In this document: in pieces, positions 1 through 61,499 of the stretch
Layout of the letters: each line of letters starts with the position of its first letter
How positions within the stretch are numbered: the first letter of the stretch is position 1
Virus record (IMG/VR): IMGVR_UViG_3300035701_000030
Coordinates: 1 to 61,499 of that record
Source: a virus
Taxonomy: Duplodnaviria > Caudoviricetes
Length of the DNA stretch: 61,499 bases
Strand: one strand, 5' to 3'
Translations under genes and position numbers: made by a program
The notes under the pieces: generated by a model
Database searches by the model: none
The model's input: only the letters and a program-made list of their open reading frames with translations
What the model was told of the DNA's origin: nothing

Positions 1-23
1 TTAGTCCTCAAGAAAGGGAGGCT

Positions 24-1985
24 ATGTCCGCAGTTAGGCGCTATAATGCTAAACTAGAGGCTTTGCACAAAAGGATAGTTGGTAATAGCGTGCAAACAGA
101 GGCTGCAAGAAAAACCTCATTAAAAGCGATGAGGGATTATGTATATCAAGTCTCTAAATCCTTTATGATACATGGAAATATAGCAACCTCAAACGAGCTA
201 TTAAAAATTCTTGCTGGCTCTAAAGCATATACTGATGCTGCTGTTCTAGCTGCCTTTGAAAAAGGTCTAATGGAACAACTAAGGGAAGTCTCTAAGCTAG
301 AACTATATATTAATGCTTTACAGCATATACAAAGTAAAAAGGTTGCGCTTTTTATAAACGACGGTAGACTACTTGAAGCTAGTAATAACATGGCCCAAAT
401 ACTACAAGCTGTATCTTTTGAAGTAGGAAGTCAGATTACAAAACTAATATATATAACTTTGCAGGAAGCGTTTGAGGAAGCATGGAGCGGTATAAATACT
501 GATGCGTTTCCTTTACTATATAGAAATTTAATTAGGCGCCAAATTAAATATGCCCAAAAAAGAAACTTAATAAAATTAATTGGCAATAAAGTTACCTCTT
601 GGCAAATATTAGCTGACTTTGACGAAATTTTTGGGGATAAGGGTGATCTTCAAAGGGGCTACCACTATGGAGCTTTTCTTGGGGGTGAGGGGGCCGATGC
701 TGTGGAATATAAGCCACAGGTAAGGCTTCCTTTTACCAATCAACTACTTCGAAACCCTGTTAGTATCCGTTATGCCTACTGGTTAGCTATGTGGACAGAT
801 CAAAAGTTTTTCTCCCCTACATTTAATAAGTGGTCGGTTGATGAACGTTTTAGAATGGGAAGTAGAAAAGAGCACGCTTTTAGTACTCGACAAAGACTCG
901 ATAGACTAAATAAACGAAAACAGTCTCTTGAGGATAGGCTTGAAGGAGAAAGAAATAGTCAAGTAAGGACTATGATGTATTCAAGTAGGTCTAGCCCAAA
1001 AGATAGGTGGGAACGAAGACAGTATAGAGTTGTTCTTGACGATATATTAGCAGAAATGAATGACATAAATGAAAAAATTGGCCATATAGAAAGAGGAGTA
1101 GCATATTCTACTAAGTATAAAAAAACGCAACCTCGTAAAATTAAAAACGCTAAAGAACAAAAACAAAGAACCATACAAGCAAGGACTGCGTATTGGGCAC
1201 AAATAAATAAAGCACCTATTTGGATACTTCTTGAATTTGGTCAGTTACGCTACGCACCTAGAATTCCACCTAGGGGAGTTTACTATAGGTTTGTAGCTAA
1301 AATGCAAAAAAAGATACGAGAGTTAGTTAGACAGGCACAAAATAAAACCTCATCAAAAACCTATGGATATACCGTTGAACCAAACGGAAGACGAAGAGTT
1401 GCTACAGCCCAATCGGGCGAAGAAGTAATTCAATTCTGGCTTAACCCGGATGTTATAGGGCGTCCATTTAAACCCGGCGAATTACTACCAGCGGATAAAG
1501 GGCTATATAGAAAAATTACTATAGCTCGTAATACTGTTAAGAGAACAATAGCTGAAGCTTCAAAGATAGGCGCTAATACAGCAGCATCTAAAGCTTTAGT
1601 TACTTCGACAGAGGCAGCAACAAGAGGTGCAATAACAGCACTTAGTAAATCTACAGGCTCTACTATGAAGGGCTATACGCCTTATGTAGAAACTAAAAAA
1701 ATTCACCCTAGAATGGCTGGAAGTGCTATGTTTTATGGTGCCCCTCGGCCACCCACACCGTTAAGGTTGACTTCTGCGCAATTATTTGAGTCCCCATATT
1801 TAGGTTCTTCGAACTTAGTGCGCGGTAGTGGTAGCAGCGGCAGTACAGTTGTTCCGACGTATCAACCAGCACCATTATCTGCTTATATGACTAGGGACGA
1901 GTATGGAACCTATAGTAATCTTCCCAATAAAGGATTAAGAATGGCGTATTTAAAGAAAAAGATGGCTAAACGAAGGGGGGCCTAA
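24..1985 (+). CDS. Large basic protein at tail-completion (HK97 gp10-like) position
   Basis: 653-aa ORF with SD GGGAGG; APIWILLEFG..P resembles the gp10-family EFG motif; directly upstream of tail terminator and major tail genes. Confidence 0.45.
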   Translation: MSAVRRYNAKLEALHKRIVGNSVQTEAARKTSLKAMRDYVYQVSKSFMIHGNIATSNELLKILAGSKAYTDAAVLAAFEKGLMEQLREVSKLELYINALQHIQSKKVALFINDGRLLEASNNMAQILQAVSFEVGSQITKLIYITLQEAFEEAWSGINTDAFPLLYRNLIRRQIKYAQKRNLIKLIGNKVTSWQILADFDEIFGDKGDLQRGYHYGAFLGGEGADAVEYKPQVRLPFTNQLLRNPVSIRYAYWLAMWTDQKFFSPTFNKWSVDERFRMGSRKEHAFSTRQRLDRLNKRKQSLEDRLEGERNSQVRTMMYSSRSSPKDRWERRQYRVVLDDILAEMNDINEKIGHIERGVAYSTKYKKTQPRKIKNAKEQKQRTIQARTAYWAQINKAPIWILLEFGQLRYAPRIPPRGVYYRFVAKMQKKIRELVRQAQNKTSSKTYGYTVEPNGRRRVATAQSGEEVIQFWLNPDVIGRPFKPGELLPADKGLYRKITIARNTVKRTIAEASKIGANTAASKALVTSTEAATRGAITALSKSTGSTMKGYTPYVETKKIHPRMAGSAMFYGAPRPPTPLRLTSAQLFESPYLGSSNLVRGSGSSGSTVVPTYQPAPLSAYMTRDEYGTYSNLPNKGLRMAYLKKKMAKRRGA

Positions 1986-1987
1986 CC

Positions 1988-2452
1988 TTGTCTAGTAAGT
2001 TTTTTGAGAGAAGATCCGTTAGAAACCAATTAAAGACCTACTTAGAAAGTAAGGGCTGGATAAATTTAAATTGGTCCGAAGGATTTTCATCCCTTGTATT
2101 AGAAACTATAGTTCCTCCTTATATTACTGTAACTTTAGACGATCTAGGAAAAGTAGAATTAGAGATAGGGCGTGATCCTAATATTAATAAAGCTTTTTTA
2201 AGAAAGGTTCAAATAGACATATATATGGAGGACGAAAATAGGGTTAATGCAATAACAGATGATATATCTGATTTTTTAGATATCGAACCTATATTAATTA
2301 AGGATAATAATACTACAGTGATAGGCTCTATGGTTTCAGATACCTCCTCTATTATAGCTGATACAAATGTACCATCCTTTGAAGAGGAGGAGAGTCTTAG
2401 ATGGGGCGGGGTAGTTTCTTGTACTTACGATACCTTCTATCCAAACGGATAA
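1988..2452 (+). CDS. Putative tail terminator / tail completion protein
   Basis: 154 aa, PPYITV...VQIDIY pattern, position just before major tail protein. Confidence 0.6.
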   Translation: MSSKFFERRSVRNQLKTYLESKGWINLNWSEGFSSLVLETIVPPYITVTLDDLGKVELEIGRDPNINKAFLRKVQIDIYMEDENRVNAITDDISDFLDIEPILIKDNNTTVIGSMVSDTSSIIADTNVPSFEEEESLRWGGVVSCTYDTFYPNG

Positions 2453-2580
2453 GCCCAAGTAATACATATACAGAGAGTTAATTAAATAAGATGCTTTCGA
2501 CACATATATTATCAGGCGGGAGCAACTAACCAAAAGGTAAAGGATTCTTTATTGAATTATTAAGGAGGATTTGATTAGAA

Positions 2581-3771
2581 ATGGCTAAAAGAGCAAGGGT
2601 ACATTCCAGAGATGTACAGCTACAGATTGCTACTCCTAAGGGTAAATTCGCTGCCGCCAGAGTTCAGAGACTAGATTTCCCTTGGTCAGCAAGTACACAG
2701 AATATTGATGAGTTAGGTAGAAAGCTACACGTAGGAACAACTACCGATATTCCAGAAGTAACAGTTACATTCGAAGCGTTTGATGTAAGCCATAATACGT
2801 TTGCGTATCTAACAGGTTATACACCAAGCACGTTCCCGGTTTCAGGGGTTTCTGTTACAGAGTTTAAAAGCATAGATGCTATTGGACAGATTAGAGATAC
2901 CTCAAGTACAAATATAGTTAACTCTCTATATGTAAAGAGAGGAATCATTACAGGAATGGACGCTTCCTTTGGTGTACGGGACAACTCAACAGTTTCCTAC
3001 ACACTAGGAGCAAATAGCAAGAAAGAGTTTAAGCAGCCAGTATTTTACGAGGCATGGACTGCTTCTGGTGGGCAAAATTCTTTCGGGTTAGCTAAGACAC
3101 CAACCTATCTAACTAGAACATCTGGTTATATAATTAACGCGTATCTAACTGATGCGTCCGTTGGAACAGGGTCATATTTGAATAATGTAACTGATTACAC
3201 AGTTGCTGGAACAAACGTAGCATTAGTTGCAGCAGCAGAGGCTGGAGATACCCTATGGGTAACTTACTGCGCCGCAAATACAACAACTACGTTTGACAGC
3301 CTTGATAATACCGCGCCAGCAGCTATTCAGGGTAAGTACGTACCAGTTACTATTTCAGTAAGTAATATTCCTAGAGCGCAGAGTGCGAGCATTCGTGCTT
3401 CCATGCAGTCTGAATCCATCCTTGAACTAGGTGGACTAGGTATTCCGGTTGGCGTAGAAGTAGGAATTCCAGATGTTACAGGGGATATATCTGTTCTTAA
3501 AACAGACAATGATCTTCTTGCAATACTTGAAGATGTATCAAACTCTACGATAGAGAACGATCTTGAGTTTGCGAAAAATACTCTTCCGTTAAAGGTTCAG
3601 CTAAAAGATCCTACAAACCCAACAAGGGTTGTATTAACTTACTATGTTCCATCTATTACAATATCCTCTGAGGGCGACGATTCCTCAGTTAATGCCTCTA
3701 TGAATGAAACATTCTCTTGGACTTCAACAACAGGCGAATTATTTATAGCCTCAGGAAATGGTCCTTGGTAA
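2581..3771 (+). CDS. Major tail tube protein
   Basis: Strong SD TAAGGAGG, Thr/Ser-rich beta protein with ELG motifs, followed by terminator, chaperones and tape measure. Confidence 0.8.
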   Translation: MAKRARVHSRDVQLQIATPKGKFAAARVQRLDFPWSASTQNIDELGRKLHVGTTTDIPEVTVTFEAFDVSHNTFAYLTGYTPSTFPVSGVSVTEFKSIDAIGQIRDTSSTNIVNSLYVKRGIITGMDASFGVRDNSTVSYTLGANSKKEFKQPVFYEAWTASGGQNSFGLAKTPTYLTRTSGYIINAYLTDASVGTGSYLNNVTDYTVAGTNVALVAAAEAGDTLWVTYCAANTTTTFDSLDNTAPAAIQGKYVPVTISVSNIPRAQSASIRASMQSESILELGGLGIPVGVEVGIPDVTGDISVLKTDNDLLAILEDVSNSTIENDLEFAKNTLPLKVQLKDPTNPTRVVLTYYVPSITISSEGDDSSVNASMNETFSWTSTTGELFIASGNGPW

Positions 3772-3792
3772 TTAAATAGCAGCAATTGGGTA

Positions 3793-3864
3793 TCGGGCCA
3801 ACCTTATAAATATGGCCCGAAGAAAGGGAAGTAGGCTTAAAGCCTACTTCCCTTTCTTTATTTT
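3793..3864 (+). terminator. Double hairpin; second is a rho-independent terminator
   Basis: TCGGGCCA..TGGCCCGA (3793-3820) then perfect IR AGAAAGGGAAGTAGGCT-TAA-AGCCTACTTCCCTTTCT followed by TTATTTT. Confidence 0.85.
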
Positions 3865-3894
3865 GAGCGGTATAGACATTAGGAGGAAAAGGTA

Positions 3895-4608
3895 ATGGCA
3901 AGTTTAATCGATCTTTTATTATATAAAAAAGAGATAGAGATTATAAATCCCATAACAAATAAGCCTATTAAAAAGGTTTGGGTTAGAGTTTTAGGGGATT
4001 TTGAACTAAATAAAGCGTATAAAGCTTCAAGGGTCGCTTCGGCTATTAAAAGAGCAGCGCTTAGAGACACAGAATCTGATGAATATAAGGATGAGGTTTT
4101 AGGCGTAGTTGATCTTAACTACGAAGAACAAATTGATCTAGTTAAAACATCTAGAACAAGTAATCTTATAACGGAGGCTCAATCAGTAGTAGTGCGGCCT
4201 AATCTGCCCGAACTTCCAGAAATTACTTCTAATCCAGATGCCCCTACTTTAGAAAATTTAGAGGAGTTAGATAAACAGGAATCTAGTGATGAGGAGAAGT
4301 ATAAAAAGAATATTCAGGAATATATAGATGTTAAACTTTTAGAAATTGATGCAGAATTAAGAAGTTTACCCCAAGATAAATTAATAGAGGTTGCAAAATA
4401 TGAGGTAAGCAATGTACTTCCATTTGCTACATTTATAGAAGAACTAAATACGTATAAAGCTTTCTACGGAACTTTTCAAGATAAAGCTTGTAAATTACCT
4501 GAATTTGAGGATATTAATGAGTATAGGAATCTTCCAAAAGCGATAAAAGATAAAATAATAGAGGCTATTTCGTCCTTAGAGTTAAGTGGGGAAGAGGTAA
4601 AAAACTAG
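3895..4608 (+). CDS. Tail assembly chaperone (gpG-like)
   Basis: Acidic helical protein between major tail and tape measure; ends in slippery heptamer. Confidence 0.8.
   Translation: MASLIDLLLYKKEIEIINPITNKPIKKVWVRVLGDFELNKAYKASRVASAIKRAALRDTESDEYKDEVLGVVDLNYEEQIDLVKTSRTSNLITEAQSVVVRPNLPELPEITSNPDAPTLENLEELDKQESSDEEKYKKNIQEYIDVKLLEIDAELRSLPQDKLIEVAKYEVSNVLPFATFIEELNTYKAFYGTFQDKACKLPEFEDINEYRNLPKAIKDKIIEAISSLELSGEEVKN
4599..4605 (+). other. Programmed -1 ribosomal frameshift site A-AAA-AAC
   Basis: GTA AAA AAC TAG; the -1 frame (CTA GCA GAG GGG...) is open through to 4895. Confidence 0.85.
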
Positions 4609-4895
4609 CAGAGGGGGCTGCCTTTGGGGCAACGTTGGCTATTAATAAATATACAAGAATACCAATTGCCGAAGGTATTGATTCTGCTATGGATCTCCCC
4701 CACACACTAACACAAGCAATTTTATACAGATTAAAAATAAACTCTCTTAATGAGCTACCTAAAGATAAGAAACCATCAAGAAATCTTTGGGATAAGCCCT
4801 ATGAATTGGACGAGTATCTTGACGAAATATGGGATACTAAATCAGAAAAAAAAGGTAAGACTTACGTGGATATAGATTTAGAGGAAGTGGAGTAA
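4605..4895 (+). CDS. Tail assembly chaperone frameshift extension (gpGT-like)
   Basis: -1 frame relative to 3895 ORF, no clear own SD, ends 1 nt before tape measure. Confidence 0.75.
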   Translation, partial: LAEGAAFGATLAINKYTRIPIAEGIDSAMDLPHTLTQAILYRLKINSLNELPKDKKPSRNLWDKPYELDEYLDEIWDTKSEKKGKTYVDIDLEEVE

Positions 4896-4896
4896 G

Positions 4897-7800
4897 GTGG
4901 CAGGAGAATATAGAATTCGCTTTATGGGCGATTTGGGAAACCTATCACAATTTACCTCGGGTATAGTTGGCTCTGCGTCATCTATAAAGAGTGCCTTCAG
5001 AGCTTCGGCTGCTTCTCCAGTTACTAACTTAAAAGTTCCGGGTCTTAATATTAGTAACCTAACTACTACGGTAGACGCTGCTAATAGGGTGTTAATACAG
5101 TCAGGAACAGTATTCCACAGAACGGTGGTAGGGTGGAAAACCGATCTAGCGGCATTAGATGCCGCTACAACAAAATCGGCCCGAGCGGGTGGGGCAGCAG
5201 GGTATGGGGGTGCTTCATTTAGAACGCCTACTGGCCCTGCTGTTATGGGTTCAGGTTACGGCTCCACTAAGGGAGGAAAGCCACCAACAGCCGGGGTATA
5301 CGCTAAAGACCTAAAACCCGTATATGAAACGTTTGCAACAGGCGAATTCAGCCAAATTATGGGGGATTTTGATAAGATTAATGCCGCTACACAGGCTTTG
5401 ATCCCCGCATCCTTGGCATTAGCTGCTATAGACAAGAAAGCAGCGCTAGAATTTTATAAGTACGAGGCTGGACGTATTACTTTAATTAATATGCAAACAG
5501 CCGCTATTAGGGAGCAAACTGTTGCCAAATTAGCCCTTGAAAGAGCTTATAAAATGGGCGGCGGAACAGTCCCTAAATTTAATGCTGCTGGTGTTATGAC
5601 CGCACCCGGAAAATTAATAGCCTCAGATAAAGAAATTGCTGCGATAGCTAAACAACCTGTATATCAGGCAGTACGACAAGCAAATGCTACTATTGTTCCC
5701 CTCGCTGGTGGAGGAACAAAGAGGGTTCTACCAACCGCTGAAGCAATGAGGGGTATGGTACAAGCGGACATGGCGCTTGCTGCTGCTGGTGCTCCCACGG
5801 GGGCGAATCTTGAACTTGCAATTCGTCAAGCTAGAGGAATAGAGCTAATAGAGAAGGATATTGCTGCAAGAAATATTGTTCTTAAAGAGATTGATGCTAA
5901 ACTTACAGCAGCTAATGCTAAGCAGGAAGCCTTTAATAAAAAAGTAGCGACTCAAAGAAAAGCAATAGCTACACAGTATGCTCCAGAATATACCGCTTTA
6001 AATGAGGCTAAAACTACGCCCGGAGTACCTTATCAAATGAAAGCTCTTTTAGAGCGATCTAAATCTCTTAGAAAAGACGTAATGAAGAATCTTGATATTA
6101 CAGCACCTTTCGGAACAACAGATTTTGCAAAGCAGTTTAATGAGAAAGTTTCCTCTGTTCAAGTTTCCAAAGATTTAACAAGAGGTATAACTAACGTATC
6201 TATGGAAGCCCAGGGTGCAGACGGAATCGTTGGTAGAATGACTACTAGTTTGAATCAGCAAGGACAGACTATTGAGAAGTGGTCAGGTAGCCTTAGAAAC
6301 GCTGGAAGTACCTTAAAAATGGTTGCTGTTGATTTTAAGAAGGTTCTTGAATGGACCGTTGCTACAACCTTAGTTTTCGGAGCGTTTGGTGCAGTTATAG
6401 GTAGTATTTCTAAGGTTAATAAGGTAACTAACGACCTTCAAAGATTCCAAATTGTTTCTAAAACAACAGGAGAAGAAACTAAAGCTGCATTTGATGCGGT
6501 TGCAGAAATTGCTTATAAGACAGCAACTCCCCTCATGGAATTAACTGCTGTAATGGATGATATTGCCCTAGCTACTAGAAAGGTAGGACAAACAACTAAA
6601 GAGTGGGCCGAAGATATGAAGTACCTTACAAATGCTGTAGGTATTTTTACTAATATTGCCGGTGTGGATACAGTTAAAGCCACAGATCAGCTAAGTGCCG
6701 CATTTAAACAGCTACAGATTGATCCTGATCAGCTAACTATGATATTGAACAAGGTAACAGCCGTAGCTGGCGGAAATGCACAGGCCACTCAAGATATTAT
6801 TTCTGCTATTGGCACTGTTGCTGAAGCAGCAAAAGCTGCGGGATTTGATATAGATGAGCAGATTGCTGCTGTTCAGGTGCTGTCTCAGGTTACTAATAAA
6901 TCAGCAGCAGATATTGCTACGTCTTTCAAAAACCTATTTGGCTCTCTTAATGCTCCAGCTTCCGTAAAGGTATTAAAGTCTTTTGGAATTGAAGTTAGAG
7001 ATGCTACTGGAAATCTTAGACCCTTCTTAGATGTTTATAAAGAAATTTATGATGCAATTCAACAGGGTGTTATTCCTGAGGGTAGAGTACAGGATATTTT
7101 AAGAGCTATTTCTGGTGGTCCAAGAAGGGCACCAGATGCCGCAGCTATCTTAGGTAATCTTCCTAAAATATTTGAAACTATAGCTAAATCAGCTAATGCT
7201 ACAAATGAAGCTCTTATTGCTAATGCTAAAATATTAGATACAAATACTGCTAAGCTACAACAAATGCGGACTGCTTTTGATACGGCTATAATTAATGCAT
7301 TTACGGAGTCCGTTAATAAATTAGTTGCTGGAGTAACGGATCTAGGAAAAATATTTGCAACAGTTCTTGGTAGTAATGCTAGCTCAAGTGTAGCTAGTTC
7401 CATTATACAATTTGGAATTTTAGTAGGTTCCTTAACTTTAGTTACTAAACTTTTTGGTGGTATGCGTACTGTACTACGCGGATTGGCTACTGATTTAAAG
7501 CTTGTTGGTATACAATCTAAAGCTAACTCATACTTATTTGGAAATGCCACAGCAATAGGAAAAGGCGCGTATAAATCGCCTTTAAATTTAACAAAAACAG
7601 AACGACCGGGCTTCGCTAAGTATGTGCAACCGGGGGGACAGTTTGAGTACTGGCCCCTAGTATCGGGAACTACTCCCCCCATGCCACCCGCCTTTAAAAC
7701 TCCACCACGAGGATTACAGGGCGTAAGTGGGTTATGGCAGGGAAATAGAGCATTTAGAATGGGTTCTGCGGGATTAGGCGGAGCAGCAGCAGGATTAGCT

Positions 7801-10290
7801 TTAGGAGGAGCAGGAGCGCTTACTGGAAATGGTGCATTTTCACAAGTGGGTACAATGATAGGTGCAATGGGCTTAATGTCTATGAATCCTGTAGTAATGG
7901 GTGCAGGGGCGGCAACCCTTGCGGTATCTCAACTATTCCAAATATGGCAAGATGGAATTGAAAAAACAAAACAAAAACAAAAGACTTTACAAGCATCTAT
8001 TTATGATCAAATCAAAGCCTTACAAGAAAATCAGAGAGCCTATGAAACAATAATAGAAATTCAAGAAAATGCTAAGAAGACTATAGATGAGTTAAGTGTT
8101 AAAGCGCTTTTAAATACAGATGAAACAGAGCGTCTTACAGAAGCTCAAAATAACTACGCTACGTCTACTATTGACGCAATGGGTGCTGAAAGATCCCTTT
8201 TGGATTCTAGGGGTAAGTTGTTAGCGCAACTTCCACAGTTAGAAAAATATGCCGATTTAGCATCTAAAGCAATGTCCCTAAATCCAGCAGATTTAAAGAT
8301 GCTTGCTGAAAAATTGGCCCAAGATATATTAATATCTTCTGGAGTATACGTACCTAAACCAAGCCCTATGTATAAGCCCGCTTATGCTGAACCCCAAACC
8401 CTAGACGAAGCGTTACTTGAGCCTAGACGTAAAAAGGAAGCTCCTATTTTTGGTAGGAGTGATAAGGCTGATTTTTATAACTATGATTTAATGCCTACTA
8501 AAGAGGTTATAGAAAAATTACAGACCGGGGGAATAGAGGAAGTTATTAAATTCTTGAAGCTTCCCCACTGGACAACGGGTGGAAAGGGTGTGGAAGTTAC
8601 ACCTGAATTAGCTAATACTATTAGTACTTTATTAAGTCTAACTACAGAGGAAGAAAGAGCTAATATAGAGGGATTCGCAGATGGAGTAAAGATATTTGAA
8701 TCCAGTGTTCTTACGATGCAGGGTGTAATTGATCCCTATAATCAAATGGTTAATAACCTTGCCGGATTTAAAGCGACAACGGAGGCAAATCTGGCATTTG
8801 GTATAGGGGATACTAAAGATAATCAAAATGCGGAGCTTAGACAAAAACTAGGACAAACTTTTATAGAGTATGCTAGAAGAGTGCCAGAAACTGCGGGATA
8901 TATGAGAGGCGAGGGGCGAAGCTATGGATCTAGCGTGGGGCAAAGAGATATCAATGAACTTATGTATGGGGGCAACGGTAAGACTGGCTTCGTAAGTAAA
9001 GGAGAGGTTGCAAACACAGGAGCTATGACAGCAGACGAGGCCAAAATGCTGTTTGGGGTTATTGCGGAGTTAGATCCAGCTTTGGTAAATGCCCAAAAGA
9101 ATACGGCTGAGTATGGGGAAATGGTATATCAGTACTTTAAAAAAGCTGGCTTTGAAATAGATGGCTTACGTGACCCAGCTAGACAATTAGCTGAAGATTT
9201 TGCAACTCTGCGGGAAGAAATTGATGCAAGTGTTATATCAGGAAAACAGGCTTTGTATGATGAATTAGTAACTCTACAGGCACAAAAGCAAGGTGGAGAA
9301 TTTAAAAAGGAGCCACAATTATTTACGGGACAAAAAGAACAAGTAGAGGCCCTTATTACAGCTTATACTGAGCTAGGTGTAGCCTTTAATCAAAATGTTG
9401 CTATTCTTCCCCAACTAAGAGATAGCTTAGGAAGCGTTAAGATACTACAGGGGTTACTTCTTACAGACGTAAATAACCTATTACCCTCCTTATTAGGCTT
9501 AGCAGATAGAATGGGATTAACAGGCAAGGCTGTAGATAAGCTAAAAGACTATATAAAGGCACTTATAGGTGCAGTAACCATACTTAACGCAATGCCCGAT
9601 ACTATAATAAAAATTAGGGTTCAGATGACGACTGCCATAAAAAGCGGGAGTATGTTTGATGTTATAAATGCTGCAAGGGATGCAGCTTCAGCTATTGGTG
9701 CGGCTTCTGCCGCACAAAAGACTCAAGCTTCTGCGTTAGCGGCCATTGAAAAGCTATTTGCTAATGCGGGAGGAACTTCTTTTGGTGCGTCTACGGGAGG
9801 AGGAGGAGGAGGAGGAACAAAGGCCCCTATAGGCTCTATTGATTTACCTAAAGAATGGAAAAATCAAGCAACTCCCGTTAAAGCTTTAGTACAACAAGCT
9901 GTTGAGTGGGCTAAAAAATATCAAGCAGCTATACCGGGGGAAGACAAGGAGCATAAGAAGGACTTAGTTGCTGTAATGATGGGCAATACTAGGGTATTAT
10001 TACAAAGGGGGATTGCAGAAGAGTACCTTAAAAAAGCTATTGATGCTCTAACAGATGAAATGAAAAAAGCAAACGATACAGCAGATATGGTAGGTAGGAT
10101 AAGAATAGGAGCGGGGGACTTTGCAGCTATGGCTAATGTTCCTTTCAATAGTAAGACAGGAATAAGCGTTGGTGGGGAAGGAAATGCAATGGCTGTTAAT
10201 GTAAATATTAACGGTCAAATTCTTACCCCGGCTCAAATGGATCAACTGGCAGATCATATAGCGGCTGCTTTAAGGCCTAAATTAGTGTAA
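4897..10290 (+). CDS. Tape measure protein
   Basis: 1797 aa, Ala-rich helical; TP901-type core (IATSFKNLF..L..FGIEVRDATGNLRPFLDV), hydrophobic segments. Confidence 0.92.
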   Translation: MAGEYRIRFMGDLGNLSQFTSGIVGSASSIKSAFRASAASPVTNLKVPGLNISNLTTTVDAANRVLIQSGTVFHRTVVGWKTDLAALDAATTKSARAGGAAGYGGASFRTPTGPAVMGSGYGSTKGGKPPTAGVYAKDLKPVYETFATGEFSQIMGDFDKINAATQALIPASLALAAIDKKAALEFYKYEAGRITLINMQTAAIREQTVAKLALERAYKMGGGTVPKFNAAGVMTAPGKLIASDKEIAAIAKQPVYQAVRQANATIVPLAGGGTKRVLPTAEAMRGMVQADMALAAAGAPTGANLELAIRQARGIELIEKDIAARNIVLKEIDAKLTAANAKQEAFNKKVATQRKAIATQYAPEYTALNEAKTTPGVPYQMKALLERSKSLRKDVMKNLDITAPFGTTDFAKQFNEKVSSVQVSKDLTRGITNVSMEAQGADGIVGRMTTSLNQQGQTIEKWSGSLRNAGSTLKMVAVDFKKVLEWTVATTLVFGAFGAVIGSISKVNKVTNDLQRFQIVSKTTGEETKAAFDAVAEIAYKTATPLMELTAVMDDIALATRKVGQTTKEWAEDMKYLTNAVGIFTNIAGVDTVKATDQLSAAFKQLQIDPDQLTMILNKVTAVAGGNAQATQDIISAIGTVAEAAKAAGFDIDEQIAAVQVLSQVTNKSAADIATSFKNLFGSLNAPASVKVLKSFGIEVRDATGNLRPFLDVYKEIYDAIQQGVIPEGRVQDILRAISGGPRRAPDAAAILGNLPKIFETIAKSANATNEALIANAKILDTNTAKLQQMRTAFDTAIINAFTESVNKLVAGVTDLGKIFATVLGSNASSSVASSIIQFGILVGSLTLVTKLFGGMRTVLRGLATDLKLVGIQSKANSYLFGNATAIGKGAYKSPLNLTKTERPGFAKYVQPGGQFEYWPLVSGTTPPMPPAFKTPPRGLQGVSGLWQGNRAFRMGSAGLGGAAAGLALGGAGALTGNGAFSQVGTMIGAMGLMSMNPVVMGAGAATLAVSQLFQIWQDGIEKTKQKQKTLQASIYDQIKALQENQRAYETIIEIQENAKKTIDELSVKALLNTDETERLTEAQNNYATSTIDAMGAERSLLDSRGKLLAQLPQLEKYADLASKAMSLNPADLKMLAEKLAQDILISSGVYVPKPSPMYKPAYAEPQTLDEALLEPRRKKEAPIFGRSDKADFYNYDLMPTKEVIEKLQTGGIEEVIKFLKLPHWTTGGKGVEVTPELANTISTLLSLTTEEERANIEGFADGVKIFESSVLTMQGVIDPYNQMVNNLAGFKATTEANLAFGIGDTKDNQNAELRQKLGQTFIEYARRVPETAGYMRGEGRSYGSSVGQRDINELMYGGNGKTGFVSKGEVANTGAMTADEAKMLFGVIAELDPALVNAQKNTAEYGEMVYQYFKKAGFEIDGLRDPARQLAEDFATLREEIDASVISGKQALYDELVTLQAQKQGGEFKKEPQLFTGQKEQVEALITAYTELGVAFNQNVAILPQLRDSLGSVKILQGLLLTDVNNLLPSLLGLADRMGLTGKAVDKLKDYIKALIGAVTILNAMPDTIIKIRVQMTTAIKSGSMFDVINAARDAASAIGAASAAQKTQASALAAIEKLFANAGGTSFGASTGGGGGGGTKAPIGSIDLPKEWKNQATPVKALVQQAVEWAKKYQAAIPGEDKEHKKDLVAVMMGNTRVLLQRGIAEEYLKKAIDALTDEMKKANDTADMVGRIRIGAGDFAAMANVPFNSKTGISVGGEGNAMAVNVNINGQILTPAQMDQLADHIAAALRPKLV
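9796..9816 (+). repeat. (GGA)7 microsatellite encoding poly-Gly
   Basis: ggaggaggaggaggaggagga in tape measure C-terminal region. Confidence 0.9.
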
Positions 10291-10305
10291 GGGAGGGAAT
10301 ATTAA

Positions 10306-11031
10306 ATGGGTTTAGGACCAACACCACAATATTTAGCTCAATATAATAACTACGTTTTACCGGGCTATGTTCAAAGCGAAGATATGGAGTCCACTATTAA
10401 TATTGCCTCCCACTATGGCGCTTATCTAGATGGGTCAGATTCAGAGTATGTAGGGCTATCTAATAAATCCCTTAACCTATCCCTTAAGGTATGGGAACAA
10501 GATTATTTATCTTGTAAACAGCAAATAGAACTAGCAGCTACTATGATTAGAAGTTCCAAGATATTTACTAACCTGTATGTTCAATACACTGATCGTCATT
10601 ATGTAGCTTTAGCTAAATCTATTAAAATGTCCAAGTCTGTTCCATCTTCGGTGCGTACATTAGATTATAGTGTAGAGTTTGAATGCAAGCCGTGGCTTGT
10701 TGGGGAGACACTTCATTCAATTAGCTCAGATACCAATGAGGTAGGTCGCACAATAGCCGATGGTGGCTGGACACCTACGGTTGTAACCCTAACAGGCAAT
10801 AGCGTAAGTGGAATTGTAGACTGGGACGGCCAATCTACGGGCAATATTGTTACCACAGGGGTTACTAACATGGTTATAGATACCGAAGCGTTTACCGCTA
10901 CAATGGACGCAGTTAATAGAAATGATCTTATTACTACAAAAGATTATAGGCTATACGTTGGCCCCGGAAGAACAATCTTTACGGTAGATGGCTCTGCCAC
11001 AATTCAATATTACGATAGATATTATATATAG
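10306..11031 (+). CDS. Distal tail protein (Dit)
   Basis: 241 aa immediately after tape measure; VEFECKPW and C-terminal YVGPGRT..IQYYDRY typical of siphophage Dit. Confidence 0.75.
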   Translation: MGLGPTPQYLAQYNNYVLPGYVQSEDMESTINIASHYGAYLDGSDSEYVGLSNKSLNLSLKVWEQDYLSCKQQIELAATMIRSSKIFTNLYVQYTDRHYVALAKSIKMSKSVPSSVRTLDYSVEFECKPWLVGETLHSISSDTNEVGRTIADGGWTPTVVTLTGNSVSGIVDWDGQSTGNIVTTGVTNMVIDTEAFTATMDAVNRNDLITTKDYRLYVGPGRTIFTVDGSATIQYYDRYYI

Positions 11032-11077
11032 ACTAATAAGATAGTCACTCAAATACAATTGAGGTAGGTGGGCAGGA

Positions 11078-14000
11078 ATGGAATACCAAGAGGTAGGACA
11101 GGCAGAAGTACAGATAGTACTTACTGATATCCAAGTCTATGCCCAAGCAGATTCCCAAATATTAACCATTAATTACGCTGTAGGTAATTCTGTTACCCAA
11201 ATTCTTGCTACATATAGTGAGAGTGGACAAGCGCTTGCTATAATACAAATTCCCTCACTACCAGTTTATTTCTATGATTCATTTACTAGGACCACTACCG
11301 CTCCACCGGCTAATGTGGGTACTGCCGATACTGGACAGACTTGGTACTGGAACGACTACGATGAAAATTTAGGCTTCGCCCTATCCACCTTACATGTAGA
11401 AAGTGGAGCTTTGGTATTACCAAATGAAGGACCCGCCCATTCAAATTATGATGCTATAAATGGTGCTCCCTCAATTGAAGAGGGAGAATTTCTAATAGAT
11501 TTTTGGGTACCAGCAGCAGGAGATATTTATCTTGATTTTAGATGGTTTGACAAAAATTGGTATATAGTAGTATTTGATACTTCTGAAACAACCTTTACTC
11601 TTGCGGGAGATATAGGGGAAACAGTATCAATAACAGGTAGGGATGCGTGGTATAGGCTCCGAGTAATAGTAGAAGGCAGTATTTCAAGTACTAAGGCACA
11701 TATATGGAAAATAGGGGAAACTGAGCCTATTACTTGGACCCAAATACAATCTACATGGAAATATATAAAATCTAATTTAGATGGTATTAGCAACTATGGG
11801 GTACCTTATAGAAACTTACTTCCAATATTTGATATCTATAATACTCCTCTTAATGAAGCGGCTAAGTTTGATAATATAACAGTTTCGGGTTATGGATATA
11901 CAGTATATAATCAAGGGTTTGGTCTTGCACAGACACAAATTCTTACTACATATAATATATATTCACAGGCTGACTCATGGACAGTATATCGTCAGGAGAC
12001 AGGAGAATATATTTGGCCGCAATTTGGACAGGCATATGCTCATATACTTACTATAGATGTACAGGCATATAGTCAAGCATTGGCTATGATAGCTCTTCAA
12101 AGATATACTACAACATTTTCAGATACATTCAGCAGAGTTACCACCCCTAATCCATTTAATTTAGGTACTTCGGATAGCGGCCATACATGGAATTGGTCTA
12201 ATTGGGCAAGTTCTACTCCTCCTACTGCTATTTATACCGATGGTTCTAACCTTATCTTTACAAGTGGTGGAAATAGTGCTTATACTATTTACCCTTCTGG
12301 CCCTTCCCCATCTTCTGGAAGTAATTATGTAGATCTATTATATGATATATGGATAACTAATTCTTATGATAGTAATCACTATTTTTATTGGTTTGAAAAA
12401 GATTGGTGGTTCTATATATATGATAACAGCGGCTCTACATTTGGGATATGGAGTTACGGTGGTTCTGGTGGCTATGCAGTTATTCGTAATTCGTTCTATA
12501 GAGTCAGAGCAATATATGATCCTACTGGTCCCGGTGGAATCTATTTAAAGGCCCATATGTGGAAAGTAGGAGATGCTGAACCCGGTACTTGGACAACTCT
12601 ACAGGTTCAGAAAGTTTATAATTACAATTCACCGGGAAATACTTATTATAATCAATCCCCTATTTTATATTGGGGTAAGCCATCTAGTGAAGCAGGAAAA
12701 CTTGATAATATTGCTTATAATAGTGTTTATAATACTGTATATAATCAAGGTCAAGCACAAGCACAAACAAATATTCTAACCACTTATCAACAGTACGGAC
12801 AAGCGCATGTAACTCTTAACCAGTCTCAATATACCGGACAGGCTTTAGCAAGCATCCTTTCAGTATATCAAAATTATTCTCAAGCACAAGCAAATATTCG
12901 TAAATCTGCTGGATACGGACAAGCAAGGGCATTACTTAATCGACACTGGGCTTTTGCCATCGCCACATTCTATAGCTTTAACCCTACTCCGGGGGCTATA
13001 AATAAATGGAATAACCATGCATATGCTCAAGCCCATATAGTAAAAAGAAATATAAGGGCTTATGGCTTAACAAGTGTACTTAATGTTTATAGAAATCCTG
13101 TTTCTGGTGCATATATATGGCCAAAATTTGCACAAGCAAATACAAAAATTATCTTAACCGGCATACAAAAATATGGCCAAGCACAGGCTTGGATGAATCT
13201 TATCATACGGCCAGCGCAAGCAATTGCTCAAATTATAAACACAGATGATGGTTATAGACGCGCTGTTCTAGCAGACCTCCCAATGGTCTATTATCCACTA
13301 GATGATGGGGCACCGGCTGGAACAAATCTAGTTAGATTCCCCGTTGGAGGGTCTGCAAGTTATACGGGCTATAATCAATATAGTGCTTCGTATGCCTATG
13401 CTAAAGCGGCAGACGGTATTCGTTCAGATGGCTGGGCTGCTTCTGGATATGCCTCGGAGCCACCAGAAGTCCGTCGTTGGTGGCAAGTAGATTGGACTGT
13501 TCCACAAACTATAAAAACAGTACGATTAATTAATCGGCCCAGTTATACATTCGGTTATGGGCGAATAATATTTAGTGACGGTACCTATTATTCAGTTACA
13601 TTTCCTAATTCAGGAAACGAGTCCCAGCTTTATTTCGTAGATGTTACAAATGTAACATCTATGCGTATAATAAGTGACGGAGGAGGCAATTCTAATCCCG
13701 GTTTCTCTGAAGTAGAAGCCTATATTGATATTGAAGTAGATACGCTTCATTCTATAGTGGGCAGAAGAAACGCTAGTTGGTGGTACAGCACAGTACCGCC
13801 ATCCTTCTCCCAAACACCCGCAATTCTGTCTGGAACATCCATCTATTTTGGCAATAATAAAGCCCTAGATGCCGGACAAAATATGTGGAGTGCCGATGCT
13901 ACTACTACTTTACCCCTAGCTATTCCCGGTCAGCACGGCCAAGAAAATAATATGAATGTAATCTCCCCTACATGGTGGGGCAAAGCGGGGGATGTTGTTA

Positions 14001-17000
14001 CTATCCATATAACGACTCCACCAACGTCTGCTGATATAGGTATATATCAAGTTGGTGGGGAAAACCAATGGTGGAGTAAGAACGGGTATCAGACCACCGG
14101 TGGTTTGGTTGGAACTGCTGGAAGAGATGTTCCATTTACATTAACTTCTACAGGCCCCCACTTTGTATACCTATGGACCTATAATGCAGGATATACGGGT
14201 ACAGGTACCGTTACTATTACAGGAAGCCCGATAGCCCCTGAGTCTACTATTCCAATGGCCGCAGGATCAGCTATAACAGTTGAAACTTGGGTCAAGTGGG
14301 ATGGTACTACCGACTACCGCATGATATTAGGATTCGACAATTATAACTTTTCCATTTTTGCCGGTAAATTAGGATTTGAGGTTCCTACTAATCAGTATTG
14401 GTCAACAGCAAGTGCTGTTTTAATTGCGGGAGTTTGGTATCATGTTGCTGCTGTTATGTATACGGAGCAACCAGTTGGTACTGCTAATAAGATATATGTT
14501 AATGGGGTACTCCAAAGTTTATCCGGCCAAAATCCAACAGGTTATTTTCAAGAATACTTTAATATAGGTGGTTGGAGTGCGAGTAATAGCTATAACGTAT
14601 ACTCTACTCTAGATGAATATGCTGTATTTAATTATGAATTAACAGCAGAACAAATTCTTGCTCATTATCAAGCAAGAATAATTATGTGGCACGCTCAAGC
14701 ACAGGCTAGAATTATTGGTTTTGGATATCCTGTATATGCTCAAGCTCTAGCAATGATAAAGGGTTTGGAGTTCGCTCAAGCCCAAGCGCATATCTTTGGC
14801 TCATATCCTCGATATGGGCAAGCATTAGGTCTGATAACCAGAGATGGTGAAGGCTTAGTACGGATGATTTGGACAGGTGAGTATACCCCTTATCCTGAAA
14901 ATATTATTGCTTGGGGCATAGAAGACCAGTCGGGTCAGATATATTATGATAATGGCGGAACTCCGGTACCTGATTATCCCGGCACTAATGCTGGTGCTGC
15001 ATGGACAACCAGATTTACTGCTGATGCTACTGGTACTTGGTCATTTAGAACAGTATCGGATGATAACTCCGAAGTAACTATTGATTCTGTTGTTATAGTA
15101 GCAAACTATAGTGATCAATTTACTACGGTTGGTACGGGACACGGTGATTGGGACCGATTTGGACCTGTTGAATTAACCTTGGGCCAAGAGTATAACCTAC
15201 ACGTTAGATGGACTCAAGGTGGAGGACCGTACACAATCCATGTCTATTATAAGCGGCCAGCAGATTCGACATGGAACTTATTATTAGATAATAAGCCCCC
15301 GTGGTTGCCCGTAAGTAAGATAAGAGTTTGGGCACAAGCGCAAGCGCAGATTTTACGTCCACCTAATATTAGAGATTATGCCCAAGCACAGGCTCGTATA
15401 TTAGCGTATAAAGTTAAGGGATATGGACAGGCGCAATCTAGATTACTAGCATTTAATCAAAATGTATGGGGACAAGCGTTAGCTTTCGTAGGGCATTTCC
15501 AGTCAGGTAACGCCCAAGCCCGTATATTAGCGTTTAATATAAATAAGTACGGCCAATCCCAAGCTAATATTCTTAAATCAGCGGGATATGGCCAAGCACA
15601 AGCCAAGTTAAATGCCTTTAATGTTAACAGGTATGCTATAGCGCACGCTAAATTAAGAGCATTTAATGTTAACGGCTTTGGACAGGCGCGAGTAACTGTT
15701 CTGCGCTCTGCATCGGGATTAACACAGGCGCGAATTAAGCAGACCTATCCTCTATTCTATCTTAATAACTATGCCTTATCCTCATTAGGAGCAACGGCTA
15801 CAGCACTTCCTGCTGAGCTTACTATACCTAATCCTAACGATTCTAATTTTGGCGGGCCAATAAATACTATAGATGGTAACTCTCTATCATTATGGGAAAG
15901 TTTAGTAAACGTTGCACCCGAAAATGACGATGAAAGAGTTAAATTAATAATCGATCTAGGACAGCATAGGGTAATAACGGGCTATTATATATTACCAGAT
16001 AAATATAACTCTACAGTAAGTCTACAATGGCATGGAAGCCCCGGAAACACTATTCCCGTTACCCAGTGGGTTACTATTGTACCTAATATATATCTTCCAG
16101 TTAATATTTCTACTCCGTTAAGTGGAGATAATGCTGTTAGAGGATTTATAGCCCCTAGCAATCAAAGATGGTGGCGATTAATAGTAACCAATGGCGGGGA
16201 CGGAAATAGGATATCATTGGCTACATTTGGTTTAGGCGTAGGGCTAATACAGAGTGGAACATTTGCTCAGGCAATGGCAATGTTTGGGCACTATGCAGTA
16301 GCACAGGCAGCATATTATATCTCCCCAGCATTCGATCAGAACGTTTATGGACAGGCGCAAGCGGATATAGTTCAGACCTACCAGATATACGGACAATCGG
16401 AAGCGTGGTTAATACCTCCTACCCAATGGTCACAGGCTCTAGCACAAATCATACAGACTTACGCCCTTGATTCTAACGCTATGGCATGGATAATACCCCC
16501 TACTCAGTGGAGCCAAGCCCTTGCTACTATTAAAGCATATGATATAGAGGCTTATGGATTCGCTAAAGCACATCTTATAGGGCACTATGCTAGATTTGGA
16601 AATGCTAGAACTTATGTCTCCAAAACACAAGGTTATGCTCATGTTGCTGTAAGTGTGTTTAAGAGGGGTAACATCGCAAGGGGCGGGGCTATAGCATACA
16701 TAGGGCACTTCCAATTCGCACAGGCAGGGGCCTTTATCTTATGGCTTGCGGCATACTCTAACGCCCAAGCGCAAATTAAAACAGATTATATCAAATCTGC
16801 TCAAGCTATAGCAGTTATACAAAGATTTGATAAGTGGGGCCTAGCAAAAGTCCATATATTACAGGATTATAGGGTTTATTCTCAGTCCATTGTACTTCTA
16901 AATCGAACTTGGGGCATAGGATTAGCAAATTCTCAAATTCATAGAACATACTATAGGTGTGCTAGTACTAGAACATGGATAAAAGATATCTATCGTGGCT

Positions 17001-17941
17001 ATGCTCAGACAGAGGCGTGGATAACGCTTAGAAACCTTAAGATTTATAGTCAAGCAAGAACGTTTGTTGTAAAGACAACAATTAGGGGGGCACAGGCACA
17101 AGTACAGATAGGCGGGTTCCAATATAGCCAAGCACAAGCGCGAATACTGGCTTATAACGTCCCTAAAGTAGCTCAATCGGCTGGTTATATACTTGCTAAT
17201 ATAAATATTGTGCCCCCAATCCCTACGAGCGGGATGGCTAGATATCTTGTTCAGTATAATGGCCATCTAGTACCGGGATATGCTCAGAGTGAGTCCTATG
17301 ATTCGATAGCCAATACCGCTTCGCATTATACAGCCTATTTTGATAGTTCCTTAAGCGAATATATAGGGCTAGAAAATAAAATTATTAGTCTTACCATGAA
17401 GGTATGGGAGCCAACCTATCTTGAATGTAAACTAAAAGTGCAGGAAGCTGCAACAATATTAAGGTCAGTTAGAAAGCAATTTGCTAGATTATATATACAA
17501 CGCACAGATAGGTATTATTTAGCTATGCCAAAGAGCCTAAAGATGGCCAAGGATGTTTCTTCAAGCGGAAAGTTTATTGATTATGATATGGAATTTGAGG
17601 CTAAACCTTGGATAATAGAGGATAGAATAAACACTATTTCTGGCACAGGGATAATAGATACAGGAGCTAGATTTGGCGGCTGGACCCCAACTACTATTCT
17701 TGTTACTGGAACAGACATTACAATAAGCGGACTTACGGAGCAGGGGCAAGATACGGGAACTATCTCAATAAGTGGGTATGTAGAAAACTTTGTTGTAGAT
17801 ACAGAGGACTTTACATCAGGGAACAACGCAGTAATAACTCCAAAGAATTATGGCATATATGTAGGGCCGGGAAAGACATACTTCACTATATCAGGGGCTA
17901 CTAGTTGCATAATTACTTATCAAAATAGGTGGTATTTATAG
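11078..17941 (+). CDS. Giant tail/adsorption protein: AQA repeats, duplicated beta domain, LamG, two F5/8-like, PA14-like domains, C-terminal Dit paralogue
   Basis: LamG motifs (YYPLDD, TVETWVK, WYHVAAV, IYVNG, LDEYAVFNYELT), F5/8 (WWQVDW..I.TVRL, FSEVEAY; LIIDLG..RWWRL), PA14 (WSFRTVSDD, WTQGGG); last ~235 aa align with 10306 ORF. Confidence 0.8.
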   Translation: MEYQEVGQAEVQIVLTDIQVYAQADSQILTINYAVGNSVTQILATYSESGQALAIIQIPSLPVYFYDSFTRTTTAPPANVGTADTGQTWYWNDYDENLGFALSTLHVESGALVLPNEGPAHSNYDAINGAPSIEEGEFLIDFWVPAAGDIYLDFRWFDKNWYIVVFDTSETTFTLAGDIGETVSITGRDAWYRLRVIVEGSISSTKAHIWKIGETEPITWTQIQSTWKYIKSNLDGISNYGVPYRNLLPIFDIYNTPLNEAAKFDNITVSGYGYTVYNQGFGLAQTQILTTYNIYSQADSWTVYRQETGEYIWPQFGQAYAHILTIDVQAYSQALAMIALQRYTTTFSDTFSRVTTPNPFNLGTSDSGHTWNWSNWASSTPPTAIYTDGSNLIFTSGGNSAYTIYPSGPSPSSGSNYVDLLYDIWITNSYDSNHYFYWFEKDWWFYIYDNSGSTFGIWSYGGSGGYAVIRNSFYRVRAIYDPTGPGGIYLKAHMWKVGDAEPGTWTTLQVQKVYNYNSPGNTYYNQSPILYWGKPSSEAGKLDNIAYNSVYNTVYNQGQAQAQTNILTTYQQYGQAHVTLNQSQYTGQALASILSVYQNYSQAQANIRKSAGYGQARALLNRHWAFAIATFYSFNPTPGAINKWNNHAYAQAHIVKRNIRAYGLTSVLNVYRNPVSGAYIWPKFAQANTKIILTGIQKYGQAQAWMNLIIRPAQAIAQIINTDDGYRRAVLADLPMVYYPLDDGAPAGTNLVRFPVGGSASYTGYNQYSASYAYAKAADGIRSDGWAASGYASEPPEVRRWWQVDWTVPQTIKTVRLINRPSYTFGYGRIIFSDGTYYSVTFPNSGNESQLYFVDVTNVTSMRIISDGGGNSNPGFSEVEAYIDIEVDTLHSIVGRRNASWWYSTVPPSFSQTPAILSGTSIYFGNNKALDAGQNMWSADATTTLPLAIPGQHGQENNMNVISPTWWGKAGDVVTIHITTPPTSADIGIYQVGGENQWWSKNGYQTTGGLVGTAGRDVPFTLTSTGPHFVYLWTYNAGYTGTGTVTITGSPIAPESTIPMAAGSAITVETWVKWDGTTDYRMILGFDNYNFSIFAGKLGFEVPTNQYWSTASAVLIAGVWYHVAAVMYTEQPVGTANKIYVNGVLQSLSGQNPTGYFQEYFNIGGWSASNSYNVYSTLDEYAVFNYELTAEQILAHYQARIIMWHAQAQARIIGFGYPVYAQALAMIKGLEFAQAQAHIFGSYPRYGQALGLITRDGEGLVRMIWTGEYTPYPENIIAWGIEDQSGQIYYDNGGTPVPDYPGTNAGAAWTTRFTADATGTWSFRTVSDDNSEVTIDSVVIVANYSDQFTTVGTGHGDWDRFGPVELTLGQEYNLHVRWTQGGGPYTIHVYYKRPADSTWNLLLDNKPPWLPVSKIRVWAQAQAQILRPPNIRDYAQAQARILAYKVKGYGQAQSRLLAFNQNVWGQALAFVGHFQSGNAQARILAFNINKYGQSQANILKSAGYGQAQAKLNAFNVNRYAIAHAKLRAFNVNGFGQARVTVLRSASGLTQARIKQTYPLFYLNNYALSSLGATATALPAELTIPNPNDSNFGGPINTIDGNSLSLWESLVNVAPENDDERVKLIIDLGQHRVITGYYILPDKYNSTVSLQWHGSPGNTIPVTQWVTIVPNIYLPVNISTPLSGDNAVRGFIAPSNQRWWRLIVTNGGDGNRISLATFGLGVGLIQSGTFAQAMAMFGHYAVAQAAYYISPAFDQNVYGQAQADIVQTYQIYGQSEAWLIPPTQWSQALAQIIQTYALDSNAMAWIIPPTQWSQALATIKAYDIEAYGFAKAHLIGHYARFGNARTYVSKTQGYAHVAVSVFKRGNIARGGAIAYIGHFQFAQAGAFILWLAAYSNAQAQIKTDYIKSAQAIAVIQRFDKWGLAKVHILQDYRVYSQSIVLLNRTWGIGLANSQIHRTYYRCASTRTWIKDIYRGYAQTEAWITLRNLKIYSQARTFVVKTTIRGAQAQVQIGGFQYSQAQARILAYNVPKVAQSAGYILANINIVPPIPTSGMARYLVQYNGHLVPGYAQSESYDSIANTASHYTAYFDSSLSEYIGLENKIISLTMKVWEPTYLECKLKVQEAATILRSVRKQFARLYIQRTDRYYLAMPKSLKMAKDVSSSGKFIDYDMEFEAKPWIIEDRINTISGTGIIDTGARFGGWTPTTILVTGTDITISGLTEQGQDTGTISISGYVENFVVDTEDFTSGNNAVITPKNYGIYVGPGKTYFTISGATSCIITYQNRWYL

Positions 17942-20671
17942 ATGTTACAAGTGAGAATTAGCACTCCAGAATTCTCTGACGGGGTAAACTTTGTTGATCC
18001 CATAGTACTAGAAAAAGCAACTGATATATCCTTGCGCAAAACAGTTAGTTCCAGCGAGGAAGGCATTCAGTTTAAAGTTCCTATCAACGATATTAAAACT
18101 CCTTTTATAACCTATCTTAGATGGTGGGAATGTTGGGATACTGAAACAAATACTAGATTAAATTATGGGCCTATAGAAAGCATTAATAGGTCAGGGGGAG
18201 ATTCCAAATCTGTTTCGGGGCCGGGAAGATCCGCCTTGTTTAGAGATTATTATAAGAGTATTCAAACATTTTATTATCCAATTAACGTATTCTTAGATGA
18301 TCTTCGCTATGAAAACCTATCTTCCGAACCTAGAACAACTGCTCTTATTAATCAGGATACCTCTTCTGCCTATTATGGCGTAAGTAAGCGTAGCAAGGAT
18401 TATGTTATAGATGAACAAACGGGGTATGTTGCCGTGGGAAGAGATACACCCTCTAGGGGTGTTATTAAAACATCCCAATTTTGGTCGGGAATAGGCAGAG
18501 CAGATCATATTATAGTTGATCTTGGAGAAAAGTATAAAATATCAAAATCTAGGATAATTCTTCCGTGGTGGGGAGGATCTACGCAGACTTATAGTAGAAC
18601 ATATGATTGGAGTTGGCAGTATTCAAACGATAATGAGGGCTATACTTCTATATATACATCGCCAATACCTAACTACAGCAAAACTACTAATGCAGGTGGT
18701 ATAGGCCAAACTATTTATACAGGAGAGAGTGGCTTTGAGGATAGCCAGCATACAGCCACTAGCGGTGCGATAGATGCTAGGTATTGGAAATTAGATATAA
18801 GCAATACTCATGCTTGGTACGGAAATTTCTTTGTTGCAGGAACCCTTACTGATGAGTGGGCGTGGGAGTGCGGTGGTAGTAACACGTTTAAAGGTGATTC
18901 TAAGCCATCTCCCGCTACTACGAGCGGGTCCATTATACCTACTACGGATATCAACCCAAATAGCGATTGTTATGCTTCTGTTATTGAGCTAAGTCTTATG
19001 AAAAAGATAGTTGGGATGGATACTATTACTGACTTAGCCTATCACCAAATTCAAGGTGATAATAAACAAATAACTTATTGGCACATGCCAACAGAAGCGG
19101 AAATGATAGGGGGAAAAAAGTTTGAACCGGGAACGTTCTTTAGAAAGATAAAAGTATCTGGTTCCCCCGGAAAGATTAAGGATGAGTATAACACTATTAT
19201 TGCTGATGGCAACAATAGTGGTAATTGGATAAAAACCCCTGCTTATTGTAGGTTGGTTTTATTTGAGAGTGCCGCTAGGGTATTAGAAGTAGATACATGG
19301 CCCGGTAAAATGGATGCCTTTTCTTATGGTGGTAGCTATTCCTATAGTGAAATGGCTAATGACTATGCTATTTTAAATTTTAGGGGAATATCAATAAAGT
19401 GGTTTGCTACTATACCATCTGGTAAAACTCCCGGTACAGTATCAATAGAGCTTAGAAGTAAAACAGGAACAGACTCTTGGAGTGATTGGGATTTTCTAGA
19501 AGACAGTCTAACCCTGCCCTCTGATGTATCAGGGACAAAGGTTTGGGAGATAACTGTAGAATCAGAGATTTTAGTAGATGAAACCTCTTATCAACTAAGA
19601 ATAACTAATCTGGATGGTGGATTTGTATCAATAGACGCGTTTGCGGGGTATTGGTCAGCTACCATGTCGGATTATAATGAGGATCACGCTCGTATATCGT
19701 TTAGAATCCCCGCTGAGATTAATCAGATATTTGATTCTAAATTTACTAATGGTAGTGCCTATAAATTTATCGAGCCCGGAGAATATACTAAAGGCGGGTT
19801 GGGATTTATGGGAGATAGGGTTATAATATATTCCAGAAAAGGTGTTGATTATGGCCTAATTGATCTAGCTATAATAGGTAAAACTTCCGTAGGAGAAGCC
19901 GTAGTTATACACATACCGGGGGGTAATCCAAACGGGACTCTTACAGTTGATTTGGATAATCCTACGGATGTACCACAGTTTATTGTTTTTGATAGTAATG
20001 ATTATTTTGAAAATGGTCTTCCGTGGGATTGGTATAGTGCTATTGTTTATAAGCCAGAAGATCCTGATCCCATGTGGGTTGATGGTTGGTCTGTTCACGA
20101 AACCAACGGCCTTAGTGTTAAGTTTATGAATACTAATTACTTGGATATAATAAAATCTACATCTGAGGCTCTTCAAATGGAGTGGGATGTTACTGAGCTA
20201 GGTCTAAAAATTGTTCCGAGATTAGGTGAGGATACAGAAATTATATTTGCTGAGGGTCGAGGTACAACCATTGATATCGATGATACAGAAGACATTGGTG
20301 AAGTAGCTACTATGCTACTTGCTACTGGAGCCGATATAGATGGACTTCCCATGTCTACAATAGTAGAGGATAAAAAGACAAGAGCAATAATGGGTAGAAC
20401 CATTCAAAGAACTTATGACTCTCTTAGGAATACAGCAGACTATTTTACACTAATCGGAGCTTCTAGAACAGAGTTAATTAGGAGAAGAGAGCCACAGAAA
20501 AGAGTAACTGTTAAGCGTGCAACTGATATGCCTATACATGAGGGAGATAGTTTTATTGTTAAGAAGGCAGAGTTAGAATTAAGAGTTCGTGCAAATAGCA
20601 TCACTAGAACCCAATCAAATGGTGGTACAGAATGGTCTGTGGAGTGTGTAAAATGGCCAGCGATAGCTTAA
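17942..20671 (+). CDS. Tal-like baseplate hub / minor tail protein with inserted carbohydrate-binding-like domains
   Basis: Follows Dit; hub-like ends (LDIIK..SEALQMEWDV..LG..T.I.FAEG); internal IIVDLG..ARYWKL and two galactose-binding-like repeats (FRG.SIKW..SIDAF; FMGDRVIIY..KG.DYG..VDGW). Confidence 0.7.
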   Translation: MLQVRISTPEFSDGVNFVDPIVLEKATDISLRKTVSSSEEGIQFKVPINDIKTPFITYLRWWECWDTETNTRLNYGPIESINRSGGDSKSVSGPGRSALFRDYYKSIQTFYYPINVFLDDLRYENLSSEPRTTALINQDTSSAYYGVSKRSKDYVIDEQTGYVAVGRDTPSRGVIKTSQFWSGIGRADHIIVDLGEKYKISKSRIILPWWGGSTQTYSRTYDWSWQYSNDNEGYTSIYTSPIPNYSKTTNAGGIGQTIYTGESGFEDSQHTATSGAIDARYWKLDISNTHAWYGNFFVAGTLTDEWAWECGGSNTFKGDSKPSPATTSGSIIPTTDINPNSDCYASVIELSLMKKIVGMDTITDLAYHQIQGDNKQITYWHMPTEAEMIGGKKFEPGTFFRKIKVSGSPGKIKDEYNTIIADGNNSGNWIKTPAYCRLVLFESAARVLEVDTWPGKMDAFSYGGSYSYSEMANDYAILNFRGISIKWFATIPSGKTPGTVSIELRSKTGTDSWSDWDFLEDSLTLPSDVSGTKVWEITVESEILVDETSYQLRITNLDGGFVSIDAFAGYWSATMSDYNEDHARISFRIPAEINQIFDSKFTNGSAYKFIEPGEYTKGGLGFMGDRVIIYSRKGVDYGLIDLAIIGKTSVGEAVVIHIPGGNPNGTLTVDLDNPTDVPQFIVFDSNDYFENGLPWDWYSAIVYKPEDPDPMWVDGWSVHETNGLSVKFMNTNYLDIIKSTSEALQMEWDVTELGLKIVPRLGEDTEIIFAEGRGTTIDIDDTEDIGEVATMLLATGADIDGLPMSTIVEDKKTRAIMGRTIQRTYDSLRNTADYFTLIGASRTELIRRREPQKRVTVKRATDMPIHEGDSFIVKKAELELRVRANSITRTQSNGGTEWSVECVKWPAIA

Positions 20672-20898
20672 AACAAGTAGGCAAAGATCTAAAGCACACA
20701 CAGGATCAAACCAACCACTCAACCCGCAGATTTGCTCAAAATTTACCTACAGTAGAAAAAAGTTTAGATAGAGTAGGTACATTATATACGTTTAGGATGG
20801 ATTTTTATACTCATACTACATCTCCTAGTGTACATATTTATATTAAAGTTTTACCCCGTTTTAGAAGTATGAGATATGTTGGTGCAGGAAATGGATAA
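20653..20898 (+). CDS. Small tail-tip protein (paralogue 1)
   Basis: SD GGAG; N-terminus shared with next two genes. Confidence 0.6.
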   Translation: MASDSLKQVGKDLKHTQDQTNHSTRRFAQNLPTVEKSLDRVGTLYTFRMDFYTHTTSPSVHIYIKVLPRFRSMRYVGAGNG

Positions 20899-21583
20899 AG
20901 TAAATCAACTAGGCAAAACATTACAGAAAACTAGAAATGAAGTAAATCAAAATGCCCGACGTGGGGCAGAAAATTTTCCAACTCCTGAGATTTCGGTTAA
21001 AGATTTCAATAGATTATTTACGTATAAAAAAACGTTTGAAGCGCACTCAGATGCCTTAGTCCGTCTTAACGTCGGGTTAAAAGAAATTACCACGCCTTGT
21101 TCTGTTAATCCCCCTATAATTAATAAGTGGTGTAGGTTGAAATTTAATGATGCCGGAATACCGGGCACTATGCTTGAAAGTAACGGTGAATTTATTCTTA
21201 ATGGTGACGGTACGATAACTGTGCCGGATAGCGGCTGCTACTCAATAACACTTACCTCTGCTGCTTGGGGGCTATCTTATACTGCGGGGCTGTCTCAATT
21301 TGCTTCTTTCTATCATAACTATAAGGTAGTAAAGTCTTATACCAAGTATGCTACAGGGTTTATTTCTATTTTAGGCCCATTAATATGGGTAATTCCATCT
21401 ATTACCCACCTATATCAAGTTATAGAAGCTAAGGCAGGAGATACATTAAGTGCATCCCTATCAGAGAATATAGGTGGGTTATGTTCAGGAACTTGGTGGG
21501 GATGTTTACTACATAACGCATTCTTCGGGCTTTCTAATACTTGGATTAAAATTGATTTAATAGCTCTAGCGGAGAGTGTATAA
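20891..21583 (+). CDS. Tail-tip / receptor-binding protein (paralogue 2; C1q/TNF-like head)
   Basis: DGTITVPDSGCYSI..AKAGDTL pattern of trimeric jelly-roll heads. Confidence 0.55.
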   Translation: MDKVNQLGKTLQKTRNEVNQNARRGAENFPTPEISVKDFNRLFTYKKTFEAHSDALVRLNVGLKEITTPCSVNPPIINKWCRLKFNDAGIPGTMLESNGEFILNGDGTITVPDSGCYSITLTSAAWGLSYTAGLSQFASFYHNYKVVKSYTKYATGFISILGPLIWVIPSITHLYQVIEAKAGDTLSASLSENIGGLCSGTWWGCLLHNAFFGLSNTWIKIDLIALAESV

Positions 21584-22842
21584 TGAGAGGTTTACGTAAA
21601 ATAGGGGAATCCCTACAAAAAGATGCTACCGAAACTGCTCATAATACACGCAGAATTGCCGCTAATTTGCCTTTAATCGAGAGAAAGTTAGACATAGTAT
21701 CAGGCGATACTAATTATAAGTTAGAGTTTCCTATAACAGAAAGAAGTCACGCTGTTAGTTTAAACATACAGATAAAGCCAGATAATTGCTGTGATTGTTT
21801 ACCGGGGGCAGAGCCAGCTAGGAGATACATGACGGGATATGCCGACTACTTCTGGAATGAGCAACTTCAAATTATACATGATCCTAGTGGCCATCCTGAA
21901 TTAGACTCTTATCCGCCACACCAACAGGAAAGTGGAGTGGACTATCGAGCAAGATACCATGATCCCCTAGATACAGAGGGAAGTATTACAAACATATGGT
22001 TTGCTTGGGAAAACTATCCTTGGTTCTTCCCAACAGTTGAAAATAACTGGAACTATGGACAATTTCTACCCATGCTTGATGGGGGAATAAGGGTTCCTGT
22101 TAATGGCGTATACACCATGATATTTAGAAACAGGGCAGGAGGAGGTACAACAGATAGTAGCCAAATCGTAGCCTCTATAAAGCGCCTACCTAATGGGGAA
22201 GATACATTTGATCCTACTAAGTGGGAAACTATCTCTAGGAAAATATACTCTACTGCTAGGGAAAATATTTGCACATATATTCCTCTAAGTTGGGCATTAG
22301 GGTGGGGATGGAATCCTGATCCTATAGATATTATTACAGTAGGTGGGGGAGAGTACGCTAAATGTTGCGCCTCTTATGGGCGAAATATAAACTTTGGCCC
22401 AACAGTTATTGAGCGCATAGGGGGACTTTACATAGAAGTTTATGCCTATTGCGTACCACTTAATGAGGGCGATCTTATAGGCGGCTGGCTAAAAGCTACT
22501 GATGTAAATAGTTGGAAACCTAGTGAGTCCAACGGAGCAGAGTCTAGTACTACAATGATTGATTTAATCGGATTAGGTTTTGGAGCATTAACGGGATTAA
22601 TAACCCACGATAATACCGGGCAACCCTTAGAGGGAGTTACAGTAGTTGCTAATAATGGATCAACATCGTTTGAGACACTTACGAATGATGAGGGTAGGTA
22701 TACCTTTTATGATTTAACTCCTGATTTAACTTATACAGTTACTATATCTAAGAATGGGTACTTTACTCAGTCCAAAACTATTAAAATAGTATTTAATGTA
22801 TTAGTGGAGTTAGATTTTATAATATTACACGTACCACAGTAG
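21583..22842 (+). CDS. Tail-tip protein (paralogue 3) with C-terminal carboxypeptidase-regulatory-like domain
   Basis: IRVPVNGVY..LNEGDLI head; C-terminal TGQPLEGVTV..TNDEGRYTFYDL..YTVTISKNGY. Confidence 0.6.
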   Translation: MRGLRKIGESLQKDATETAHNTRRIAANLPLIERKLDIVSGDTNYKLEFPITERSHAVSLNIQIKPDNCCDCLPGAEPARRYMTGYADYFWNEQLQIIHDPSGHPELDSYPPHQQESGVDYRARYHDPLDTEGSITNIWFAWENYPWFFPTVENNWNYGQFLPMLDGGIRVPVNGVYTMIFRNRAGGGTTDSSQIVASIKRLPNGEDTFDPTKWETISRKIYSTARENICTYIPLSWALGWGWNPDPIDIITVGGGEYAKCCASYGRNINFGPTVIERIGGLYIEVYAYCVPLNEGDLIGGWLKATDVNSWKPSESNGAESSTTMIDLIGLGFGALTGLITHDNTGQPLEGVTVVANNGSTSFETLTNDEGRYTFYDLTPDLTYTVTISKNGYFTQSKTIKIVFNVLVELDFIILHVPQ

Positions 22843-22853
22843 GAGATTAAACT

Positions 22854-23117
22854 ATGGCGTATCCAACAGGACTTAAGATTTTTGTGGACGGAATTGATGC
22901 AACATACTATATATTTGGCAAAAATACGTTTGATCCAGACGATATAACTAATACAGTTAGGGGTATTGATATAACTCCCTATTTAAGAAAGGCCAGAATA
23001 TCTAGCTCAACGGATAGAAACTATCGTAGCGATCCTTCTCAGTCTAATCTACATACGATTGAAATTACCGCTGAGGATGGAAATGGTCGTGTGGAATGCC
23101 GTGTGGAAGTGAGGTAG
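22854..23117 (+). CDS. Small virion/tail protein
   Basis: SD AGGAG; IDITPYL..HTIEI beta pattern. Confidence 0.5.
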   Translation: MAYPTGLKIFVDGIDATYYIFGKNTFDPDDITNTVRGIDITPYLRKARISSSTDRNYRSDPSQSNLHTIEITAEDGNGRVECRVEVR

Positions 23118-23122
23118 AATAG

Positions 23123-23335
23123 ATGGGGAAAATATCGTGGAGTATAGCGTCCTCAATAGATAAGGACTATATATTCGAATTAGCTACTACTAAGGGCTGG
23201 CTAAACAATCCGCCTTTGGTACAAGTTAAGAAGTATAAGGGGCTAGAAGAGTGGTACGTTATTGAGCCATATGAGGAGCATTGTAATTGCCCCAATTTAG
23301 TATATCCACCAGAGGAGCTACAAAATGCCAGATAA
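23123..23335 (+). CDS. Hypothetical protein
   Basis: SD GAGG, tightly packed. Confidence 0.55.
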   Translation: MGKISWSIASSIDKDYIFELATTKGWLNNPPLVQVKKYKGLEEWYVIEPYEEHCNCPNLVYPPEELQNAR

Positions 23336-23507
23336 AGAAATCTTAGAGGCTATAGAACAACGAATAAATCAAGCACATCTTGATAAGGCTGATGAAGAAT
23401 TAACTCAGGCAGAGTGGGATCGTGAATACCTATTTGGGCTTTTTATGGTCTATCTTAAGGAAGCTATAGTAGAGCTAATATCGCAGGGATTAGTGTTAGG
23501 AGATTAA
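23325..23507 (+). CDS. Hypothetical protein
   Basis: SD GAGGAG, overlaps previous gene. Confidence 0.55.
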   Translation: MPDKEILEAIEQRINQAHLDKADEELTQAEWDREYLFGLFMVYLKEAIVELISQGLVLGD

Positions 23508-24698
23508 ATGAGGATATTCTATGTTGGAGATTCGCCTACAGTTGATACAGGCTTTGGCGTGGTTTCCAAAAATTTAATAAGTCGTTTTTATAATATGGGC
23601 TATGAAATAATAGTTTTGGGTATAAACCATAGGGGAGAGCCTTACGATCCAAAGTTATTTCCATATCCCATTCATCCTACAGCCGGATCTAATTTAGACT
23701 CAATGTACGGTTATTCAAAATTTTGGGATCTATACGACCACCTTAAACCAGATATTGTGTTCTTTTTAAATGATCCGTGGGTTATAAGTCAGTACCTCGA
23801 TACAAAACCACAAGATCACCCCGGAATATCTAGGGGAACTAAAACTGTGGGATATTACCCCACGGATGCTGGACCAATAAAAAAAGAGTGGGTAGATACG
23901 CTAAATAAGCTAGATGCTCAAGTCTGTTACTCCAACTACGCAGAAGGCGTAGTAATAGAATCCAATGGGGGAAAGAGGCCATCTAACTTACATCAGATAT
24001 ATCATGGAGTAAATAGGGACGAGTTTTTTCCTGTTAACCAGAGCATTGCTAGAGCAATGCTTAAGATAGATCAAAATGAATTCGTGGTGGGGATGGTTGC
24101 GCGTAATCAGTTTAGAAAACGCTTTGATCTTCTACTGAAAGCGTTTCAAATATTTGCAAAGGGCAAACCAGAGGCTAGATTATATCTACATACAGCTATG
24201 TTCGATGTTGGGTTTGATATTAGTGAATTAATAAGGCAATTAAAATTAGATAAGAAGGTGTATGTAACAAAGGAACTTAGATCCGATAAAGGAGTTCCTG
24301 TGAAAGACCTAAATATTATTTATAATACATTCGATGTGAATGCTTTGATTAGTTTAGGAGATGGGTTCGGACTTCCAGTAGCTGAGAGTATGGCTACAGG
24401 GTGCCCACAGGTCGTAAGCGGCCACTCCTGCCTTAAAGAGTTGGTAGAGGGGCATGGAGGCTTGACTGTTAAAACCTCCGCTTGGATACTTAATACTTCG
24501 GGTATTAATACATGGGGAGGAGTATCTGATGTAGATGATATTGTTGCGCAATTAGAGGTATTATATAAGAACAGGGAGTTACGTATTAGAATGTCAGAAG
24601 AAGGCTATAAATTTATATCGCAAGAAAAGTTTACTTGGGATTTTGCGGCTAATAAATTTCAAGAAATATTTAAAAATCTATTCCATTTAATCAACTAG
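23508..24698 (+). CDS. Glycosyltransferase family 4 (GT-B)
   Basis: TGFG N-terminus, IYHGV, RNQFRKRFD, GDGFGLPVAESMATGCP motif. Confidence 0.9.
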   Translation: MRIFYVGDSPTVDTGFGVVSKNLISRFYNMGYEIIVLGINHRGEPYDPKLFPYPIHPTAGSNLDSMYGYSKFWDLYDHLKPDIVFFLNDPWVISQYLDTKPQDHPGISRGTKTVGYYPTDAGPIKKEWVDTLNKLDAQVCYSNYAEGVVIESNGGKRPSNLHQIYHGVNRDEFFPVNQSIARAMLKIDQNEFVVGMVARNQFRKRFDLLLKAFQIFAKGKPEARLYLHTAMFDVGFDISELIRQLKLDKKVYVTKELRSDKGVPVKDLNIIYNTFDVNALISLGDGFGLPVAESMATGCPQVVSGHSCLKELVEGHGGLTVKTSAWILNTSGINTWGGVSDVDDIVAQLEVLYKNRELRIRMSEEGYKFISQEKFTWDFAANKFQEIFKNLFHLIN

Positions 24699-24705
24699 AA
24701 AGGAG

Positions 24706-25350
24706 GTGATAGTATTGAAGTCACTAGACATATTAGATTATGCGCCTAGATTTCAATTTGGGCAAGCGGGAGTGCCTTGGTCGCTACAGAAAGTAGCATG
24801 TACTGATACTTGTGTTCAAATGATAATTCACTATTTTAAGGATAGGCTTATATCACTTAACGAAGTTAGACGAGATTCTGGACAAGTGCCGGGTAGGGGC
24901 TTAAAAGTTTCTCAGTCATTAAGAGCATTACAACTAAATGGTGTATCTAGTTATAGATGGGATGTAGGCTATAATAGAGCCAACATGATATCTAGATTAA
25001 AATTAGGGCCAGTAATAGCATCTGTAAACTATAGATATTATCCGGCATGGGCTGGACATTGTTCTAATACGACCAGCAAGGCTGAAATGGGAGGGAAAAC
25101 AGACTGTTATTTTACAGGCTCTCATGCTGTATTAGTTATTAAGGCAATTCCTATTTATAGAGGTAGTAAAGTTACTGGGTACGAGTATCTTGTACGCGAT
25201 CCAGACCACGACTCCCCCGGTAGATCAGAGAAACCTAACTACGATAGAATTTCCGAAGCACAATTAAAGAAAGCTATGGAGTACATTACTTACTTACCCG
25301 GATGGGATAAACCAACAGTCGTTTATTCAGTTAAAAAGAAAACATTATAA
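24706..25350 (+). CDS. Peptidase C39-like (papain-fold) protein, candidate endolysin
   Basis: Q..ACTDTC (Cys), GSHAVLV (His), VRDP (Asp); next to holin. Confidence 0.65.
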   Translation: MIVLKSLDILDYAPRFQFGQAGVPWSLQKVACTDTCVQMIIHYFKDRLISLNEVRRDSGQVPGRGLKVSQSLRALQLNGVSSYRWDVGYNRANMISRLKLGPVIASVNYRYYPAWAGHCSNTTSKAEMGGKTDCYFTGSHAVLVIKAIPIYRGSKVTGYEYLVRDPDHDSPGRSEKPNYDRISEAQLKKAMEYITYLPGWDKPTVVYSVKKKTL

Positions 25351-25362
25351 GGAGTTGATATT

Positions 25363-25653
25363 ATGCCACAAGGTATTCTTATTCCGTATACGCTACTTGA
25401 AAAGATTCCGTTAATAGGAAATCTTACATCTAATCAGAAAGCAGTTTTATATCGGGCATTAAAGGCAGCAGTTGCTACATTTATCTCGATACTATTAGTT
25501 GCTGCTACAAGTGGAGTTCTGTTTCCTGCTGAATGGAGTCCAATAATTATTATTGCTGCTACAACTATTCTACAGGCAGTAGATAAGGCGCTTCGATCTG
25601 TTCCAGACGAGCCGCCACCAACAGATGAAATTCCTGAAGAAATTCCCGCGTAG
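25363..25653 (+). CDS. Putative holin
   Basis: 96 aa, two TM segments, RALKAAVATF pattern, charged C-terminus; SD AAGGAG. Confidence 0.65.
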   Translation: MPQGILIPYTLLEKIPLIGNLTSNQKAVLYRALKAAVATFISILLVAATSGVLFPAEWSPIIIIAATTILQAVDKALRSVPDEPPPTDEIPEEIPA

Positions 25654-25713
25654 TATAATAATATATGCTAATATTATACTATATATGCTAATATAGCTGT
25701 GTAACATACACAG
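25651..25713. repeat. AT-rich direct and inverted repeats
   Basis: ATATATGCTAATAT x2 (25661, 25681); IR TAGTATAATA/TATTATACTA; IR CTGTGTA-ACA-TACACAG. Confidence 0.8.
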
Positions 25714-25730
25714 TGTAAAGGATTTTACCA

Positions 25731-25770
25731 CAAGCCCTTCCCGAAGTCAAGTCGGGGAGGGCTTGTTTTT
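25731..25770 (+). terminator. Rho-independent terminator ending late operon
   Basis: CAAGCCCTTCCCGA-loop-TCGGGGAGGGCTTG then TTTTT. Confidence 0.85.
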
Positions 25771-25797
25771 AGGGTAGCCAAAGGATCATAGTTAGTG

Positions 25798-25897
25798 TGT
25801 GCGGAGAGGAAGCACGCGGTTGCAAACGTTGAGTGGTATGCGCAAGGTCTTTTTAGTTAGTAGTAGCGGCTAGAAAGATATTCGGGAACTCCGCACA
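25798..25897 (+). ncRNA. Candidate ~100-nt structured RNA upstream of SSB
   Basis: Closing stem TGTGCGGAG/CTCCGCACA; internal stem TCTTTTTAGTT/GGCTAGAAAGA with G-U pairs; no ORF. Confidence 0.4.
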
Positions 25898-25994
25898 AAT
25901 AATTTCATCTACTTTTATTAGGAGAGTGAGTATGAGTTAAAGTCCAATAGCTACAATAGCCATATGACCAAACATATCTTAGGAGAAGATTAAA

Positions 25995-26741
25995 ATGCCA
26001 TTTGCTGAAATAGCGCCAGTTAAATCCTATGTAGAGACGCGAAAGCGTACCTCAGCAGCGTATGTAAAGTTTACAGAAGATTATCGAATTACACTTCGAA
26101 TGCTCAATGTCGGTGCCCGCACCATTTGGAAGCATTGGATTCCACAGGCCAATAAGGGAATTGGTATGTCTGCCAATTGTCCTAACGTTCGTGCAGATAT
26201 GTCTGTTTGCCCGCTGGAGGCGGGAGTCAAGGGTCTTGCTAAAGATGATCCTGTTCGTAGGGATGCCGTAGCACGACGAAGGTTTGTTGTTAACGTTCTA
26301 GATCGGACCCCGTATACCACATGCAGCGCATGTAATACAGATACACCGGGTAAGGTGTGCATTAATTGTGGTAATGATTTGAAGAAGGGGCATGATTTTA
26401 AGCCCCTTAATAAAGTCAAGATTATGGAAGGGGGTGTGCAGCTTTTCAACTACTCCTTGAATCCAATTCAAGAAATGCAACAGGAGGACCATAACGCTGA
26501 TATTACGGAATACGATATCGTATTTACAACTGCTGGAACAGGCCGGGACAAAAAGATTGCAGCCATACCGCAAAAACCAGAAGCACTTGATGAGAGCGCA
26601 CTTCTAGATCCTGAAACGGGAGAAGCACAAGCGCTGTTCAATCTTGATGATCTAGCGGAACCAACACCTATCGAGGAAATCGAAATGATGCTAAAGGGTG
26701 CCACAATGCAGGAGATTAATGAGGCACGCGGGATCAAGTAA
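25995..26741 (+). CDS. Single-stranded DNA-binding protein, T4 gp32-like, with extra Zn ribbon
   Basis: HWI..CP..CPL, RRFVVNVLDR, YDIVF..GTG; inserted CSAC..CINC; heads replication module. Confidence 0.65.
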   Translation: MPFAEIAPVKSYVETRKRTSAAYVKFTEDYRITLRMLNVGARTIWKHWIPQANKGIGMSANCPNVRADMSVCPLEAGVKGLAKDDPVRRDAVARRRFVVNVLDRTPYTTCSACNTDTPGKVCINCGNDLKKGHDFKPLNKVKIMEGGVQLFNYSLNPIQEMQQEDHNADITEYDIVFTTAGTGRDKKIAAIPQKPEALDESALLDPETGEAQALFNLDDLAEPTPIEEIEMMLKGATMQEINEARGIK

Positions 26742-26941
26742 TGAAGACAGCTTATTTTCTTGCCGAGTTGGATTTTGATAGTAGATATACTTTACAGGAG
26801 ATAAAATTTCACCTAAGGCGGGCGCTTAGCCAATATATTAACGAACTGGAAGATGACGATGAAGATGGTATTCAACTTGGTGAGGTAGCACTACTAGATG
26901 TTGACCCTAGAAAAGTACTTGGAGGAAATACGCAGGGATAA
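26741..26941 (+). CDS. Hypothetical acidic protein
   Basis: TAATG coupling to SSB. Confidence 0.5.
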   Translation: MKTAYFLAELDFDSRYTLQEIKFHLRRALSQYINELEDDDEDGIQLGEVALLDVDPRKVLGGNTQG

Positions 26942-27278
26942 AAAAGCTGGCTGGTCAAGAGTGTTTTCGGACATTCTTGGCCAGCCTCTTTCTGATAAGG
27001 AAAGATTTTTAAAGGTCGTAGATAATTATGGCGATCTTATTGTCTTTGAATCCCTAGTTGTTACCTCTTCTAAGCGGCTAACAGCCGACCCGTTGAACTA
27101 TGTAATAGCCGTTGCTAATCAAAAGTGGAGGGATGATTTAATTAGTCAAGCAAAGGCTGATGAGGACTCCATTAAAACAAATAGAGCAATTGAGAATTCC
27201 AAGAATGCAAATCAGTTGCTCTATGAAAAAATAGAGGAAGCTAAACGGAGGATTCATGCAGCAGACGATACCGTTTAA
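26898..27278 (+). CDS. Hypothetical protein, possible helicase loader/DnaD-like
   Basis: PLNYVIAVANQKW resembles DnaD-type Y...I..W; just before DnaB. Confidence 0.4.
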   Translation: MLTLEKYLEEIRRDKKAGWSRVFSDILGQPLSDKERFLKVVDNYGDLIVFESLVVTSSKRLTADPLNYVIAVANQKWRDDLISQAKADEDSIKTNRAIENSKNANQLLYEKIEEAKRRIHAADDTV

Positions 27279-27292
27279 TATTGGTAATAGCT

Positions 27293-28606
27293 ATGAGTAA
27301 TGTGGTCCCCTTCAATGAGGAATTTGAAAAAGCAGTAATTGTAGGAGTATTAGCAGATCCTTCATTATTTCCCCGTGTTTCGCTTATTGTGCTGGAGGAT
27401 GATTTTTATAAGGACGTTCATAAGGAAATCTACCGCGCAATTTCTGAGTTAGAAACTGATCAAATAGACTCTCTTACAGTCCAAGATAAGTTAAAGGATA
27501 AAACAAAGGAGTATTTTAGCACACTTATTAAAGATAGTGATGCTCTTCTTCCAAGTTTATCTAATATTTTGTTCTATGCTGAGCAGATTCGTGGGGATAG
27601 CAAACTAAGAGCAGGAATTGCTTTAGGGCGAGATATTATTACTGCTTGCATAGAGCCAAATGCTATTGCGTCATATACTATCCAAAAATTGGAAGATATG
27701 TTCGCTAAATTTTTACAGAACCGCATTGATGTGGGGGCAAATATACCCACAGGACAAGCGTTCGATGAATTTGTTCAGACACTTGGACAAAAGGTGGACG
27801 ATAAAGAAATCATACGAACAGGATTTTTCGGGATAGATATGATCCTTCATCGAATGGAGGGTTTAATTGTATTAGCAGCTAGGCCGGGTATAGGTAAAAC
27901 TGCTTTAGCTGTAAACATTGCTAGAAATGTTGCTAATGATCGTCCTGTAGCTTTCTTTTCGCTTGAGCAGACAAGGGAGCAGATATTCGAAAGAATGCTT
28001 GCTACAGAATCGGAGGTATCTCTTGAAGAGATACGAACAGGCGCTTTTATAGCGGATGATCGCTCAGTAGAAAAAGTTAATGAGGCTAAGAATAGGTTAA
28101 TCCCTGTCTTAGATCGTATTCATATTGATGAAGAGGCAAGTGTCCCAACAAGTCATATTACGTCTGTTTCAAGACAGAAAAGGCTTGAATGGGGGGATCT
28201 AGGGTTAATCATCGTAGATTACCTACATATTCTTAGGCTAAACGATAAACATATTGTGGATGCCCTTGGGGACGCTACTAAAGAGTTACGAGCACTCGGA
28301 AAAGAGCTAAATTGTCCTGTTCTTTTGTTAAGTCAGCTATCCAGACAAAATGAAACTGTTATCACGGGCGGCGAACAAAAGAGAAGTAAGCGAAGACCAG
28401 AGTTATCTGATCTTCGCTCATCTGGTGAAATTGAACAGTCAGCAGATGTTGTTATCTTTCTCTATCGGGAATCCTATTATGACGATATGGGACAAATGCC
28501 CGAAGAGGATGTTGTTGAGGCAATTGTGCGTAAGCACCGTAATGGTAGAACTGGAGTCGCTCTTCTAAGATGGGTACCCAAATTCGTAAAGTTTAGAGAT
28601 TTGTAA
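27293..28606 (+). CDS. dnaB: Replicative DNA helicase
   Basis: AARPGIGKT, FFSLEQ, IIVDYL, LLSQLSR, RPELSDLRSSGEIEQSADVV, KHRNG. Confidence 0.95.
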   Translation: MSNVVPFNEEFEKAVIVGVLADPSLFPRVSLIVLEDDFYKDVHKEIYRAISELETDQIDSLTVQDKLKDKTKEYFSTLIKDSDALLPSLSNILFYAEQIRGDSKLRAGIALGRDIITACIEPNAIASYTIQKLEDMFAKFLQNRIDVGANIPTGQAFDEFVQTLGQKVDDKEIIRTGFFGIDMILHRMEGLIVLAARPGIGKTALAVNIARNVANDRPVAFFSLEQTREQIFERMLATESEVSLEEIRTGAFIADDRSVEKVNEAKNRLIPVLDRIHIDEEASVPTSHITSVSRQKRLEWGDLGLIIVDYLHILRLNDKHIVDALGDATKELRALGKELNCPVLLLSQLSRQNETVITGGEQKRSKRRPELSDLRSSGEIEQSADVVIFLYRESYYDDMGQMPEEDVVEAIVRKHRNGRTGVALLRWVPKFVKFRDL

Positions 28607-28617
28607 GGTGATATAAC

Positions 28618-29244
28618 TTGGGTAGACTTGTAAGAAGTAAAAAAGAGTATGTATGCTCTAATTGTTCAACTAAATATATAAGATGGCAAGGAATATGTGA
28701 TCAATGTAAAAATGGCGGGACTTTACAAGAAGTAATACTTGTTCCCCCTAAACCTAGGGCTACGCGAAGTCAAAGGTCGATTAATGAGCGCTCCAAGCGA
28801 TCTGAGCGCTCTATAGCTAGGCGTATGCAGGATGTAGATGGGCGTGATCCAGAATTCTCCCGCATATCCTCTTCTACTGGAAGAGTGGGGCATATTACAA
28901 GCCTACAGTTTGATGCTGTGTCCCGTACCTATGTTACAGAGAATAAAAACAGGGCTATGCCTACTTGGTTGATTCAGGCGTGGATCAAGATTAATCAAAG
29001 GGCTATCGACTTTAATAAGCACGCTCTATTGCATATAGAGCCGTCCAACATGCCTAAAACATTCCCCCTTAATGGGGAGCATAAAAACTTAGATACTCTT
29101 GCAGTTATTGGGCAAACGTGGCACGAGTTATTATTAATAAGATCCAAAAAGTTGGAAAAAATAGAAAATTTAGTTCTCTATAACCTCTCTTTGTCGAGCG
29201 ATAAAGTAGTAGGTGAAGTTTCCGAAATATTGAGGGAAGAGTAA
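28618..29244 (+). CDS. RadA-type Zn ribbon fused to PD-(D/E)xK-like (resolvase-like) domain
   Basis: YVCSNC..YIRWQGICDQC..GTLQE; ERSIA..FDAV..TENKN. Confidence 0.5.
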   Translation: MGRLVRSKKEYVCSNCSTKYIRWQGICDQCKNGGTLQEVILVPPKPRATRSQRSINERSKRSERSIARRMQDVDGRDPEFSRISSSTGRVGHITSLQFDAVSRTYVTENKNRAMPTWLIQAWIKINQRAIDFNKHALLHIEPSNMPKTFPLNGEHKNLDTLAVIGQTWHELLLIRSKKLEKIENLVLYNLSLSSDKVVGEVSEILREE

Positions 29245-29245
29245 G

Positions 29246-29599
29246 TTGTCCCAAAAAGTGACAAAGAGACATAACAATCGGTTTTCTACGCTTGAAGTTG
29301 AGTCCCCGGTTGATCTATACTGGATCAATCGCTCTTTAAATAAAGAGAACGACGAAACCATTACGAAGAAAGGGGAGTCTACCATTATTTGTGATGCCTT
29401 TTGGGATGAATTTCTTATCGCCGCCAAAGCCGTATATAAACTTAACCGCGAAGCTGATTTGTTCGATGCCTTCAACTTTGTTAGGGAGCGGTTTCTAGGT
29501 GGCTGGACGATGCTTGAGGACTCAACTTTTATAACAAACATTGATACTCTTATTGAGCGGGAGTATAAAAAAGAAGTGAGGGCCGGAAAGTGGCAGTAA
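29246..29599 (+). CDS. Hypothetical protein
   Basis: 117-aa ORF in packed operon. Confidence 0.55.
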   Translation: MSQKVTKRHNNRFSTLEVESPVDLYWINRSLNKENDETITKKGESTIICDAFWDEFLIAAKAVYKLNREADLFDAFNFVRERFLGGWTMLEDSTFITNIDTLIEREYKKEVRAGKWQ

Positions 29600-29778
29600 A
29601 AGAACCCGTTAGAAAGATAAGGGTCAGATTGTCTGTTGATACAACCACAGATGAGTTTACAGCTATTTTAAAATCCGTCTATAAAATTACAAGGAATGTT
29701 CTTGTAGTGGAGCAAGTTATATATTTGGACAAAGAAGAATATCCTGATTTTGGAATTCAGGAGTCTGCGAGTGTTTAA
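29590..29778 (+). CDS. Hypothetical protein
   Basis: Packed, overlapping neighbours. Confidence 0.5.
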   Translation: MAVKEPVRKIRVRLSVDTTTDEFTAILKSVYKITRNVLVVEQVIYLDKEEYPDFGIQESASV

Positions 29779-30077
29779 TGGATGTAGATATTGATGCCCT
29801 CTATTTGGAAATATCCAAATACCTTTCTGAATTAGATGTTAGAGTTGACGGAGAGCATTTATGGACCAACTATGAAAGTGCTACGGGTATTTTAATCCGC
29901 CTACAAGAGATACACAATGAATTGTCTTATCTGGAGGTCATAGGAAAGGCAAGTCCCGATGTAAAGAAATTTAGAACGGCTATTGTTGACCCAACAATTG
30001 AGCGTTTTGAGCGAATTGCAATGTACGAGTCAAGAAAAATTACAGCAAAAAGTATTGAAGCACAGCTAGATAGGTAA
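29778..30077 (+). CDS. Hypothetical coiled-coil protein
   Basis: TAATG coupling. Confidence 0.55.
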   Translation: MDVDIDALYLEISKYLSELDVRVDGEHLWTNYESATGILIRLQEIHNELSYLEVIGKASPDVKKFRTAIVDPTIERFERIAMYESRKITAKSIEAQLDR

Positions 30078-30083
30078 GGAAAG

Positions 30084-30341
30084 ATGGAAGAAGCGTTCAA
30101 AGTCAAAACAACTGCGTGGAAGAATCATAGTCTCGATGATTCTTATGATATTGAGTACTCTGGCGGTTGGATGGTTAGTAACTGGAAGGATGATGAATCA
30201 GGCGGCAAGGGACTTTGCCTGTTAACCAACTATGCAACAGCCAAAGGTAATGTAGTATCTGTTCAAACCGTTATTTCAAAGGATAATCTTATCAAAGCGC
30301 TAGCACTTCTAGTGGATGAGGAAAAAGATGAAGCAGAATAA
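30084..30341 (+). CDS. Hypothetical protein
   Basis: SD AAGGA. Confidence 0.55.
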   Translation: MEEAFKVKTTAWKNHSLDDSYDIEYSGGWMVSNWKDDESGGKGLCLLTNYATAKGNVVSVQTVISKDNLIKALALLVDEEKDEAE

Positions 30342-30558
30342 ATACGTCAGAGAAAACCATGACATTATTGTTACTTTTAGTGATGATATTACTACTGCCG
30401 AAATTTGGGATAGGCAGGGAAATTATGCACGCGGTAACTCTAAGCATCATCCCGACGATTCCTATGTCGAAAGGTTTGGTCAAAGATTGGCATTAGCCCG
30501 TGCATATTCTCGCTACTATCGCAAGATCGAAAAACAATTAGTAAGGAGTACCAAATGA
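30328..30558 (+). CDS. Conserved-type phage protein (G.SK.HP.D.Y...G..LAL.RA)
   Basis: Motif recognised from small dsRBD-like phage proteins; SD GAGG. Confidence 0.55.
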   Translation: MKQNKYVRENHDIIVTFSDDITTAEIWDRQGNYARGNSKHHPDDSYVERFGQRLALARAYSRYYRKIEKQLVRSTK

Positions 30559-30770
30559 TGGAAGAACTTATTGTTGATCTAGAATATATTAAAGAGCGAG
30601 TAGCCCTAGTTGAACTAGCAAAGGATGATCCCGAATCGGCACATATCGTACAAGACGACCTCTGGTATAGCGTTCTTGTGGCTATTGCAGAAGGAACTGA
30701 AAATGCTTCTGAGTTAGCAAGGGCTGCGCTTCAAGTTATTGATATTGACTATCCTAGGTGGCACGCATAA
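30555..30770 (+). CDS. Hypothetical protein (DPE.AH...D.L...L..IA)
   Basis: SD AAGGAG; recurrent phage motif ending RWHA. Confidence 0.6.
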   Translation: MMEELIVDLEYIKERVALVELAKDDPESAHIVQDDLWYSVLVAIAEGTENASELARAALQVIDIDYPRWHA

Positions 30771-31036
30771 TGACTAAGTTTGATTCGTTTCTAAGGACCA
30801 ACGATCTTGAAGGTACGGCAACTAATAAATATGGAGAAGCTGTTTATTTGGGCAAGGCCAATACTGTAAAGCATACCAAATACGCCTATAATATTATTTG
30901 GGATATTCCCGAGGTTACTAGCACTTCCTCTCTTGATAAAATTATTCTCCACAATGGTTCTAAAGTGTTCGGTGTTATAAATATGCCGTTTTTTAGACTG
31001 GATGGACACACGAAGGTACAGGTTACAGTTAAGTGA
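30770..31036 (+). CDS. Hypothetical protein
   Basis: TAATG coupling. Confidence 0.5.
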   Translation: MTKFDSFLRTNDLEGTATNKYGEAVYLGKANTVKHTKYAYNIIWDIPEVTSTSSLDKIILHNGSKVFGVINMPFFRLDGHTKVQVTVK

Positions 31037-31812
31037 GCATGGATCATATTAGTTATTCGTTTCTACATCTTTTGGCTTGTCCGTATGCGGCATTTCTACG
31101 GTACGAGGCTGCTCTGCGCGGTCCCACGACGATCTGGCTTGCGCTTGGTAGCGCCGTTCACTTTGCCTTAGAGGTAGGCCATACTGAGAATAATTTAGAT
31201 ATTACGCACCTAATCAATGTCTTTAAGGCTGAGTATAACCGAATTGTTACTGAAGATGAGGTTTTTGTATCGTATCCTCAACTTATAAAGCAAGAGGGTG
31301 AGGGTATGACCATGTTGGAGGTATACCATGCACAAATTAAATCTGGTCAGATCGCGGAACATCCATTGGATGTGGAGAAGGAATTTCGGATTCCAATCGC
31401 AGGAACCCATCTTGTCGGACGAATCGATAAGATCGAACAAGATGATGCAGGAGAATACAGCATTATTGACTATAAAACAGGAAAGGCAAAGCCCGATGGC
31501 TGGTTCCTAAGGCATAATGTTCAATTAACAGCCTATTACTGGGCTTGCTATGAGATATACGGGAAATACCCTAAAAAGCTAATATGGCACCATCTTAGGA
31601 CCGGGGAATTGATCGAAACTGAAAGAACTCCTGCGGATGTAGAGCAATTAAAGCTAATGATCAATAATGCTGTTAAAATGAAGTCCCTTGATATGAGGCA
31701 CAGGATATTTCACGAAAAAGTTTGTGAGTGGTGCGATTATCGCGGAGCTATCTGCGATGACCTAGAACTAGAACAAAGGGTGGTAGATAACCTTGGAAAC
31801 TCTAACAAGTGA
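31033..31812 (+). CDS. PD-(D/E)xK RecB/Cas4-like exonuclease
   Basis: SYS..CP, GSAVH, VEKEF, GRIDKI, IIDYKTG, QLTAY, CEWCDY..C. Confidence 0.9.
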   Translation: MSMDHISYSFLHLLACPYAAFLRYEAALRGPTTIWLALGSAVHFALEVGHTENNLDITHLINVFKAEYNRIVTEDEVFVSYPQLIKQEGEGMTMLEVYHAQIKSGQIAEHPLDVEKEFRIPIAGTHLVGRIDKIEQDDAGEYSIIDYKTGKAKPDGWFLRHNVQLTAYYWACYEIYGKYPKKLIWHHLRTGELIETERTPADVEQLKLMINNAVKMKSLDMRHRIFHEKVCEWCDYRGAICDDLELEQRVVDNLGNSNK

Positions 31813-32272
31813 TCACGTAACTATCGCAAGAGAGATTGCGGCGCAATCTCAATGCGTTAGAAGGCGTTATGGCTGTCTTATTACTAACGGAGTAGAAACT
31901 ACTGTTACATTCAACCTTAGAATTAGCAGATGCTGCAATAATTTCTGTGTTAGAGATTCTGTTCAACTAAAGCACGGTCAAGCCGTTGATCTTGGTGCAG
32001 AAATACATGCTGAACAGGCAGCGCTGATAAAATGGCGCTTTCCTGTCGATAAGCATACTAAAATCTTGATTCAGGCTTATAATAGCTCTACAAACGATCT
32101 TTTTTACGAGGAAAACCTTTTCCCGTGCCACGTATGCGCCTTGATGATTAAATACGCGGGATTTAAATCCGTTAACATTACTAATAGGTTGGGGGATCTA
32201 TATCCCGTTAATATTGATGAAATTATCAGTTATAGGGAAGCTGCTTGGGAGTCTTACTTGATAAATGCCTAA
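31793..32272 (+). CDS. Zn-dependent deaminase (dCMP deaminase-like)
   Basis: SQCVRRRYGC, HAEQAAL, PCHVC. Confidence 0.8.
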   Translation: METLTSDHVTIAREIAAQSQCVRRRYGCLITNGVETTVTFNLRISRCCNNFCVRDSVQLKHGQAVDLGAEIHAEQAALIKWRFPVDKHTKILIQAYNSSTNDLFYEENLFPCHVCALMIKYAGFKSVNITNRLGDLYPVNIDEIISYREAAWESYLINA

Positions 32273-32486
32273 TATTCTATCAGTACCAGACGCAATTGGG
32301 ATTTTAGCTAGCTATGGGTACGGTGATTTAGAAAAAATTCCAAATTTATTAATTAAGGTCTATGAAAACTATTTAGACTTAAAATATCCCGAAGCAACTA
32401 AATGGTTGGAGGATTATTACGATAAAATGAAGATTAATATACGAAAGGAGTTTGAAGATGGCCCTGCCGCAACCAAAACTCCCTAA
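32265..32486 (+). CDS. Hypothetical protein
   Basis: Packed ORF. Confidence 0.5.
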   Translation: MPNILSVPDAIGILASYGYGDLEKIPNLLIKVYENYLDLKYPEATKWLEDYYDKMKINIRKEFEDGPAATKTP

Positions 32487-33021
32487 AGTTGAAAATTCTA
32501 TGGATAGAATTGCTTTTTCTGGCCCAATGTGCGTTGGAAAAACTTATTTAGCTAAAGGACTTGAAACTCAAGGTTATATTAAGCTATCTTTTGCAAACTT
32601 GCTAAAATCTTTAGCCTATAGCCTTTACGGAGTACAAAGAAAGGATAACCTTAGCCGAAAACTTTTGCAAGAGTTTTCGGATGATCTTAAAAAATGGGAT
32701 AAGAACCTTTTTGTAACGTACTTGTTATCCCAAGCTAAAAAAGAAATAGATAGCGGGTATCCTAAGCTAGTAGTGGATGATCTTAGGTACAAGATTGAAG
32801 AAAAAGCTTTAAGAGAAAATGGATTTACCATTATAAACGTTATTTGTGACGAAGCTATACGTTTTAACCGCATAAAAAGACTCTATCCCGATATGGAAAT
32901 GTCACGCATGGTACATCCTTCTGAACAAGAGTGGAAAATAATGAGAAATGATTATACCGTAGCTAGTAATGATCCTATAGCTAATTATGATCTACATACC
33001 CTGATTGAAAATGGCAATTAG
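32458..33021 (+). CDS. Deoxynucleoside monophosphate kinase
   Basis: GPMCVGKT, SFANLLK, RKLLQ, VVDDLRY..E, HPSE. Confidence 0.8.
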   Translation: MALPQPKLPKVENSMDRIAFSGPMCVGKTYLAKGLETQGYIKLSFANLLKSLAYSLYGVQRKDNLSRKLLQEFSDDLKKWDKNLFVTYLLSQAKKEIDSGYPKLVVDDLRYKIEEKALRENGFTIINVICDEAIRFNRIKRLYPDMEMSRMVHPSEQEWKIMRNDYTVASNDPIANYDLHTLIENGN

Positions 33022-33553
33022 AATAGCTTTTATAGGTAAAAACAAATCGGGAAGGACTTGGGCAGCAGATTATCTACGCTCTACGCATAACTTTAAAAAA
33101 GAATCGTTAGGCGAGGGTGTAGATCGTATTATGAGGATAATGTATTACTATGGAACACATAAAAGAATCCCGTGGGAACAAAAACTCCTTGTTTATGATG
33201 CTCTTTATAAAATTGACCCAAATATTTGGATCGGGTATATGGAGCGAAAGCTTCGAACTACAACTAGGGATGTTGTTGTTGACGATACTCGTTATATTAA
33301 CGAAATAAATATACTAAAAGATTTAGACTTCACCGTTATCCGGCTGACGGCACCGGAAGTGCGCCGCAGGGCACGCCTCAAGGGCGTCAAGAGCGCATCA
33401 CAGGGCGCTCTTGCGGTCCATGAGCTATTCAACCGTAACTTCCTAGAAGTAGCCGGTGTTGATTACTCAATTTATAACGAAACAAAGGATGGAACACGAA
33501 AAGCAATAGATGAAATTTTAAAAACCCTCCGATTACTTGACACTACCCCCTAA
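33011..33553 (+). CDS. dNMP kinase paralogue with variant P-loop
   Basis: GKNKSGRT, IDPNIW, VVVDDTRYINE. Confidence 0.7.
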   Translation: MAIRIAFIGKNKSGRTWAADYLRSTHNFKKESLGEGVDRIMRIMYYYGTHKRIPWEQKLLVYDALYKIDPNIWIGYMERKLRTTTRDVVVDDTRYINEINILKDLDFTVIRLTAPEVRRRARLKGVKSASQGALAVHELFNRNFLEVAGVDYSIYNETKDGTRKAIDEILKTLRLLDTTP

Positions 33554-33566
33554 AATAATGTAAATT
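33537..33566 (+). promoter_or_regulatory. Putative sigma70 promoter
   Basis: TTGACA-18 nt-TAAATT upstream of 33612 gene. Confidence 0.5.
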
Positions 33567-33611
33567 AAGTTTTGGGGAACGTCCTGTTACCTAGACGGAG
33601 GGATTAAATAT

Positions 33612-34082
33612 ATGCGTAAACGATCAGCCCACCTATGTAGAATGTTGATAGAGGGTATTAGTAGTTACTCCCCCTATAAGGGGGGTCGTCTGTCTTATGT
33701 AAGGGACTACGATCCATCTCCGCAAATTATGGTAGATTTGACAACGAAGATGGACATAGAGTGGGCAATAAGAACGTTATCTGAGCGGGGCGAGTTGTCA
33801 AAACAAGAAATACAAATGTTGAATTATGTTATGTCAGATGGAAGATTATCAAGAAGAGATATATCCGCGATGATAAAAGAAGAGTTAGGATATTCAGTAG
33901 ATCAGCGAACAATTTCAAGAAGGTTAGAGTCTGCTTATTGGAAAATTTCCAGATTTCTTGGATTTGAGTACGGAGATGGTCGGGTATTTAAAATGGTGGC
34001 TAGACAAAAAGGCTATCCGCCCCCCTATATTCTATCTGATGATGAGATAGATAAATGTCAAGTAATCATGGAGCGGGTGTAA
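33612..34082 (+). CDS. HTH transcription factor (sigma region-4-like)
   Basis: LSKQE..L..LSRRDIS..VDQRTISRRLESA..KI. Confidence 0.55.
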   Translation: MRKRSAHLCRMLIEGISSYSPYKGGRLSYVRDYDPSPQIMVDLTTKMDIEWAIRTLSERGELSKQEIQMLNYVMSDGRLSRRDISAMIKEELGYSVDQRTISRRLESAYWKISRFLGFEYGDGRVFKMVARQKGYPPPYILSDDEIDKCQVIMERV

Positions 34083-34316
34083 ATGGTATCGCAAGAAGAA
34101 ATAGGCAATAAGATATTCTCAGAGCTTATGGGTGTTCAAGAGGAATTTGGGGATGAGATTGCGTTTGCATTCTTAGCCGGTATTAAGTTTGCTGTTAGTT
34201 TACAATCAGAATTGTTTGCTAGTGTAAATGCACAGGAAGAAGAGCAAGATTTTTCTGAAATTGCGCTTAATTTAGGGGAGTTTTATTCAAACATATCAAA
34301 GGGTGAGATTAGTTAA
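34083..34316 (+). CDS. Hypothetical protein
   Basis: Packed ORF. Confidence 0.5.
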   Translation: MVSQEEIGNKIFSELMGVQEEFGDEIAFAFLAGIKFAVSLQSELFASVNAQEEEQDFSEIALNLGEFYSNISKGEIS

Positions 34317-34537
34317 TGTCTGTTTGTTTAGTCTGTGAACGTAGAACTTCTGGATCGTTAGAGTTTTGCAAGGTTCACTATAATGAATATAAAAATGATA
34401 TTATGGAAAAAAAACCGTGGGTTCGGGCGATTAAGAATGAAGCACAAAGAGAGCGTAGAAGAAAAGAACGTGAGTTTGATAACGTATCTCTTGATCAAAT
34501 TATGGACAGGTCGTATGACCGCGATAATAGGTGGTAA
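34316..34537 (+). CDS. Small Zn-finger protein
   Basis: CLVC..FCKVH. Confidence 0.55.
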   Translation: MSVCLVCERRTSGSLEFCKVHYNEYKNDIMEKKPWVRAIKNEAQRERRRKEREFDNVSLDQIMDRSYDRDNRW

Positions 34538-34544
34538 ATAGCTT

Positions 34545-35297
34545 ATGAAGTGGACAGAAACAGAGCTTGCAGCTTTGGATGAGTGCGTAGATACTAGTTT
34601 ATCCGAGTACCATAGATTCGGGGCATTAACTAATTACAGTAGGTCATTTAATTCTTATGAGGTTAAAAAGCGGCGTGTTAGCACAGAATCCCCCGCGACA
34701 AGAAGCTACGCTAAGATGGGGATGCTTATGCCCCCACGGGAGCGTGTTACTGCCAAAGAAGTAGCAGATTTCGTAGGGTTTAATGTAGGCTTCTTTGATA
34801 TTGAAACTACCTTTTCCACCCAGCCAATTGTTCTATACGCAGCAATAGCTGATCAGTTTGGACGAGTAGAGGAATTTCGTAAGGGGCCTTCGATTATAGA
34901 TGATCAACAACTTGTAACTGATTATTGTAAAAGGCTAGAGGAGTATGATATTCTTGTAGGTTGGAATTCGGCCCTCTTTGACATTGCTGTTCTTCGTGGG
35001 CGCAATATGTATTATGGACTTCCTCCGCTTGATCCCCACATGTCAATCGATCTTATGTACAAGGCTTCTGGTGGCGCCGCGCGTATTGGTAGGCGCTCGT
35101 TGCAGAGTGTTTCTGAGTACTACGATGTGGCAAACAAAAAAACTCCCTTATCTGTTAAGATATGGGATCGCGCTATGTCCGGGGATGAGGATGCTTACAA
35201 CCTTATAGCGGAGCATTGCATTGCTGATTGTAAAGTACTGCGAGATGTGTTTCATGTTCTTAAGCGGGGTATTCGAAACATTCACCGAGCGTCCTAA
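34545..35297 (+). CDS. DEDD 3'-5' exonuclease (RNase H-like/YprB-type)
   Basis: FFDIETT, VGWNSALFD, IDL, HCIADC. Confidence 0.85.
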   Translation: MKWTETELAALDECVDTSLSEYHRFGALTNYSRSFNSYEVKKRRVSTESPATRSYAKMGMLMPPRERVTAKEVADFVGFNVGFFDIETTFSTQPIVLYAAIADQFGRVEEFRKGPSIIDDQQLVTDYCKRLEEYDILVGWNSALFDIAVLRGRNMYYGLPPLDPHMSIDLMYKASGGAARIGRRSLQSVSEYYDVANKKTPLSVKIWDRAMSGDEDAYNLIAEHCIADCKVLRDVFHVLKRGIRNIHRAS

Positions 35298-35326
35298 ACT
35301 TTACAGTATAAAGTAGGAGTGATTAT

Positions 35327-35644
35327 ATGGAAATAGTGTTAGGATTACTAATGCTGGTTCTCATAGGCGTTATTGCTTATGAGACTAGCGAGTATAAGAA
35401 AGTACAGCAGTTAACGGGCCACTTGGAGGCTTTAGTAGCTAGTTATACTGGGGCATTTACTGCTGTATCTAATGCTATTAGCTCCCTAGAAAATAAATAT
35501 GCTATGACAGCTAAAGAGCATGAAACTATAGAGGAAGAGTTAAGAACTTTAAGAGTTATCGTTGATATACATAACAGGGCACTCAATTTGAATTTGGATT
35601 TACTAAAAATTGGTAAAAATGGAAATGGTGAGCTATATTCCTAA
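35327..35644 (+). CDS. Membrane-anchored coiled-coil protein
   Basis: N-terminal TM; SD AGGAG. Confidence 0.55.
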   Translation: MEIVLGLLMLVLIGVIAYETSEYKKVQQLTGHLEALVASYTGAFTAVSNAISSLENKYAMTAKEHETIEEELRTLRVIVDIHNRALNLNLDLLKIGKNGNGELYS

Positions 35645-35691
35645 ATTTTTGGGGGGCAACATTTTCAAAACTTTTGTAGGAGTCTTTCGAC

Positions 35692-36222
35692 TTGGCTAAA
35701 TACGAAAATTCTATTATTAGAACTGGAACTGGAAGCTGGGAAAAGATGCATCAAAATATAATTGATTGGACACAAAAAAAGGCCAATGATTTTGGCCTTG
35801 CGAATTTATCTGTTCTTGAAATCGGAAGCCGCGACATTAATGGAACAATTAGGGGATGTTTTAAAGGGCCGTATGTTGGTATAGACTTTATAGATGGTCC
35901 CCTAGTTGATGTTGTTATGGATGCCCACGATTTAAAGTTTCCAGAGGGCCACTTTGACGTGGTAGCTTGTATGGAAATGCTAGAGCATGATTCCGCTTTT
36001 TGGGTTACTTTAGCCGAAGTTGCTAGGGTTTTAAAGAGCGGTGGTCATTTCTTAATGACAACACGGGGAAACGGCTTTGCCGAACACGGCTGGCCTGATG
36101 ATTACTGGAGATTTATGCGAAGTTCAGGAAAGTTAATTGCTGATTTAGCTTCTTGTGCTTTAGTATCCTCTGAAGAAGATCCCTATGCACCCGGTATTTT
36201 TGTACATGGCATGAGATATTAA
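35692..36222 (+). CDS. Class I SAM-dependent methyltransferase
   Basis: VLEIGS, YVGID, FDVVACMEMLEH, RVLKSGG, DYWRF. Confidence 0.85.
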   Translation: MAKYENSIIRTGTGSWEKMHQNIIDWTQKKANDFGLANLSVLEIGSRDINGTIRGCFKGPYVGIDFIDGPLVDVVMDAHDLKFPEGHFDVVACMEMLEHDSAFWVTLAEVARVLKSGGHFLMTTRGNGFAEHGWPDDYWRFMRSSGKLIADLASCALVSSEEDPYAPGIFVHGMRY

Positions 36223-36244
36223 GAAGGCAATTGGAGGGACAATC

Positions 36245-36430
36245 GTGGATAGAAATATCGATGTGGATAAGTTACTTCCATTGATTATAGAGCAACTAAA
36301 TGCCCATAATACAAACACTAATAAAAGAGTTCCATTAGTGGATCTAGTGGGAGATATATATATAGCTGTAGAGCTTATTGTTCATGCGTTAGAACAAATG
36401 CGTTGGGATGGAGCAGAGCATGGCCGTTAG
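36245..36430 (+). CDS. Hypothetical protein
   Basis: SD GGAGG, GTG start. Confidence 0.5.
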   Translation: MDRNIDVDKLLPLIIEQLNAHNTNTNKRVPLVDLVGDIYIAVELIVHALEQMRWDGAEHGR

Positions 36431-36626
36431 ATACTTTTGTGATATTTGCAAAAAAGAACTTACAACACCTGAAAGATATTTTATATCTTTTACTTCGGAG
36501 GATAAGAGGGGATGTAAAGAAACACTCGATATTTTAATGTCCGATCATAATTGTTACTGGAAGGTAAGGGGCTTTATTGCTAGTCTTGATCCTGAACACC
36601 AAAAGAGGTTTGTAGATGCGCTTTAA
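36420..36626 (+). CDS. Small Zn-binding protein
   Basis: FCDICK..HNC. Confidence 0.5.
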   Translation: MAVRYFCDICKKELTTPERYFISFTSEDKRGCKETLDILMSDHNCYWKVRGFIASLDPEHQKRFVDAL

Positions 36627-36864
36627 AACTGAAGAAACGATGGAGGCGTGGGAAAAAGCCACAATAACCGTGCCTCCTAAAGCAGCAGACTACGGGCAGA
36701 TCGGTCGGGCCAAAGAAGTAGGTTTTAATCTCGCTGATTTAAGCACAGAAAATCTAATGAATTTACTTAGAGAGATTACTGTTAATTTTAATTGGGAAGC
36801 AAAGATAAAGGCTAGGTCATTAGTTGAAAACTATGACAGATACAAAAAAGAAAACAAGCTCTAA
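36616..36864 (+). CDS. Hypothetical protein
   Basis: SD GAGG. Confidence 0.5.
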   Translation: MRFKTEETMEAWEKATITVPPKAADYGQIGRAKEVGFNLADLSTENLMNLLREITVNFNWEAKIKARSLVENYDRYKKENKL

Positions 36865-37003
36865 GTACTGGTATTTTATAGATATCAGTTATTGCCCAGC
36901 GTGTAATTCCACAGAAACTATACGTACCAGAATGTATACGGAGAAGCCTAAGAATTGGGATGATAGGCACGATTATAGCGAATCGTATGATTATTGTGGA
37001 TGA
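36833..37003 (+). CDS. 56-aa protein not in ORF track (MTDTKKKTSSKYWY..CPAC..YDYCG)
   Basis: Fills gap exactly; CxxC. Confidence 0.55.
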   Translation: MTDTKKKTSSKYWYFIDISYCPACNSTETIRTRMYTEKPKNWDDRHDYSESYDYCG

Positions 37004-37006
37004 CCT

Positions 37007-37357
37007 ATGAGTGTGGAGTCGCGTAGAAGCTACATAGCAAGGTATAACTTGGCTAGATATAACAAAAGAAAGGCCGAGGCAATCGAAATCCTCGGCGGTG
37101 TTTGTGTGGTATGCGGTTCTACAGAAGATTTACAGTTTGATCATCTCAATCCAAGTACAAAGAAATTCTCTTTAGGAAAGCTCTGGTCCTCGTCGCAGGA
37201 AGTATTCCTAGAGGAACTTTCAAAGTGCCAATTGCTATGCTTTACAGACCATCAAATCAAAACGATTGTGTTTGATAAGAAACAGGAAGTTCACATGGGA
37301 AAAGAACCGCCTAGAAGAAAACCTAGGCCAAGATCGGGCATATTAGATCAAAAATAA
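37007..37357 (+). CDS. HNH endonuclease
   Basis: LGGVCVVCGSTEDLQFDH..KCQLLC..H..KT. Confidence 0.85.
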   Translation: MSVESRRSYIARYNLARYNKRKAEAIEILGGVCVVCGSTEDLQFDHLNPSTKKFSLGKLWSSSQEVFLEELSKCQLLCFTDHQIKTIVFDKKQEVHMGKEPPRRKPRPRSGILDQK

Positions 37358-37390
37358 AGCCGGGAGCATTTCGCTCCCGGCTCTTTTTAT
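37351..37390. terminator. Bidirectional terminator at arm convergence
   Basis: AAAATAA-AGCCGGGAGC-ATTTC-GCTCCCGGCT-CTTTTT between convergent stops. Confidence 0.9.
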
Positions 37391-37566
37391 TTATTTGGGT
37401 GATGGGTAATATAGGCCCAGCGATCAGTCCACTCTCCTGCTTTATTATCGTAGACTTGTGACTTTACCCCAACGGACCAGAATCCCCACCTGTTTCGTAT
37501 GTATATTCTAAATGGGTGGCCGTATTTCTTGCTACACTCAGACCACGGATGGTCAATATGTATCAT
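37387..37566 (-). CDS. 59-aa hypothetical protein not in track
   Basis: MIHIDHPWSEC..; ATGA coupling. Confidence 0.5.
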   Translation of the reverse strand: MIHIDHPWSECSKKYGHPFRIYIRNRWGFWSVGVKSQVYDNKAGEWTDRWAYITHHPNK

Positions 37567-37811
37567 AATACATTTTTGTCAAGCCTAGAAAAGTACTCCT
37601 CGTCGAGAATTTCTAGCAAATGTTTTTGGTAAGCGTTTGGCTCTTTCCACTCTTTAGGAAGCGGGTGAATAAAGGGGTCACAAGAACAGATTATAATATT
37701 CCAAGGTTCCCGTTGATCCCCTATGTCTCTTATGTGCGGGCTATGTAGTTTGAATAAGTATGTTAACCAAGCATCTCGGGGAACATTAATCATTCTTCTT
37801 CTTCTTCTCAA
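37563..37811 (-). CDS. Hypothetical protein
   Basis: Packed minus-strand operon. Confidence 0.5.
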   Translation of the reverse strand: MRRRRRMINVPRDAWLTYLFKLHSPHIRDIGDQREPWNIIICSCDPFIHPLPKEWKEPNAYQKHLLEILDEEYFSRLDKNVL

Positions 37812-38014
37812 CGTGGATCATACCGTCCGTCACAATCCCCGACAATATGCATATTTATGTTACAAAATACGCATAATGTTTTGCTTTGATGCGTAGGATC
37901 ATTACATGGAACATACCAATCTTTGCAACAAAGACAACTCTTTTCGTTAAATAACTCATTCATGTCTCTTTCATAAGAATCACTAAGTTCTTCTTTTTCA
38001 AGCAAAGCTACCAT
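37808..38014 (-). CDS. Small Cys-rich protein
   Basis: CLCC..C..H..CVFC. Confidence 0.5.
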   Translation of the reverse strand: MVALLEKEELSDSYERDMNELFNEKSCLCCKDWYVPCNDPTHQSKTLCVFCNINMHIVGDCDGRYDPR

Positions 38015-38015
38015 T

Positions 38016-38315
38016 TTATTTAGCCCCTCTTAGATATATCATCTTATTAACCTTAGTAAGTAACTCTTCTGATGAGAGTCCTGTTCTTTCAGCCTCTACA
38101 ACACAAGTCTCTTCTGTAAATGTATCTGGTCTACCTTCTTGCGTCCATTTAACATGGATAGGAGTATGGTCTACGCCATACAGAAAGGAGATAGGGCACA
38201 GATTACAGGAGATATACCCGGTGAAGTGCGGGGGTGCATCCCATCCCTTATTAAAGGCTTCCTCTGCATCTACAAACTCCGTAGTAACGCTACAGCATTG
38301 ACAAGTAAGTAACAT
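38016..38315 (-). CDS. Small Zn-binding protein (CQCC..AF..GWD.PP..C..CP)
   Basis: Recurrent phage motif. Confidence 0.55.
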   Translation of the reverse strand: MLLTCQCCSVTTEFVDAEEAFNKGWDAPPHFTGYISCNLCPISFLYGVDHTPIHVKWTQEGRPDTFTEETCVVEAERTGLSSEELLTKVNKMIYLRGAK

Positions 38316-38556
38316 ATTTTTCCCATTTAGTTATAAAGTTTTGAAGAGCCTCTTCGGGCGTAGATCCAAATGCTTCTATATAGCCGGGATAAGGTAATTT
38401 TTCATATATCCTTGGTTGAAAAATACCCGTTTTGCTAAAGGCTACCCTATATAAGTGTGTCTTATCCTTTATCCAAGGTCTATACTCTATAAAGAACTGA
38501 CCTACTGAGCTTTTCTTAGGAAGTAAAGCAATAGCTTGCTCCCAAAGTTTTTTCAT
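38290..38556 (-). CDS. Hypothetical protein (..G.TPEEAL..)
   Basis: Packed ORF. Confidence 0.5.
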   Translation of the reverse strand: MKKLWEQAIALLPKKSSVGQFFIEYRPWIKDKTHLYRVAFSKTGIFQPRIYEKLPYPGYIEAFGSTPEEALQNFITKWEKYVTYLSML

Positions 38557-38849
38557 TCCTTGGCTCTATATCCAATAGACTCTAGATATTTGATAATAGA
38601 GTCAGCAGTAAATTCTGCTGCCCTTGTATCTGCGCCCGTGAATACCCTAATATCATTAATAATGGTATCACGGATCATGGTTTCAACTTCTGCCTTTTCA
38701 TAAGCGCTCACCGGCCGTCTGCGAATCGTTCGCCCATCCATGAACATGCGGGCAAAGTTGATATTTTTTGGGCAAGTCTTTGGATTATGCCACCCAAAAT
38801 GACAAGTGCCCATATGATCTGTATTGCCCCCACATGCGCAATCAATCAT
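38553..38849 (-). CDS. Hypothetical protein
   Basis: ATGA coupling. Confidence 0.5.
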   Translation of the reverse strand: MIDCACGGNTDHMGTCHFGWHNPKTCPKNINFARMFMDGRTIRRRPVSAYEKAEVETMIRDTIINDIRVFTGADTRAAEFTADSIIKYLESIGYRAKE

Positions 38850-39160
38850 GGCACGTTCGGTTCCGCGCAACACAACCTACCACTCTCATCTAAATGGCAT
38901 CCGTGCATCCCCCAAGTACCCTTTGCTCCCGGCTTAGATATTGATTCAAGGAAAGCTACACTATCGGGATCAGGATGGCCTACGCCATGTTCGCATATTC
39001 TTTCAATAAGAGGAAATGCCCATGCATCCGTTCTTAGGTTCATAGGCCAGCTACGCATCTTATGTTCCGAGGGATTATGGAAAGTGCAATGCCTTCCTTT
39101 ACAATCCTTCTTATAGTGATATTTCATGCCATCTTTCTTGGCATCACCTGTAATAATCAT
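38846..39160 (-). CDS. His/Cys-rich protein (CTFHNPS.H..ERIC.HGVGHPDPD)
   Basis: Recurrent phage motif; SD GAGG. Confidence 0.6.
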   Translation of the reverse strand: MIITGDAKKDGMKYHYKKDCKGRHCTFHNPSEHKMRSWPMNLRTDAWAFPLIERICEHGVGHPDPDSVAFLESISKPGAKGTWGMHGCHLDESGRLCCAEPNVP

Positions 39161-39506
39161 CCTTACCTCTTTCGAAGGGCCACGAGGGGGAAATGTTGTG
39201 GATCTTAGCCATATGGCTTTCATACTCGTTATAGTCGTGATATGCTCCATCCCTGCCCCAGTTGCACATACCACAAGTATAGGGGTGCCTAGTCATAATG
39301 GGGGTATCATCATTCTCAAAGAAGTCTAAATAGATTGTTGCCCCACCATCAATATTTTCTACGTATTGATATGGAAAGCCTACTTCCGCCTCTCCTTGGG
39401 CATCCCAGCCCTCATGAGTATCTTTACACAAATAACAAAGAGCGGGACTTACAGTATGATGGCACAAGCAATCGCAGGGCCACCTAATTTTAATTTTGTA
39501 CTTCAT
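39144..39506 (-). CDS. Cys/His-rich hypothetical protein
   Basis: CDCLCH, CGMC..H..H. Confidence 0.5.
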   Translation of the reverse strand: MKYKIKIRWPCDCLCHHTVSPALCYLCKDTHEGWDAQGEAEVGFPYQYVENIDGGATIYLDFFENDDTPIMTRHPYTCGMCNWGRDGAYHDYNEYESHMAKIHNISPSWPFERGKDDYYR

Positions 39507-39820
39507 TTATAGTTATCCGTACAGTGTATCTTACAATTACCACAATGGGTACAATGATCCTCATTGCTGTAGGTTAAGTAGGATTTGTCGCAATCATCGC
39601 AGAATCCTACGTTTTCCATATCAATAGTTACAGCCTTAGAATCAATAGAGTTAAAGAGAGCGAGGTTACTGTAACCATCAGACTCATCAGTAACGAAAAG
39701 AATTGATGCCCCGGAGTTATACTTTGTAGCATCATCTAGTGCTGCCCACGCTTGCCGAGCAGCATCCATATGATCTTCTGCCTCATACTCCATTGCCCAC
39801 TCAACTTTGTATAGTGCCAT
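39503..39820 (-). CDS. Hypothetical protein with C-terminal Cys cluster
   Basis: CDDC..CTHCGNC..HC. Confidence 0.5.
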   Translation of the reverse strand: MALYKVEWAMEYEAEDHMDAARQAWAALDDATKYNSGASILFVTDESDGYSNLALFNSIDSKAVTIDMENVGFCDDCDKSYLTYSNEDHCTHCGNCKIHCTDNYK

Positions 39821-40058
39821 CAGCATTAATCCCATATTTAATATCTACGGGCCACTCATTAAGTTGGGATAAGCGATTGTCAAAAAAATCACGGAATCCT
39901 TCGTCCTGCCCGCACGGGGAACAAATCTCTGTTTTGTTATCTACGCGAGATAGAGCACCGGGATATCCTATCGGGAGAGTGTTCCCATTGCAGCGGGGAC
40001 AGGTTACTCTTTCCTCGTAAGGGGGGTTTCGGAATTTTCCGATTCTAACGATTTGCAT
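39801..40058 (-). CDS. Small Zn-binding protein (CPRC..ALSR.DN.T.IC..CG)
   Basis: Recurrent phage motif; SD AAGGA. Confidence 0.6.
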   Translation of the reverse strand: MQIVRIGKFRNPPYEERVTCPRCNGNTLPIGYPGALSRVDNKTEICSPCGQDEGFRDFFDNRLSQLNEWPVDIKYGINADGTIQS

Positions 40059-40188
40059 CTTCCTTAGCCTTTACATCATAGTGCTTTTTACAACGCCAGC
40101 AAATTTCCAAGCTTCCTCGGGAGGTTCCCGGTTTACTTGGATAGGAACAGCGACAATAGGGACATTGACAATCTTTAACCCAGCCCAT
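40045..40188 (-). CDS. 47-aa Zn-finger protein not in track
   Basis: MGWVKDCQCPYC..CWRCKK; SD GAGGAG. Confidence 0.5.
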   Translation of the reverse strand: MGWVKDCQCPYCRCSYPSKPGTSRGSLEICWRCKKHYDVKAKEDANR

Positions 40189-40514
40189 TAAGATAACTCC
40201 TCATTATTAGTGTCTAGTGCGCGCATATCCCCGTGATACCCCTTATGGTTAAATGGGCGGGAACAATAGGCAACCCATCCACAAATCTTGGGGCCATTAT
40301 TACTTGGAGTATTAACCCAGCCTAGATGTGTCGCTGCTTCCATTGCCCCGTTAACGTCTAGTCTTGCGTACAAATCCCCTAAATGGTTCTTAATCGTCTG
40401 ATAAGCACAACCAATATATGTGGCTGCATCTTTCTGCGATCCGGTTATGATAAATGCCTCTAATGCTCTTAGTTGAGCGCGGGTTGGCTGATGTATCTTA
40501 TTGTTAACTACCAC
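40188..40514 (-). CDS. LuxR-type HTH regulator
   Basis: PT.AQL..L..GSQKDAA..IG..QTIKNHL..LY.RL.V...EAA..LGW. Confidence 0.8.
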   Translation of the reverse strand: MVVNNKIHQPTRAQLRALEAFIITGSQKDAATYIGCAYQTIKNHLGDLYARLDVNGAMEAATHLGWVNTPSNNGPKICGWVAYCSRPFNHKGYHGDMRALDTNNEELS

Positions 40515-40532
40515 TTTACTATACTCTTTCTA

Positions 40533-40763
40533 CTAATCTGGAATTTTAAGATAGCCTAATTTAATACAAGCCTCAATATTACTGCTAACTCCTAATCTAT
40601 AGTATAGGTCTGTCATTTGATTTTTTACAGTTTTTATACTTATACCTAGTTCATAAGCAGCCTCTTTCTGAGAGCCACCTGATTTAATCCACGTATTAAA
40701 TATTTCATGTTGTCGTGCGGTTGGAGGTAGGTTTGTATTTCGATATGTTGATCTTTTAGGCAT
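40533..40763 (-). CDS. LuxR-type HTH regulator (paralogue)
   Basis: PTARQHEI..SQKEAAYELGISIKTVKNQM..LY.RLGV. Confidence 0.8.
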   Translation of the reverse strand: MPKRSTYRNTNLPPTARQHEIFNTWIKSGGSQKEAAYELGISIKTVKNQMTDLYYRLGVSSNIEACIKLGYLKIPD

Positions 40764-40764
40764 C

Positions 40765-41205
40765 CTAAATCCTATTAAACAGCCCCGTATTAAACCACGG
40801 AAGTTTAGCAACTTCCTCTGGAATCCAGCGCAAGCCTTTCGACTGGTTAAATTCTTCTTCTGTTATTGGAATCATGTCACAGACATGCGTATCGCCTAGT
40901 TCGCCATCCGGCTCAACTACAGAGTATGCCCTGCCAAATCTAAAACCGTTATCATAATTTGCTTTCATGGAAGCCATCTCCCACTCTAGCTCTTCCTCTG
41001 ATGCCCCTAATTCGGCCTCTGTCGCCCATAATTCTGCTTCAGGGGTAATGTGGCCGAGGATAAGAAAATCTTCGAAGGCGCGCAGCCAGTAGTCGCCGTA
41101 GGTAATGCTATTCTGCCTTGGTGTGGCACGGTTTTTAGCTGCTTCTACACCTCTGCCAATAGCAGCAAACATCTCATCAACATCGTCAAACATTTGTATG
41201 GACAT
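40765..41205 (-). CDS. Hypothetical protein (YS..EPDGELG..H)
   Basis: SD GAGG; acidic. Confidence 0.55.
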   Translation of the reverse strand: MSIQMFDDVDEMFAAIGRGVEAAKNRATPRQNSITYGDYWLRAFEDFLILGHITPEAELWATEAELGASEEELEWEMASMKANYDNGFRFGRAYSVVEPDGELGDTHVCDMIPITEEEFNQSKGLRWIPEEVAKLPWFNTGLFNRI

Positions 41206-41206
41206 T

Positions 41207-41500
41207 TTATGTTGTTTCCTCTTCACGATAGAACTTAATATCTTCCTTTTGTGCTTCGTATAGTGCTTTAATACTAAGCACTTCGTCAACAGTAATGGCC
41301 TGAATTTCCCCGTCTTCAATTTCTGTACCGCAGACGGTACAAACTAGATAGCGCTCATGTAAGGTACAGCACGGGTAGGCTACTCTACAGTAGTCAAAGG
41401 CGGGCTGCCACTCCTCGCAAAAAGAACAAAGTAATTCGTGGGGATAGTTATGCTTTTTGGAAGCATATACTGACCTATATTCGTCCATTATTCCCAGCAC
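41207..41500 (-). CDS. Cys-rich hypothetical protein
   Basis: CSFC, CTVC. Confidence 0.5.
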   Translation of the reverse strand: MLGIMDEYRSVYASKKHNYPHELLCSFCEEWQPAFDYCRVAYPCCTLHERYLVCTVCGTEIEDGEIQAITVDEVLSIKALYEAQKEDIKFYREEETT

Positions 41501-41787
41501 AAGGGTAACTCTTTGTTCTTAAATTTATAAGCGAGGTTATCTATTTCTCTGTCTGTTCTCTCTTGGATAAAATCTTTGCCGCCATACGCTACTGTGCGAT
41601 ATCTATGACGAGGGCAACAGTAGATATTTCTGATGATAAGCCCATTATCAATCATAATATGGAGCCTATCGGGCGGAATATCGTTGCCACAAACGTCACA
41701 TTTTGTGTAATCTTTCAATTGGTATTCCTTAACCATTTGTGCTGTCATTGCTTTCTGATTTGTCCTCATAAGTATGTCGGAAGGCAT
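41488..41787 (-). CDS. Zn-finger protein
   Basis: CDVCG..YCCPRH. Confidence 0.5.
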   Translation of the reverse strand: MPSDILMRTNQKAMTAQMVKEYQLKDYTKCDVCGNDIPPDRLHIMIDNGLIIRNIYCCPRHRYRTVAYGGKDFIQERTDREIDNLAYKFKNKELPLCWE

Positions 41788-41995
41788 CTTCAAGTGCCCT
41801 AGCTATATCTTTCGCAATGATTATCGCATCCAATCTCTTGTCTAGCAACCTAGTATAGACATGGCCGAAAACATTTACCATAATAGCATAGGTTCCAAGG
41901 TCTGTTTCCTTGTAAACCTCTACGCTAAAAGGGACTGTACAACTTGGATTATCAATCAGATATTCTAGTTTCACGTTGCGTATACCACCGTTCAT
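41729..41995 (-). CDS. Hypothetical protein
   Basis: Packed ORF; start uncertain. Confidence 0.45.
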   Translation of the reverse strand: MNGGIRNVKLEYLIDNPSCTVPFSVEVYKETDLGTYAIMVNVFGHVYTRLLDKRLDAIIIAKDIARALEDAFRHTYEDKSESNDSTNG

Positions 41996-42239
41996 ATTTT
42001 GTGCATATATGGCCCCATGCCATACCCGCTGCGTTTCGACTTATGTATCCCTTGTAAAAAAAGTGTCCTTTTATTACTGTAATAATGTAAGGAATCCTTT
42101 CGTAAACTGTCAGCCCATACCATCCGAATCCCTCTCCTCCAACCTCGTCGTAGAGTTTGACAAGAGATTGCTCGTAAATCTTTTGGGCTAATTCCGGTAC
42201 TTCGCAGCCCTCAAAAGATTTAACTTTTGGGCGCTCCAT
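41952..42239 (-). CDS. Hypothetical protein (D.EVG.EGFGWYG)
   Basis: Packed ORF. Confidence 0.5.
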   Translation of the reverse strand: MERPKVKSFEGCEVPELAQKIYEQSLVKLYDEVGGEGFGWYGLTVYERIPYIITVIKGHFFYKGYISRNAAGMAWGHICTKYERWYTQRETRISD

Positions 42240-42512
42240 TTATTCAGGGTTGGGGCCGTCTATTGAAACTCTTTCTTCGAACCATACTATTATCATACCC
42301 TCTTTAGTCTTATGTTTACGAAGCACATACCCATTAATTCTAGCAAATCTATATAGTTTATCTGTGGCTGTATCGATAGGGACCGAAACAGTTTTTCCCT
42401 CCATTAGAGCTATTACTACCGGCAATTTGCCATAATCAGCGGTTCTAAGCCTAGTATTGTCCGGTACTATCTCAAAAGTTACAGATTGTAGGTCTATTTT
42501 ATCAGGGGGCAT
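42240..42512 (-). CDS. Small basic protein, family paralogue A
   Basis: SD AAGGAG; similar to 48065 and 51980 genes. Confidence 0.6.
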   Translation of the reverse strand: MPPDKIDLQSVTFEIVPDNTRLRTADYGKLPVVIALMEGKTVSVPIDTATDKLYRFARINGYVLRKHKTKEGMIIVWFEERVSIDGPNPE

Positions 42513-42524
42513 TTATAATTCTCC

Positions 42525-42752
42525 TTAATTATTGATTAGCTTAGTGGGTGAAAGTTGCACAATAACTTTCATTCCCAAGCCTACAAATTGCTCAAAACAG
42601 TCGTAATCTATAATCAGCGTTCTAGTACTGCGGGGGCTTTTATAAAAGACCTCTGCTTTTTCTATTGTTATGGCTTCCTCGCAAAAGAAACAAAACTCTT
42701 CGGGGGAAGGCTCTGAAAAATTAACGGCAAATGCATATCTAGGGGATGAAAT
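42525..42752 (-). CDS. 75-aa protein with probable ATT start
   Basis: GAGGAGG-6 nt-ATT; open frame fills gap; CFFC..C. Confidence 0.5.
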   Translation of the reverse strand: MSSPRYAFAVNFSEPSPEEFCFFCEEAITIEKAEVFYKSPRSTRTLIIDYDCFEQFVGLGMKVIVQLSPTKLINN

Positions 42753-43752
42753 TTTTAGCCTCCTCTAGTATTCGGGCTTTAAAGGCTTCAATTGATCCAC
42801 CTAATAGCCTACCTTTAGCAGTTCGTTCTACTAATCCCGCTTGAATTAAATACGGTTCAATTTCTTCTTGAACTGTAGTAACATCTGTGGATAGGACTGC
42901 TGCTATATACTGCAATCCTACGGGCCTATCATAGTGAAGTAGTTTTAGGTATTTTCTATCTAGCTCTGTTAAGCCCGATGGATCAATACCAAGTATAGCT
43001 AAGCCGCGCATAACATCCTTCTCATTGATGGGACTTTCTAAAGTAGACTCTACCACAGAGATTTCTCTAATAAAGTCCAGCAAGGATAGGGCATATCTTG
43101 GGTTTAATTTGGCTCTTTCTGCTATGGACTGGGCAGCACTTCCTGTTATATTTATTTTAGACCTTCGTGCTGCTCGTTGAACGATAATTTTTATATTATC
43201 GCTGGTATAGCTACCAAGGTATATGTTTCTAAACCTACTTCTAAAAGCCGCTGGTAGGGCACCGGGATTAGTTGTACAAGCAACTATACGCAAGTTATCT
43301 GAATCAATAAGTAAGTTATAGGTATCTGCCAATTGAGGGGGAATGTTATGGGCCTCATCTACAATATATACAATTTCCTTGGAGGGAACAATAGCTGTAG
43401 CTGCTATACTCCCATCTATGATCTTAATTTTTTTCTTGTGCCTTCTTATAACTAGCTTAGCGAGCGTAGTTTTACCATGCCCGTAAGCGCCTGTTAGGAG
43501 TATATTTGGGATTAGGCGGTTCTCTTTATTAGCTGAATCTACAATAATTTGTAGAACTTCTTTGGCTGATTGTTGCCCCACGAAATCCTTGAAAGTTCTA
43601 GGCTCAAAGGGGTTAGGTTTAAGGTGCGTTTTTTCTACATAGTTAATCTGCTCAATAGGTTTCCAGTTTGATTTATAGGGAGGAATTTCAAAAATGAAGT
43701 TACTCCCTTTGGCAAATTCAAGAATCTCCTCTTGTTGTGTTTTCTTCGCCAC
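42739..43752 (-). CDS. ruvB: RuvB-like branch migration ATPase
   Basis: PRTFKDFVGQ, GAYGHGKTT, IVDEAH, ACTT..RSRF, GID..GL..LDRKYL, PVGL..IA, IEPYLIQ.G..RT.KGR. Confidence 0.88.
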   Translation of the reverse strand: MAKKTQQEEILEFAKGSNFIFEIPPYKSNWKPIEQINYVEKTHLKPNPFEPRTFKDFVGQQSAKEVLQIIVDSANKENRLIPNILLTGAYGHGKTTLAKLVIRRHKKKIKIIDGSIAATAIVPSKEIVYIVDEAHNIPPQLADTYNLLIDSDNLRIVACTTNPGALPAAFRSRFRNIYLGSYTSDNIKIIVQRAARRSKINITGSAAQSIAERAKLNPRYALSLLDFIREISVVESTLESPINEKDVMRGLAILGIDPSGLTELDRKYLKLLHYDRPVGLQYIAAVLSTDVTTVQEEIEPYLIQAGLVERTAKGRLLGGSIEAFKARILEEAKNFIP

Positions 43753-44041
43753 GGGAGCTATTTAACCTCACAATTTTGTCTCCTAGCTCCGGTTTTATGC
43801 AGACGTATTTTGCTACGTCACCATCATCGCTAAGACGGATGATTAAACCGCCGTCGTACTTACAAAGGTCAGAAACATAGCCTAACCTCGCTCTCTTTAA
43901 CTCTACTGATTCTACTTTGACAAGTGTTCCCGGTGATAGTCCTTCGGGAAATACTTTCGGCTCACGCTTTTTACGGGGACGCTTAGGTACTTCTTTTATC
44001 TCGTCAACAAAGTTTGAAACTACCTTGCTGCGTCTACCCAT
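43718..44041 (-). CDS. Hypothetical basic protein (SH3-like?)
   Basis: PGTLVKV..G.V. Confidence 0.5.
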   Translation of the reverse strand: MGRRSKVVSNFVDEIKEVPKRPRKKREPKVFPEGLSPGTLVKVESVELKRARLGYVSDLCKYDGGLIIRLSDDGDVAKYVCIKPELGDKIVRLNSSRGEENTTRGDS

Positions 44042-44291
44042 CTAGTTTATATTCTTCAATGAAAGCATCTAGTTTAACTAGTGTTTCGTCTGTTACGAAC
44101 ACAGGTAGAGGTATTTCATACCCATTTAAGAAAGCCTCCTCAAAGAATTCCTGCATCATTTCTGGTGTAGACTTAACTCTACAGCCGCAATCATCGTTAA
44201 AAGTATGATCTGATCCATCACTAGGATCACACCATACAGATGCTATCATAATTGGAAAGGAGATAGCAAATAAGGCGTGGATATCAGACAT
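44034..44291 (-). CDS. Hypothetical protein
   Basis: Packed ORF. Confidence 0.45.
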   Translation of the reverse strand: MSDIHALFAISFPIMIASVWCDPSDGSDHTFNDDCGCRVKSTPEMMQEFFEEAFLNGYEIPLPVFVTDETLVKLDAFIEEYKLDG

Positions 44292-44616
44292 AGGTTGTTC
44301 CAAATTCCTCATCTATCTGCAACTGTGCCCCTCCCCATCGTTCCGCAGCCTTTCTCCATTCACAGTCCTTTTCGTGGAAGTCTAAACGCTGGCCCGGTTT
44401 ACCGGCGCAGTAAGGGCAGACCAAACCATCCCCTTGTTTTACCACAGGCAACATTAGAGGCGGAAGTAGCTTTGTGTCTAAACAAAAGTTACTCCACGCT
44501 GTTAGGCGTGCCACAAACTCATTAGGAGCGCTATCAGGAACAAGGATAACCATTATGCGCTGATTTTTAGCCAAAAGCGCTAAGGCTGCTACTTCTTCAT
44601 CAGTCATAATATCCAT
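44284..44616 (-). CDS. Hypothetical protein (CPYC..H..DC)
   Basis: Packed ORF. Confidence 0.5.
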   Translation of the reverse strand: MDIMTDEEVAALALLAKNQRIMVILVPDSAPNEFVARLTAWSNFCLDTKLLPPLMLPVVKQGDGLVCPYCAGKPGQRLDFHEKDCEWRKAAERWGGAQLQIDEEFGTTYV

Positions 44617-44821
44617 TAGTAAACTCCCAAAGATGTAAATCCTCGCATATATCCTCCGCAGATTTAATCAAGCCATTAGGTAGAAGTATCTCTAGGGCAG
44701 GATCATTACTATCAATAGCGGCTATTGCTTCATAGGCTGTATCTACGAATACTAGATCAATGGGAGGGTAGTGATTGTACTGTAAATGGTACTCCATTGC
44801 AATCCGATTGTCAATAGCCAT
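44600..44821 (-). CDS. Hypothetical protein (HLQ.NHYPP..LP.G..HL)
   Basis: SD GGAGG; recurrent phage motif. Confidence 0.6.
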   Translation of the reverse strand: MAIDNRIAMEYHLQYNHYPPIDLVFVDTAYEAIAAIDSNDPALEILLPNGLIKSAEDICEDLHLWEFTNGYYD

Positions 44822-44823
44822 CT

Positions 44824-45612
44824 TTATCCTCCGATCTGTTTTGGTCCAACGCTACCACCGTAGCCAGATATGCCCTTCCTGAATTGAAGGCTTTTACCCT
44901 TTTCCATACCCGTACGGTAGGCAGAGTTATTAAACTGTCCACCTGTTCCCCAATGTCCCCTGCTTAATCTACCAAACTCTCCAGAAATATACTCTTTAAT
45001 GGCTGTTGAGTTGGATAGTACAAGGGCATTAATATTGGCTACGTTTCTTAGATCGTTTAGGTTCTTGGTTAGTCTATCTGTTAATGACCTAACCATACCT
45101 AGATAGAAAGATTTCTTCCATACGCGCCCATGCACGGTGCGTAGGCTAGGGTCAGTAAAGAACTCCATGCCGCTTTTATCTTCAACTTCACGGATAGCTA
45201 GGATATCGTTCCATAGCTTTTCTGCTAGGAATTCAATATCGTTAACCAACATCTCGTAGAGGTACTTGGAGATTTCGATGTTAGGCTCTGTGCCAATCCA
45301 ACTGATCTTTTTCCGATAAGGATGATGAATCATCTTACAGAGATTGTTACGCGCAACAGCATCGGCTAACTGGATCTTCCAGCGTACTTCCTGTAGCCCG
45401 TTAGGGCTTTGATGGCCGGTATAATACTGGCGCGTAATCTTTTCTGCCTTTGATCTAAAGGCATCTAGTTCCGACTCTGATAGGTTATAGTGCAAAAGCA
45501 GCTCCTGCGCTTTGGCAGCAGCCGCTTCTGATTCATGTGGGTTCGGGTTCTTTCGTGCTAGAGCAAATAGCTTTTTGATCTTTAAGATGATCGCTTCTTT
45601 GTCATCAGTCAT
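44824..45612 (-). CDS. DUF2786 domain protein
   Basis: KIKKLFALA..NPHE..AA..KAQELL..YNL; W...LA..VA; SF..G. Confidence 0.8.
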   Translation of the reverse strand: MTDDKEAIILKIKKLFALARKNPNPHESEAAAAKAQELLLHYNLSESELDAFRSKAEKITRQYYTGHQSPNGLQEVRWKIQLADAVARNNLCKMIHHPYRKKISWIGTEPNIEISKYLYEMLVNDIEFLAEKLWNDILAIREVEDKSGMEFFTDPSLRTVHGRVWKKSFYLGMVRSLTDRLTKNLNDLRNVANINALVLSNSTAIKEYISGEFGRLSRGHWGTGGQFNNSAYRTGMEKGKSLQFRKGISGYGGSVGPKQIGG

Positions 45613-45826
45613 TAAACTGACTTTCTACAAATTCCGCTACTACTACATCCATACTAAAAGGGTTTTGCAAATCGGTTACATCTTCAATCATGTATTCTCT
45701 ACATCGCTTAAAGACTTCCTCATCACTAGGAGGATTATCTTCGTCCTCTTCCCCCCACCAAAAGGTGTCTTTATTATAATAGAGGGTAATACTACACTTA
45801 ACTAGGTGTTTACTCTTTATAACCAT
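45605..45826 (-). CDS. Hypothetical acidic protein
   Basis: Packed ORF. Confidence 0.45.
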   Translation of the reverse strand: MVIKSKHLVKCSITLYYNKDTFWWGEEDEDNPPSDEEVFKRCREYMIEDVTDLQNPFSMDVVVAEFVESQFND

Positions 45827-46073
45827 TTGAAGTATCTTCCCTTGGTCGATAAAGGCCAGTACTACCTTGTAGGTAGTAACTAGAACGGGCCTTTTCCATA
45901 TCCTTTAGAAAGTCAAGTGTTCCTAATGCGCTATGATTCTTACGTCCCGAAGTAGAAAAGCGGTGGGGGTGAAATTCCTCCGCTGTTCCTGTAAAGTTTC
46001 CACAGGTACAGACTACAATGTTGTCTGTAGCATTGTATTCTGCAACTCTATGGCCTGTCTTTTTTAGGGTCAT
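45810..46073 (-). CDS. Hypothetical protein (H..CTCG..H)
   Basis: ATGA coupling. Confidence 0.5.
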   Translation of the reverse strand: MTLKKTGHRVAEYNATDNIVVCTCGNFTGTAEEFHPHRFSTSGRKNHSALGTLDFLKDMEKARSSYYLQGSTGLYRPREDTSNGYKE

Positions 46074-46684
46074 CTAAAATCCTTAGTTTTGACCTTAACA
46101 ATAATGCGCTGGCCTGACCTATCTAGCAGGGGAATCTCTGGCTGACCAACCATACCCTCTGCCTTAAAATCGCCCCAAGAGGATTTAAATCCGTCTGCTA
46201 CTACGGCAATAGCGTCATCTATTGTACCAACAAAGACGATAGGAACAATCTGTAGGTCAAGTTTAGCAGCAATCTCTTCCATGTTATCTCGCTTAAGCCA
46301 CCAGCGGCCTATGCGGATATCAAAGAGAACAAACCGCTGATCTAGCGAATAGTTTTCTCCACCTTTCTGAATACCCTTTCCATGTCCCTCTCCGTAGAGA
46401 CAGGCTGGACCAACATCAAAAACTTCTGCAAGCCGTTCGGTTAGATCGTGGGCATCTAGATTGTTTAGAAGTTTAGTGGGGATTTGTGCCTTTTCAGTTT
46501 TGCCACCAAAACGCAAACCTTGCTCATCCCACATTAAGCGAATATTCGTACCATCGACTTTCTCTGTCCAAATCCAGATCAAGTCTTTCAAGTATTCAAA
46601 TTCAGGCTTAGCATAATCGCCTATGATAAAATTACCGCGCTCATCGCGCTTATAGATAGAATCAATGTGGGGATATTCGTTCAT
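46070..46684 (-). CDS. RNA ligase, Rnl2-type adenylation domain
   Basis: YPHI, TEKVDGTN (motif I), LYGE, FVLFDI, EGMV, IVKVK. Confidence 0.85.
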   Translation of the reverse strand: MNEYPHIDSIYKRDERGNFIIGDYAKPEFEYLKDLIWIWTEKVDGTNIRLMWDEQGLRFGGKTEKAQIPTKLLNNLDAHDLTERLAEVFDVGPACLYGEGHGKGIQKGGENYSLDQRFVLFDIRIGRWWLKRDNMEEIAAKLDLQIVPIVFVGTIDDAIAVVADGFKSSWGDFKAEGMVGQPEIPLLDRSGQRIIVKVKTKDFR

Positions 46685-46914
46685 CGCAATATGCAGCCTT
46701 TATGGGGATTAGAGTGATATCTAATTTGCTGATCGCACCGGGAAAGATCCAAGAGATATAAATTTTGGGATCTTAAATAATCAAGAAACTCTTCTGCCAC
46801 ATAATCGTCGGGGGCAGAGGAGTCTGGTAGATCGTATTCTTCTCGCATATGCCTAAAAGTTTCTGCAAATTCAGCAACTACTAGAGGATCAATCTCTAGT
46901 ATTCTCTCGTTCAT
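46681..46914 (-). CDS. Hypothetical protein (ends HS.PH.GCILR)
   Basis: SD AAGGAG. Confidence 0.5.
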   Translation of the reverse strand: MNERILEIDPLVVAEFAETFRHMREEYDLPDSSAPDDYVAEEFLDYLRSQNLYLLDLSRCDQQIRYHSNPHKGCILR

Positions 46915-47366
46915 ACGAAAAGATACTCCTTATCTTCCAACTCTTTTTCCCACCTAGTTTCCCACTCATCTGCTTGTTTTTTACTCTTAGGGGCGCCATT
47001 TGGGTAAATACCTGAATACTTACTCATGTGATTACGCGTTAGTTGTATATAGGTATGCCAAAGAGTTGGCTTTATGCCATCATTTAGCCAGCCAAAAGTA
47101 ACAGCGCCCCACCTAGGCTTACAAGTAGACTTAATACCGTCCTCAAAGATACCCTCCCAAAACGCATAGATATATTGTAGGACGGGCCATCGCATCCAAG
47201 GAATAGTTCTGTACATTTTAAATGTAATGTCTAGGACTTTTCTGCGCCTTTTAATGTTTCTCTGTTCTCGGGGCGAAAGGCTGTTAAACCATTTATCAGA
47301 GTCCCAACGATAGCGGGTAGGCTTACCGTCAGCATCAAACTCTACTGGCTCAGTAAAATCGTTCAT
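46911..47366 (-). CDS. Hypothetical protein
   Basis: ATGA coupling. Confidence 0.55.
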   Translation of the reverse strand: MNDFTEPVEFDADGKPTRYRWDSDKWFNSLSPREQRNIKRRRKVLDITFKMYRTIPWMRWPVLQYIYAFWEGIFEDGIKSTCKPRWGAVTFGWLNDGIKPTLWHTYIQLTRNHMSKYSGIYPNGAPKSKKQADEWETRWEKELEDKEYLFV

Positions 47367-47512
47367 GGTCTGTCCGTATTCTCTAGCATATAGAGAATAT
47401 CCAGCAAAATAGCTATAGTTGCTGAATCAATATCGCCATCTAGCCCACGAACAGCATCCCACAGAAAATCCTCTAGCGTAGATTTCTGTTGCTCATTCAA
47501 CTCTAAATTCAT
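47363..47512 (-). CDS. 49-aa protein not in track
   Basis: MNLELNEQQKSTLEDFLW..; fills gap. Confidence 0.45.
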   Translation of the reverse strand: MNLELNEQQKSTLEDFLWDAVRGLDGDIDSATIAILLDILYMLENTDRP

Positions 47513-47867
47513 TTCTATCCCCTATCTGGTGAAGTTCCTTTAGTTTCCCCCCTACAAAGTAGGCTGAAAATTCAAACCATTCTTCGGGATTTTCCTTTGC
47601 GGTGGCGTAAAATATAACCTCTCCCGTCATAAGCACGGGCATCCAGCGTTTGTTAACCCGCGTTATTGTCCCCCAAAATTTACGTAAACCCTCCGCATTT
47701 GGATCACTACGATCTTCGGTATCATAATCTTCGTGCCAAAGCGTGCCATCTTCCCGAATCTCGTAGTTATCAAGATAGCATACTAATGATTTAGTCTGAA
47801 AATTTAAATCATTAGCTCCCTCTATAGGCAGGGGATATAGGCATTTAAGATCGTCAAACAGTCCCAT
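47493..47867 (-). CDS. Conserved-type phage protein (MGLFD.LKC.YPLP..FQTK)
   Basis: Recurrent motif; SD AAGGA. Confidence 0.6.
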   Translation of the reverse strand: MGLFDDLKCLYPLPIEGANDLNFQTKSLVCYLDNYEIREDGTLWHEDYDTEDRSDPNAEGLRKFWGTITRVNKRWMPVLMTGEVIFYATAKENPEEWFEFSAYFVGGKLKELHQIGDRNEFRVE

Positions 47868-48054
47868 CTTGATTATCCTTTATTATTCTTGCGATTATAC
47901 GCAGTAACTCCCCAAGGGGTATGGTATCAAGACCATCCTTTTGGAGTTGAGATAACTCCATACGCAGCGGAGTTATAGGAACTATTCGGTTATTATAGTC
48001 GTTGAACGAAGAGGCTTCCCCCTTTTCTGGAGGAAGCCTCTTTTTTGTTGTCAT
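47854..48054 (-). CDS. Hypothetical protein
   Basis: SD AAGGA. Confidence 0.5.
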   Translation of the reverse strand: MTTKKRLPPEKGEASSFNDYNNRIVPITPLRMELSQLQKDGLDTIPLGELLRIIARIIKDNQDGTV

Positions 48055-48064
48055 TAATTTCCTT

Positions 48065-48412
48065 TTACGATTTCAACGCTTCCTCAGGGAGCGTGGTATA
48101 CCACGTTGGGCGCGCTACCGGAGTCGCCGCATGAACCAGTTCCATTTCTGCAACTGGCTCAGAGATTACTTCAAATTGGACAACAGGCTGCTTTGACCAA
48201 ACAACATAGCCATTGTCACGCTTACTGGCAGTAATCTTTTTAACTCCACGCGAAGCAAGGGCTGTTCGAATAACGCTACAATACTTGGCAGAAATAAAGA
48301 CGGTCTTATCGTTCTTGATAAGATCGGCAATATCGTCCCACCTGTTGCGCGTCTTTTGAATTGCACGATGACGCTCACTGTTGCCAACGACTTTGAAGGT
48401 AATCGAACGCAT
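48065..48412 (-). CDS. Small basic protein, family paralogue B
   Basis: SD GGAG; ITFKVV..KTVFI..RG..GYVVW. Confidence 0.6.
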   Translation of the reverse strand: MRSITFKVVGNSERHRAIQKTRNRWDDIADLIKNDKTVFISAKYCSVIRTALASRGVKKITASKRDNGYVVWSKQPVVQFEVISEPVAEMELVHAATPVARPTWYTTLPEEALKS

Positions 48413-48424
48413 TTCTTTTCTCCA

Positions 48425-48463
48425 AAACTAAATTAGGGGACCGGAAAAATTCCGGTCCCCTAA
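48425..48463 (-). terminator. Rho-independent terminator
   Basis: TTAGGGGACCGGAA-TTT-TTCCGGTCCCCTAA then TTTAGTTTT on minus strand. Confidence 0.8.
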
Positions 48464-48471
48464 CAATGAAA

Positions 48472-49104
48472 CTAAGCTGTGACTGGGGCTGCTGCCGCGA
48501 GTGCAGCGCGCTGCTCCGTAACTCGCTTGATTGTCTCCATAAACTTTTCCAGTTCCTCGACATTGACATTAGCAAGAACGCTCTCATCAATGCTGCCAAG
48601 AGCCTCAATCTTAATCGTGCGCGGAGGACGACCGCGACGAATAGTAAGACCATGCCCCTTCTTATATCCAGCAATAGCTGACTTGAAGTATTCGGGGGAA
48701 CGGCCTTCGGTTTCACCCGCGCCTCGCCCAAACTGCGCCATAAACTGCGTCATGGCATTAGAGTCCGCAAAAAGCGGAGGAACGGCAGTACCGTCAAGGT
48801 AAAAATAGGAGGGGACTAGATCAACCCTTCGCTCAATCTTTTTGTCACCCTTTGTAGAAATATCATGGACAATCTTATCAGAGTCATATTGAGAGTCTAC
48901 ACGGAAACCAATTGCGGACACACCATCAGGTGTAACATCGAACCGATCCACGCGGGCATTGAAGAGCCAGTATAGCCCCTGCCAAGCGGCAAGAATGTTA
49001 CTGCCACCATCGAGGGGGCCATAATCCTTGGGGTCGGTCCATGTATCAGTCATGCTGGGAGTCTCCTTGCTATTGCTATTGTCGTTAGCCTTTTTCGTAG
49101 TCAC
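48472..49104 (-). CDS. Putative DNA-binding protein with AT-hook/Lsr2-like RGRP motif
   Basis: GTG start after AGAGG (alternative ATG 49053); AIAGYKKGHGLTIRRGRPP; own promoter and terminator. Confidence 0.55.
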   Translation of the reverse strand: MTTKKANDNSNSKETPSMTDTWTDPKDYGPLDGGSNILAAWQGLYWLFNARVDRFDVTPDGVSAIGFRVDSQYDSDKIVHDISTKGDKKIERRVDLVPSYFYLDGTAVPPLFADSNAMTQFMAQFGRGAGETEGRSPEYFKSAIAGYKKGHGLTIRRGRPPRTIKIEALGSIDESVLANVNVEELEKFMETIKRVTEQRAALAAAAPVTA

Positions 49105-49162
49105 TTTGCTATTTCCTCTTCTATTTGCTGGTTGAGCCTTTCGACTCAGGTTGACAAATTCC

Positions 49163-49191
49163 ACTTTACCAGATCGCTCGTCAAATGTCAA
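49163..49191 (-). promoter_or_regulatory. Sigma70 promoter
   Basis: TTGACA-17 nt-TAAAGT on minus strand. Confidence 0.7.
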
Positions 49192-49251
49192 GCGTAAACA
49201 ATAAATAGATCGAAACAATTTTTATACACTAAGAAATAGGCATTGTCCTCC

Positions 49252-49503
49252 TCAATCAATGTCGTTCAGAGGCGAGTAAGGGTATTTATTATTAAGGCGC
49301 TTTAGCGATCCTTCAAGATTTATCTTTAGTATCCTGATGGGGTCGGGACCAGCGCATCCAGCGCGCCCGCAAATATATGTTGCGGTCGCATGATAATGCG
49401 TTTCTGGATTGTTTTTGCTATAGACAATTTCTAACTCTGCTCTATGTAGGGCATCATCAACGGTGTTATCCAGTTGGTGCATTACCCACTCAATATCATT
49501 CAT
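49252..49503 (-). CDS. Hypothetical protein
   Basis: ATGA coupling. Confidence 0.45.
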   Translation of the reverse strand: MNDIEWVMHQLDNTVDDALHRAELEIVYSKNNPETHYHATATYICGRAGCAGPDPIRILKINLEGSLKRLNNKYPYSPLNDID

Positions 49504-49820
49504 ACATCTAACCAGCTTTCTATCTGATCTATGTCGGGCTCAAAGGTGGGATTATCCTTATGCAAGGCTTGCATAGTAACCTCCCCGCTTTCATTTATGT
49601 TAAGAACAAGCTCTTCCAGATAGATAAGCCGCAGAATATTTATGTTGATAGCGGCTTTAAGCTTTATCTCTCTTGCCCATTGTAACACGGTAGTAATCTC
49701 TTCCTCGGAAGCACCACCACTCAGGCGTTCGGGGTTAGCAAGAAAGGCATTAATGATCCTTCTTACCTCCCCCTCTTTTAGCACTACGTCATCCCACGGT
49801 CCTTTTATATTATCGTCCAT
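49500..49820 (-). CDS. Hypothetical protein
   Basis: Packed ORF. Confidence 0.55.
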   Translation of the reverse strand: MDDNIKGPWDDVVLKEGEVRRIINAFLANPERLSGGASEEEITTVLQWAREIKLKAAININILRLIYLEELVLNINESGEVTMQALHKDNPTFEPDIDQIESWLDV

Positions 49821-49822
49821 CT

Positions 49823-50389
49823 CTAATGCACCATTCTTGAGCCAGAGTCTCCGTAATACTCTTTTAATTCTTTTTCGGCAAGTGATGTTTCTTCCTGAAG
49901 CGCTTCAAAGTCAGCAAAGGTGCTTATAAAGGCGCCTTCTTCAACAAATGCCTCTGCAAATTGCTTTACCTTCTCATCAAAGGCTTCTTCTACCTCGGTT
50001 ACAGCAACATCAATTTCTGTATCAACAACCGTTTTACCCTGCGAGGTTCTAATTATCAGACGAAAGGCATATTTATCTTGTGAAATACTGTAGCTGACAA
50101 GAAACTTTGCTTCAACAACTGTGTTTATTGGGCTTAGCCAATCACAGGAAATAGAGTATACAGGAAAAACTGCCTGATCATCTACGGTTGAGGCAAGATA
50201 GTTAAATTTAGCTGTTTCATTTGGGTGCTGAATCCAGCCCCTCAATAGGGGAGTATCAACATCTGGTGGCCTGTCTGGATAGCCGATATATCGACCACGA
50301 TCCCTAGTATCAAGCCACTCAGTAATAGCTGATGCTGGTACTCGGACTACGAAAGTCTCACCCCCAAAAAATATTTCACGATATGGCAC
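49823..50389 (-). CDS. Hypothetical protein
   Basis: SD GAGGAG, GTG start. Confidence 0.55.
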   Translation of the reverse strand: MPYREIFFGGETFVVRVPASAITEWLDTRDRGRYIGYPDRPPDVDTPLLRGWIQHPNETAKFNYLASTVDDQAVFPVYSISCDWLSPINTVVEAKFLVSYSISQDKYAFRLIIRTSQGKTVVDTEIDVAVTEVEEAFDEKVKQFAEAFVEEGAFISTFADFEALQEETSLAEKELKEYYGDSGSRMVH

Positions 50390-50552
50390 TTCTTTTACTC
50401 CTCGGCATTTTCACCACGGTATAGCCATCTTGCTTTAGGGCTTTAACAAGAACTTGAGATGCAAGTGGACCAAGTTTTCTATACTCGTCATTAGACCATT
50501 GCAAAAGGTATAGCAAGGCGCGACGAATAGCCTCATCCATTTCGTCGGTCAT
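50376..50552 (-). CDS. 58-aa protein not in track
   Basis: MTDEMDEAIRRALLY..; TGATG coupling. Confidence 0.45.
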   Translation of the reverse strand: MTDEMDEAIRRALLYLLQWSNDEYRKLGPLASQVLVKALKQDGYTVVKMPRSKRSAIS

Positions 50553-51037
50553 CAGTTAAATCCCTTAAAAACATCATCGGGAAGATCGAGCGAATCAAGG
50601 AGACTACGCGCCCTCCTATCCTCCCCCTTATCCTCCCTGACCTCTTTATCTTTTGGTCCGTGGTTATTAAGGATTTCCATAAACTTAGAGGTCATTGCCG
50701 TAGCCATCTTTTTAAATGCGGAGGTTTTCTGCATTTCAGCACAAAACTCATAAGTATCTATACATTTATGTACGACACAGACAGAGACATGCCCGTGGTT
50801 ATGGCCATCCAAAGGGGCGATTTTTAGAATTTCGTTTGGTACTATAATCTCTACTTTGAAGTCAATATCAGCCCCAAACGGATTATTGTGAGCCACCTTA
50901 CTTAGATCCTTAGCAACATTAGCAAAGAACTCAGCCAATGCTTCCCGATCCCTAGCTAGCCCGATTATCTGGATATCTGCACACTCAGTACAAATTGCCA
51001 CCACATGGAAATGGTTGTACTCTTCTTCATAGCTCAT
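50552..51037 (-). CDS. Hypothetical protein
   Basis: 161-aa ORF. Confidence 0.55.
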   Translation of the reverse strand: MSYEEEYNHFHVVAICTECADIQIIGLARDREALAEFFANVAKDLSKVAHNNPFGADIDFKVEIIVPNEILKIAPLDGHNHGHVSVCVVHKCIDTYEFCAEMQKTSAFKKMATAMTSKFMEILNNHGPKDKEVREDKGEDRRARSLLDSLDLPDDVFKGFN

Positions 51038-51067
51038 TTAATTTACCTTCACTTTCTTTTAGTAAGA

Positions 51068-51253
51068 CTAATCCTTAGAAGGCTTAGCTTTTAATTTACA
51101 GGTAGAGCACATTCCATCGATTGCAATAAAGGTACAACCACAGATACACTCGCAAGTATCTGCCCCAAACCAACGATTGGTTTGGTCAATTCTTTTGGGA
51201 TCATGCTCATGTTTAATTGGGGTAGATGCTTCGTAGTTAATCACTAATTCCAC
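51068..51253 (-). CDS. Small Cys-rich protein
   Basis: CECICGC..CSTC. Confidence 0.45.
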   Translation of the reverse strand: MELVINYEASTPIKHEHDPKRIDQTNRWFGADTCECICGCTFIAIDGMCSTCKLKAKPSKD

Positions 51254-51441
51254 CTTTGCCCGATAGGTATGCCCTTCTTCTTTTCAGGCTCTACTTTTAG
51301 ACTCTTGATTAGGTTTTTGGACTGAGCAGCGTATTTGACTACATCTGTCAAGTCACGTATATTTTTAGTGCGGGCAAACTCTTGTTCTGCTGTATGAACT
51401 TTACGAGCAAGTAGGGGGGCACGATCTGATGATTGGCGCAT
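51244..51441 (-). CDS. Hypothetical basic protein
   Basis: Packed ORF. Confidence 0.45.
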   Translation of the reverse strand: MRQSSDRAPLLARKVHTAEQEFARTKNIRDLTDVVKYAAQSKNLIKSLKVEPEKKKGIPIGQRWN

Positions 51442-51442
51442 T

Positions 51443-51700
51443 TTAGTTTACCACCAAACTCTCAGCAATATATCTTAGCGCATGTAGGCGCATGTCTAGA
51501 TCGTATCGCTCACTAGAATCTTTAGGAACCTTATAGCCATAGTAATATTGTGTTACATTTCTGGAGTCGTGGTCCACTAAAGCCTTAAACAATGTATCAG
51601 TTGTTACTTCGGGAACGCGCAAACTATTCTTTATCTGTATCGCCCACATCCGAAGAGGGTTGTCATCTCTGGACATTTTTGTCCTCCGACCTCTAAACAA
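51443..51700 (-). CDS. Hypothetical protein
   Basis: Probable start at MSRDD after GGAGG. Confidence 0.5.
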   Translation of the reverse strand: MFRGRRTKMSRDDNPLRMWAIQIKNSLRVPEVTTDTLFKALVDHDSRNVTQYYYGYKVPKDSSERYDLDMRLHALRYIAESLVVN

Positions 51701-51952
51701 CTATTCGATGCTAATAATGAAGTGGTCCCCGCCTCCCCGAAATACTAATTTAATAGGCTCTTTCATACCCTCTCTTCCCATCTGATCAGCAAAATCTTGT
51801 TTATTAATCCGTATGCTCCTTGTGCCCCCATCAAACATATGCTTAACTAAGGCAATGGTTAGGGCTTTGATTTGATTCTCCATCTCTGAGATTTTATCCA
51901 TAACATCTTCCTTCTCGGGAAGGAAAACGTCATCATAAGAAAGCCTAGGCAT
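51701..51952 (-). CDS. Hypothetical protein
   Basis: SD AAGGAGG. Confidence 0.55.
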   Translation of the reverse strand: MPRLSYDDVFLPEKEDVMDKISEMENQIKALTIALVKHMFDGGTRSIRINKQDFADQMGREGMKEPIKLVFRGGGDHFIISIE

Positions 51953-51979
51953 TACTATTTCCTCCTTCTTCCAGTAGTT

Positions 51980-52297
51980 TCATATTGAAACTCTTCTCTC
52001 CATCCAGATTAGATAGCCCCTAAAAATCTCATCATCTACATCATCATACCCGTAGATTCTAAGGGTACGGTTATTGTTAGCCGCAACAGTGTATAGACTT
52101 CCAAAGCTATATCTTTTTCTACCGGGTTCACTATACGCGAACAAGGTTCTGCCCGCAAGTAGGTCAATAACCATTTGATTCTGAGGAAGCCTACGCTTCC
52201 TCATATTCCTAGTAGTAAGTTCTCGTCTAAGTCTAGCCGAGACAGGCTTATATCTGATGCCTTGTATTCCCGGCTTATACTTATCTAGTTTATCCAT
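51980..52297 (-). CDS. Small basic protein, family paralogue C
   Basis: MDKLDKY start; MVIDLLAGRTLF..LY..A..RTLR..GYLIWMERRVSI. Confidence 0.55.
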   Translation of the reverse strand: MDKLDKYKPGIQGIRYKPVSARLRRELTTRNMRKRRLPQNQMVIDLLAGRTLFAYSEPGRKRYSFGSLYTVAANNNRTLRIYGYDDVDDEIFRGYLIWMERRVSI

Positions 52298-52595
52298 CCT
52301 TACAATGCTCTCTACACCAAGGGCATATAGTTTCACCCGATTTATCCATCGGGAAGTAGAAAGAGTTACGCGGTTTACCTTCAGCACACTCACATACATA
52401 ATTGCGCCCAAACTTATCGGAGGCGCAATCATGATGATAGTAGCTGCCATATCTTTTAACGTAGCAAGAATCTTTTTGACTACAGGGTTTTCGTGGTTCT
52501 CCGTATAAATATGGCCCATTTTCAACATCACAGTGTATGTCTGAATGTGGCTTAGTGTCAGATGTTATTACAACAAAGGCAGAATATTCAAACAT
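52290..52595 (-). CDS. Cys-rich hypothetical protein
   Basis: HHDC, CEC, CPWC. Confidence 0.5.
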   Translation of the reverse strand: MFEYSAFVVITSDTKPHSDIHCDVENGPYLYGEPRKPCSQKDSCYVKRYGSYYHHDCASDKFGRNYVCECAEGKPRNSFYFPMDKSGETICPWCREHCKDG

Positions 52596-52609
52596 TTTAT
52601 CCCCAAGGT

Positions 52610-52641
52610 ATTTGGGGGCCAGAAAGTTCTGGCCCCCAAAT
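52610..52641 (-). terminator. Hairpin after AAA ATPase
   Basis: Perfect IR ATTTGGGGGCCAGAA/TTCTGGCCCCCAAAT. Confidence 0.7.
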
Positions 52642-52650
52642 TATCAGGAA

Positions 52651-54141
52651 CTAGTTACTAGCGGAACCCATCGAAGCAACAGCTTCATTCTGCACAATCT
52701 GTGCAGCGATCTGCTGTGCTTCTGCTGCAAGTCGAGCAGACTCAACCTGAGCATCGGCAACAATGTACGCGGCCTTTTCCTGCGGGGATGCGCTGGTAAG
52801 ATCGCGCTTCGGTACCTTGTTGTTGGTTTCCACATGCTCTTTGACTACGGACACTGTAGCATCCCTAAGAGCAGAGGCATTGAGCAATGCCTTATAGTTG
52901 TGGTCAATGGGGTCGTTATTCACGCGCCGCTGATTAAGGATGTACAGCTTAGAGCGCTTAATAACTTCTTCAACTGCCGACGCTGGAATTCTTCCCGCCA
53001 TTTCCTTAGCCGCAGCAGAAATATCCTCTGTTGCAGAAAGAAGATCACCAGCGTAGAATCGCAGCAATCGCTCAGAAGCATCCTGATCAGGATAGGTAAC
53101 GGGAATAGATGCATCAAGACGACCAGCCCGCAGCATAGCACGGTTGATATCGTCAAACTCATTGGTCGTAACTACGACCATGATTTCTGCATCCTTGTTG
53201 TCGATACCATCGAGATTGTTCAGAATCTGATCCAACTCGATAGTACGACGGCCAGCAGCAACGCGGTCAATATCCTCGCAGAATACCACGCAAGGCTGGA
53301 AGTTACGAGCGAGCTTCAGAATTTCTGCAAACTCACCGGGCTTATCAACTTTGATAAAGGTCCAATTATGCTTCACCGCAAGTTGTGCAACCTTGCGAGA
53401 GGTCTGCGTTTTGCCTGTTCCGAAAGGCCCGTACAAACAAATGCCACGCTTGATACGAATACCCAGCGCACGCATTTCTGCTGTTCGTTCGATTGGCGAA
53501 TAAACAGATGCACCAATCTGAACTTCTGTCTCACGATTAAAGATAGGATCTGTGGTGTTCGAAACATCAATAAACGCGGGCATTGGCAAATCTTCGGCTT
53601 CGCCATCTGCATTAGTTAGCGTAAGTCCGAATGCCTGTCCACGATAGATAGAATTGGTACGGAGAAGTAGGCGTGTTTCCTGCACCAAACGCTGAACAAT
53701 ATTCTGATCCTTGCGCTTAATCTCAGCTTGAATACGCGCACTAACCATTGTTCCAGAACGGCGCACGGGGCCAAGGGTAATTGTTCCGTCAATGCCGGGG
53801 ATTGCGAAATCCCCATAAGGAACTTGCATACTGGTAGTAAGCGAAGTCTGTAGAGTAATCAGTTTGGGAGGATCTTTGTATTCCATCCCAAAGAAACTCA
53901 TAACCTTGCCTTGCTGAAGAGAATAACCGAAGATATTCTCCATTGCTTGCTTAAACGAAGCAGCAACATCACCAAACAAATACCCATCGATGACTTCATC
54001 GATGCGCACATCCTGCTCTTCCTGATCCGCCAACTTACCGATGTAATTCGCTGCATCCCGAAGTCGAATCTTTTCAGGAATAACAATCGCATCACCAATG
54101 CGGGTAACGGGAGCAGAAATTTCCTTGATCTTCGGTGCCAT
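52651..54141 (-). CDS. AAA+ ATPase (classic clade, FtsH/Cdc48-like module)
   Basis: GPFGTGKT, FCEDID, ILNNLDG, TTN..INRAMLRAGRLD; SD AAGGAG. Confidence 0.9.
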   Translation of the reverse strand: MAPKIKEISAPVTRIGDAIVIPEKIRLRDAANYIGKLADQEEQDVRIDEVIDGYLFGDVAASFKQAMENIFGYSLQQGKVMSFFGMEYKDPPKLITLQTSLTTSMQVPYGDFAIPGIDGTITLGPVRRSGTMVSARIQAEIKRKDQNIVQRLVQETRLLLRTNSIYRGQAFGLTLTNADGEAEDLPMPAFIDVSNTTDPIFNRETEVQIGASVYSPIERTAEMRALGIRIKRGICLYGPFGTGKTQTSRKVAQLAVKHNWTFIKVDKPGEFAEILKLARNFQPCVVFCEDIDRVAAGRRTIELDQILNNLDGIDNKDAEIMVVVTTNEFDDINRAMLRAGRLDASIPVTYPDQDASERLLRFYAGDLLSATEDISAAAKEMAGRIPASAVEEVIKRSKLYILNQRRVNNDPIDHNYKALLNASALRDATVSVVKEHVETNNKVPKRDLTSASPQEKAAYIVADAQVESARLAAEAQQIAAQIVQNEAVASMGSASN

Positions 54142-54324
54142 TTAATTAGTCTCCTTAGAACTAACACGGGCCACAAGGGCAAAATGATCAAACTTACGAC
54201 GAATTTGTAGTTGCTCCGTTGGATATCTAGTTTCAGCCTTCTTCGCTGCTAGTGCCGATTCATAGGTTGAGTGCCTACTGATGGGCAGTCGCTTGCGAGA
54301 ACTGACTACCTTTTCATCTGGCAT
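54142..54324 (-). CDS. Hypothetical basic protein
   Basis: SD AGGAG. Confidence 0.5.
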   Translation of the reverse strand: MPDEKVVSSRKRLPISRHSTYESALAAKKAETRYPTEQLQIRRKFDHFALVARVSSKETN

Positions 54325-54408
54325 CGGTTCTCCTGCTTTCAAGTCAACATATTGGGTTCATACCGCTTCTACAATCCACGGTCCTCCATCTATGGTTGCT
54401 CTTGGCAA

Positions 54409-54458
54409 GCAACTCATTTCTGGCTAGTACTATTATTTAATAGCCAGAGATGAGTTGC
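54409..54458. repeat. 18-bp inverted repeat spanning HNH stop codon
   Basis: GCAACTCATTTCTGGCTA-14 nt-TAGCCAGAGATGAGTTGC (one mismatch). Confidence 0.85.
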
Positions 54459-54873
54459 GCGCTCTATATTTCCTTTGTTTCTCATTTTGGCAGGTTCGAC
54501 AGGTTCTAAAACCAGTTTTTCTAATATAGAGGTTGCTGCCTGATAAGGGATGCCCACGCATACATGCGACTTTTCGCGCATTTATTGCAAAGGGGTTTAT
54601 TTCTGAGCGCAAACAATTTTCTCTTAGTGTTGCTATTTTTAGATGGTTTGGGTTTACACAAGAAGTAATATTGCATAGATGATCAAGTGTCAGACCTTCT
54701 GGAATCTCCCCAAAAGCCTCTTCATAGGCATATCTATGAACAAGTTGCTGCTTATTGCGCTTAATAGTAAATCTGCCATATCCGCGACTATTTTTATAAC
54801 CTAACCAAATCCAACAAGTTTTGGTCTTATTTACCCTTTTCCAAAATCTCTCAGAAACTGTTAGATATCTCAT
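54433..54873 (-). CDS. HNH homing endonuclease with C-terminal Zn finger
   Basis: RFW..V.KT..CWIW, GYGRF, VHRYAY, LDHLC..CVNPNHL..EN, CMRGH..CRTC. Confidence 0.9.
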   Translation of the reverse strand: MRYLTVSERFWKRVNKTKTCWIWLGYKNSRGYGRFTIKRNKQQLVHRYAYEEAFGEIPEGLTLDHLCNITSCVNPNHLKIATLRENCLRSEINPFAINARKVACMRGHPLSGSNLYIRKTGFRTCRTCQNEKQRKYRARNSSLAIK

Positions 54874-54904
54874 TTTTATTCTCCTGATGTGCGCGCCGAG
54901 TCTT

Positions 54905-55189
54905 TCAACCTTCAATGCAATTATCAATGCAATTATCAGTAGGGTGGTCATCTATCATTTTTTTCATCCAAGGATGGGCATTCAATAGCCCGTGGGCACA
55001 CCTATGACAGATGACAAGAAATTTTGGAGTAGATACCAAACTACTTATATCATCTTCAAACATGCCATAACCTTTTATGAATTGAATTCCTAAAGCATCC
55101 CAGTATTGAGCAGTAATATCTTCTCTACGGCGCATAGGAATATCAGATACAGGTTTTAATTCTATTCCGCAATTATCACAGATTTTCAT
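54905..55189 (-). CDS. Zn-binding hypothetical protein
   Basis: CDNCG..GYGMF.D..ICHRC..PW. Confidence 0.55.
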   Translation of the reverse strand: MKICDNCGIELKPVSDIPMRRREDITAQYWDALGIQFIKGYGMFEDDISSLVSTPKFLVICHRCAHGLLNAHPWMKKMIDDHPTDNCIDNCIEG

Positions 55190-55547
55190 TAGCCTTTTCC
55201 TCATCTCTTTTTGTTTTACAAGACTCACATAGAGTTAGTATCCAATGATATTTATTGTCTTGATCCCCCAACTTCCCACACCACTCGCATATCTTAGATG
55301 ACTGCGCTTCTAGGGCATAAATAAGACGGGAATACTCTTCAAATTCCTTAGTATTATAGTCCCCCGCAATATAAATGGTTAGAGTGCCAAACTTTTCCTT
55401 TACTTGAATAATTCTTACGCTAGCGGGTTTGAAATAGAATGCTGTTCTAATTAATTCGCGCCAGCCCTTACCAATAGATTTAAGTGCCTGCTTATATGTA
55501 TACCCGTTATCGTTAACCGCGCCCGGATAGTTTCTAAAGTCCAACAT
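55176..55547 (-). CDS. Conserved-type phage protein (GW..QVKEKFG..ICE.CG..TLC..C)
   Basis: Recurrent motif. Confidence 0.65.
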   Translation of the reverse strand: MLDFRNYPGAVNDNGYTYKQALKSIGKGWRELIRTAFYFKPASVRIIQVKEKFGTLTIYIAGDYNTKEFEEYSRLIYALEAQSSKICEWCGKLGDQDNKYHWILTLCESCKTKRDEEKANENL

Positions 55548-55797
55548 ATACGCCCCCCGTTTCAGGACCTAGAAATGCCATATGCTCGGAGCAATAAATC
55601 TCTTCTTTTACTTTAGAGTTTTTGCAGCCCAACTCTTCACAGATTTTCTCGTCGTGCCTACAGGAACCATCAGCACGGTAATGTGCAGCTACTAGAATAA
55701 ATGAGGGACATTTAGCAATAGATTCACGGTTAATATTTCTGACAGAAATTTGTTTACCTGTTCCATCTATCTCAATAAAACGAACCGTATTCGTCAT
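55534..55797 (-). CDS. Hypothetical protein (CP..I...HYR.DGSC)
   Basis: SD GAGG. Confidence 0.5.
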   Translation of the reverse strand: MTNTVRFIEIDGTGKQISVRNINRESIAKCPSFILVAAHYRADGSCRHDEKICEELGCKNSKVKEEIYCSEHMAFLGPETGGVYVGL

Positions 55798-56114
55798 TCT
55801 TGTTCCTCCCCAATTGGCGTTATACCCTTTGATAGCCTATCTTTCATGCGCTTCCAGAAATAGAAGGCATATTCCTCTTTACAGATTTTAGCTTCTGTTT
55901 CTTTTAGGTCAACAAACTTTTTGAACAAGGCCATATCCATGTTTTCAAGTTCTTTCCACGCTCCACCTAATCCCTTTTGAGAAAGATCCTCAAAGATTAT
56001 AGTTGGGGCTATTCCACTCTTCGGCTGTTCTAGTTCTTTTAGAAGTTGGGCCACAGATTTAGCAACCATGTCAATATCCGCAATTATCGCGGCAGGAGGG
56101 GCATTTAAGTTCAT
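55794..56114 (-). CDS. Hypothetical protein
   Basis: Packed ORF. Confidence 0.5.
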   Translation of the reverse strand: MNLNAPPAAIIADIDMVAKSVAQLLKELEQPKSGIAPTIIFEDLSQKGLGGAWKELENMDMALFKKFVDLKETEAKICKEEYAFYFWKRMKDRLSKGITPIGEEQE

Positions 56115-56367
56115 TGCCTAGTTTATTCTCTCTGAAGTAATATTTTATTCTTTTTCCTGTTTCGTCATTGTCCATATTTTGTTTACATTCACAATACATA
56201 TGCATACTCGTTCCTACTTTTTCCTGACGATCAGCACATACATGGTGGGATGCTCCATGCGCCATGCATATAGTAGCATTACACCTTCTTCCGTTTGCAC
56301 CCGCTATAACCGGATCTTTGCAATGAGTCGGGGGAGTAGTATCCTCAAAGATAAATTCATACATCAT
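56071..56367 (-). CDS. Cys/His-rich hypothetical protein
   Basis: SD GAGG; TAATG coupling. Confidence 0.45.
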   Translation of the reverse strand: MMYEFIFEDTTPPTHCKDPVIAGANGRRCNATICMAHGASHHVCADRQEKVGTSMHMYCECKQNMDNDETGKRIKYYFRENKLGNELKCPSCRDNCGY

Positions 56368-56759
56368 TAAAACTTTTCCTCCACCCATAAGGGCTTCATC
56401 AGATTACTTCTTGTTGTATAAAAAACTTTTTTGAAACCAAGTTTACGCAGAATAGACCAACAGTTAGGGCAGGGGCGAGAAAGAATCGCAGATGTATTTG
56501 TTCTACCGTAGTTGATAATAACAGCATCATCTAGTCTACGAATGTCTACTTGGCGTAGAGCATGAGCCTCAGAATGTACTGTCTTATCGATATATACACC
56601 CTCTTCTGTTAGTACCCTGCCACCAATGAAATGATTCTTTCCTGCCCCAATAACTCTGCCCTTCCTATCAAGTATGACAGAGGCATGAAGGTAACGCGTA
56701 ACTTTCGGATCGGAGTTCTTTGCTATCTGTCTTGCCAGATCAAACGGATCACGGTACAT
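56367..56759 (-). CDS. Zn-dependent deaminase (cytidine/dCMP deaminase-like)
   Basis: HASVI, G.N, HSEAHAL, SRPCPNC, GFKKVFYT. Confidence 0.85.
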   Translation of the reverse strand: MYRDPFDLARQIAKNSDPKVTRYLHASVILDRKGRVIGAGKNHFIGGRVLTEEGVYIDKTVHSEAHALRQVDIRRLDDAVIINYGRTNTSAILSRPCPNCWSILRKLGFKKVFYTTRSNLMKPLWVEEKF

Positions 56760-56976
56760 CGGTCGCGCAGAAAGGAATGTGTTCCATCCGTGTCTCTTCG
56801 TCCACACGAAAGACTTTGATAACCTTGAAACGATAGTCCCACCGCTTTGCTGTTCGACTAGAAAGAATAGAATCTAGAATAAACTTGAGTGTTGAAATAG
56901 CAAACGACCAAGAAGGGGCATCATCCTCATCTTTTCTTGCGGAGACTTCCAACTCTACGATTACTTTACTCTTCAT
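56749..56976 (-). CDS. Hypothetical protein
   Basis: Packed ORF. Confidence 0.45.
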   Translation of the reverse strand: MKSKVIVELEVSARKDEDDAPSWSFAISTLKFILDSILSSRTAKRWDYRFKVIKVFRVDEETRMEHIPFCATDVP

Positions 56977-57157
56977 TACCTATTACCTTTACAACGCTAA
57001 CAGCCGCCCAATGATACTCTTTTTGAAGACTACGAGCTACATCTACTACAAACTCGTAGCTATAGCGTTCGTCGTGTGGGAAAGTGACATGAAGTTTAGG
57101 ACGGCTTTTCATAGTTACCTTGACCCAAACCTGATAACTTTTGATGTTCTCATCCAT
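56966..57157 (-). CDS. Hypothetical protein
   Basis: Packed ORF. Confidence 0.45.
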   Translation of the reverse strand: MDENIKSYQVWVKVTMKSRPKLHVTFPHDERYSYEFVVDVARSLQKEYHWAAVSVVKVIGNEE

Positions 57158-57422
57158 AACTCATCACTCCCCCACAATAATAGCAAACTCCCTCACCCTC
57201 ACAATAAACATTGGGATGATAGGGGCCAGCATACTCCATGCTGCCCTGTCCCAAGGTATGCACAGAGAGTGTTTCATGACCACAGTTGAAGGTATATTTT
57301 ACAACTGTGTTCTCTGATACAATATCGGGCATAAGTGCTTTTAGACGCTCAGAGATATCTACATTATATGTAGGCTCTACAACGTCGTCCCATTGATGGC
57401 AACGACATGCATACCTTGCCAT
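57150..57422 (-). CDS. Cys-rich hypothetical protein
   Basis: SD GGAGG. Confidence 0.5.
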   Translation of the reverse strand: MARYACRCHQWDDVVEPTYNVDISERLKALMPDIVSENTVVKYTFNCGHETLSVHTLGQGSMEYAGPYHPNVYCEGEGVCYYCGGVMSYG

Positions 57423-57424
57423 AC

Positions 57425-57775
57425 CTAACCTCCTAGTGTTTGAATAATGGCGTATGAATTAAAGGCGCAACCAACCCATCCGCTAATGGCTGCAATTGGC
57501 AGCAAGATCCACATCATAATTAGCGGAGTCTTTTGTTTGATCATGCTAAACTTTAATGCAGACTTCCAAATCCTATAACCAATCCAAAGTTTTATAGCAA
57601 CAACAAGTGTTGGCCCACCTATAATCATAAGGGTGTTTACGATAGGGTTTAGTTCCTGCGCTATAGAGTAGGGAGCAACATGGATATAGAACATCGCAAA
57701 ACTAACAGAGTCTAGAATCTGCCCCGCTAGGACTAGGAAGCAGAGAAATACTAGGGTGTTAGTTTTAGTAATCAT
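57425..57775 (-). CDS. Three-TM membrane protein (DUF5658-like)
   Basis: LD..S, ELNPIV, K, terminal N in hydrophobic helices. Confidence 0.6.
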   Translation of the reverse strand: MITKTNTLVFLCFLVLAGQILDSVSFAMFYIHVAPYSIAQELNPIVNTLMIIGGPTLVVAIKLWIGYRIWKSALKFSMIKQKTPLIMMWILLPIAAISGWVGCAFNSYAIIQTLGG

Positions 57776-58049
57776 GGCCTTCAAGGCACATGCAATCCCC
57801 ACCACCATGATCGTGATTATCTAGTTTATCATCAATATGCAAAATAGACCAGCTATCTAATCCGCATTCTTGATGATAGTCAATCTCGTTATGCTCGTAG
57901 CAGAATTTGCGGGCAGGTTCTTGACACTTTCCCCCCGGAATGTTGCTAACATACCAATGCCGTGCTTCAATAAAATTCATGCGCGCATTTAGATCATCCG
58001 GGTGTTCTGGACCAATCTCTTCGGGATCGCGCTCATATAGATCAGTCAT
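57765..58049 (-). CDS. Hypothetical protein
   Basis: ATGA coupling. Confidence 0.5.
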   Translation of the reverse strand: MTDLYERDPEEIGPEHPDDLNARMNFIEARHWYVSNIPGGKCQEPARKFCYEHNEIDYHQECGLDSWSILHIDDKLDNHDHGGGDCMCLEGHDY

Positions 58050-58231
58050 CTTACATACCTTTTATTGATATATTCTTCTACATCTTTGTGTGCATACATG
58101 CGATCCCCGCGACTTCCAAATTTCCAATAAGGCAAATCTTTTTCGGGGATACGTTTTACGGTACTCATATGTACATTAAATAGTTCAGCTACCTGATACG
58201 CCCTAAGAAATTCTGGTGGCTTGTTTATCAT
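58046..58231 (-). CDS. HTH_17 / excisionase-like DNA-binding protein
   Basis: L...QVAELFNVH.STVKR..LP..GSRGDR.Y...DVEEY. Confidence 0.8.
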   Translation of the reverse strand: MINKPPEFLRAYQVAELFNVHMSTVKRIPEKDLPYWKFGSRGDRMYAHKDVEEYINKRYVR

Positions 58232-58232
58232 T

Positions 58233-58541
58233 TTACTGGAAGACTACTATAACATTTTCAATTATTAGCCACCAGCCCATTTTCTTACAGAGATTAGCGA
58301 CCTTAGTTCTTGCTTCTTCTTTAGTATAGGCTTGTGTTCCAAAGTCCCTGCTATGCCAAACACGGGCATTCATGGGTGCCATTGGATCATAACAGACTTG
58401 GGCAAAGATTGTGTATCCCATCTTCTGTGGGCCACTATCTTCGCCATACTCACATTGAGCACACCCTGCTCCAAATGTGGGCATTACTGCCGGTTTATCC
58501 AGATGGTAAGGACACATCAACACAGGCATTTCGGCGCTCAA
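58233..58541 (-). CDS. Hypothetical protein
   Basis: CPYH..CAQC. Confidence 0.45.
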   Translation of the reverse strand: MSAEMPVLMCPYHLDKPAVMPTFGAGCAQCEYGEDSGPQKMGYTIFAQVCYDPMAPMNARVWHSRDFGTQAYTKEEARTKVANLCKKMGWWLIIENVIVVFQ

Positions 58542-58680
58542 GTCTTTCTACTGCGTTAGCGATACGTTCTAGCAATTCTAATTCGTATTCTCGCTCACGC
58601 TGAATACGTTCCGCAGCCTCTCTTCGTTCACGGGCAAACTCTTCGATTGCCTCGATATCAATTTGCTGAACGCGAGGCAT
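58495..58680 (-). CDS. Small coiled-coil protein
   Basis: LERIANAVERL. Confidence 0.5.
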   Translation of the reverse strand: MPRVQQIDIEAIEEFARERREAAERIQREREYELELLERIANAVERLERRNACVDVSLPSG

Positions 58681-58684
58681 TTTA

Positions 58685-58822
58685 TCATGCCTTGGTTAGA
58701 TCAGGTTGATTATATGCCATATGCTGACATACGCCCTTCAAATCACCTGACCAGCCGCACTTACACTCATACCTACCAGTAGCACGCTTGAGAACAATAA
58801 GATGATCCTTAACACTAGCCAT
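58685..58822 (-). CDS. 45-aa protein not in track (H..CKCGW..H)
   Basis: SD AAGGA; fills gap. Confidence 0.45.
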   Translation of the reverse strand: MASVKDHLIVLKRATGRYECKCGWSGDLKGVCQHMAYNQPDLTKA

Positions 58823-58976
58823 TATTTTTGTCCTTATCAAAATATTTCTTTTTGGGCCTGTCATACCTGACTCTATCGACCCAAATAACTGCTGGATTAA
58901 ACTTAGCAGCTAACTCTAGAATATTATTCTTTCCAAATCTTTCATGAGAGTCTATAATAATATATTTCCAAGGCAT
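58815..58976 (-). CDS. 53-aa protein not in track
   Basis: SD GGAGG upstream; fills gap. Confidence 0.4.
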   Translation of the reverse strand: MPWKYIIIDSHERFGKNNILELAAKFNPAVIWVDRVRYDRPKKKYFDKDKNNG

Positions 58977-59016
58977 CCTCTTGTATCCTCCTGTACGTTC
59001 TATAGCTTATGTACTA

Positions 59017-59832
59017 TTATGATCCGTCTGCCTTCACTATGTCAAGCCCGTTGTCTTTTCCGGCCAGAATTTGCTGAATGTAAAGGACTAGTTCCCACCT
59101 ATCAAAGCGGTTAAGCTTTGCGGCGAGGGCATTACGGTCTTCCCAGCCATCATGCAGGAATTCGTTTAGCCCACAATCCCCGCATCGCCCTAGTTTTTCT
59201 GGATTTTCCCTAAATAAATGGTAGGCAGGAACGACAGGGTAGTACCCTGCTACTAGTTTGTTCTTGGTTAGATCAACTGTAGATACCCCTACGCGAAGTC
59301 CCCGTGCTTCCTCAACAATAGCGAGAGCAGAAGTTTCCCTAGATACAAACTCTTCCCAAGGTTCTTGTGGTTGTTCAAAGATTTCTTTTACTAATCTAGC
59401 TCTAGTACTACAAGCTTTCTCATGATCCTGAAGATACTTACCTTCAAGCTCCATCTCATATACATGAGCGCCTTCCCTAAAGGCTTTCTCTTTCTTAATC
59501 CACCCGTGAAATCCCCTTGTGCAAAGAACAGGATCGCCCTCTATTTCTAGCCACGGTCCCGGCTCGTAAGTAACTTTTTTAGCTGGTGCAGTTCCGAATC
59601 CAATCCCACCAAGTTTAATTGGTAGTGGAAATGCAAAACCTTGAAAGGTTGATTTATAGTTAGCATCCAATGATTTATATACTGTTAATCTTGACCGGGA
59701 GGCTGCTTGTAAATGAGATTGTTGGGTATGAAACTCAGCGTTAAACGTATTTCCCCCCACGCACGGAGATAGTGGAATATCTTTCGCCCCGCCACAGGTG
59801 GGGCACCACGGCTTGTTGGGATTAAGTTCCAC
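59017..59832 (-). CDS. Multi-domain hypothetical protein (LC..GFH..E.EL.G..K domain)
   Basis: SD GAGGG, GTG start; recurrent phage domain plus Cys/His microdomains. Confidence 0.55.
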   Translation of the reverse strand: MELNPNKPWCPTCGGAKDIPLSPCVGGNTFNAEFHTQQSHLQAASRSRLTVYKSLDANYKSTFQGFAFPLPIKLGGIGFGTAPAKKVTYEPGPWLEIEGDPVLCTRGFHGWIKKEKAFREGAHVYEMELEGKYLQDHEKACSTRARLVKEIFEQPQEPWEEFVSRETSALAIVEEARGLRVGVSTVDLTKNKLVAGYYPVVPAYHLFRENPEKLGRCGDCGLNEFLHDGWEDRNALAAKLNRFDRWELVLYIQQILAGKDNGLDIVKADGS

Positions 59833-59864
59833 CTTATTATCCCTCTTTCCACATCCTAAAGATT

Positions 59865-59941
59865 TGGTGCCCCCTCAGGGAGTCGAACCCTGCTATCGTA
59901 GTTTATAAGACTACTGCCTACAACCGGATGGCTCAGGGGGC
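59865..59941 (-). tRNA. tRNA-Ile (anticodon UAU), CCA encoded
   Basis: GCCCCCT-GA-GCC..GGC-A-GTAGT-CTTATAA-ACTAC-GATAG-CAGGG-TTCGACT-CCCTG-AGGGGGC-ACCA. Confidence 0.9.
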
Positions 59942-59974
59942 GTTTTGCGGAGTTTCTAAGGGGATGTTTGCGAA

Positions 59975-60547
59975 TCAGTAAGGCAGATCAATCTTATCTG
60001 CCTGATCATTCTCTGCTTCAACAAAATCCGCATCAGAGGGATAAACATATCCCTCAGGATAGGCAGAGGCAATAACTTTTGCATCACACTTGGGACAACC
60101 ATTCACATCGCCGCTAGCATGGCGATCCCGAGAATGGTCTAGCGCCATCTCAAACTTTACGGCTTCGATGCGCGCTTCTTTTACTGCTAGCGCGGATGCT
60201 GCTTGTGCATCAGCAACAGCAATGGGGGAACAATTCTCTTCCTCAACCTTTTCTGGTTCAGGCTGAGGGATTTGGAAACGTGTGCTTGTAATCTTATCTA
60301 GTGCGGGACGATCATAAGAAGCGTCATTATGTAGAATTGCCAGAGTAACAACTGTCTTCTGCTCGTCTTCCAGAGTATATTCTGTTCTGTTCTGCCATCC
60401 ATAAGGAGTATCGTTAGCATCACGCTCAACTAGTTTGGTGCTGCCATCACTTCTCGGTTCGATTGTGATAACACGCTTACCATCATCGCTAACGATTTCT
60501 AGCTGCTTGATTTCAGCGCGGACAATTTTGCCAGTAAGTTGCGACAT
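59975..60547 (-). CDS. Hypothetical protein
   Basis: SD AGGAG. Confidence 0.6.
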   Translation of the reverse strand: MSQLTGKIVRAEIKQLEIVSDDGKRVITIEPRSDGSTKLVERDANDTPYGWQNRTEYTLEDEQKTVVTLAILHNDASYDRPALDKITSTRFQIPQPEPEKVEEENCSPIAVADAQAASALAVKEARIEAVKFEMALDHSRDRHASGDVNGCPKCDAKVIASAYPEGYVYPSDADFVEAENDQADKIDLPY

Positions 60548-60556
60548 TTTATTCTC

Positions 60557-60862
60557 CTATCCTGTTTGGTTCTGTCGATCAAATGCGTAGATAGATTGGA
60601 TTGCTTGCATCATCCTTTCTTTTCCAACAGGATTAGCACTATGTACATTGATTGTTGGGGCAACATATTGTTCGATAGCAACCATGTATTCAATATAGAT
60701 AAGGACTTTCATCCCCGTGTCGTCCCCACCTAGATCATGGTCTAGCGAAATATATTCTACCTCTTCCCAAAAACCTTTTAGAAGGTCTATTGCTTCCTTT
60801 GAATTATATGAGCGCACCCAGCCCGGTGGGGCTTCGCGCTTATCATCAACCCACAACTTCAT
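60557..60862 (-). CDS. Cyclic-phosphate-processing receiver-like domain
   Basis: KLWVDD.R..P.GW, ISLDHDLG, TG..V, VHSANPVG..M. Confidence 0.75.
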   Translation of the reverse strand: MKLWVDDKREAPPGWVRSYNSKEAIDLLKGFWEEVEYISLDHDLGGDDTGMKVLIYIEYMVAIEQYVAPTINVHSANPVGKERMMQAIQSIYAFDRQNQTG

Positions 60863-60883
60863 TTTACGGCCCAAGTCTTTCGA

Positions 60884-61399
60884 CTAATACTCAAATTCTG
60901 GTGTACCAACAATATCACTAGGCCCTACGCGAAGAGTATCTGTTAGGATTGTGTTAATAAACTCTTCGCCATCTTCCTGCGCACGAATGGTAGCATGATT
61001 CTTGCAATGTTCAAGAAATGTCCGCTTATATGCAGCCTTGATTACTTTCTTTTCAGCCTCAGATGGCACGAATTCAATTTCTCCGATAATCTTATTTACA
61101 TACCTATCTGCTGCTTGACGGGCACTATCCTGAATAGTTTTTAGAACGGGGGAACCAAGGCTACCATTCCAAGTTTCAATCTCGTACTCATCCCCCCATC
61201 TTTTCGAAATGCCTAGATACTTCAGAAGAATAGTCTTGTTAAAGACTTTCTCAAGAGTATCATTTACGATGTTCTCAAGATCGGCTTCTGTTTCAGTCAG
61301 CCATTTATCACGCGCAGCAATAACTTTGTCGCGTAGTGGAACAACAGCAGATGGTTTCTTAGGAGTAGTAGACTTTGGATCATTAGACCACGGTGCCAT
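60884..61399 (-). CDS. Hypothetical protein
   Basis: SD AGGAG. Confidence 0.6.
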   Translation of the reverse strand: MAPWSNDPKSTTPKKPSAVVPLRDKVIAARDKWLTETEADLENIVNDTLEKVFNKTILLKYLGISKRWGDEYEIETWNGSLGSPVLKTIQDSARQAADRYVNKIIGEIEFVPSEAEKKVIKAAYKRTFLEHCKNHATIRAQEDGEEFINTILTDTLRVGPSDIVGTPEFEY

Positions 61400-61499
61400 T
61401 ACATTCTCCTGTTTTTGGGCACAGTTATCCTCTTAGGGACTTTAATTCGTCGTGTTATTCTCCTCTGCCATGATGTTCTTCATTGTCTTACCCCAAGCG

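Follow-up and report, generated by a model that had tools for sequence, protein, structure and literature searches.

The window, that is the whole stretch of viral DNA that was analysed (61,499 nucleotides, IMG/VR record IMGVR_UViG_3300035701_000030), belongs to an uncultured phage from sediment. Its closest DnaB matches are 33-35% identical and come from phages of Bacillota, a likeness too weak for host assignment. All features described here lie on the + strand. The tape measure protein (1797 aa, 4897..10290) is recognised both by Pfam (PhageMin_Tail, E 2e-18) and by the PHROG tape-measure families (best E 1e-20). Directly downstream lies the gene for a predicted bare distal tail protein (Dit) of 241 aa, Dit1 (P0001, 10306..11031), with a belt domain at about residues 1-130 and a galectin-like domain at about residues 131-241. 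It is followed by a single open frame (11078..17941) encoding a protein of 2287 aa (P0002), in which an N-terminal arm is fused to a C-terminal Dit domain, Dit2 (residues 2048-2287 by the HMM envelope; 17219..17941 with the stop codon).

The 909-aa protein encoded next (17942..20671) is a candidate tail hub (Tal) with a large insertion, a lead only, which comes from structural neighbours in the ESM Atlas. These fall in Sipho_Gp37, Prophage_tail and YqbQ clusters, with TM by target of 0.71-0.81 in seven of ten rows and 0.36-0.59 in the other three, for an Atlas model of low confidence (pLDDT 0.54). An orthologue is found at the same position in seven relatives. No match to this protein was found in Pfam, NCBIfam or PDB sequences, its profile reached a best E of 0.57 against the PDB, and Pfam gave a weak discoidin match only on six orthologues. 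Upstream of the tape measure gene, a 396-aa protein (2581..3771) is a candidate tail tube protein, again as a lead, from Atlas feature neighbours that include clusters with 25-35% of members carrying Phage_tube_2 or YomU_Tube. It has no family match, and a PDB sequence search with this protein and a 653-aa protein found nothing. NCBIfam, run on eight tail proteins, returned nothing relevant and no Dit match.

Two copies of a distal tail protein

The original prediction, that the 241-aa Dit matches the C-terminus of the 2287-aa protein end to end, is borne out. In BLASTP, residues 8-241 of P0001 align with residues 2055-2287 of P0002, i.e. its last 233 residues, with 115 of 240 positions identical (48%, E 2e-67), and the alignment contains the motifs then listed (YL.QYN and others). 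The runner-up segment between the two proteins has an E of 1.7, and the same two places are recovered when P0001 is searched against its own record. Dit1 and the Dit2 domain are collinear apart from small gaps (13 positions in 240), and all of the extra sequence is N-terminal of the domain. As had been proposed, the Dit domain comes last in a huge protein; this protein has several lectin-type modules, and its N-terminus would therefore be the distal tip of the arm.

No Dit family was matched by P0001 or by the C-terminus of P0002 in Pfam (E up to 0.1) or PHROG (E up to 0.01), and a Dit profile reached a best E of only 0.91 against PDB sequences. P0001 had no match among 50,697 GenBank phage records and, in GTDB genomes, a single 37-residue match at chance level, in a MAG. 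The Dit2 domain had no match in viral contigs.

At the level of predicted fold, Dit1 and the Dit2 domain are distal tail proteins. The AF2 model of Dit1 (mean pLDDT 85.9) matches the Dit of SPP1 (2x8k) with a Foldseek E of 4e-10 and a VIA Z of 14.9 over 211 residues, followed by the Dits of TP901-1 (VIA Z 14.6), monocin, 80alpha, Douge, p2 and Bxb1. These seven solved Dits are matched full-length (Z 9.7-14.9; Foldseek E 4e-10 to 2e-6). The Dit2 part of the second AF2 model matches the SPP1 Dit with a VIA Z of 15.0, again over 211 residues (Foldseek E 9e-10). Both models show the two parts of the Dit fold, an N-terminal tube-like belt and then a C-terminal galectin-like domain, in agreement with the claim that both copies adopt it. 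In BFVD, a set of predicted viral structures, 'Distal tail protein' is the name given to 13 of the first 25 rows. Judged by fold and position, either copy may form a ring.

The arm and its junction with Dit2

The arm is 2,040 residues long (~226 kDa), with six repeat blocks alternating with at least six globular modules. Blocks 1 to 5 were located by motif and HMM scans. Block 1 (residues 6-58, 11093..11251) is built from 13-15-aa 'Y[GAS]QAxAxI' units and leads into globular module A1 (residues 56-285, 11243..11932), which has no Pfam match and belongs to no known family. Block 2 (residues 281-340, 11918..12097) separates A1 from its paralog A2 (residues 337-561, 12086..12760), the two being 32% identical in sequence comparison (E 4e-30). 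After block 3 (residues 558-723, 12749..13246) come a DUF7402/discoidin-like (F5/8 type C) module (residues 767-882, 13376..13723; Pfam PF24135, E 7e-8 with the whole protein and 2e-9 with a piece) and a Laminin_G_3 (concanavalin A-like lectin) module (residues ~1060-1193, 14255..14656; Pfam PF13385, E 7e-15). Block 4 (residues 1204-1243, 14687..14806) is followed by a PA14 module (residues ~1287-1394, 14936..15259; Pfam PF07691, E 6e-7 and 1e-8). Block 5 (residues 1417-1555, 15326..15742), the most regular, is followed by a globular module (residues ~1560-1725, 15755..16252) with a weak discoidin-like signal (F5_F8_type_C, E 0.047, below the family cut-off). Beside the Dit domain lies block 6 (residues 1729-2027, 16262..17158), which AF2 models as a beta-solenoid rod of ~22 consecutive strands (pLDDT mostly 60-82).

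The best VIA match of the repeat-region model is the curli protein CsgA (8c50; Z 24.2 over 269 residues, rmsd 7.9), the next match having a Z of 15.9. CsgA was absent from the Foldseek rows shown for this region, and no curlin-repeat family was among the Pfam matches of P0002 (E up to 0.1). From a single aligner's result on a moderately confident model, the repeat blocks are predicted to form curli-like two-sheet beta-solenoid rods. The arm is probably a single chain, according to a monomer prediction, and we infer that its lectin-type modules bind glycans.

A Pro-rich linker (17180..17236; pLDDT <50 at model residues 316-330) joins the arm to the Dit domain. It is rich in Pro and Gly, varies among homologues and contains an ATG at 17234, which is codon 2053 of P0002 and stands three residues ahead of the conserved 'YL.QYN' start of the domain. 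The original prediction had allowed that this ATG could be an internal start. If the Dit2 domain were made alone from it, or if the long frame were an artefact of assembly or gene calling, the fusion would be unreal, and the phage would have two bare Dits and a separate fibre. The in-frame position of the ATG, three codons before the domain, is what such a reading would predict, and three stand-alone proteins (P0160, P0174 and P0206) cluster with the fused copies in a tree, so arm-less versions of Dit2 may exist elsewhere. However, no Shine-Dalgarno-like motif lies upstream of this ATG, whereas most of the 20 gene starts compared have one, and a Met is found at its position in only one of 17 fused homologues with a located junction; both observations argue against an internal start. 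The frame from arm to Dit is also unbroken in 76 cluster representatives and in seven related loci that are only 40-50% identical. Contigs from three runs cross the junction without difference: one of X1 (possibly the source) spans 16200-18200 with 0 differences, and those of X2 (another possible source) and X3 (without a source flag) span 16684-18200 with 0 differences and no gaps. These bridging contigs, together with the conserved fusion in relatives, speak against an assembly artefact at the junction. The notion that the fusion is unreal is already largely refuted, and we consider it highly improbable.

The two-gene architecture proposed from the window recurs in its relatives. Ten loci were examined, namely the window and nine relatives, of which eight extend far enough downstream to be judged and two end within the large ORF. 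All eight judgeable loci have the same gene order: the tape measure gene, a bare Dit, a giant ORF (1000-3047 aa) whose Dit domain lies at the C-terminus or close to it, and then a gene of ~1000 aa for a possible Tal. In some members, among them the 3047-aa ORF of locus L012, the Dit profile finds the belt half alone, so the galectin half of Dit2 can be replaced. When 1.84 billion cluster representatives were searched with a Dit profile, 152 matched, 150 of them listed, to which classes were assigned by script. Seventy-six of the 150 are long proteins (350-3750 aa) with a full Dit domain at the extreme C-terminus; the remainder comprise 17 stand-alone forms, four proteins with an internal domain and 53 partial matches. 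The strict repeat motif occurs 4-28 times in every listed representative of at least 800 aa and is absent from the stand-alone forms. Lectin-type Pfam families (E up to 1e-5) are found in 17 of 24 long representatives, 16 of these with Laminin_G_3. None of the ~270 family members seen has an informative name, so that these proteins at present escape annotation pipelines.

A quick maximum-likelihood tree was built from 66 hand-picked rows, and in it the 30 fused copies all lie on one side of a single branch (SH-aLRT 84), and the fused group together with the three stand-alone rows P0160, P0174 and P0206 has a support of 96. Searches with P0160 in viral contigs and metagenomes, and with P0174 in metagenomes, gave no match. 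Because the fused copies form one group in this quick tree, the Dit duplication is old, as judged from these sequences. On the same grouping, we reject a recent tandem duplication or gene conversion. When 119 stand-alone domains were compared with 70 fused ones, the stand-alone family was the more conserved, above all at residues 1-10 (0.78 vs 0.38), 31-40, 61-70 and 111-120. Conservation confined to one family is seen at eight positions, all of them in the stand-alone family; a further 52 positions are conserved in both, 27 of them in the belt (residues 1-130).

Possible arrangements of the tail tip

Long-tailed phages carry their host-recognition machinery on Dit, which is the conserved platform for it. 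There are two known uses of Dit, namely holding separate receptor-binding proteins and carrying sugar-binding modules as loops in the outer domain. A third use would be the fusion of a whole adhesin to the Dit N-terminus, with a second, plain Dit kept beside it.

We tentatively favour a tail tip made from two old, non-redundant Dit paralogs, in which Dit2 is the socket of a glycan-binding arm and the two paralogs form stacked hexameric rings; we put its chances at slightly short of even. This proposal draws on the duplication, the fold of each copy, their location just after the tape measure gene, the conserved pair and its spread, the differing constraints and the make-up of the arm. The original prediction had offered a hetero-oligomeric or a double Dit ring. 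Dit1 would be a plain ring subunit. The Dit domain of Dit2 would act as a built-in socket through which the remainder of the protein is fixed to the tail tip, its N-arm replaced by the Pro/Gly linker that runs on into the ~226-kDa arm. The repeat rods would space out the lectin-type modules (discoidin/DUF7402, concanavalin A-like and PA14), and arms extending from the tail tip would bind host surface glycans in a first, reversible adsorption. The arms may evolve by module shuffling while the Dit socket stays constant. With the two rings stacked between tube and hub, six arms is the stoichiometry we infer.

In solved Dits, as described in the available text of one report, the N-arm lies on the ring exterior and holds receptor-binding proteins non-covalently; in NF5 it touches the tube protein and also binds the receptor-binding trimer, and the N-arms of several Dits reach towards the capsid (PMC12917162). 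A precedent for stacked rings is the second Dit ring reported in phage p2, according to the accessible part of that study (PMC7472080). The replaceable galectin half fits poorly with Dit2 being a hub-binding ring that acts through this half, as the NF5 Dit does.

Dit1 and Dit2 could instead alternate in one hexamer (3+3) that matches a threefold hub and bears three arms. A trimeric hub presents a six-membered ring with two non-equivalent positions, and each paralog would have adapted to one of them after the duplication. For c2 and bIL67, the portion of the source at hand predicts a hetero-hexamer in which two Dit-like (Hcp-like) paralogs with sugar-binding modules alternate (PMC12474359), and in OE33PA one Tal subunit uses different domains to contact two Dit subunits, as stated in the available part of a preprint (bioRxiv 10.64898/2026.05.20.726473). 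A solved Hcp2-Hcp3 heterohexamer (9vnd) is among the fold matches of Dit1 (Z 7.0), and the retention of both paralogs in the eight judgeable loci, with 52 conserved positions in common, is also consistent with a mixed ring. In such a ring the two paralogs would have the same partners, yet conservation is clearly higher in the stand-alone family than in the fused one, and the N-terminal residues, which contact the tube in NF5, are conserved in Dit1 only. These counter-points from conservation are not decisive, as the faster change of Dit2 may stem from recombination with the variable arm. All told, a mixed ring seems to us rather unlikely. Dit2 may also not be a regular subunit of the central channel at all, being either sub-stoichiometric, with one or a few arms, or a peripheral anchor outside the Dit1 ring or the tube. 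The galectin half that can be replaced in some members, the faster evolution of Dit2 relative to Dit1 and the heavy load that six arms of 226 kDa each would place on one ring point in this direction. However, Dit2 always keeps the belt half, the ring-making part of solved Dits, and this half holds 27 of the 52 shared conserved positions. No precedent for peripheral use of a complete Dit fold is known to us, and we judge such a role improbable.

Whether the two-Dit core is stacked or mixed, the pair may represent a widespread, undescribed class of N-extended Dits, in which the ring subunit itself forms the C-terminal socket of a giant arm, a single chain with many lectin modules and curli-like rods as spacers, and a bare Dit paralog is obligatory; we hold the chances of this to be evenly balanced. 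If such a class exists, the primary adsorption organ would be built from the ring protein itself, without trimerisation, and with a polarity opposite to that of ordinary N-anchored fibres. Host-binding arms could then be single chains with a C-terminal anchor, a curli-like beta-solenoid would serve as a rigid spacer, and the pair would be a natural test of how a ring with six-fold symmetry accommodates two different subunits. The combination of a constant 'socket' and hypervariable 'cargo' could also help to recognise adsorption genes in uncultured phages.

Comparison with known systems

Classical Dits (SPP1 gp19.1, TP901-1 Dit, NF5 gp16, 80alpha and monocin) have the same belt and galectin-like fold as Dit1 (Z 12-15 over 203-214 residues), the same size and the same place after the tape measure gene, at ~10% sequence identity and with no Pfam or PHROG match here. 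In contrast to the one gene of classical Dits, two paralogs are found here, and the N-arm that in those proteins holds receptor-binding proteins non-covalently, as far as the available text goes (PMC12917162), is replaced in Dit2 by the 2040-residue arm. Evolved Dits (such as those of OE33PA, skunaviruses and Deep-Purple) likewise carry sugar-binding modules on flexible extensions and share in host binding; the module of the OE33PA Dit binds host cells, according to the part of the preprint available (bioRxiv 10.64898/2026.05.20.726473). In the descriptions at hand, their extension is inserted inside the galectin domain (residues 167-516 of 659 in OE33PA). Dit2 has no sugar-binding insertion within its galectin domain; unlike in evolved Dits, its extension is N-terminal, 2040 residues long and composed of rods and many modules, and a bare Dit is kept alongside.

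The strand-turn stack of curli CsgA (Pontibacter korlensis, 8c50) resembles the predicted repeat blocks of the arm (VIA Z 24.2, one aligner). In contrast to CsgA, the blocks have 13-15 residues per strand and an Ala-rich face, and they share 8% identity with it, with no sequence relationship detected. CsgA is a secreted amyloid, whereas the arm repeats would be a spacer within a phage protein.

The architecture had been put forward as undescribed, which stands for the N-terminal arm fusion only: among the papers listed, our literature searches found no mention of a fusion to Dit or its N-terminus, of a C-terminal Dit or of Dit paralogs. The term 'Dit fusion' appeared only in an unrelated engineering paper. 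The claim is weakened for the ring itself, since a second Dit ring has been reported for p2 and a mixed Dit-like ring predicted for ceduoviruses in the available portions of the two sources (PMC7472080; PMC12474359). In p2, two Dit rings of different conformations occur in one baseplate, and by the accessible account both are the same gene product (PMC7472080); here, under the stacked model, the two places would be taken by diverged paralogs (48% identity). The ceduoviruses c2 and bIL67 have two adjacent ring-forming paralogs with sugar-binding decorations (L15/L16 and ORF35/ORF36), predicted to build a Dit-like ring together; in the text available, an Hcp-like ring domain stands at the N-terminus, and the decorations are modestly sized domains in the middle (PMC12474359). 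In the phage described here, by contrast, a giant protein carries a complete Dit as its C-terminal ring domain, next to an undecorated partner.

A duplicated distal tail protein

The distal tail protein (Dit) is encoded twice in this phage, as a bare 241-aa protein (Dit1, P0001; 10306-11031, + strand) and as the C-terminal domain (Dit2) of a 2287-aa protein (P0002; 11078-17941, + strand). Residues 8-241 of P0001 align with residues 2055-2287 of P0002 at 48% identity (115/240, E 2e-67), which bears out the originally predicted duplication; all remaining segment pairs of the two proteins have E-values above 1. The Dit parts match no Pfam, PHROG or NCBIfam family, and a profile built from 44 family members found no match among PDB sequences (best E 0.91).

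Structural models point to the Dit fold. An AlphaFold2 model of P0001 made from a 44-member alignment (mean pLDDT 85.9) has the Dit of SPP1 as its top Foldseek match in the PDB (E 4e-10); the Dits of monocin, NF5, TP901-1, 80alpha, p2 and Douge come next. VIA-align, a scan of 48,161 chains independent of Foldseek, also pairs it with the Dits of SPP1 (Z 14.9 over 211 residues, rmsd 4.4) and TP901-1 (Z 14.6), and its full-length matches reach down to Bxb1 (Z 9.7). With hub, tube and Hcp proteins the match is confined to the first 130 residues, the belt domain. A second model, of P0002 residues 1725-2287 (20 sequences, pLDDT 72.1), matches SPP1 Dit in its C-terminal part (VIA Z 15.0 over 211 residues; Foldseek E 9e-10). 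Against predicted viral structures, 'Distal tail protein' is the name of 13 of the best 25 matches. Both copies, as had been proposed, are thus predicted to be Dits.

The pair lies among tail genes, all on the + strand. A 653-aa ORF (24-1985) and a 154-aa ORF (1988-2452), neither matching any library searched, are followed by a 396-aa protein (2581-3771) with tail-tube clusters among its Atlas feature neighbours, by 237-aa (3895-4608) and 86-aa (4635-4895) proteins, and by the 1797-aa tape measure protein (4897-10290; PhageMin_Tail E 2e-18 and tape-measure PHROGs). The sizes of the first two ORFs are also compatible with a sheath and tube pair. After P0002 comes P0003 (909 aa, 17942-20671), probably the Tal or hub protein; this is a lead from its Atlas model (pLDDT 0.54), whose structural neighbours are Sipho_Gp37, Prophage_tail and YqbQ clusters. 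The alignment runs from residue 1 to about 909, suggesting a large insertion. Downstream are a 235-aa protein and a 419-aa protein (21583-22842). The latter, possibly another adhesin, contains a beta-sandwich domain of the CarboxypepD_reg family (E 5e-13) and weakly matches a model for an anammox S-layer glycoprotein.

Directly past the tail genes lies a GT4-type glycosyltransferase (23508-24698; PHROG 2170, E 2e-45), and at 32452-33553 there are two adjacent paralogous deoxynucleoside monophosphate kinases. Near 38000 the sign of the GC skew reverses and coding moves from the + to the - strand, marking a divergence point between gene modules. The window is the complete IMG/VR record of 61,499 bases, with a completeness rating of about 51%; contigs of relatives reach 120 kb among the related loci compared and 128 kb in the protein-cluster table. 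Runs holding this stretch are labelled as sediment metagenomes, and no relatives of P0001 were found in GenBank phages or GTDB genomes.

Conservation of the pair and integrity of the fusion

The same two-gene architecture was found in every locus long enough to show it. Ten loci were compared, comprising the window and nine related loci from viral contigs; in two the contig ends within the large ORF, and the other eight extend far enough downstream. In all eight, a bare Dit of 241-256 aa directly follows the tape measure gene, and a large ORF (1000, 1335, 1361, 1420, 1445, 1533, 2287 or 3047 aa) carries a Dit domain that is C-terminal or nearly so. A gene after the large ORF is present in 7/8, its product measuring 909 aa in the window and 1014-1078 aa in those relatives whose contig does not truncate it; in locus L012 the contig stops 268 aa into the ORF following the giant ORF. 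Among 1.84 billion cluster representatives searched with a family profile, 152 proteins matched. When the 150 listed were sorted by an HMM script, whose simple rules misplace a few borderline rows, 76 (347-3747 aa) had a full Dit domain at the extreme C-terminus, 4 had it internally, 17 were stand-alone and 53 were partial, several of these being long proteins cut by contig ends.

The fusion of arm and Dit2 is real. An assembly join before 17234 is not borne out: contigs from three sequencing runs, one of them not flagged as a possible source of the window, span the arm/Dit junction with zero differences. The original prediction had also raised the ATG at 17234, codon 2053 of P0002, as a possible internal start. 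This is not supported, as the 25 bases before it hold no GGAGG-like motif, unlike most of the 20 gene starts listed, and Met is kept at the equivalent position in 1/17 fused homologues with a located junction (P0172). In the other fused homologues the junction is a variable, Pro/Gly-rich linker.

Contigs of runs X2 (a possible source) and X3 (not flagged as one) fragment at 16391-16711, within repeat block 6, and X3 shows two variant letters, at 16495 and 16498. The likely cause is microdiversity among strains or a problem in assembling the repeats, and the Dit junction itself is not involved. The gap between the two Dit genes (11031-11078 in the window) is a variable slot which in relatives holds 0-3 ORFs of 276-574 aa. 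There are none in the window and L012, one each in L004, L005, L006, L007, L010 and L011, two in L003 and three in L009. The slot ORFs L003a, L004x and L007x are mutually related and others are unrelated; none matches anything within the window.

Divergence and placement of the two copies

A quick maximum-likelihood tree was built from 66 hand-picked sequences: 30 stand-alone (19 picked across the 119 stand-alone matches of suitable length, 5 cluster representatives, and 6 taken from the window or the related loci), 30 fused (4 of that same last origin and 26 drawn from the 76 fused representatives) and 6 distant stand-alone proteins. One branch separates all fused copies (SH-aLRT 84), and these together with three stand-alone sequences as sister group have a support of 96. 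These three (P0160, P0174 and P0206; 253-257 aa), which fall with the fused copies and away from Dit1, may represent armless forms of Dit2 in other phages. The Dit copies of one genome do not pair together, which rules out recent duplication or gene conversion; judged from these sequences, the duplication is old.

Comparison of 119 stand-alone with 70 fused domains gave 52 positions conserved in both families. M1, P5, N32, W63, E64, V116, T161 and W173 are conserved in the stand-alone family only, and none in the fused family only. Throughout its length the stand-alone family is the better conserved of the two, most markedly at residues 1-10. Dit1 is present in all the loci, changes less than Dit2 and is the only copy to retain the conserved N-terminal residues, which argues that the two copies occupy non-equivalent places.

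Two stacked hexamers, one of Dit1 and one of Dit2, are tentatively favoured, because constraints differ between the two families and because a second Dit ring has a precedent in phage p2 (PMC7472080). A single mixed ring of three Dit1 and three Dit2 subunits is a somewhat doubtful alternative, nearly as likely as the stacked hexamers; such a ring has been predicted for ceduoviruses (PMC12474359). Another constraint comes from L012, whose giant ORF (10774-19917, 3047 aa) immediately follows a 241-aa Dit, in the same layout as the window. Here only Dit profile positions 3-134, the belt half, match (residues 2772-2914) and the last 133 residues differ, which suggests that another sequence has replaced the galectin half. 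The same belt-half-only pattern is seen in several database representatives (e.g. P0220 and P0225), which makes it less likely that Dit2 uses its galectin half to bind the hub.

The arm and its relation to known tail tips

Six blocks, built of a 13-15-residue unit whose core reads Y-[GAS]-Q-A-x-A-x-I, lie within the first 2040 residues of P0002. The strict motif occurs in 4-28 copies in every listed representative of at least 800 aa and is absent from stand-alone Dits. In the AlphaFold2 model, the block adjoining the Dit domain is a run of about 22 beta strands, with each unit supplying one (pLDDT mostly 60-82). Its best VIA-align match is CsgA, a curli subunit from Pontibacter korlensis (Z 24.2 over 269 residues, rmsd 7.9), well ahead of the generic beta-solenoids that come next (Z 15.9 and below). 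The Foldseek matches listed for the repeat region do not include CsgA and Pfam finds no curlin repeat in P0002, so a curli-like two-sheet beta-solenoid rod is a prediction of moderate strength. If each coil takes two strands, the rod formed by the 34-52 recognised units would measure 8-12 nm in total.

Between the blocks are globular modules of the DUF7402/discoidin (E 2e-9), Laminin_G_3 (E 7e-15) and PA14 (E 1e-8) families, and one that is weakly discoidin-like. At the tip, two paralogous modules (11243-11932 and 12086-12760; 32% identity, E 4e-30) match no Pfam family and may represent a new binding domain. Lectin-type families (E up to 1e-5) were found in 17/24 long homologues scanned, with no match in the other 7; Laminin_G_3 is present in 16 of the 17, in up to 6 stretches each. 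The arms are mosaic and hypervariable and are carried on a constant Dit socket.

Solved Dits begin with an N-arm, which in NF5 is in contact with the tube protein and also holds the receptor-binding trimer, and the N-arms of NF5, monocin, TP901-1 and Bxb1 reach towards the capsid (PMC12917162). These contacts and this course put the N-terminus of a Dit on the ring's outer side. A flexible linker leading to the 226-kDa arm takes the place of the N-arm in Dit2. The Dit2 domain would then be a ring subunit anchoring the arm, with the N-terminus at the distal end. The arm is probably a single chain, since the model shows rods stacked within one molecule and there is no sign of a trimerisation element. 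By analogy with OE33PA, whose Dit sugar-binding module has been shown experimentally to bind the host (bioRxiv 10.64898/2026.05.20.726473), the lectin modules may bind host surface glycans at first contact.

Every family member seen is unnamed or 'hypothetical' in databases. A full-text literature search found no phage paper that speaks of an arm-type fusion at the Dit N-terminus, a C-terminal Dit or Dit paralogs, and only an unrelated engineering paper on a Dit fusion. Papers on p2 and TP901-1 that treat the N-terminal part of Dit have a different subject, the N-terminal domain ring. The literature already includes evolved Dits, a second ring of Dit and Dit-like rings made of paralogs, and to that extent the architecture is not the undescribed one that had been proposed. 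What is new, and where that proposal stands, is the giant rod-and-lectin arm fused N-terminally to a complete Dit, with an obligatory bare paralog.

Follow-up and report, generated by a model that had tools for sequence, protein, structure and literature searches.

Receptor-binding fibers determine which hosts a phage can infect, and the way in which several fibers share one tail tip is, to our knowledge, known only for a few cultured phages. Multi-RBP phages carry a conserved N-terminal anchor on several fiber or spike genes, as in the paralogue families of phiKZ and SPN3US and the "conserved peptide" of Klebsiella phages. Complement C1q has three paralogous chains (A, B, and C) from neighboring genes, and the TNF/C1q-like jelly-roll fold occurs as trimers of three heads. 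In the lactococcal phages TP901-1 and Tuc2009 (PMC4742702), the receptor-binding protein BppL combines a helix stem, an interlaced triple beta-helix neck, and a head, with the stem cupping a loop of BppU. Gp24 of the myocyanophage Pam3 (PMC9608196) is a homotrimeric fiber whose N-terminal helical bundle docks to the baseplate and which bears a TNF-like receptor-binding domain. The DSLV2 virophage (PMC12724248) has three consecutive paralogous fiber genes, which form conserved position-based groups among its relatives and whose gp37-tip-like chains are of comparable length and copurify 1:1:1.

The locus described here lies in a 61,499-nt window (the whole stretch of DNA that was analyzed) of IMGVR_UViG_3300035701_000030, a virus of the Duplodnaviria (Caudoviricetes). 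Three consecutive genes, whose products we call P1, P2, and P3 (types A, B, and C; Table 1), share an N-terminal domain. The initial annotation had proposed such a common motif from three peptides, and these peptides indeed open three plus-strand ORFs whose N-termini, in pairwise BLASTP, are 37% identical over 52 aa for P1 and P2 (E = 1e-11), 33% over 63 aa for P1 and P3 (E = 3e-12), and 32% over 68 columns for P2 and P3 (E = 1e-5). The three-way alignment has eleven invariant columns, and the similarity, which is significant in the pairwise searches as well as in profile matches, is well above chance. The upstream 909-aa gene and gene 1 overlap by 19 nt at the ATG of the latter, which has a GGAG 9 nt upstream; genes 1 and 2 overlap by 8 nt, again at the ATG, and the ATG of gene 3 has one base in common with the gene 2 TAA. 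The starts at 20653 and 20891 agree with the N-termini of orthologues, and those at 20632 and 20876 do not.

Gene order in the window runs from the tape measure protein through Dit, a giant Dit paralogue, and the Tal-like 909-aa protein to the triplet. The twin Dit noticed at the outset held up: the 241-aa protein is Dit-like, and the C-terminus of the 2287-aa protein is 48% identical to it. Domains in the long N-terminal part of the latter are PA14 and DUF7402, along with a subthreshold F5/8 type C match. A structural lead suggests that the 909-aa protein, whose gene is kept upstream of the triplet in related loci, resembles a Tal/gp27-like hub, and it may be considered a candidate docking partner for the triplet. 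Of the three small ORFs on the other side, the 87-aa one is 53 to 89% identical (tblastn) in those related loci that extend to it and matches nothing in Pfam or PHROG; the other two (70 and 60 aa), scanned against PHROG only, have no match there.

Table 1. Coordinates of the tail-tip genes in the window and of the domains of the triplet.
Feature	Coordinates	Strand	Description
Tape measure protein, 1797 aa	4897..10290	+	PF10145, E 2.2e-18; phrog_4211, E 1.1e-20
Distal tail protein (Dit), 241 aa	10306..11031	+	Atlas structure, TM 0.80 to Dit clusters
Giant Dit paralogue, 2287 aa	11078..17941	+	Last ~235 aa form a second Dit
909-aa protein, Tal/gp27-like hub by structural lead	17942..20671	+	Atlas structure search, TM by row 0.71-0.81
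Gene 1 (type A, P1)	20653..20898	+	81 aa; shared N-terminal domain and 13-residue tail, no payload
Anchor domain of gene 1 (aa 1-68)	20653..20856	+	Predicted helix 2-30, then extended segment
Gene 2 (type B, P2)	20891..21583	+	230 aa; anchor domain and one compact head
Anchor domain of gene 2 (aa 1-66)	20891..21088	+	Pairwise BLASTP, three-way alignment
Gene 2 head (aa 67-230)	21089..21580	+	Homologous to gene 3 TNF/C1q-like head (hhalign)
Gene 3 (type C, P3)	21583..22842	+	419 aa; anchor domain and large head with a Cys-rich linker (PDNCCDC) between them, then a beta-sandwich at the C-terminus
Anchor domain of gene 3 (aa 1-66)	21583..21780	+	Pairwise BLASTP, three-way alignment
Gene 3 head (aa 76-330)	21808..22572	+	TNF/C1q-like jelly roll with insertion
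Gene 3 CarboxypepD_reg/transthyretin-like beta-sandwich (aa 334-418)	22582..22836	+	PF13620; 5aq0_B
Three small ORFs (87, 70, and 60 aa)	22854..23507	+	3' of the triplet in related loci too

A profile built from the three N-termini matched 102 protein clusters at E <= 1e-3, and 32 at E <= 1e-10, among 1.84 billion representatives. In 100 of the 102 matches, the domain begins no later than residue 11, the exceptions being a start at residue 29 and a weak match at 351 to 378, and this near-universal placement is consistent with a module that requires a free N-terminal end. No Pfam or PHROG model matched the domain, and the profile retrieved only 3 rows from all PDB sequences (E = 1.3 to 1.7), all unrelated enzymes or designs. 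The ~66-residue anchor is a new sequence family, the modular fiber design itself being already known. The AF2 monomer of P1 (114-row alignment; pTM 0.36) has a single helix at residues 2 to 30 (block pLDDT 77 to 92), and residues 31 to 70 are extended, with no DSSP strands or intrachain packing (block pLDDT 64 to 77) in a monomer that cannot reveal a triple beta-helix. The sequence after the N-terminal motif, where the initial annotation had placed two beta strands, has an alternating hydrophobic pattern, and the P3 model has pLDDT under 50 at residues 1 to 48 and 58 to 71. A helix followed by an unpacked extended chain, as predicted for P1, would be expected of an obligate oligomer or a docking element.

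Because no solved structure is detectably related in sequence to the N-domain, our reading of it as a stem and neck rests on analogy. The predicted layout matches that of BppL (PMC4742702), a small protein at the end of a siphovirus tail module in which the stem, a helix at the N-terminus, anchors the trimer and is followed by a strand-rich neck of ~30 residues and an exchangeable C-terminal head, and we count the accessory carbohydrate-binding protein encoded beside BppL in Tuc2009 as a further likeness. Unlike BppL, to which searches of Pfam, PHROG, and PDB sequences detected no similarity, the triplet comprises three paralogues with a common putative stem-neck, one of them headless, and TNF/C1q-like heads; we identified no BppU-like holder, and the tail tip has two Dit paralogues.

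Beyond the anchor, the initial annotation had assigned no payload to gene 1 (81 aa), one head to gene 2 (230 aa), and a head plus an extra domain to gene 3 (419 aa), an assignment with which the Pfam, structural, and hhalign matches agree. The predicted model of the gene 3 head (residues 76 to 330) superposes on TNF/C1q domains over most of the domain, with 2qe3_A as the best match (VIA-align Z = 13.9, 136/140 residues aligned, rmsd 3.0). Many rows of this family, including APRIL-BAFF, LIGHT, C1q, and BclA, match at Z = 10.8 to 13.9 (6z6v, 11.2, and 5hzf, 10.8, for C1q), as do two cyanophage structures, 8ke9, the CBD of the A-1(L) short tail fiber (Z = 11.4), and 9k09, a tail chain of A4 (Z = 11.3). 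The insertion in this head varies among aligned relatives. In the C-terminal domain, PF13620 (CarboxypepD_reg) matches residues 336 to 402 with E = 5.4e-13 and 49.5 bits against a cutoff of 32.3, and the sandwich superposes on 5aq0_B with Z = 13.6 (81 aligned, rmsd 1.4). In hhalign, residues 1 to 227 of P2 align with 1 to 332 of P3 (probability 99.2, E = 3.2e-19, 217 columns), so that P2, homologous to P3 along its entire length, bears one smaller head of the P3 kind, TNF/C1q-like by homology to gene 3. Genes 1 and 2 have no Pfam or PHROG match. As in C1q, TNF/C1q-like heads are carried on an N-terminal stalk that we read as trimerizing; C1q has three heads per trimer on a collagen stalk, whereas here one chain is headless and the stalk would be a short helix and neck. 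Pam3 gp24 shares the layout of N-terminal helical module and TNF-like domain. Unlike the triplet, it is the product of a single fiber gene with a chaperone (PMC9608196), has a glycine-rich distal domain, sits on a contractile tail, and does not belong to a set of three paralogues.

Conservation of the triplet in relatives was assessed in nine related metagenome loci, eight of which have exactly three N-domain genes in identical order, the ninth being cut inside gene 2. Relatives thus do not carry a single copy, and as the N-terminal similarity is significant, neither of the objections foreseen in the initial annotation holds. The window likewise has exactly three, one per type. Gene 1 measures 72 to 79 aa in seven of the eight sequences (loci or window) in the tree and 377 aa in the other (L007), gene 2 measures 230 to 256 aa but 478 to 482 aa in L009 and L010, and gene 3 measures 335 to 420 aa, so the payloads are modular and vary independently among relatives. 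A 215-aa type A family, too, has only the N-domain in common with types B and C. A tree built from 126 N-domains has a 63/63 split (SH-aLRT 95) with every one of the 8 gene 1 rows on the same side; the 8 gene 2 rows all lie inside one 13-row group (SH-aLRT 87), and the 9 gene 3 rows all lie inside one 26-row clade (SH-aLRT 96). The N-domains cluster by gene position rather than by phage, without concerted evolution within a phage, and the triplication is therefore old. Each type has residues of its own: column 21 is T or S in type A and N in 100% of types B and C, and RKLD is present in 100% of type C domains. The triplet has the layout of a multi-RBP cassette with a shared N-terminal anchor. 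Like the other such cassettes, it consists of adjoining genes in the last part of the tail block that have a common putative attachment module and different distal parts; unlike the phiKZ, SPN3US, and Klebsiella cases, it belongs to a different sequence family, uses a much smaller module (66 aa), sits at a siphovirus tail tip, and forms a fixed set of three old types.

These results are best explained, we think, by a conserved cassette of three paralogous tail-tip fiber (receptor-binding) proteins of an uncultured siphovirus, each with a site of its own, a reading that we give about an even chance of being right. Each ~66-residue module, with its ~29-residue helix and its extended, probably strand-forming segment, would act as a stem plus neck that gathers three chains and plugs the fiber into a tail tip made of Dit, the giant Dit paralogue, and the Tal-like hub. 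Most likely each product would homotrimerize and occupy its own type-specific site, and the virion would then display two different adhesin heads and a headless stub that may serve as adaptor, cap, or axial plug.

The homotrimer model leaves gene 1 without a clear job. P1 ends ~13 residues past the shared domain, its orthologues are 76 to 79 aa in 6 loci, and dN/dS is 0.08 to 0.25 in 6/6 pairs; gene 1 is under purifying selection, and the headless form has been kept. It is possible, if rather improbable, that gene 1 encodes an assembly factor or axial plug, not a virion fiber, that templates, caps, or closes the tail tip via its module, with genes 2 and 3 the only adhesins. Such a role would suit a module followed by nothing but a brief conserved tail, which reads P-[KR]-F in the majority of type A rows, and a gene that comes first after, and overlaps, that of the Tal-like protein. 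It would also suit the type A side of the tree, whose rows bear very different payloads of up to 994 aa. Against it, gene 1 resembles no known family of chaperones or plugs in Pfam, PHROG, or PDB sequences.

The first proposal of the initial annotation was a heterotrimeric coiled-coil spike plugging into a trimeric Tal. In such a complex, one chain per gene would join through the N-domains into an asymmetric 1:1:1 stem, with gene 1 as third strand only and genes 2 and 3 supplying two different heads. We consider this unlikely, yet a stoichiometric hetero-complex would explain the one-of-each triplet, its fixed order, and its overlapping start and stop codons, which suggest coupled translation, equally well or better than homotrimers do. 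A headless yet selected gene 1 makes sense as a third strand, the old position-specific orthology has suffered neither loss nor homogenization, and type-specific residues such as those in column 21 occupy what are presumably core positions in the helix. The heads speak against it, since TNF/C1q-like heads are found as trimers of three and an A:B:C stem would offer two of unequal size, and so do the independent payload changes of genes 1 and 2, which are typical of separate modular fibers. The precedent, DSLV2 (PMC12724248), likewise has three consecutive paralogous genes conserved by position, but its chains are of comparable length. Here, lengths of 81, 230, and 419 aa, with a part common to all three proteins that ends after the first ~66 residues, would not allow the chains to run side by side along the whole fiber, and the heads are TNF-like. 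Were an obligate A:B:C stem nevertheless to exist, of which we are doubtful, a bare strand, a small TNF-like head, and a large TNF-like head with a beta-sandwich would form an intrinsically asymmetric fiber on a two-paralogue Dit ring, that is, a symmetry-broken adhesion device with TNF/C1q-like heads outside a three-head trimer.

The second proposal of the initial annotation, interchangeable tips, has three homotrimers competing for one kind of socket, so that virions carry a mixture and the headless form is a blank. All three types keep the residues at outward positions of the presumed helix, under a presumed heptad assignment (Q6, K9, K13, E17, R23, R24, N28, and P30), which fits binding to the same kind of surface. 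However, competition for one socket is hard to square with N-domains that form three old position-based groups with conserved residues of their own, and purifying selection on gene 1 in every relative is not what a mere socket-blocking blank would lead one to expect; we regard these tips as distinctly improbable. Of the earlier interpretation, then, the tail-tip setting is supported, with its Tal-like lead and twin Dit; the heterotrimer meets a structural difficulty in its heads, and interchangeable tips fit poorly.

The anchor defines a new 66-residue family, represented by 102 clusters in public data and by no model in Pfam or PHROG, that flags putative receptor-binding genes across a whole uncultured siphovirus lineage. 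The cassette reveals the exact place at which heads are swapped, and it includes a conserved headless paralogue. If the three products do coassemble, they would constitute a second, independent heterotrimeric viral fiber and would put TNF/C1q-like heads to an unusual use. Otherwise, the locus would be a clean example of three fiber types that use diverged copies of one anchor, useful for the annotation of metagenomic phages and for the engineering of chimeric fibers.

The peptides that the initial annotation had read as a shared docking motif are the N-termini of three consecutive open reading frames, genes 1, 2, and 3 (types A, B, and C; see the table). Their common module of about 66 residues, here called the N-domain or anchor, gives pairwise BLASTP E values of 1e-11, 3e-12, and 1e-5 over 52 to 68 residues at 32 to 37% identity. 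Because of these values, the 11 invariant columns in the three-way alignment, and the positions of the reading frames, we conclude that both the observation and its coordinates were correct and that the likeness lies beyond chance. Gene 1 overlaps the end of the gene for the 909-aa protein by 19 nt, genes 1 and 2 overlap by 8 nt, and the ATG of gene 3 has one base in common with the TAA of gene 2. Gene 1 is under purifying selection (dN/dS of 0.08 to 0.25 in 6 of 6 pairs, with dS near saturation).

Features of the tail gene block and of the genes directly downstream
Feature	Position	Strand	Remarks
Tape measure protein	4897-10290	+	PF10145, E = 2.2e-18; phrog_4211, E = 1.1e-20
Distal tail protein (Dit), 241 aa	10306-11031	+	Atlas structure, TM 0.80 to Dit clusters
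2287-aa protein	11078-17941	+	last ~235 residues 48% identical to the 241-aa Dit, E = 4e-73
909-aa protein	17942-20671	+	Atlas model like Sipho_Gp37, Prophage_tail, and XkdQ-type hub; TM by row 0.71-0.81
Gene 1, 81 aa	20653-20898	+	anchor plus 13 residues
Gene 2, 230 aa	20891-21583	+	anchor plus compact head
Gene 3, 419 aa	21583-22842	+	anchor plus head (76-330) plus sandwich (334-418)
Three small ORFs, 87, 70, and 60 aa	22854-23507		follow the triplet in related loci reaching that far
GT4 glycosyltransferase	23508-24698		phrog_2170, E = 1.8e-45; between the tail genes and the presumed lysis genes

The window, a virus record of 61,499 bases, is estimated to be about half complete, and its siphovirus structural block lies on the + strand in the first 37 kb. 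The tape measure, Dit, 2287-aa, and 909-aa proteins precede genes 1 to 3 in that order. The structure match of its predicted model is a lead that the 909-aa protein may be hub-like. Dit is present as two tandem paralogues, the second fused into the giant 2287-aa protein, and this fusion is kept in two related metagenome loci, L004 and L007; a mixed Dit ring of three plain and three giant copies is an obvious guess. In the giant protein, the first ~2050 aa match PA14 (E = 5.8e-7) and DUF7402 (E = 7.1e-8), with a weak, sub-threshold match to F5/8 type C, and its translation holds dozens of short repeats of the Y-G-Q-A-Q-A-x-I kind.

Downstream of the triplet lie the three small ORFs, the glycosyltransferase, and 214-aa and 96-aa ORFs, which we take from position alone to be lysis genes; Pfam and PHROG searches gave no family match for these two, and the libraries searched held none for the small ORFs. 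The 87-aa ORF is 53 to 89% identical in related loci, conservation that is often above that of the fibres, and the small ORFs could be fibre chaperones or tip parts. The glycosyltransferase is kept in L003, L004, L005, and L007, and its nearest cultured matches (26 to 33% identity) are in the Synechococcus siphophages S-CBS4 and S-EIVl, Tetrasphaera phage TJE1, and a Microcystis phage. At about 37500-38000, the ORFs go from the + to the - strand and the sign of the GC skew flips near 38 kb, so that two modules, divergent or convergent, meet there.

Among 1.84 billion representatives, 102 proteins match a profile of the three N-domains at E <=1e-3, including 32 at E <=1e-10. In 100 of these 102, the N-domain begins at residue 11 or earlier; one of the other two matches starts at residue 29, and one, a weak match, lies at 351-378. 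Fusion of the N-domain to other tail proteins, considered on this evidence, was rejected, with no case found. Family lengths, among which some short entries may be contig-end fragments, fall into three main clusters (<=112 aa, 29 proteins; 201 to 262 aa, 41; 330 to 425 aa, 17), and the rest measure 113 to 200 aa (6), 263 to 329 aa (2), or >425 aa (7). Stop codons in the loci confirm that gene 1 is short in the window lineage. No Pfam or PHROGs model covers the N-domain, and a PDB sequence search with it finds nothing.

Neither gene 3 nor the 909-aa protein has a tblastn match in 50,697 phage records, and IMG/VR scans with gene 3, with alignment A4 (10 rows), with P0103, and with P0016 returned no relatives. 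A scan of GTDB genomes found no relatives either and therefore provides no prophage and no host clue. A collection of 5.8 billion proteins yielded 17 relatives of gene 3 and 9 of gene 2, and a metagenome contig scan returned nine loci, in which all stop-to-stop ORFs of at least 40 aa were compared with a profile of the three window N-termini. Exactly three consecutive N-domain ORFs occur in 8 of the 9 (L003, L004, and L006 to L011); the remaining locus, L005, begins inside gene 2 and has one. A single copy in relatives, the arrangement that the initial annotation had set against its proposal, was thus not found. L003 and L004 score identically for genes 1 to 3, and the gene 3 N-domain of L005 is the same as that of L008, so the independent relatives number at most seven. 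The order of the triplet is constant, directly after the 909-aa orthologue and, wherever a locus reaches that far, before the 87-aa and 70-aa ORFs and the glycosyltransferase. The lowest gene 3 identity to the window is 28%.

What follows the anchor is variable. Gene 1 encodes 72 to 79 aa in the window and six loci versus 377 aa in L007, gene 2 encodes 230 to 256 aa versus 478 to 482 aa in L009 and L010, and gene 3 ranges from 335 to 420 aa. A 215-aa family with a type A N-domain has only its first 66 residues in common with types B and C. The long gene 1 of L007 (8141-9271; protein P0123) joins a type A anchor to a payload of ~310 aa. Pfam and PHROG searches assigned no family to the payloads of P0123, L009 gene 2, P0030, P0099, P0103, P0054, and others, PDB sequences gave no match to P0123, and a beta-helix in this protein, unsupported by Pfam, PHROGs, or PDB sequences, was dropped. 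In L009 (341-3484), the 909-aa orthologue matches in two pieces about 210 nt apart (query 1-512 and 463-909), which may reflect an insertion or a frame change.

The N-domain tree comprised 126 sequences (101 database proteins and 25 window or locus ORFs; L001 to L003 and P0108 were left out), and many of its forks are unresolved because the alignment has only 68 columns. It contains a 63/63 split (SH-aLRT 95) with all 8 gene 1 rows on one side, a 13-row group (87) that holds all 8 gene 2 rows, and a 26-row clade (96) that holds all 9 gene 3 rows and has a PDNCCDC-type motif in 25 of its 26 members. N-domains thus sort by gene position and not by phage. Type A has T, S, or V at column 21, where 100% of types B and C have N; P occupies column 32 in 75% of type B, columns 34 to 37 read RKLD in 100% of type C, and column 52 is Y in 95% of type A; G8, L11, R23, R24, N28, P30, E33, and F49 are common to all three types. 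Interchangeable tips were one option in the initial annotation; competition of the three products for one socket would fit the outward residues common to all types but not the old, type-specific N-domain groups, and we consider it improbable. The position-specific types suggest that each gene has its own site.

The payloads had been described as none, one head, and a head plus an Ig-like domain, and the structure matches of gene 3 and the profile match between genes 2 and 3 bear this out. The gene 3 model has a mean pLDDT of 74.4, and its ten-residue blocks in 161-260 and from 281 to the end all average at least 74. Its head, resolved only by an all-against-all VIA search, matches the TNF/C1q family (TL1A, Z = 13.9; APRIL-BAFF, 13.9; LIGHT, 13.8; C1QL1, 12.2; C1q head, 11.2; BclA, 11.1) and cyanophage tail proteins (8ke9, 11.4; 9k09, 11.3). 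The C-terminal domain is a CarboxypepD_reg/transthyretin-like sandwich (PF13620, E = 5.4e-13; structural Z = 13.6), which dominates a Foldseek search of the PDB with the whole model (pilins and adhesins; TM of 0.15 to 0.24 by query); in BFVD, the matches were viral proteins resembling C1q and collagen, all at low TM, with no more specific hit. Profiles of gene 2 (14 relatives) and gene 3 (17 relatives) align over 217 columns (probability 99.2, E = 3.2e-19), and gene 2 is therefore the common anchor joined to a compact head with the fold of the gene 3 head.

The AF2 model of gene 1 (114-row alignment; pTM of 0.36) has a helix at 2-30 (block pLDDT of 77 to 92) and then an extended chain without intrachain pairing, so that the two beta strands which the initial annotation placed after each motif are not confirmed by it; the anchor region of the gene 3 model has a pLDDT of <50. 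The N-domain may be a trimerising stem-neck anchor, with a helix of ~29 residues and then ~35 extended residues, by analogy of its layout with two known fibres and from its heptad pattern. The lactococcal receptor-binding protein BppL consists of a helical stem, a neck formed by an interlaced triple beta-helix, and a head, with the stem cupping a loop of BppU, its holder (PMC4742702). In Pam3 gp24, a TNF-like fibre, a bundle of helices at the N-terminus attaches the fibre to the baseplate (PMC9608196). The predicted layout of the family, with a helix and then an extended segment at the very N-terminus ahead of an exchangeable head, is that of these two solved fibres. Hydrophobic columns 4, 7, 11, 18, 25, and 32 would be heptad a/d positions, which would place the conserved Asn of columns 21 and 28 in the core and point K9, K13, and R23, conserved in all types, outward, as expected of a socketed bundle. 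Docking of the anchor to the Tal-like 909-aa protein is plausible from gene order only.

Directly after the gene 3 anchor, all 10 aligned relatives of gene 3 keep the motif P-D-N-C-C-D-C unchanged (window 21787-21798, residues 69-72). The relatives of gene 2 have an invariant Cys at the matching place, in T-P-C-S-V-N-P-P, and Cys clusters of other kinds occur in distant family members; gene 1 lacks Cys. The motif could bind a metal or form a disulphide staple between chains.

To our knowledge, TNF/C1q-like heads occur only as trimers of three heads, and genes 2 and 3 are for this reason most likely homotrimers. An obligate A:B:C heterotrimeric stem, and hence an asymmetric fibre, would account for gene 1, for the gene overlaps, and for a triplet made up strictly of one gene of each type, but it would leave two unequal TNF-like heads without a third, and we think it unlikely. 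It has a precedent in the fibre of virophage DSLV2 (PMC12724248), from which genes 1 to 3 differ in their very unequal chain lengths. A complex prediction with the whole of gene 1 and the N-terminal parts of gene 2 (residues 1-76) and gene 3 (1-80), each with a separate alignment, gave ipSAE values of 0.02 and 0.03, where the mark is 0.32; the fold of the partner is itself uncertain, and the result weighs neither way. A steric-matching signature, with a large and a small residue in each core layer, was rejected as a general feature because Gly at column 25 (F, G, and I in the window) is confined to close relatives of gene 2.

It is about evenly balanced, in our judgment, that the N-domain would be a stem-neck anchor in a tail-tip fibre cassette in which genes 2 and 3 probably form their own homotrimers, each at its own site. 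This homotrimer model has no clear job for the head-less yet selected gene 1. Gene 1 might be a plug, a cap, or an assembly factor, a role that goes with either fibre model but that we regard as rather doubtful.

N-terminal anchors common to neighbouring fibre genes are a well-known design. What is new here is the anchor sequence family and the very small size of the anchor, the combination of TNF/C1q-like heads with two Dit paralogues at the tail tip of a siphovirus, and an old set of anchor types that is fixed at exactly three, one of them usually bare.
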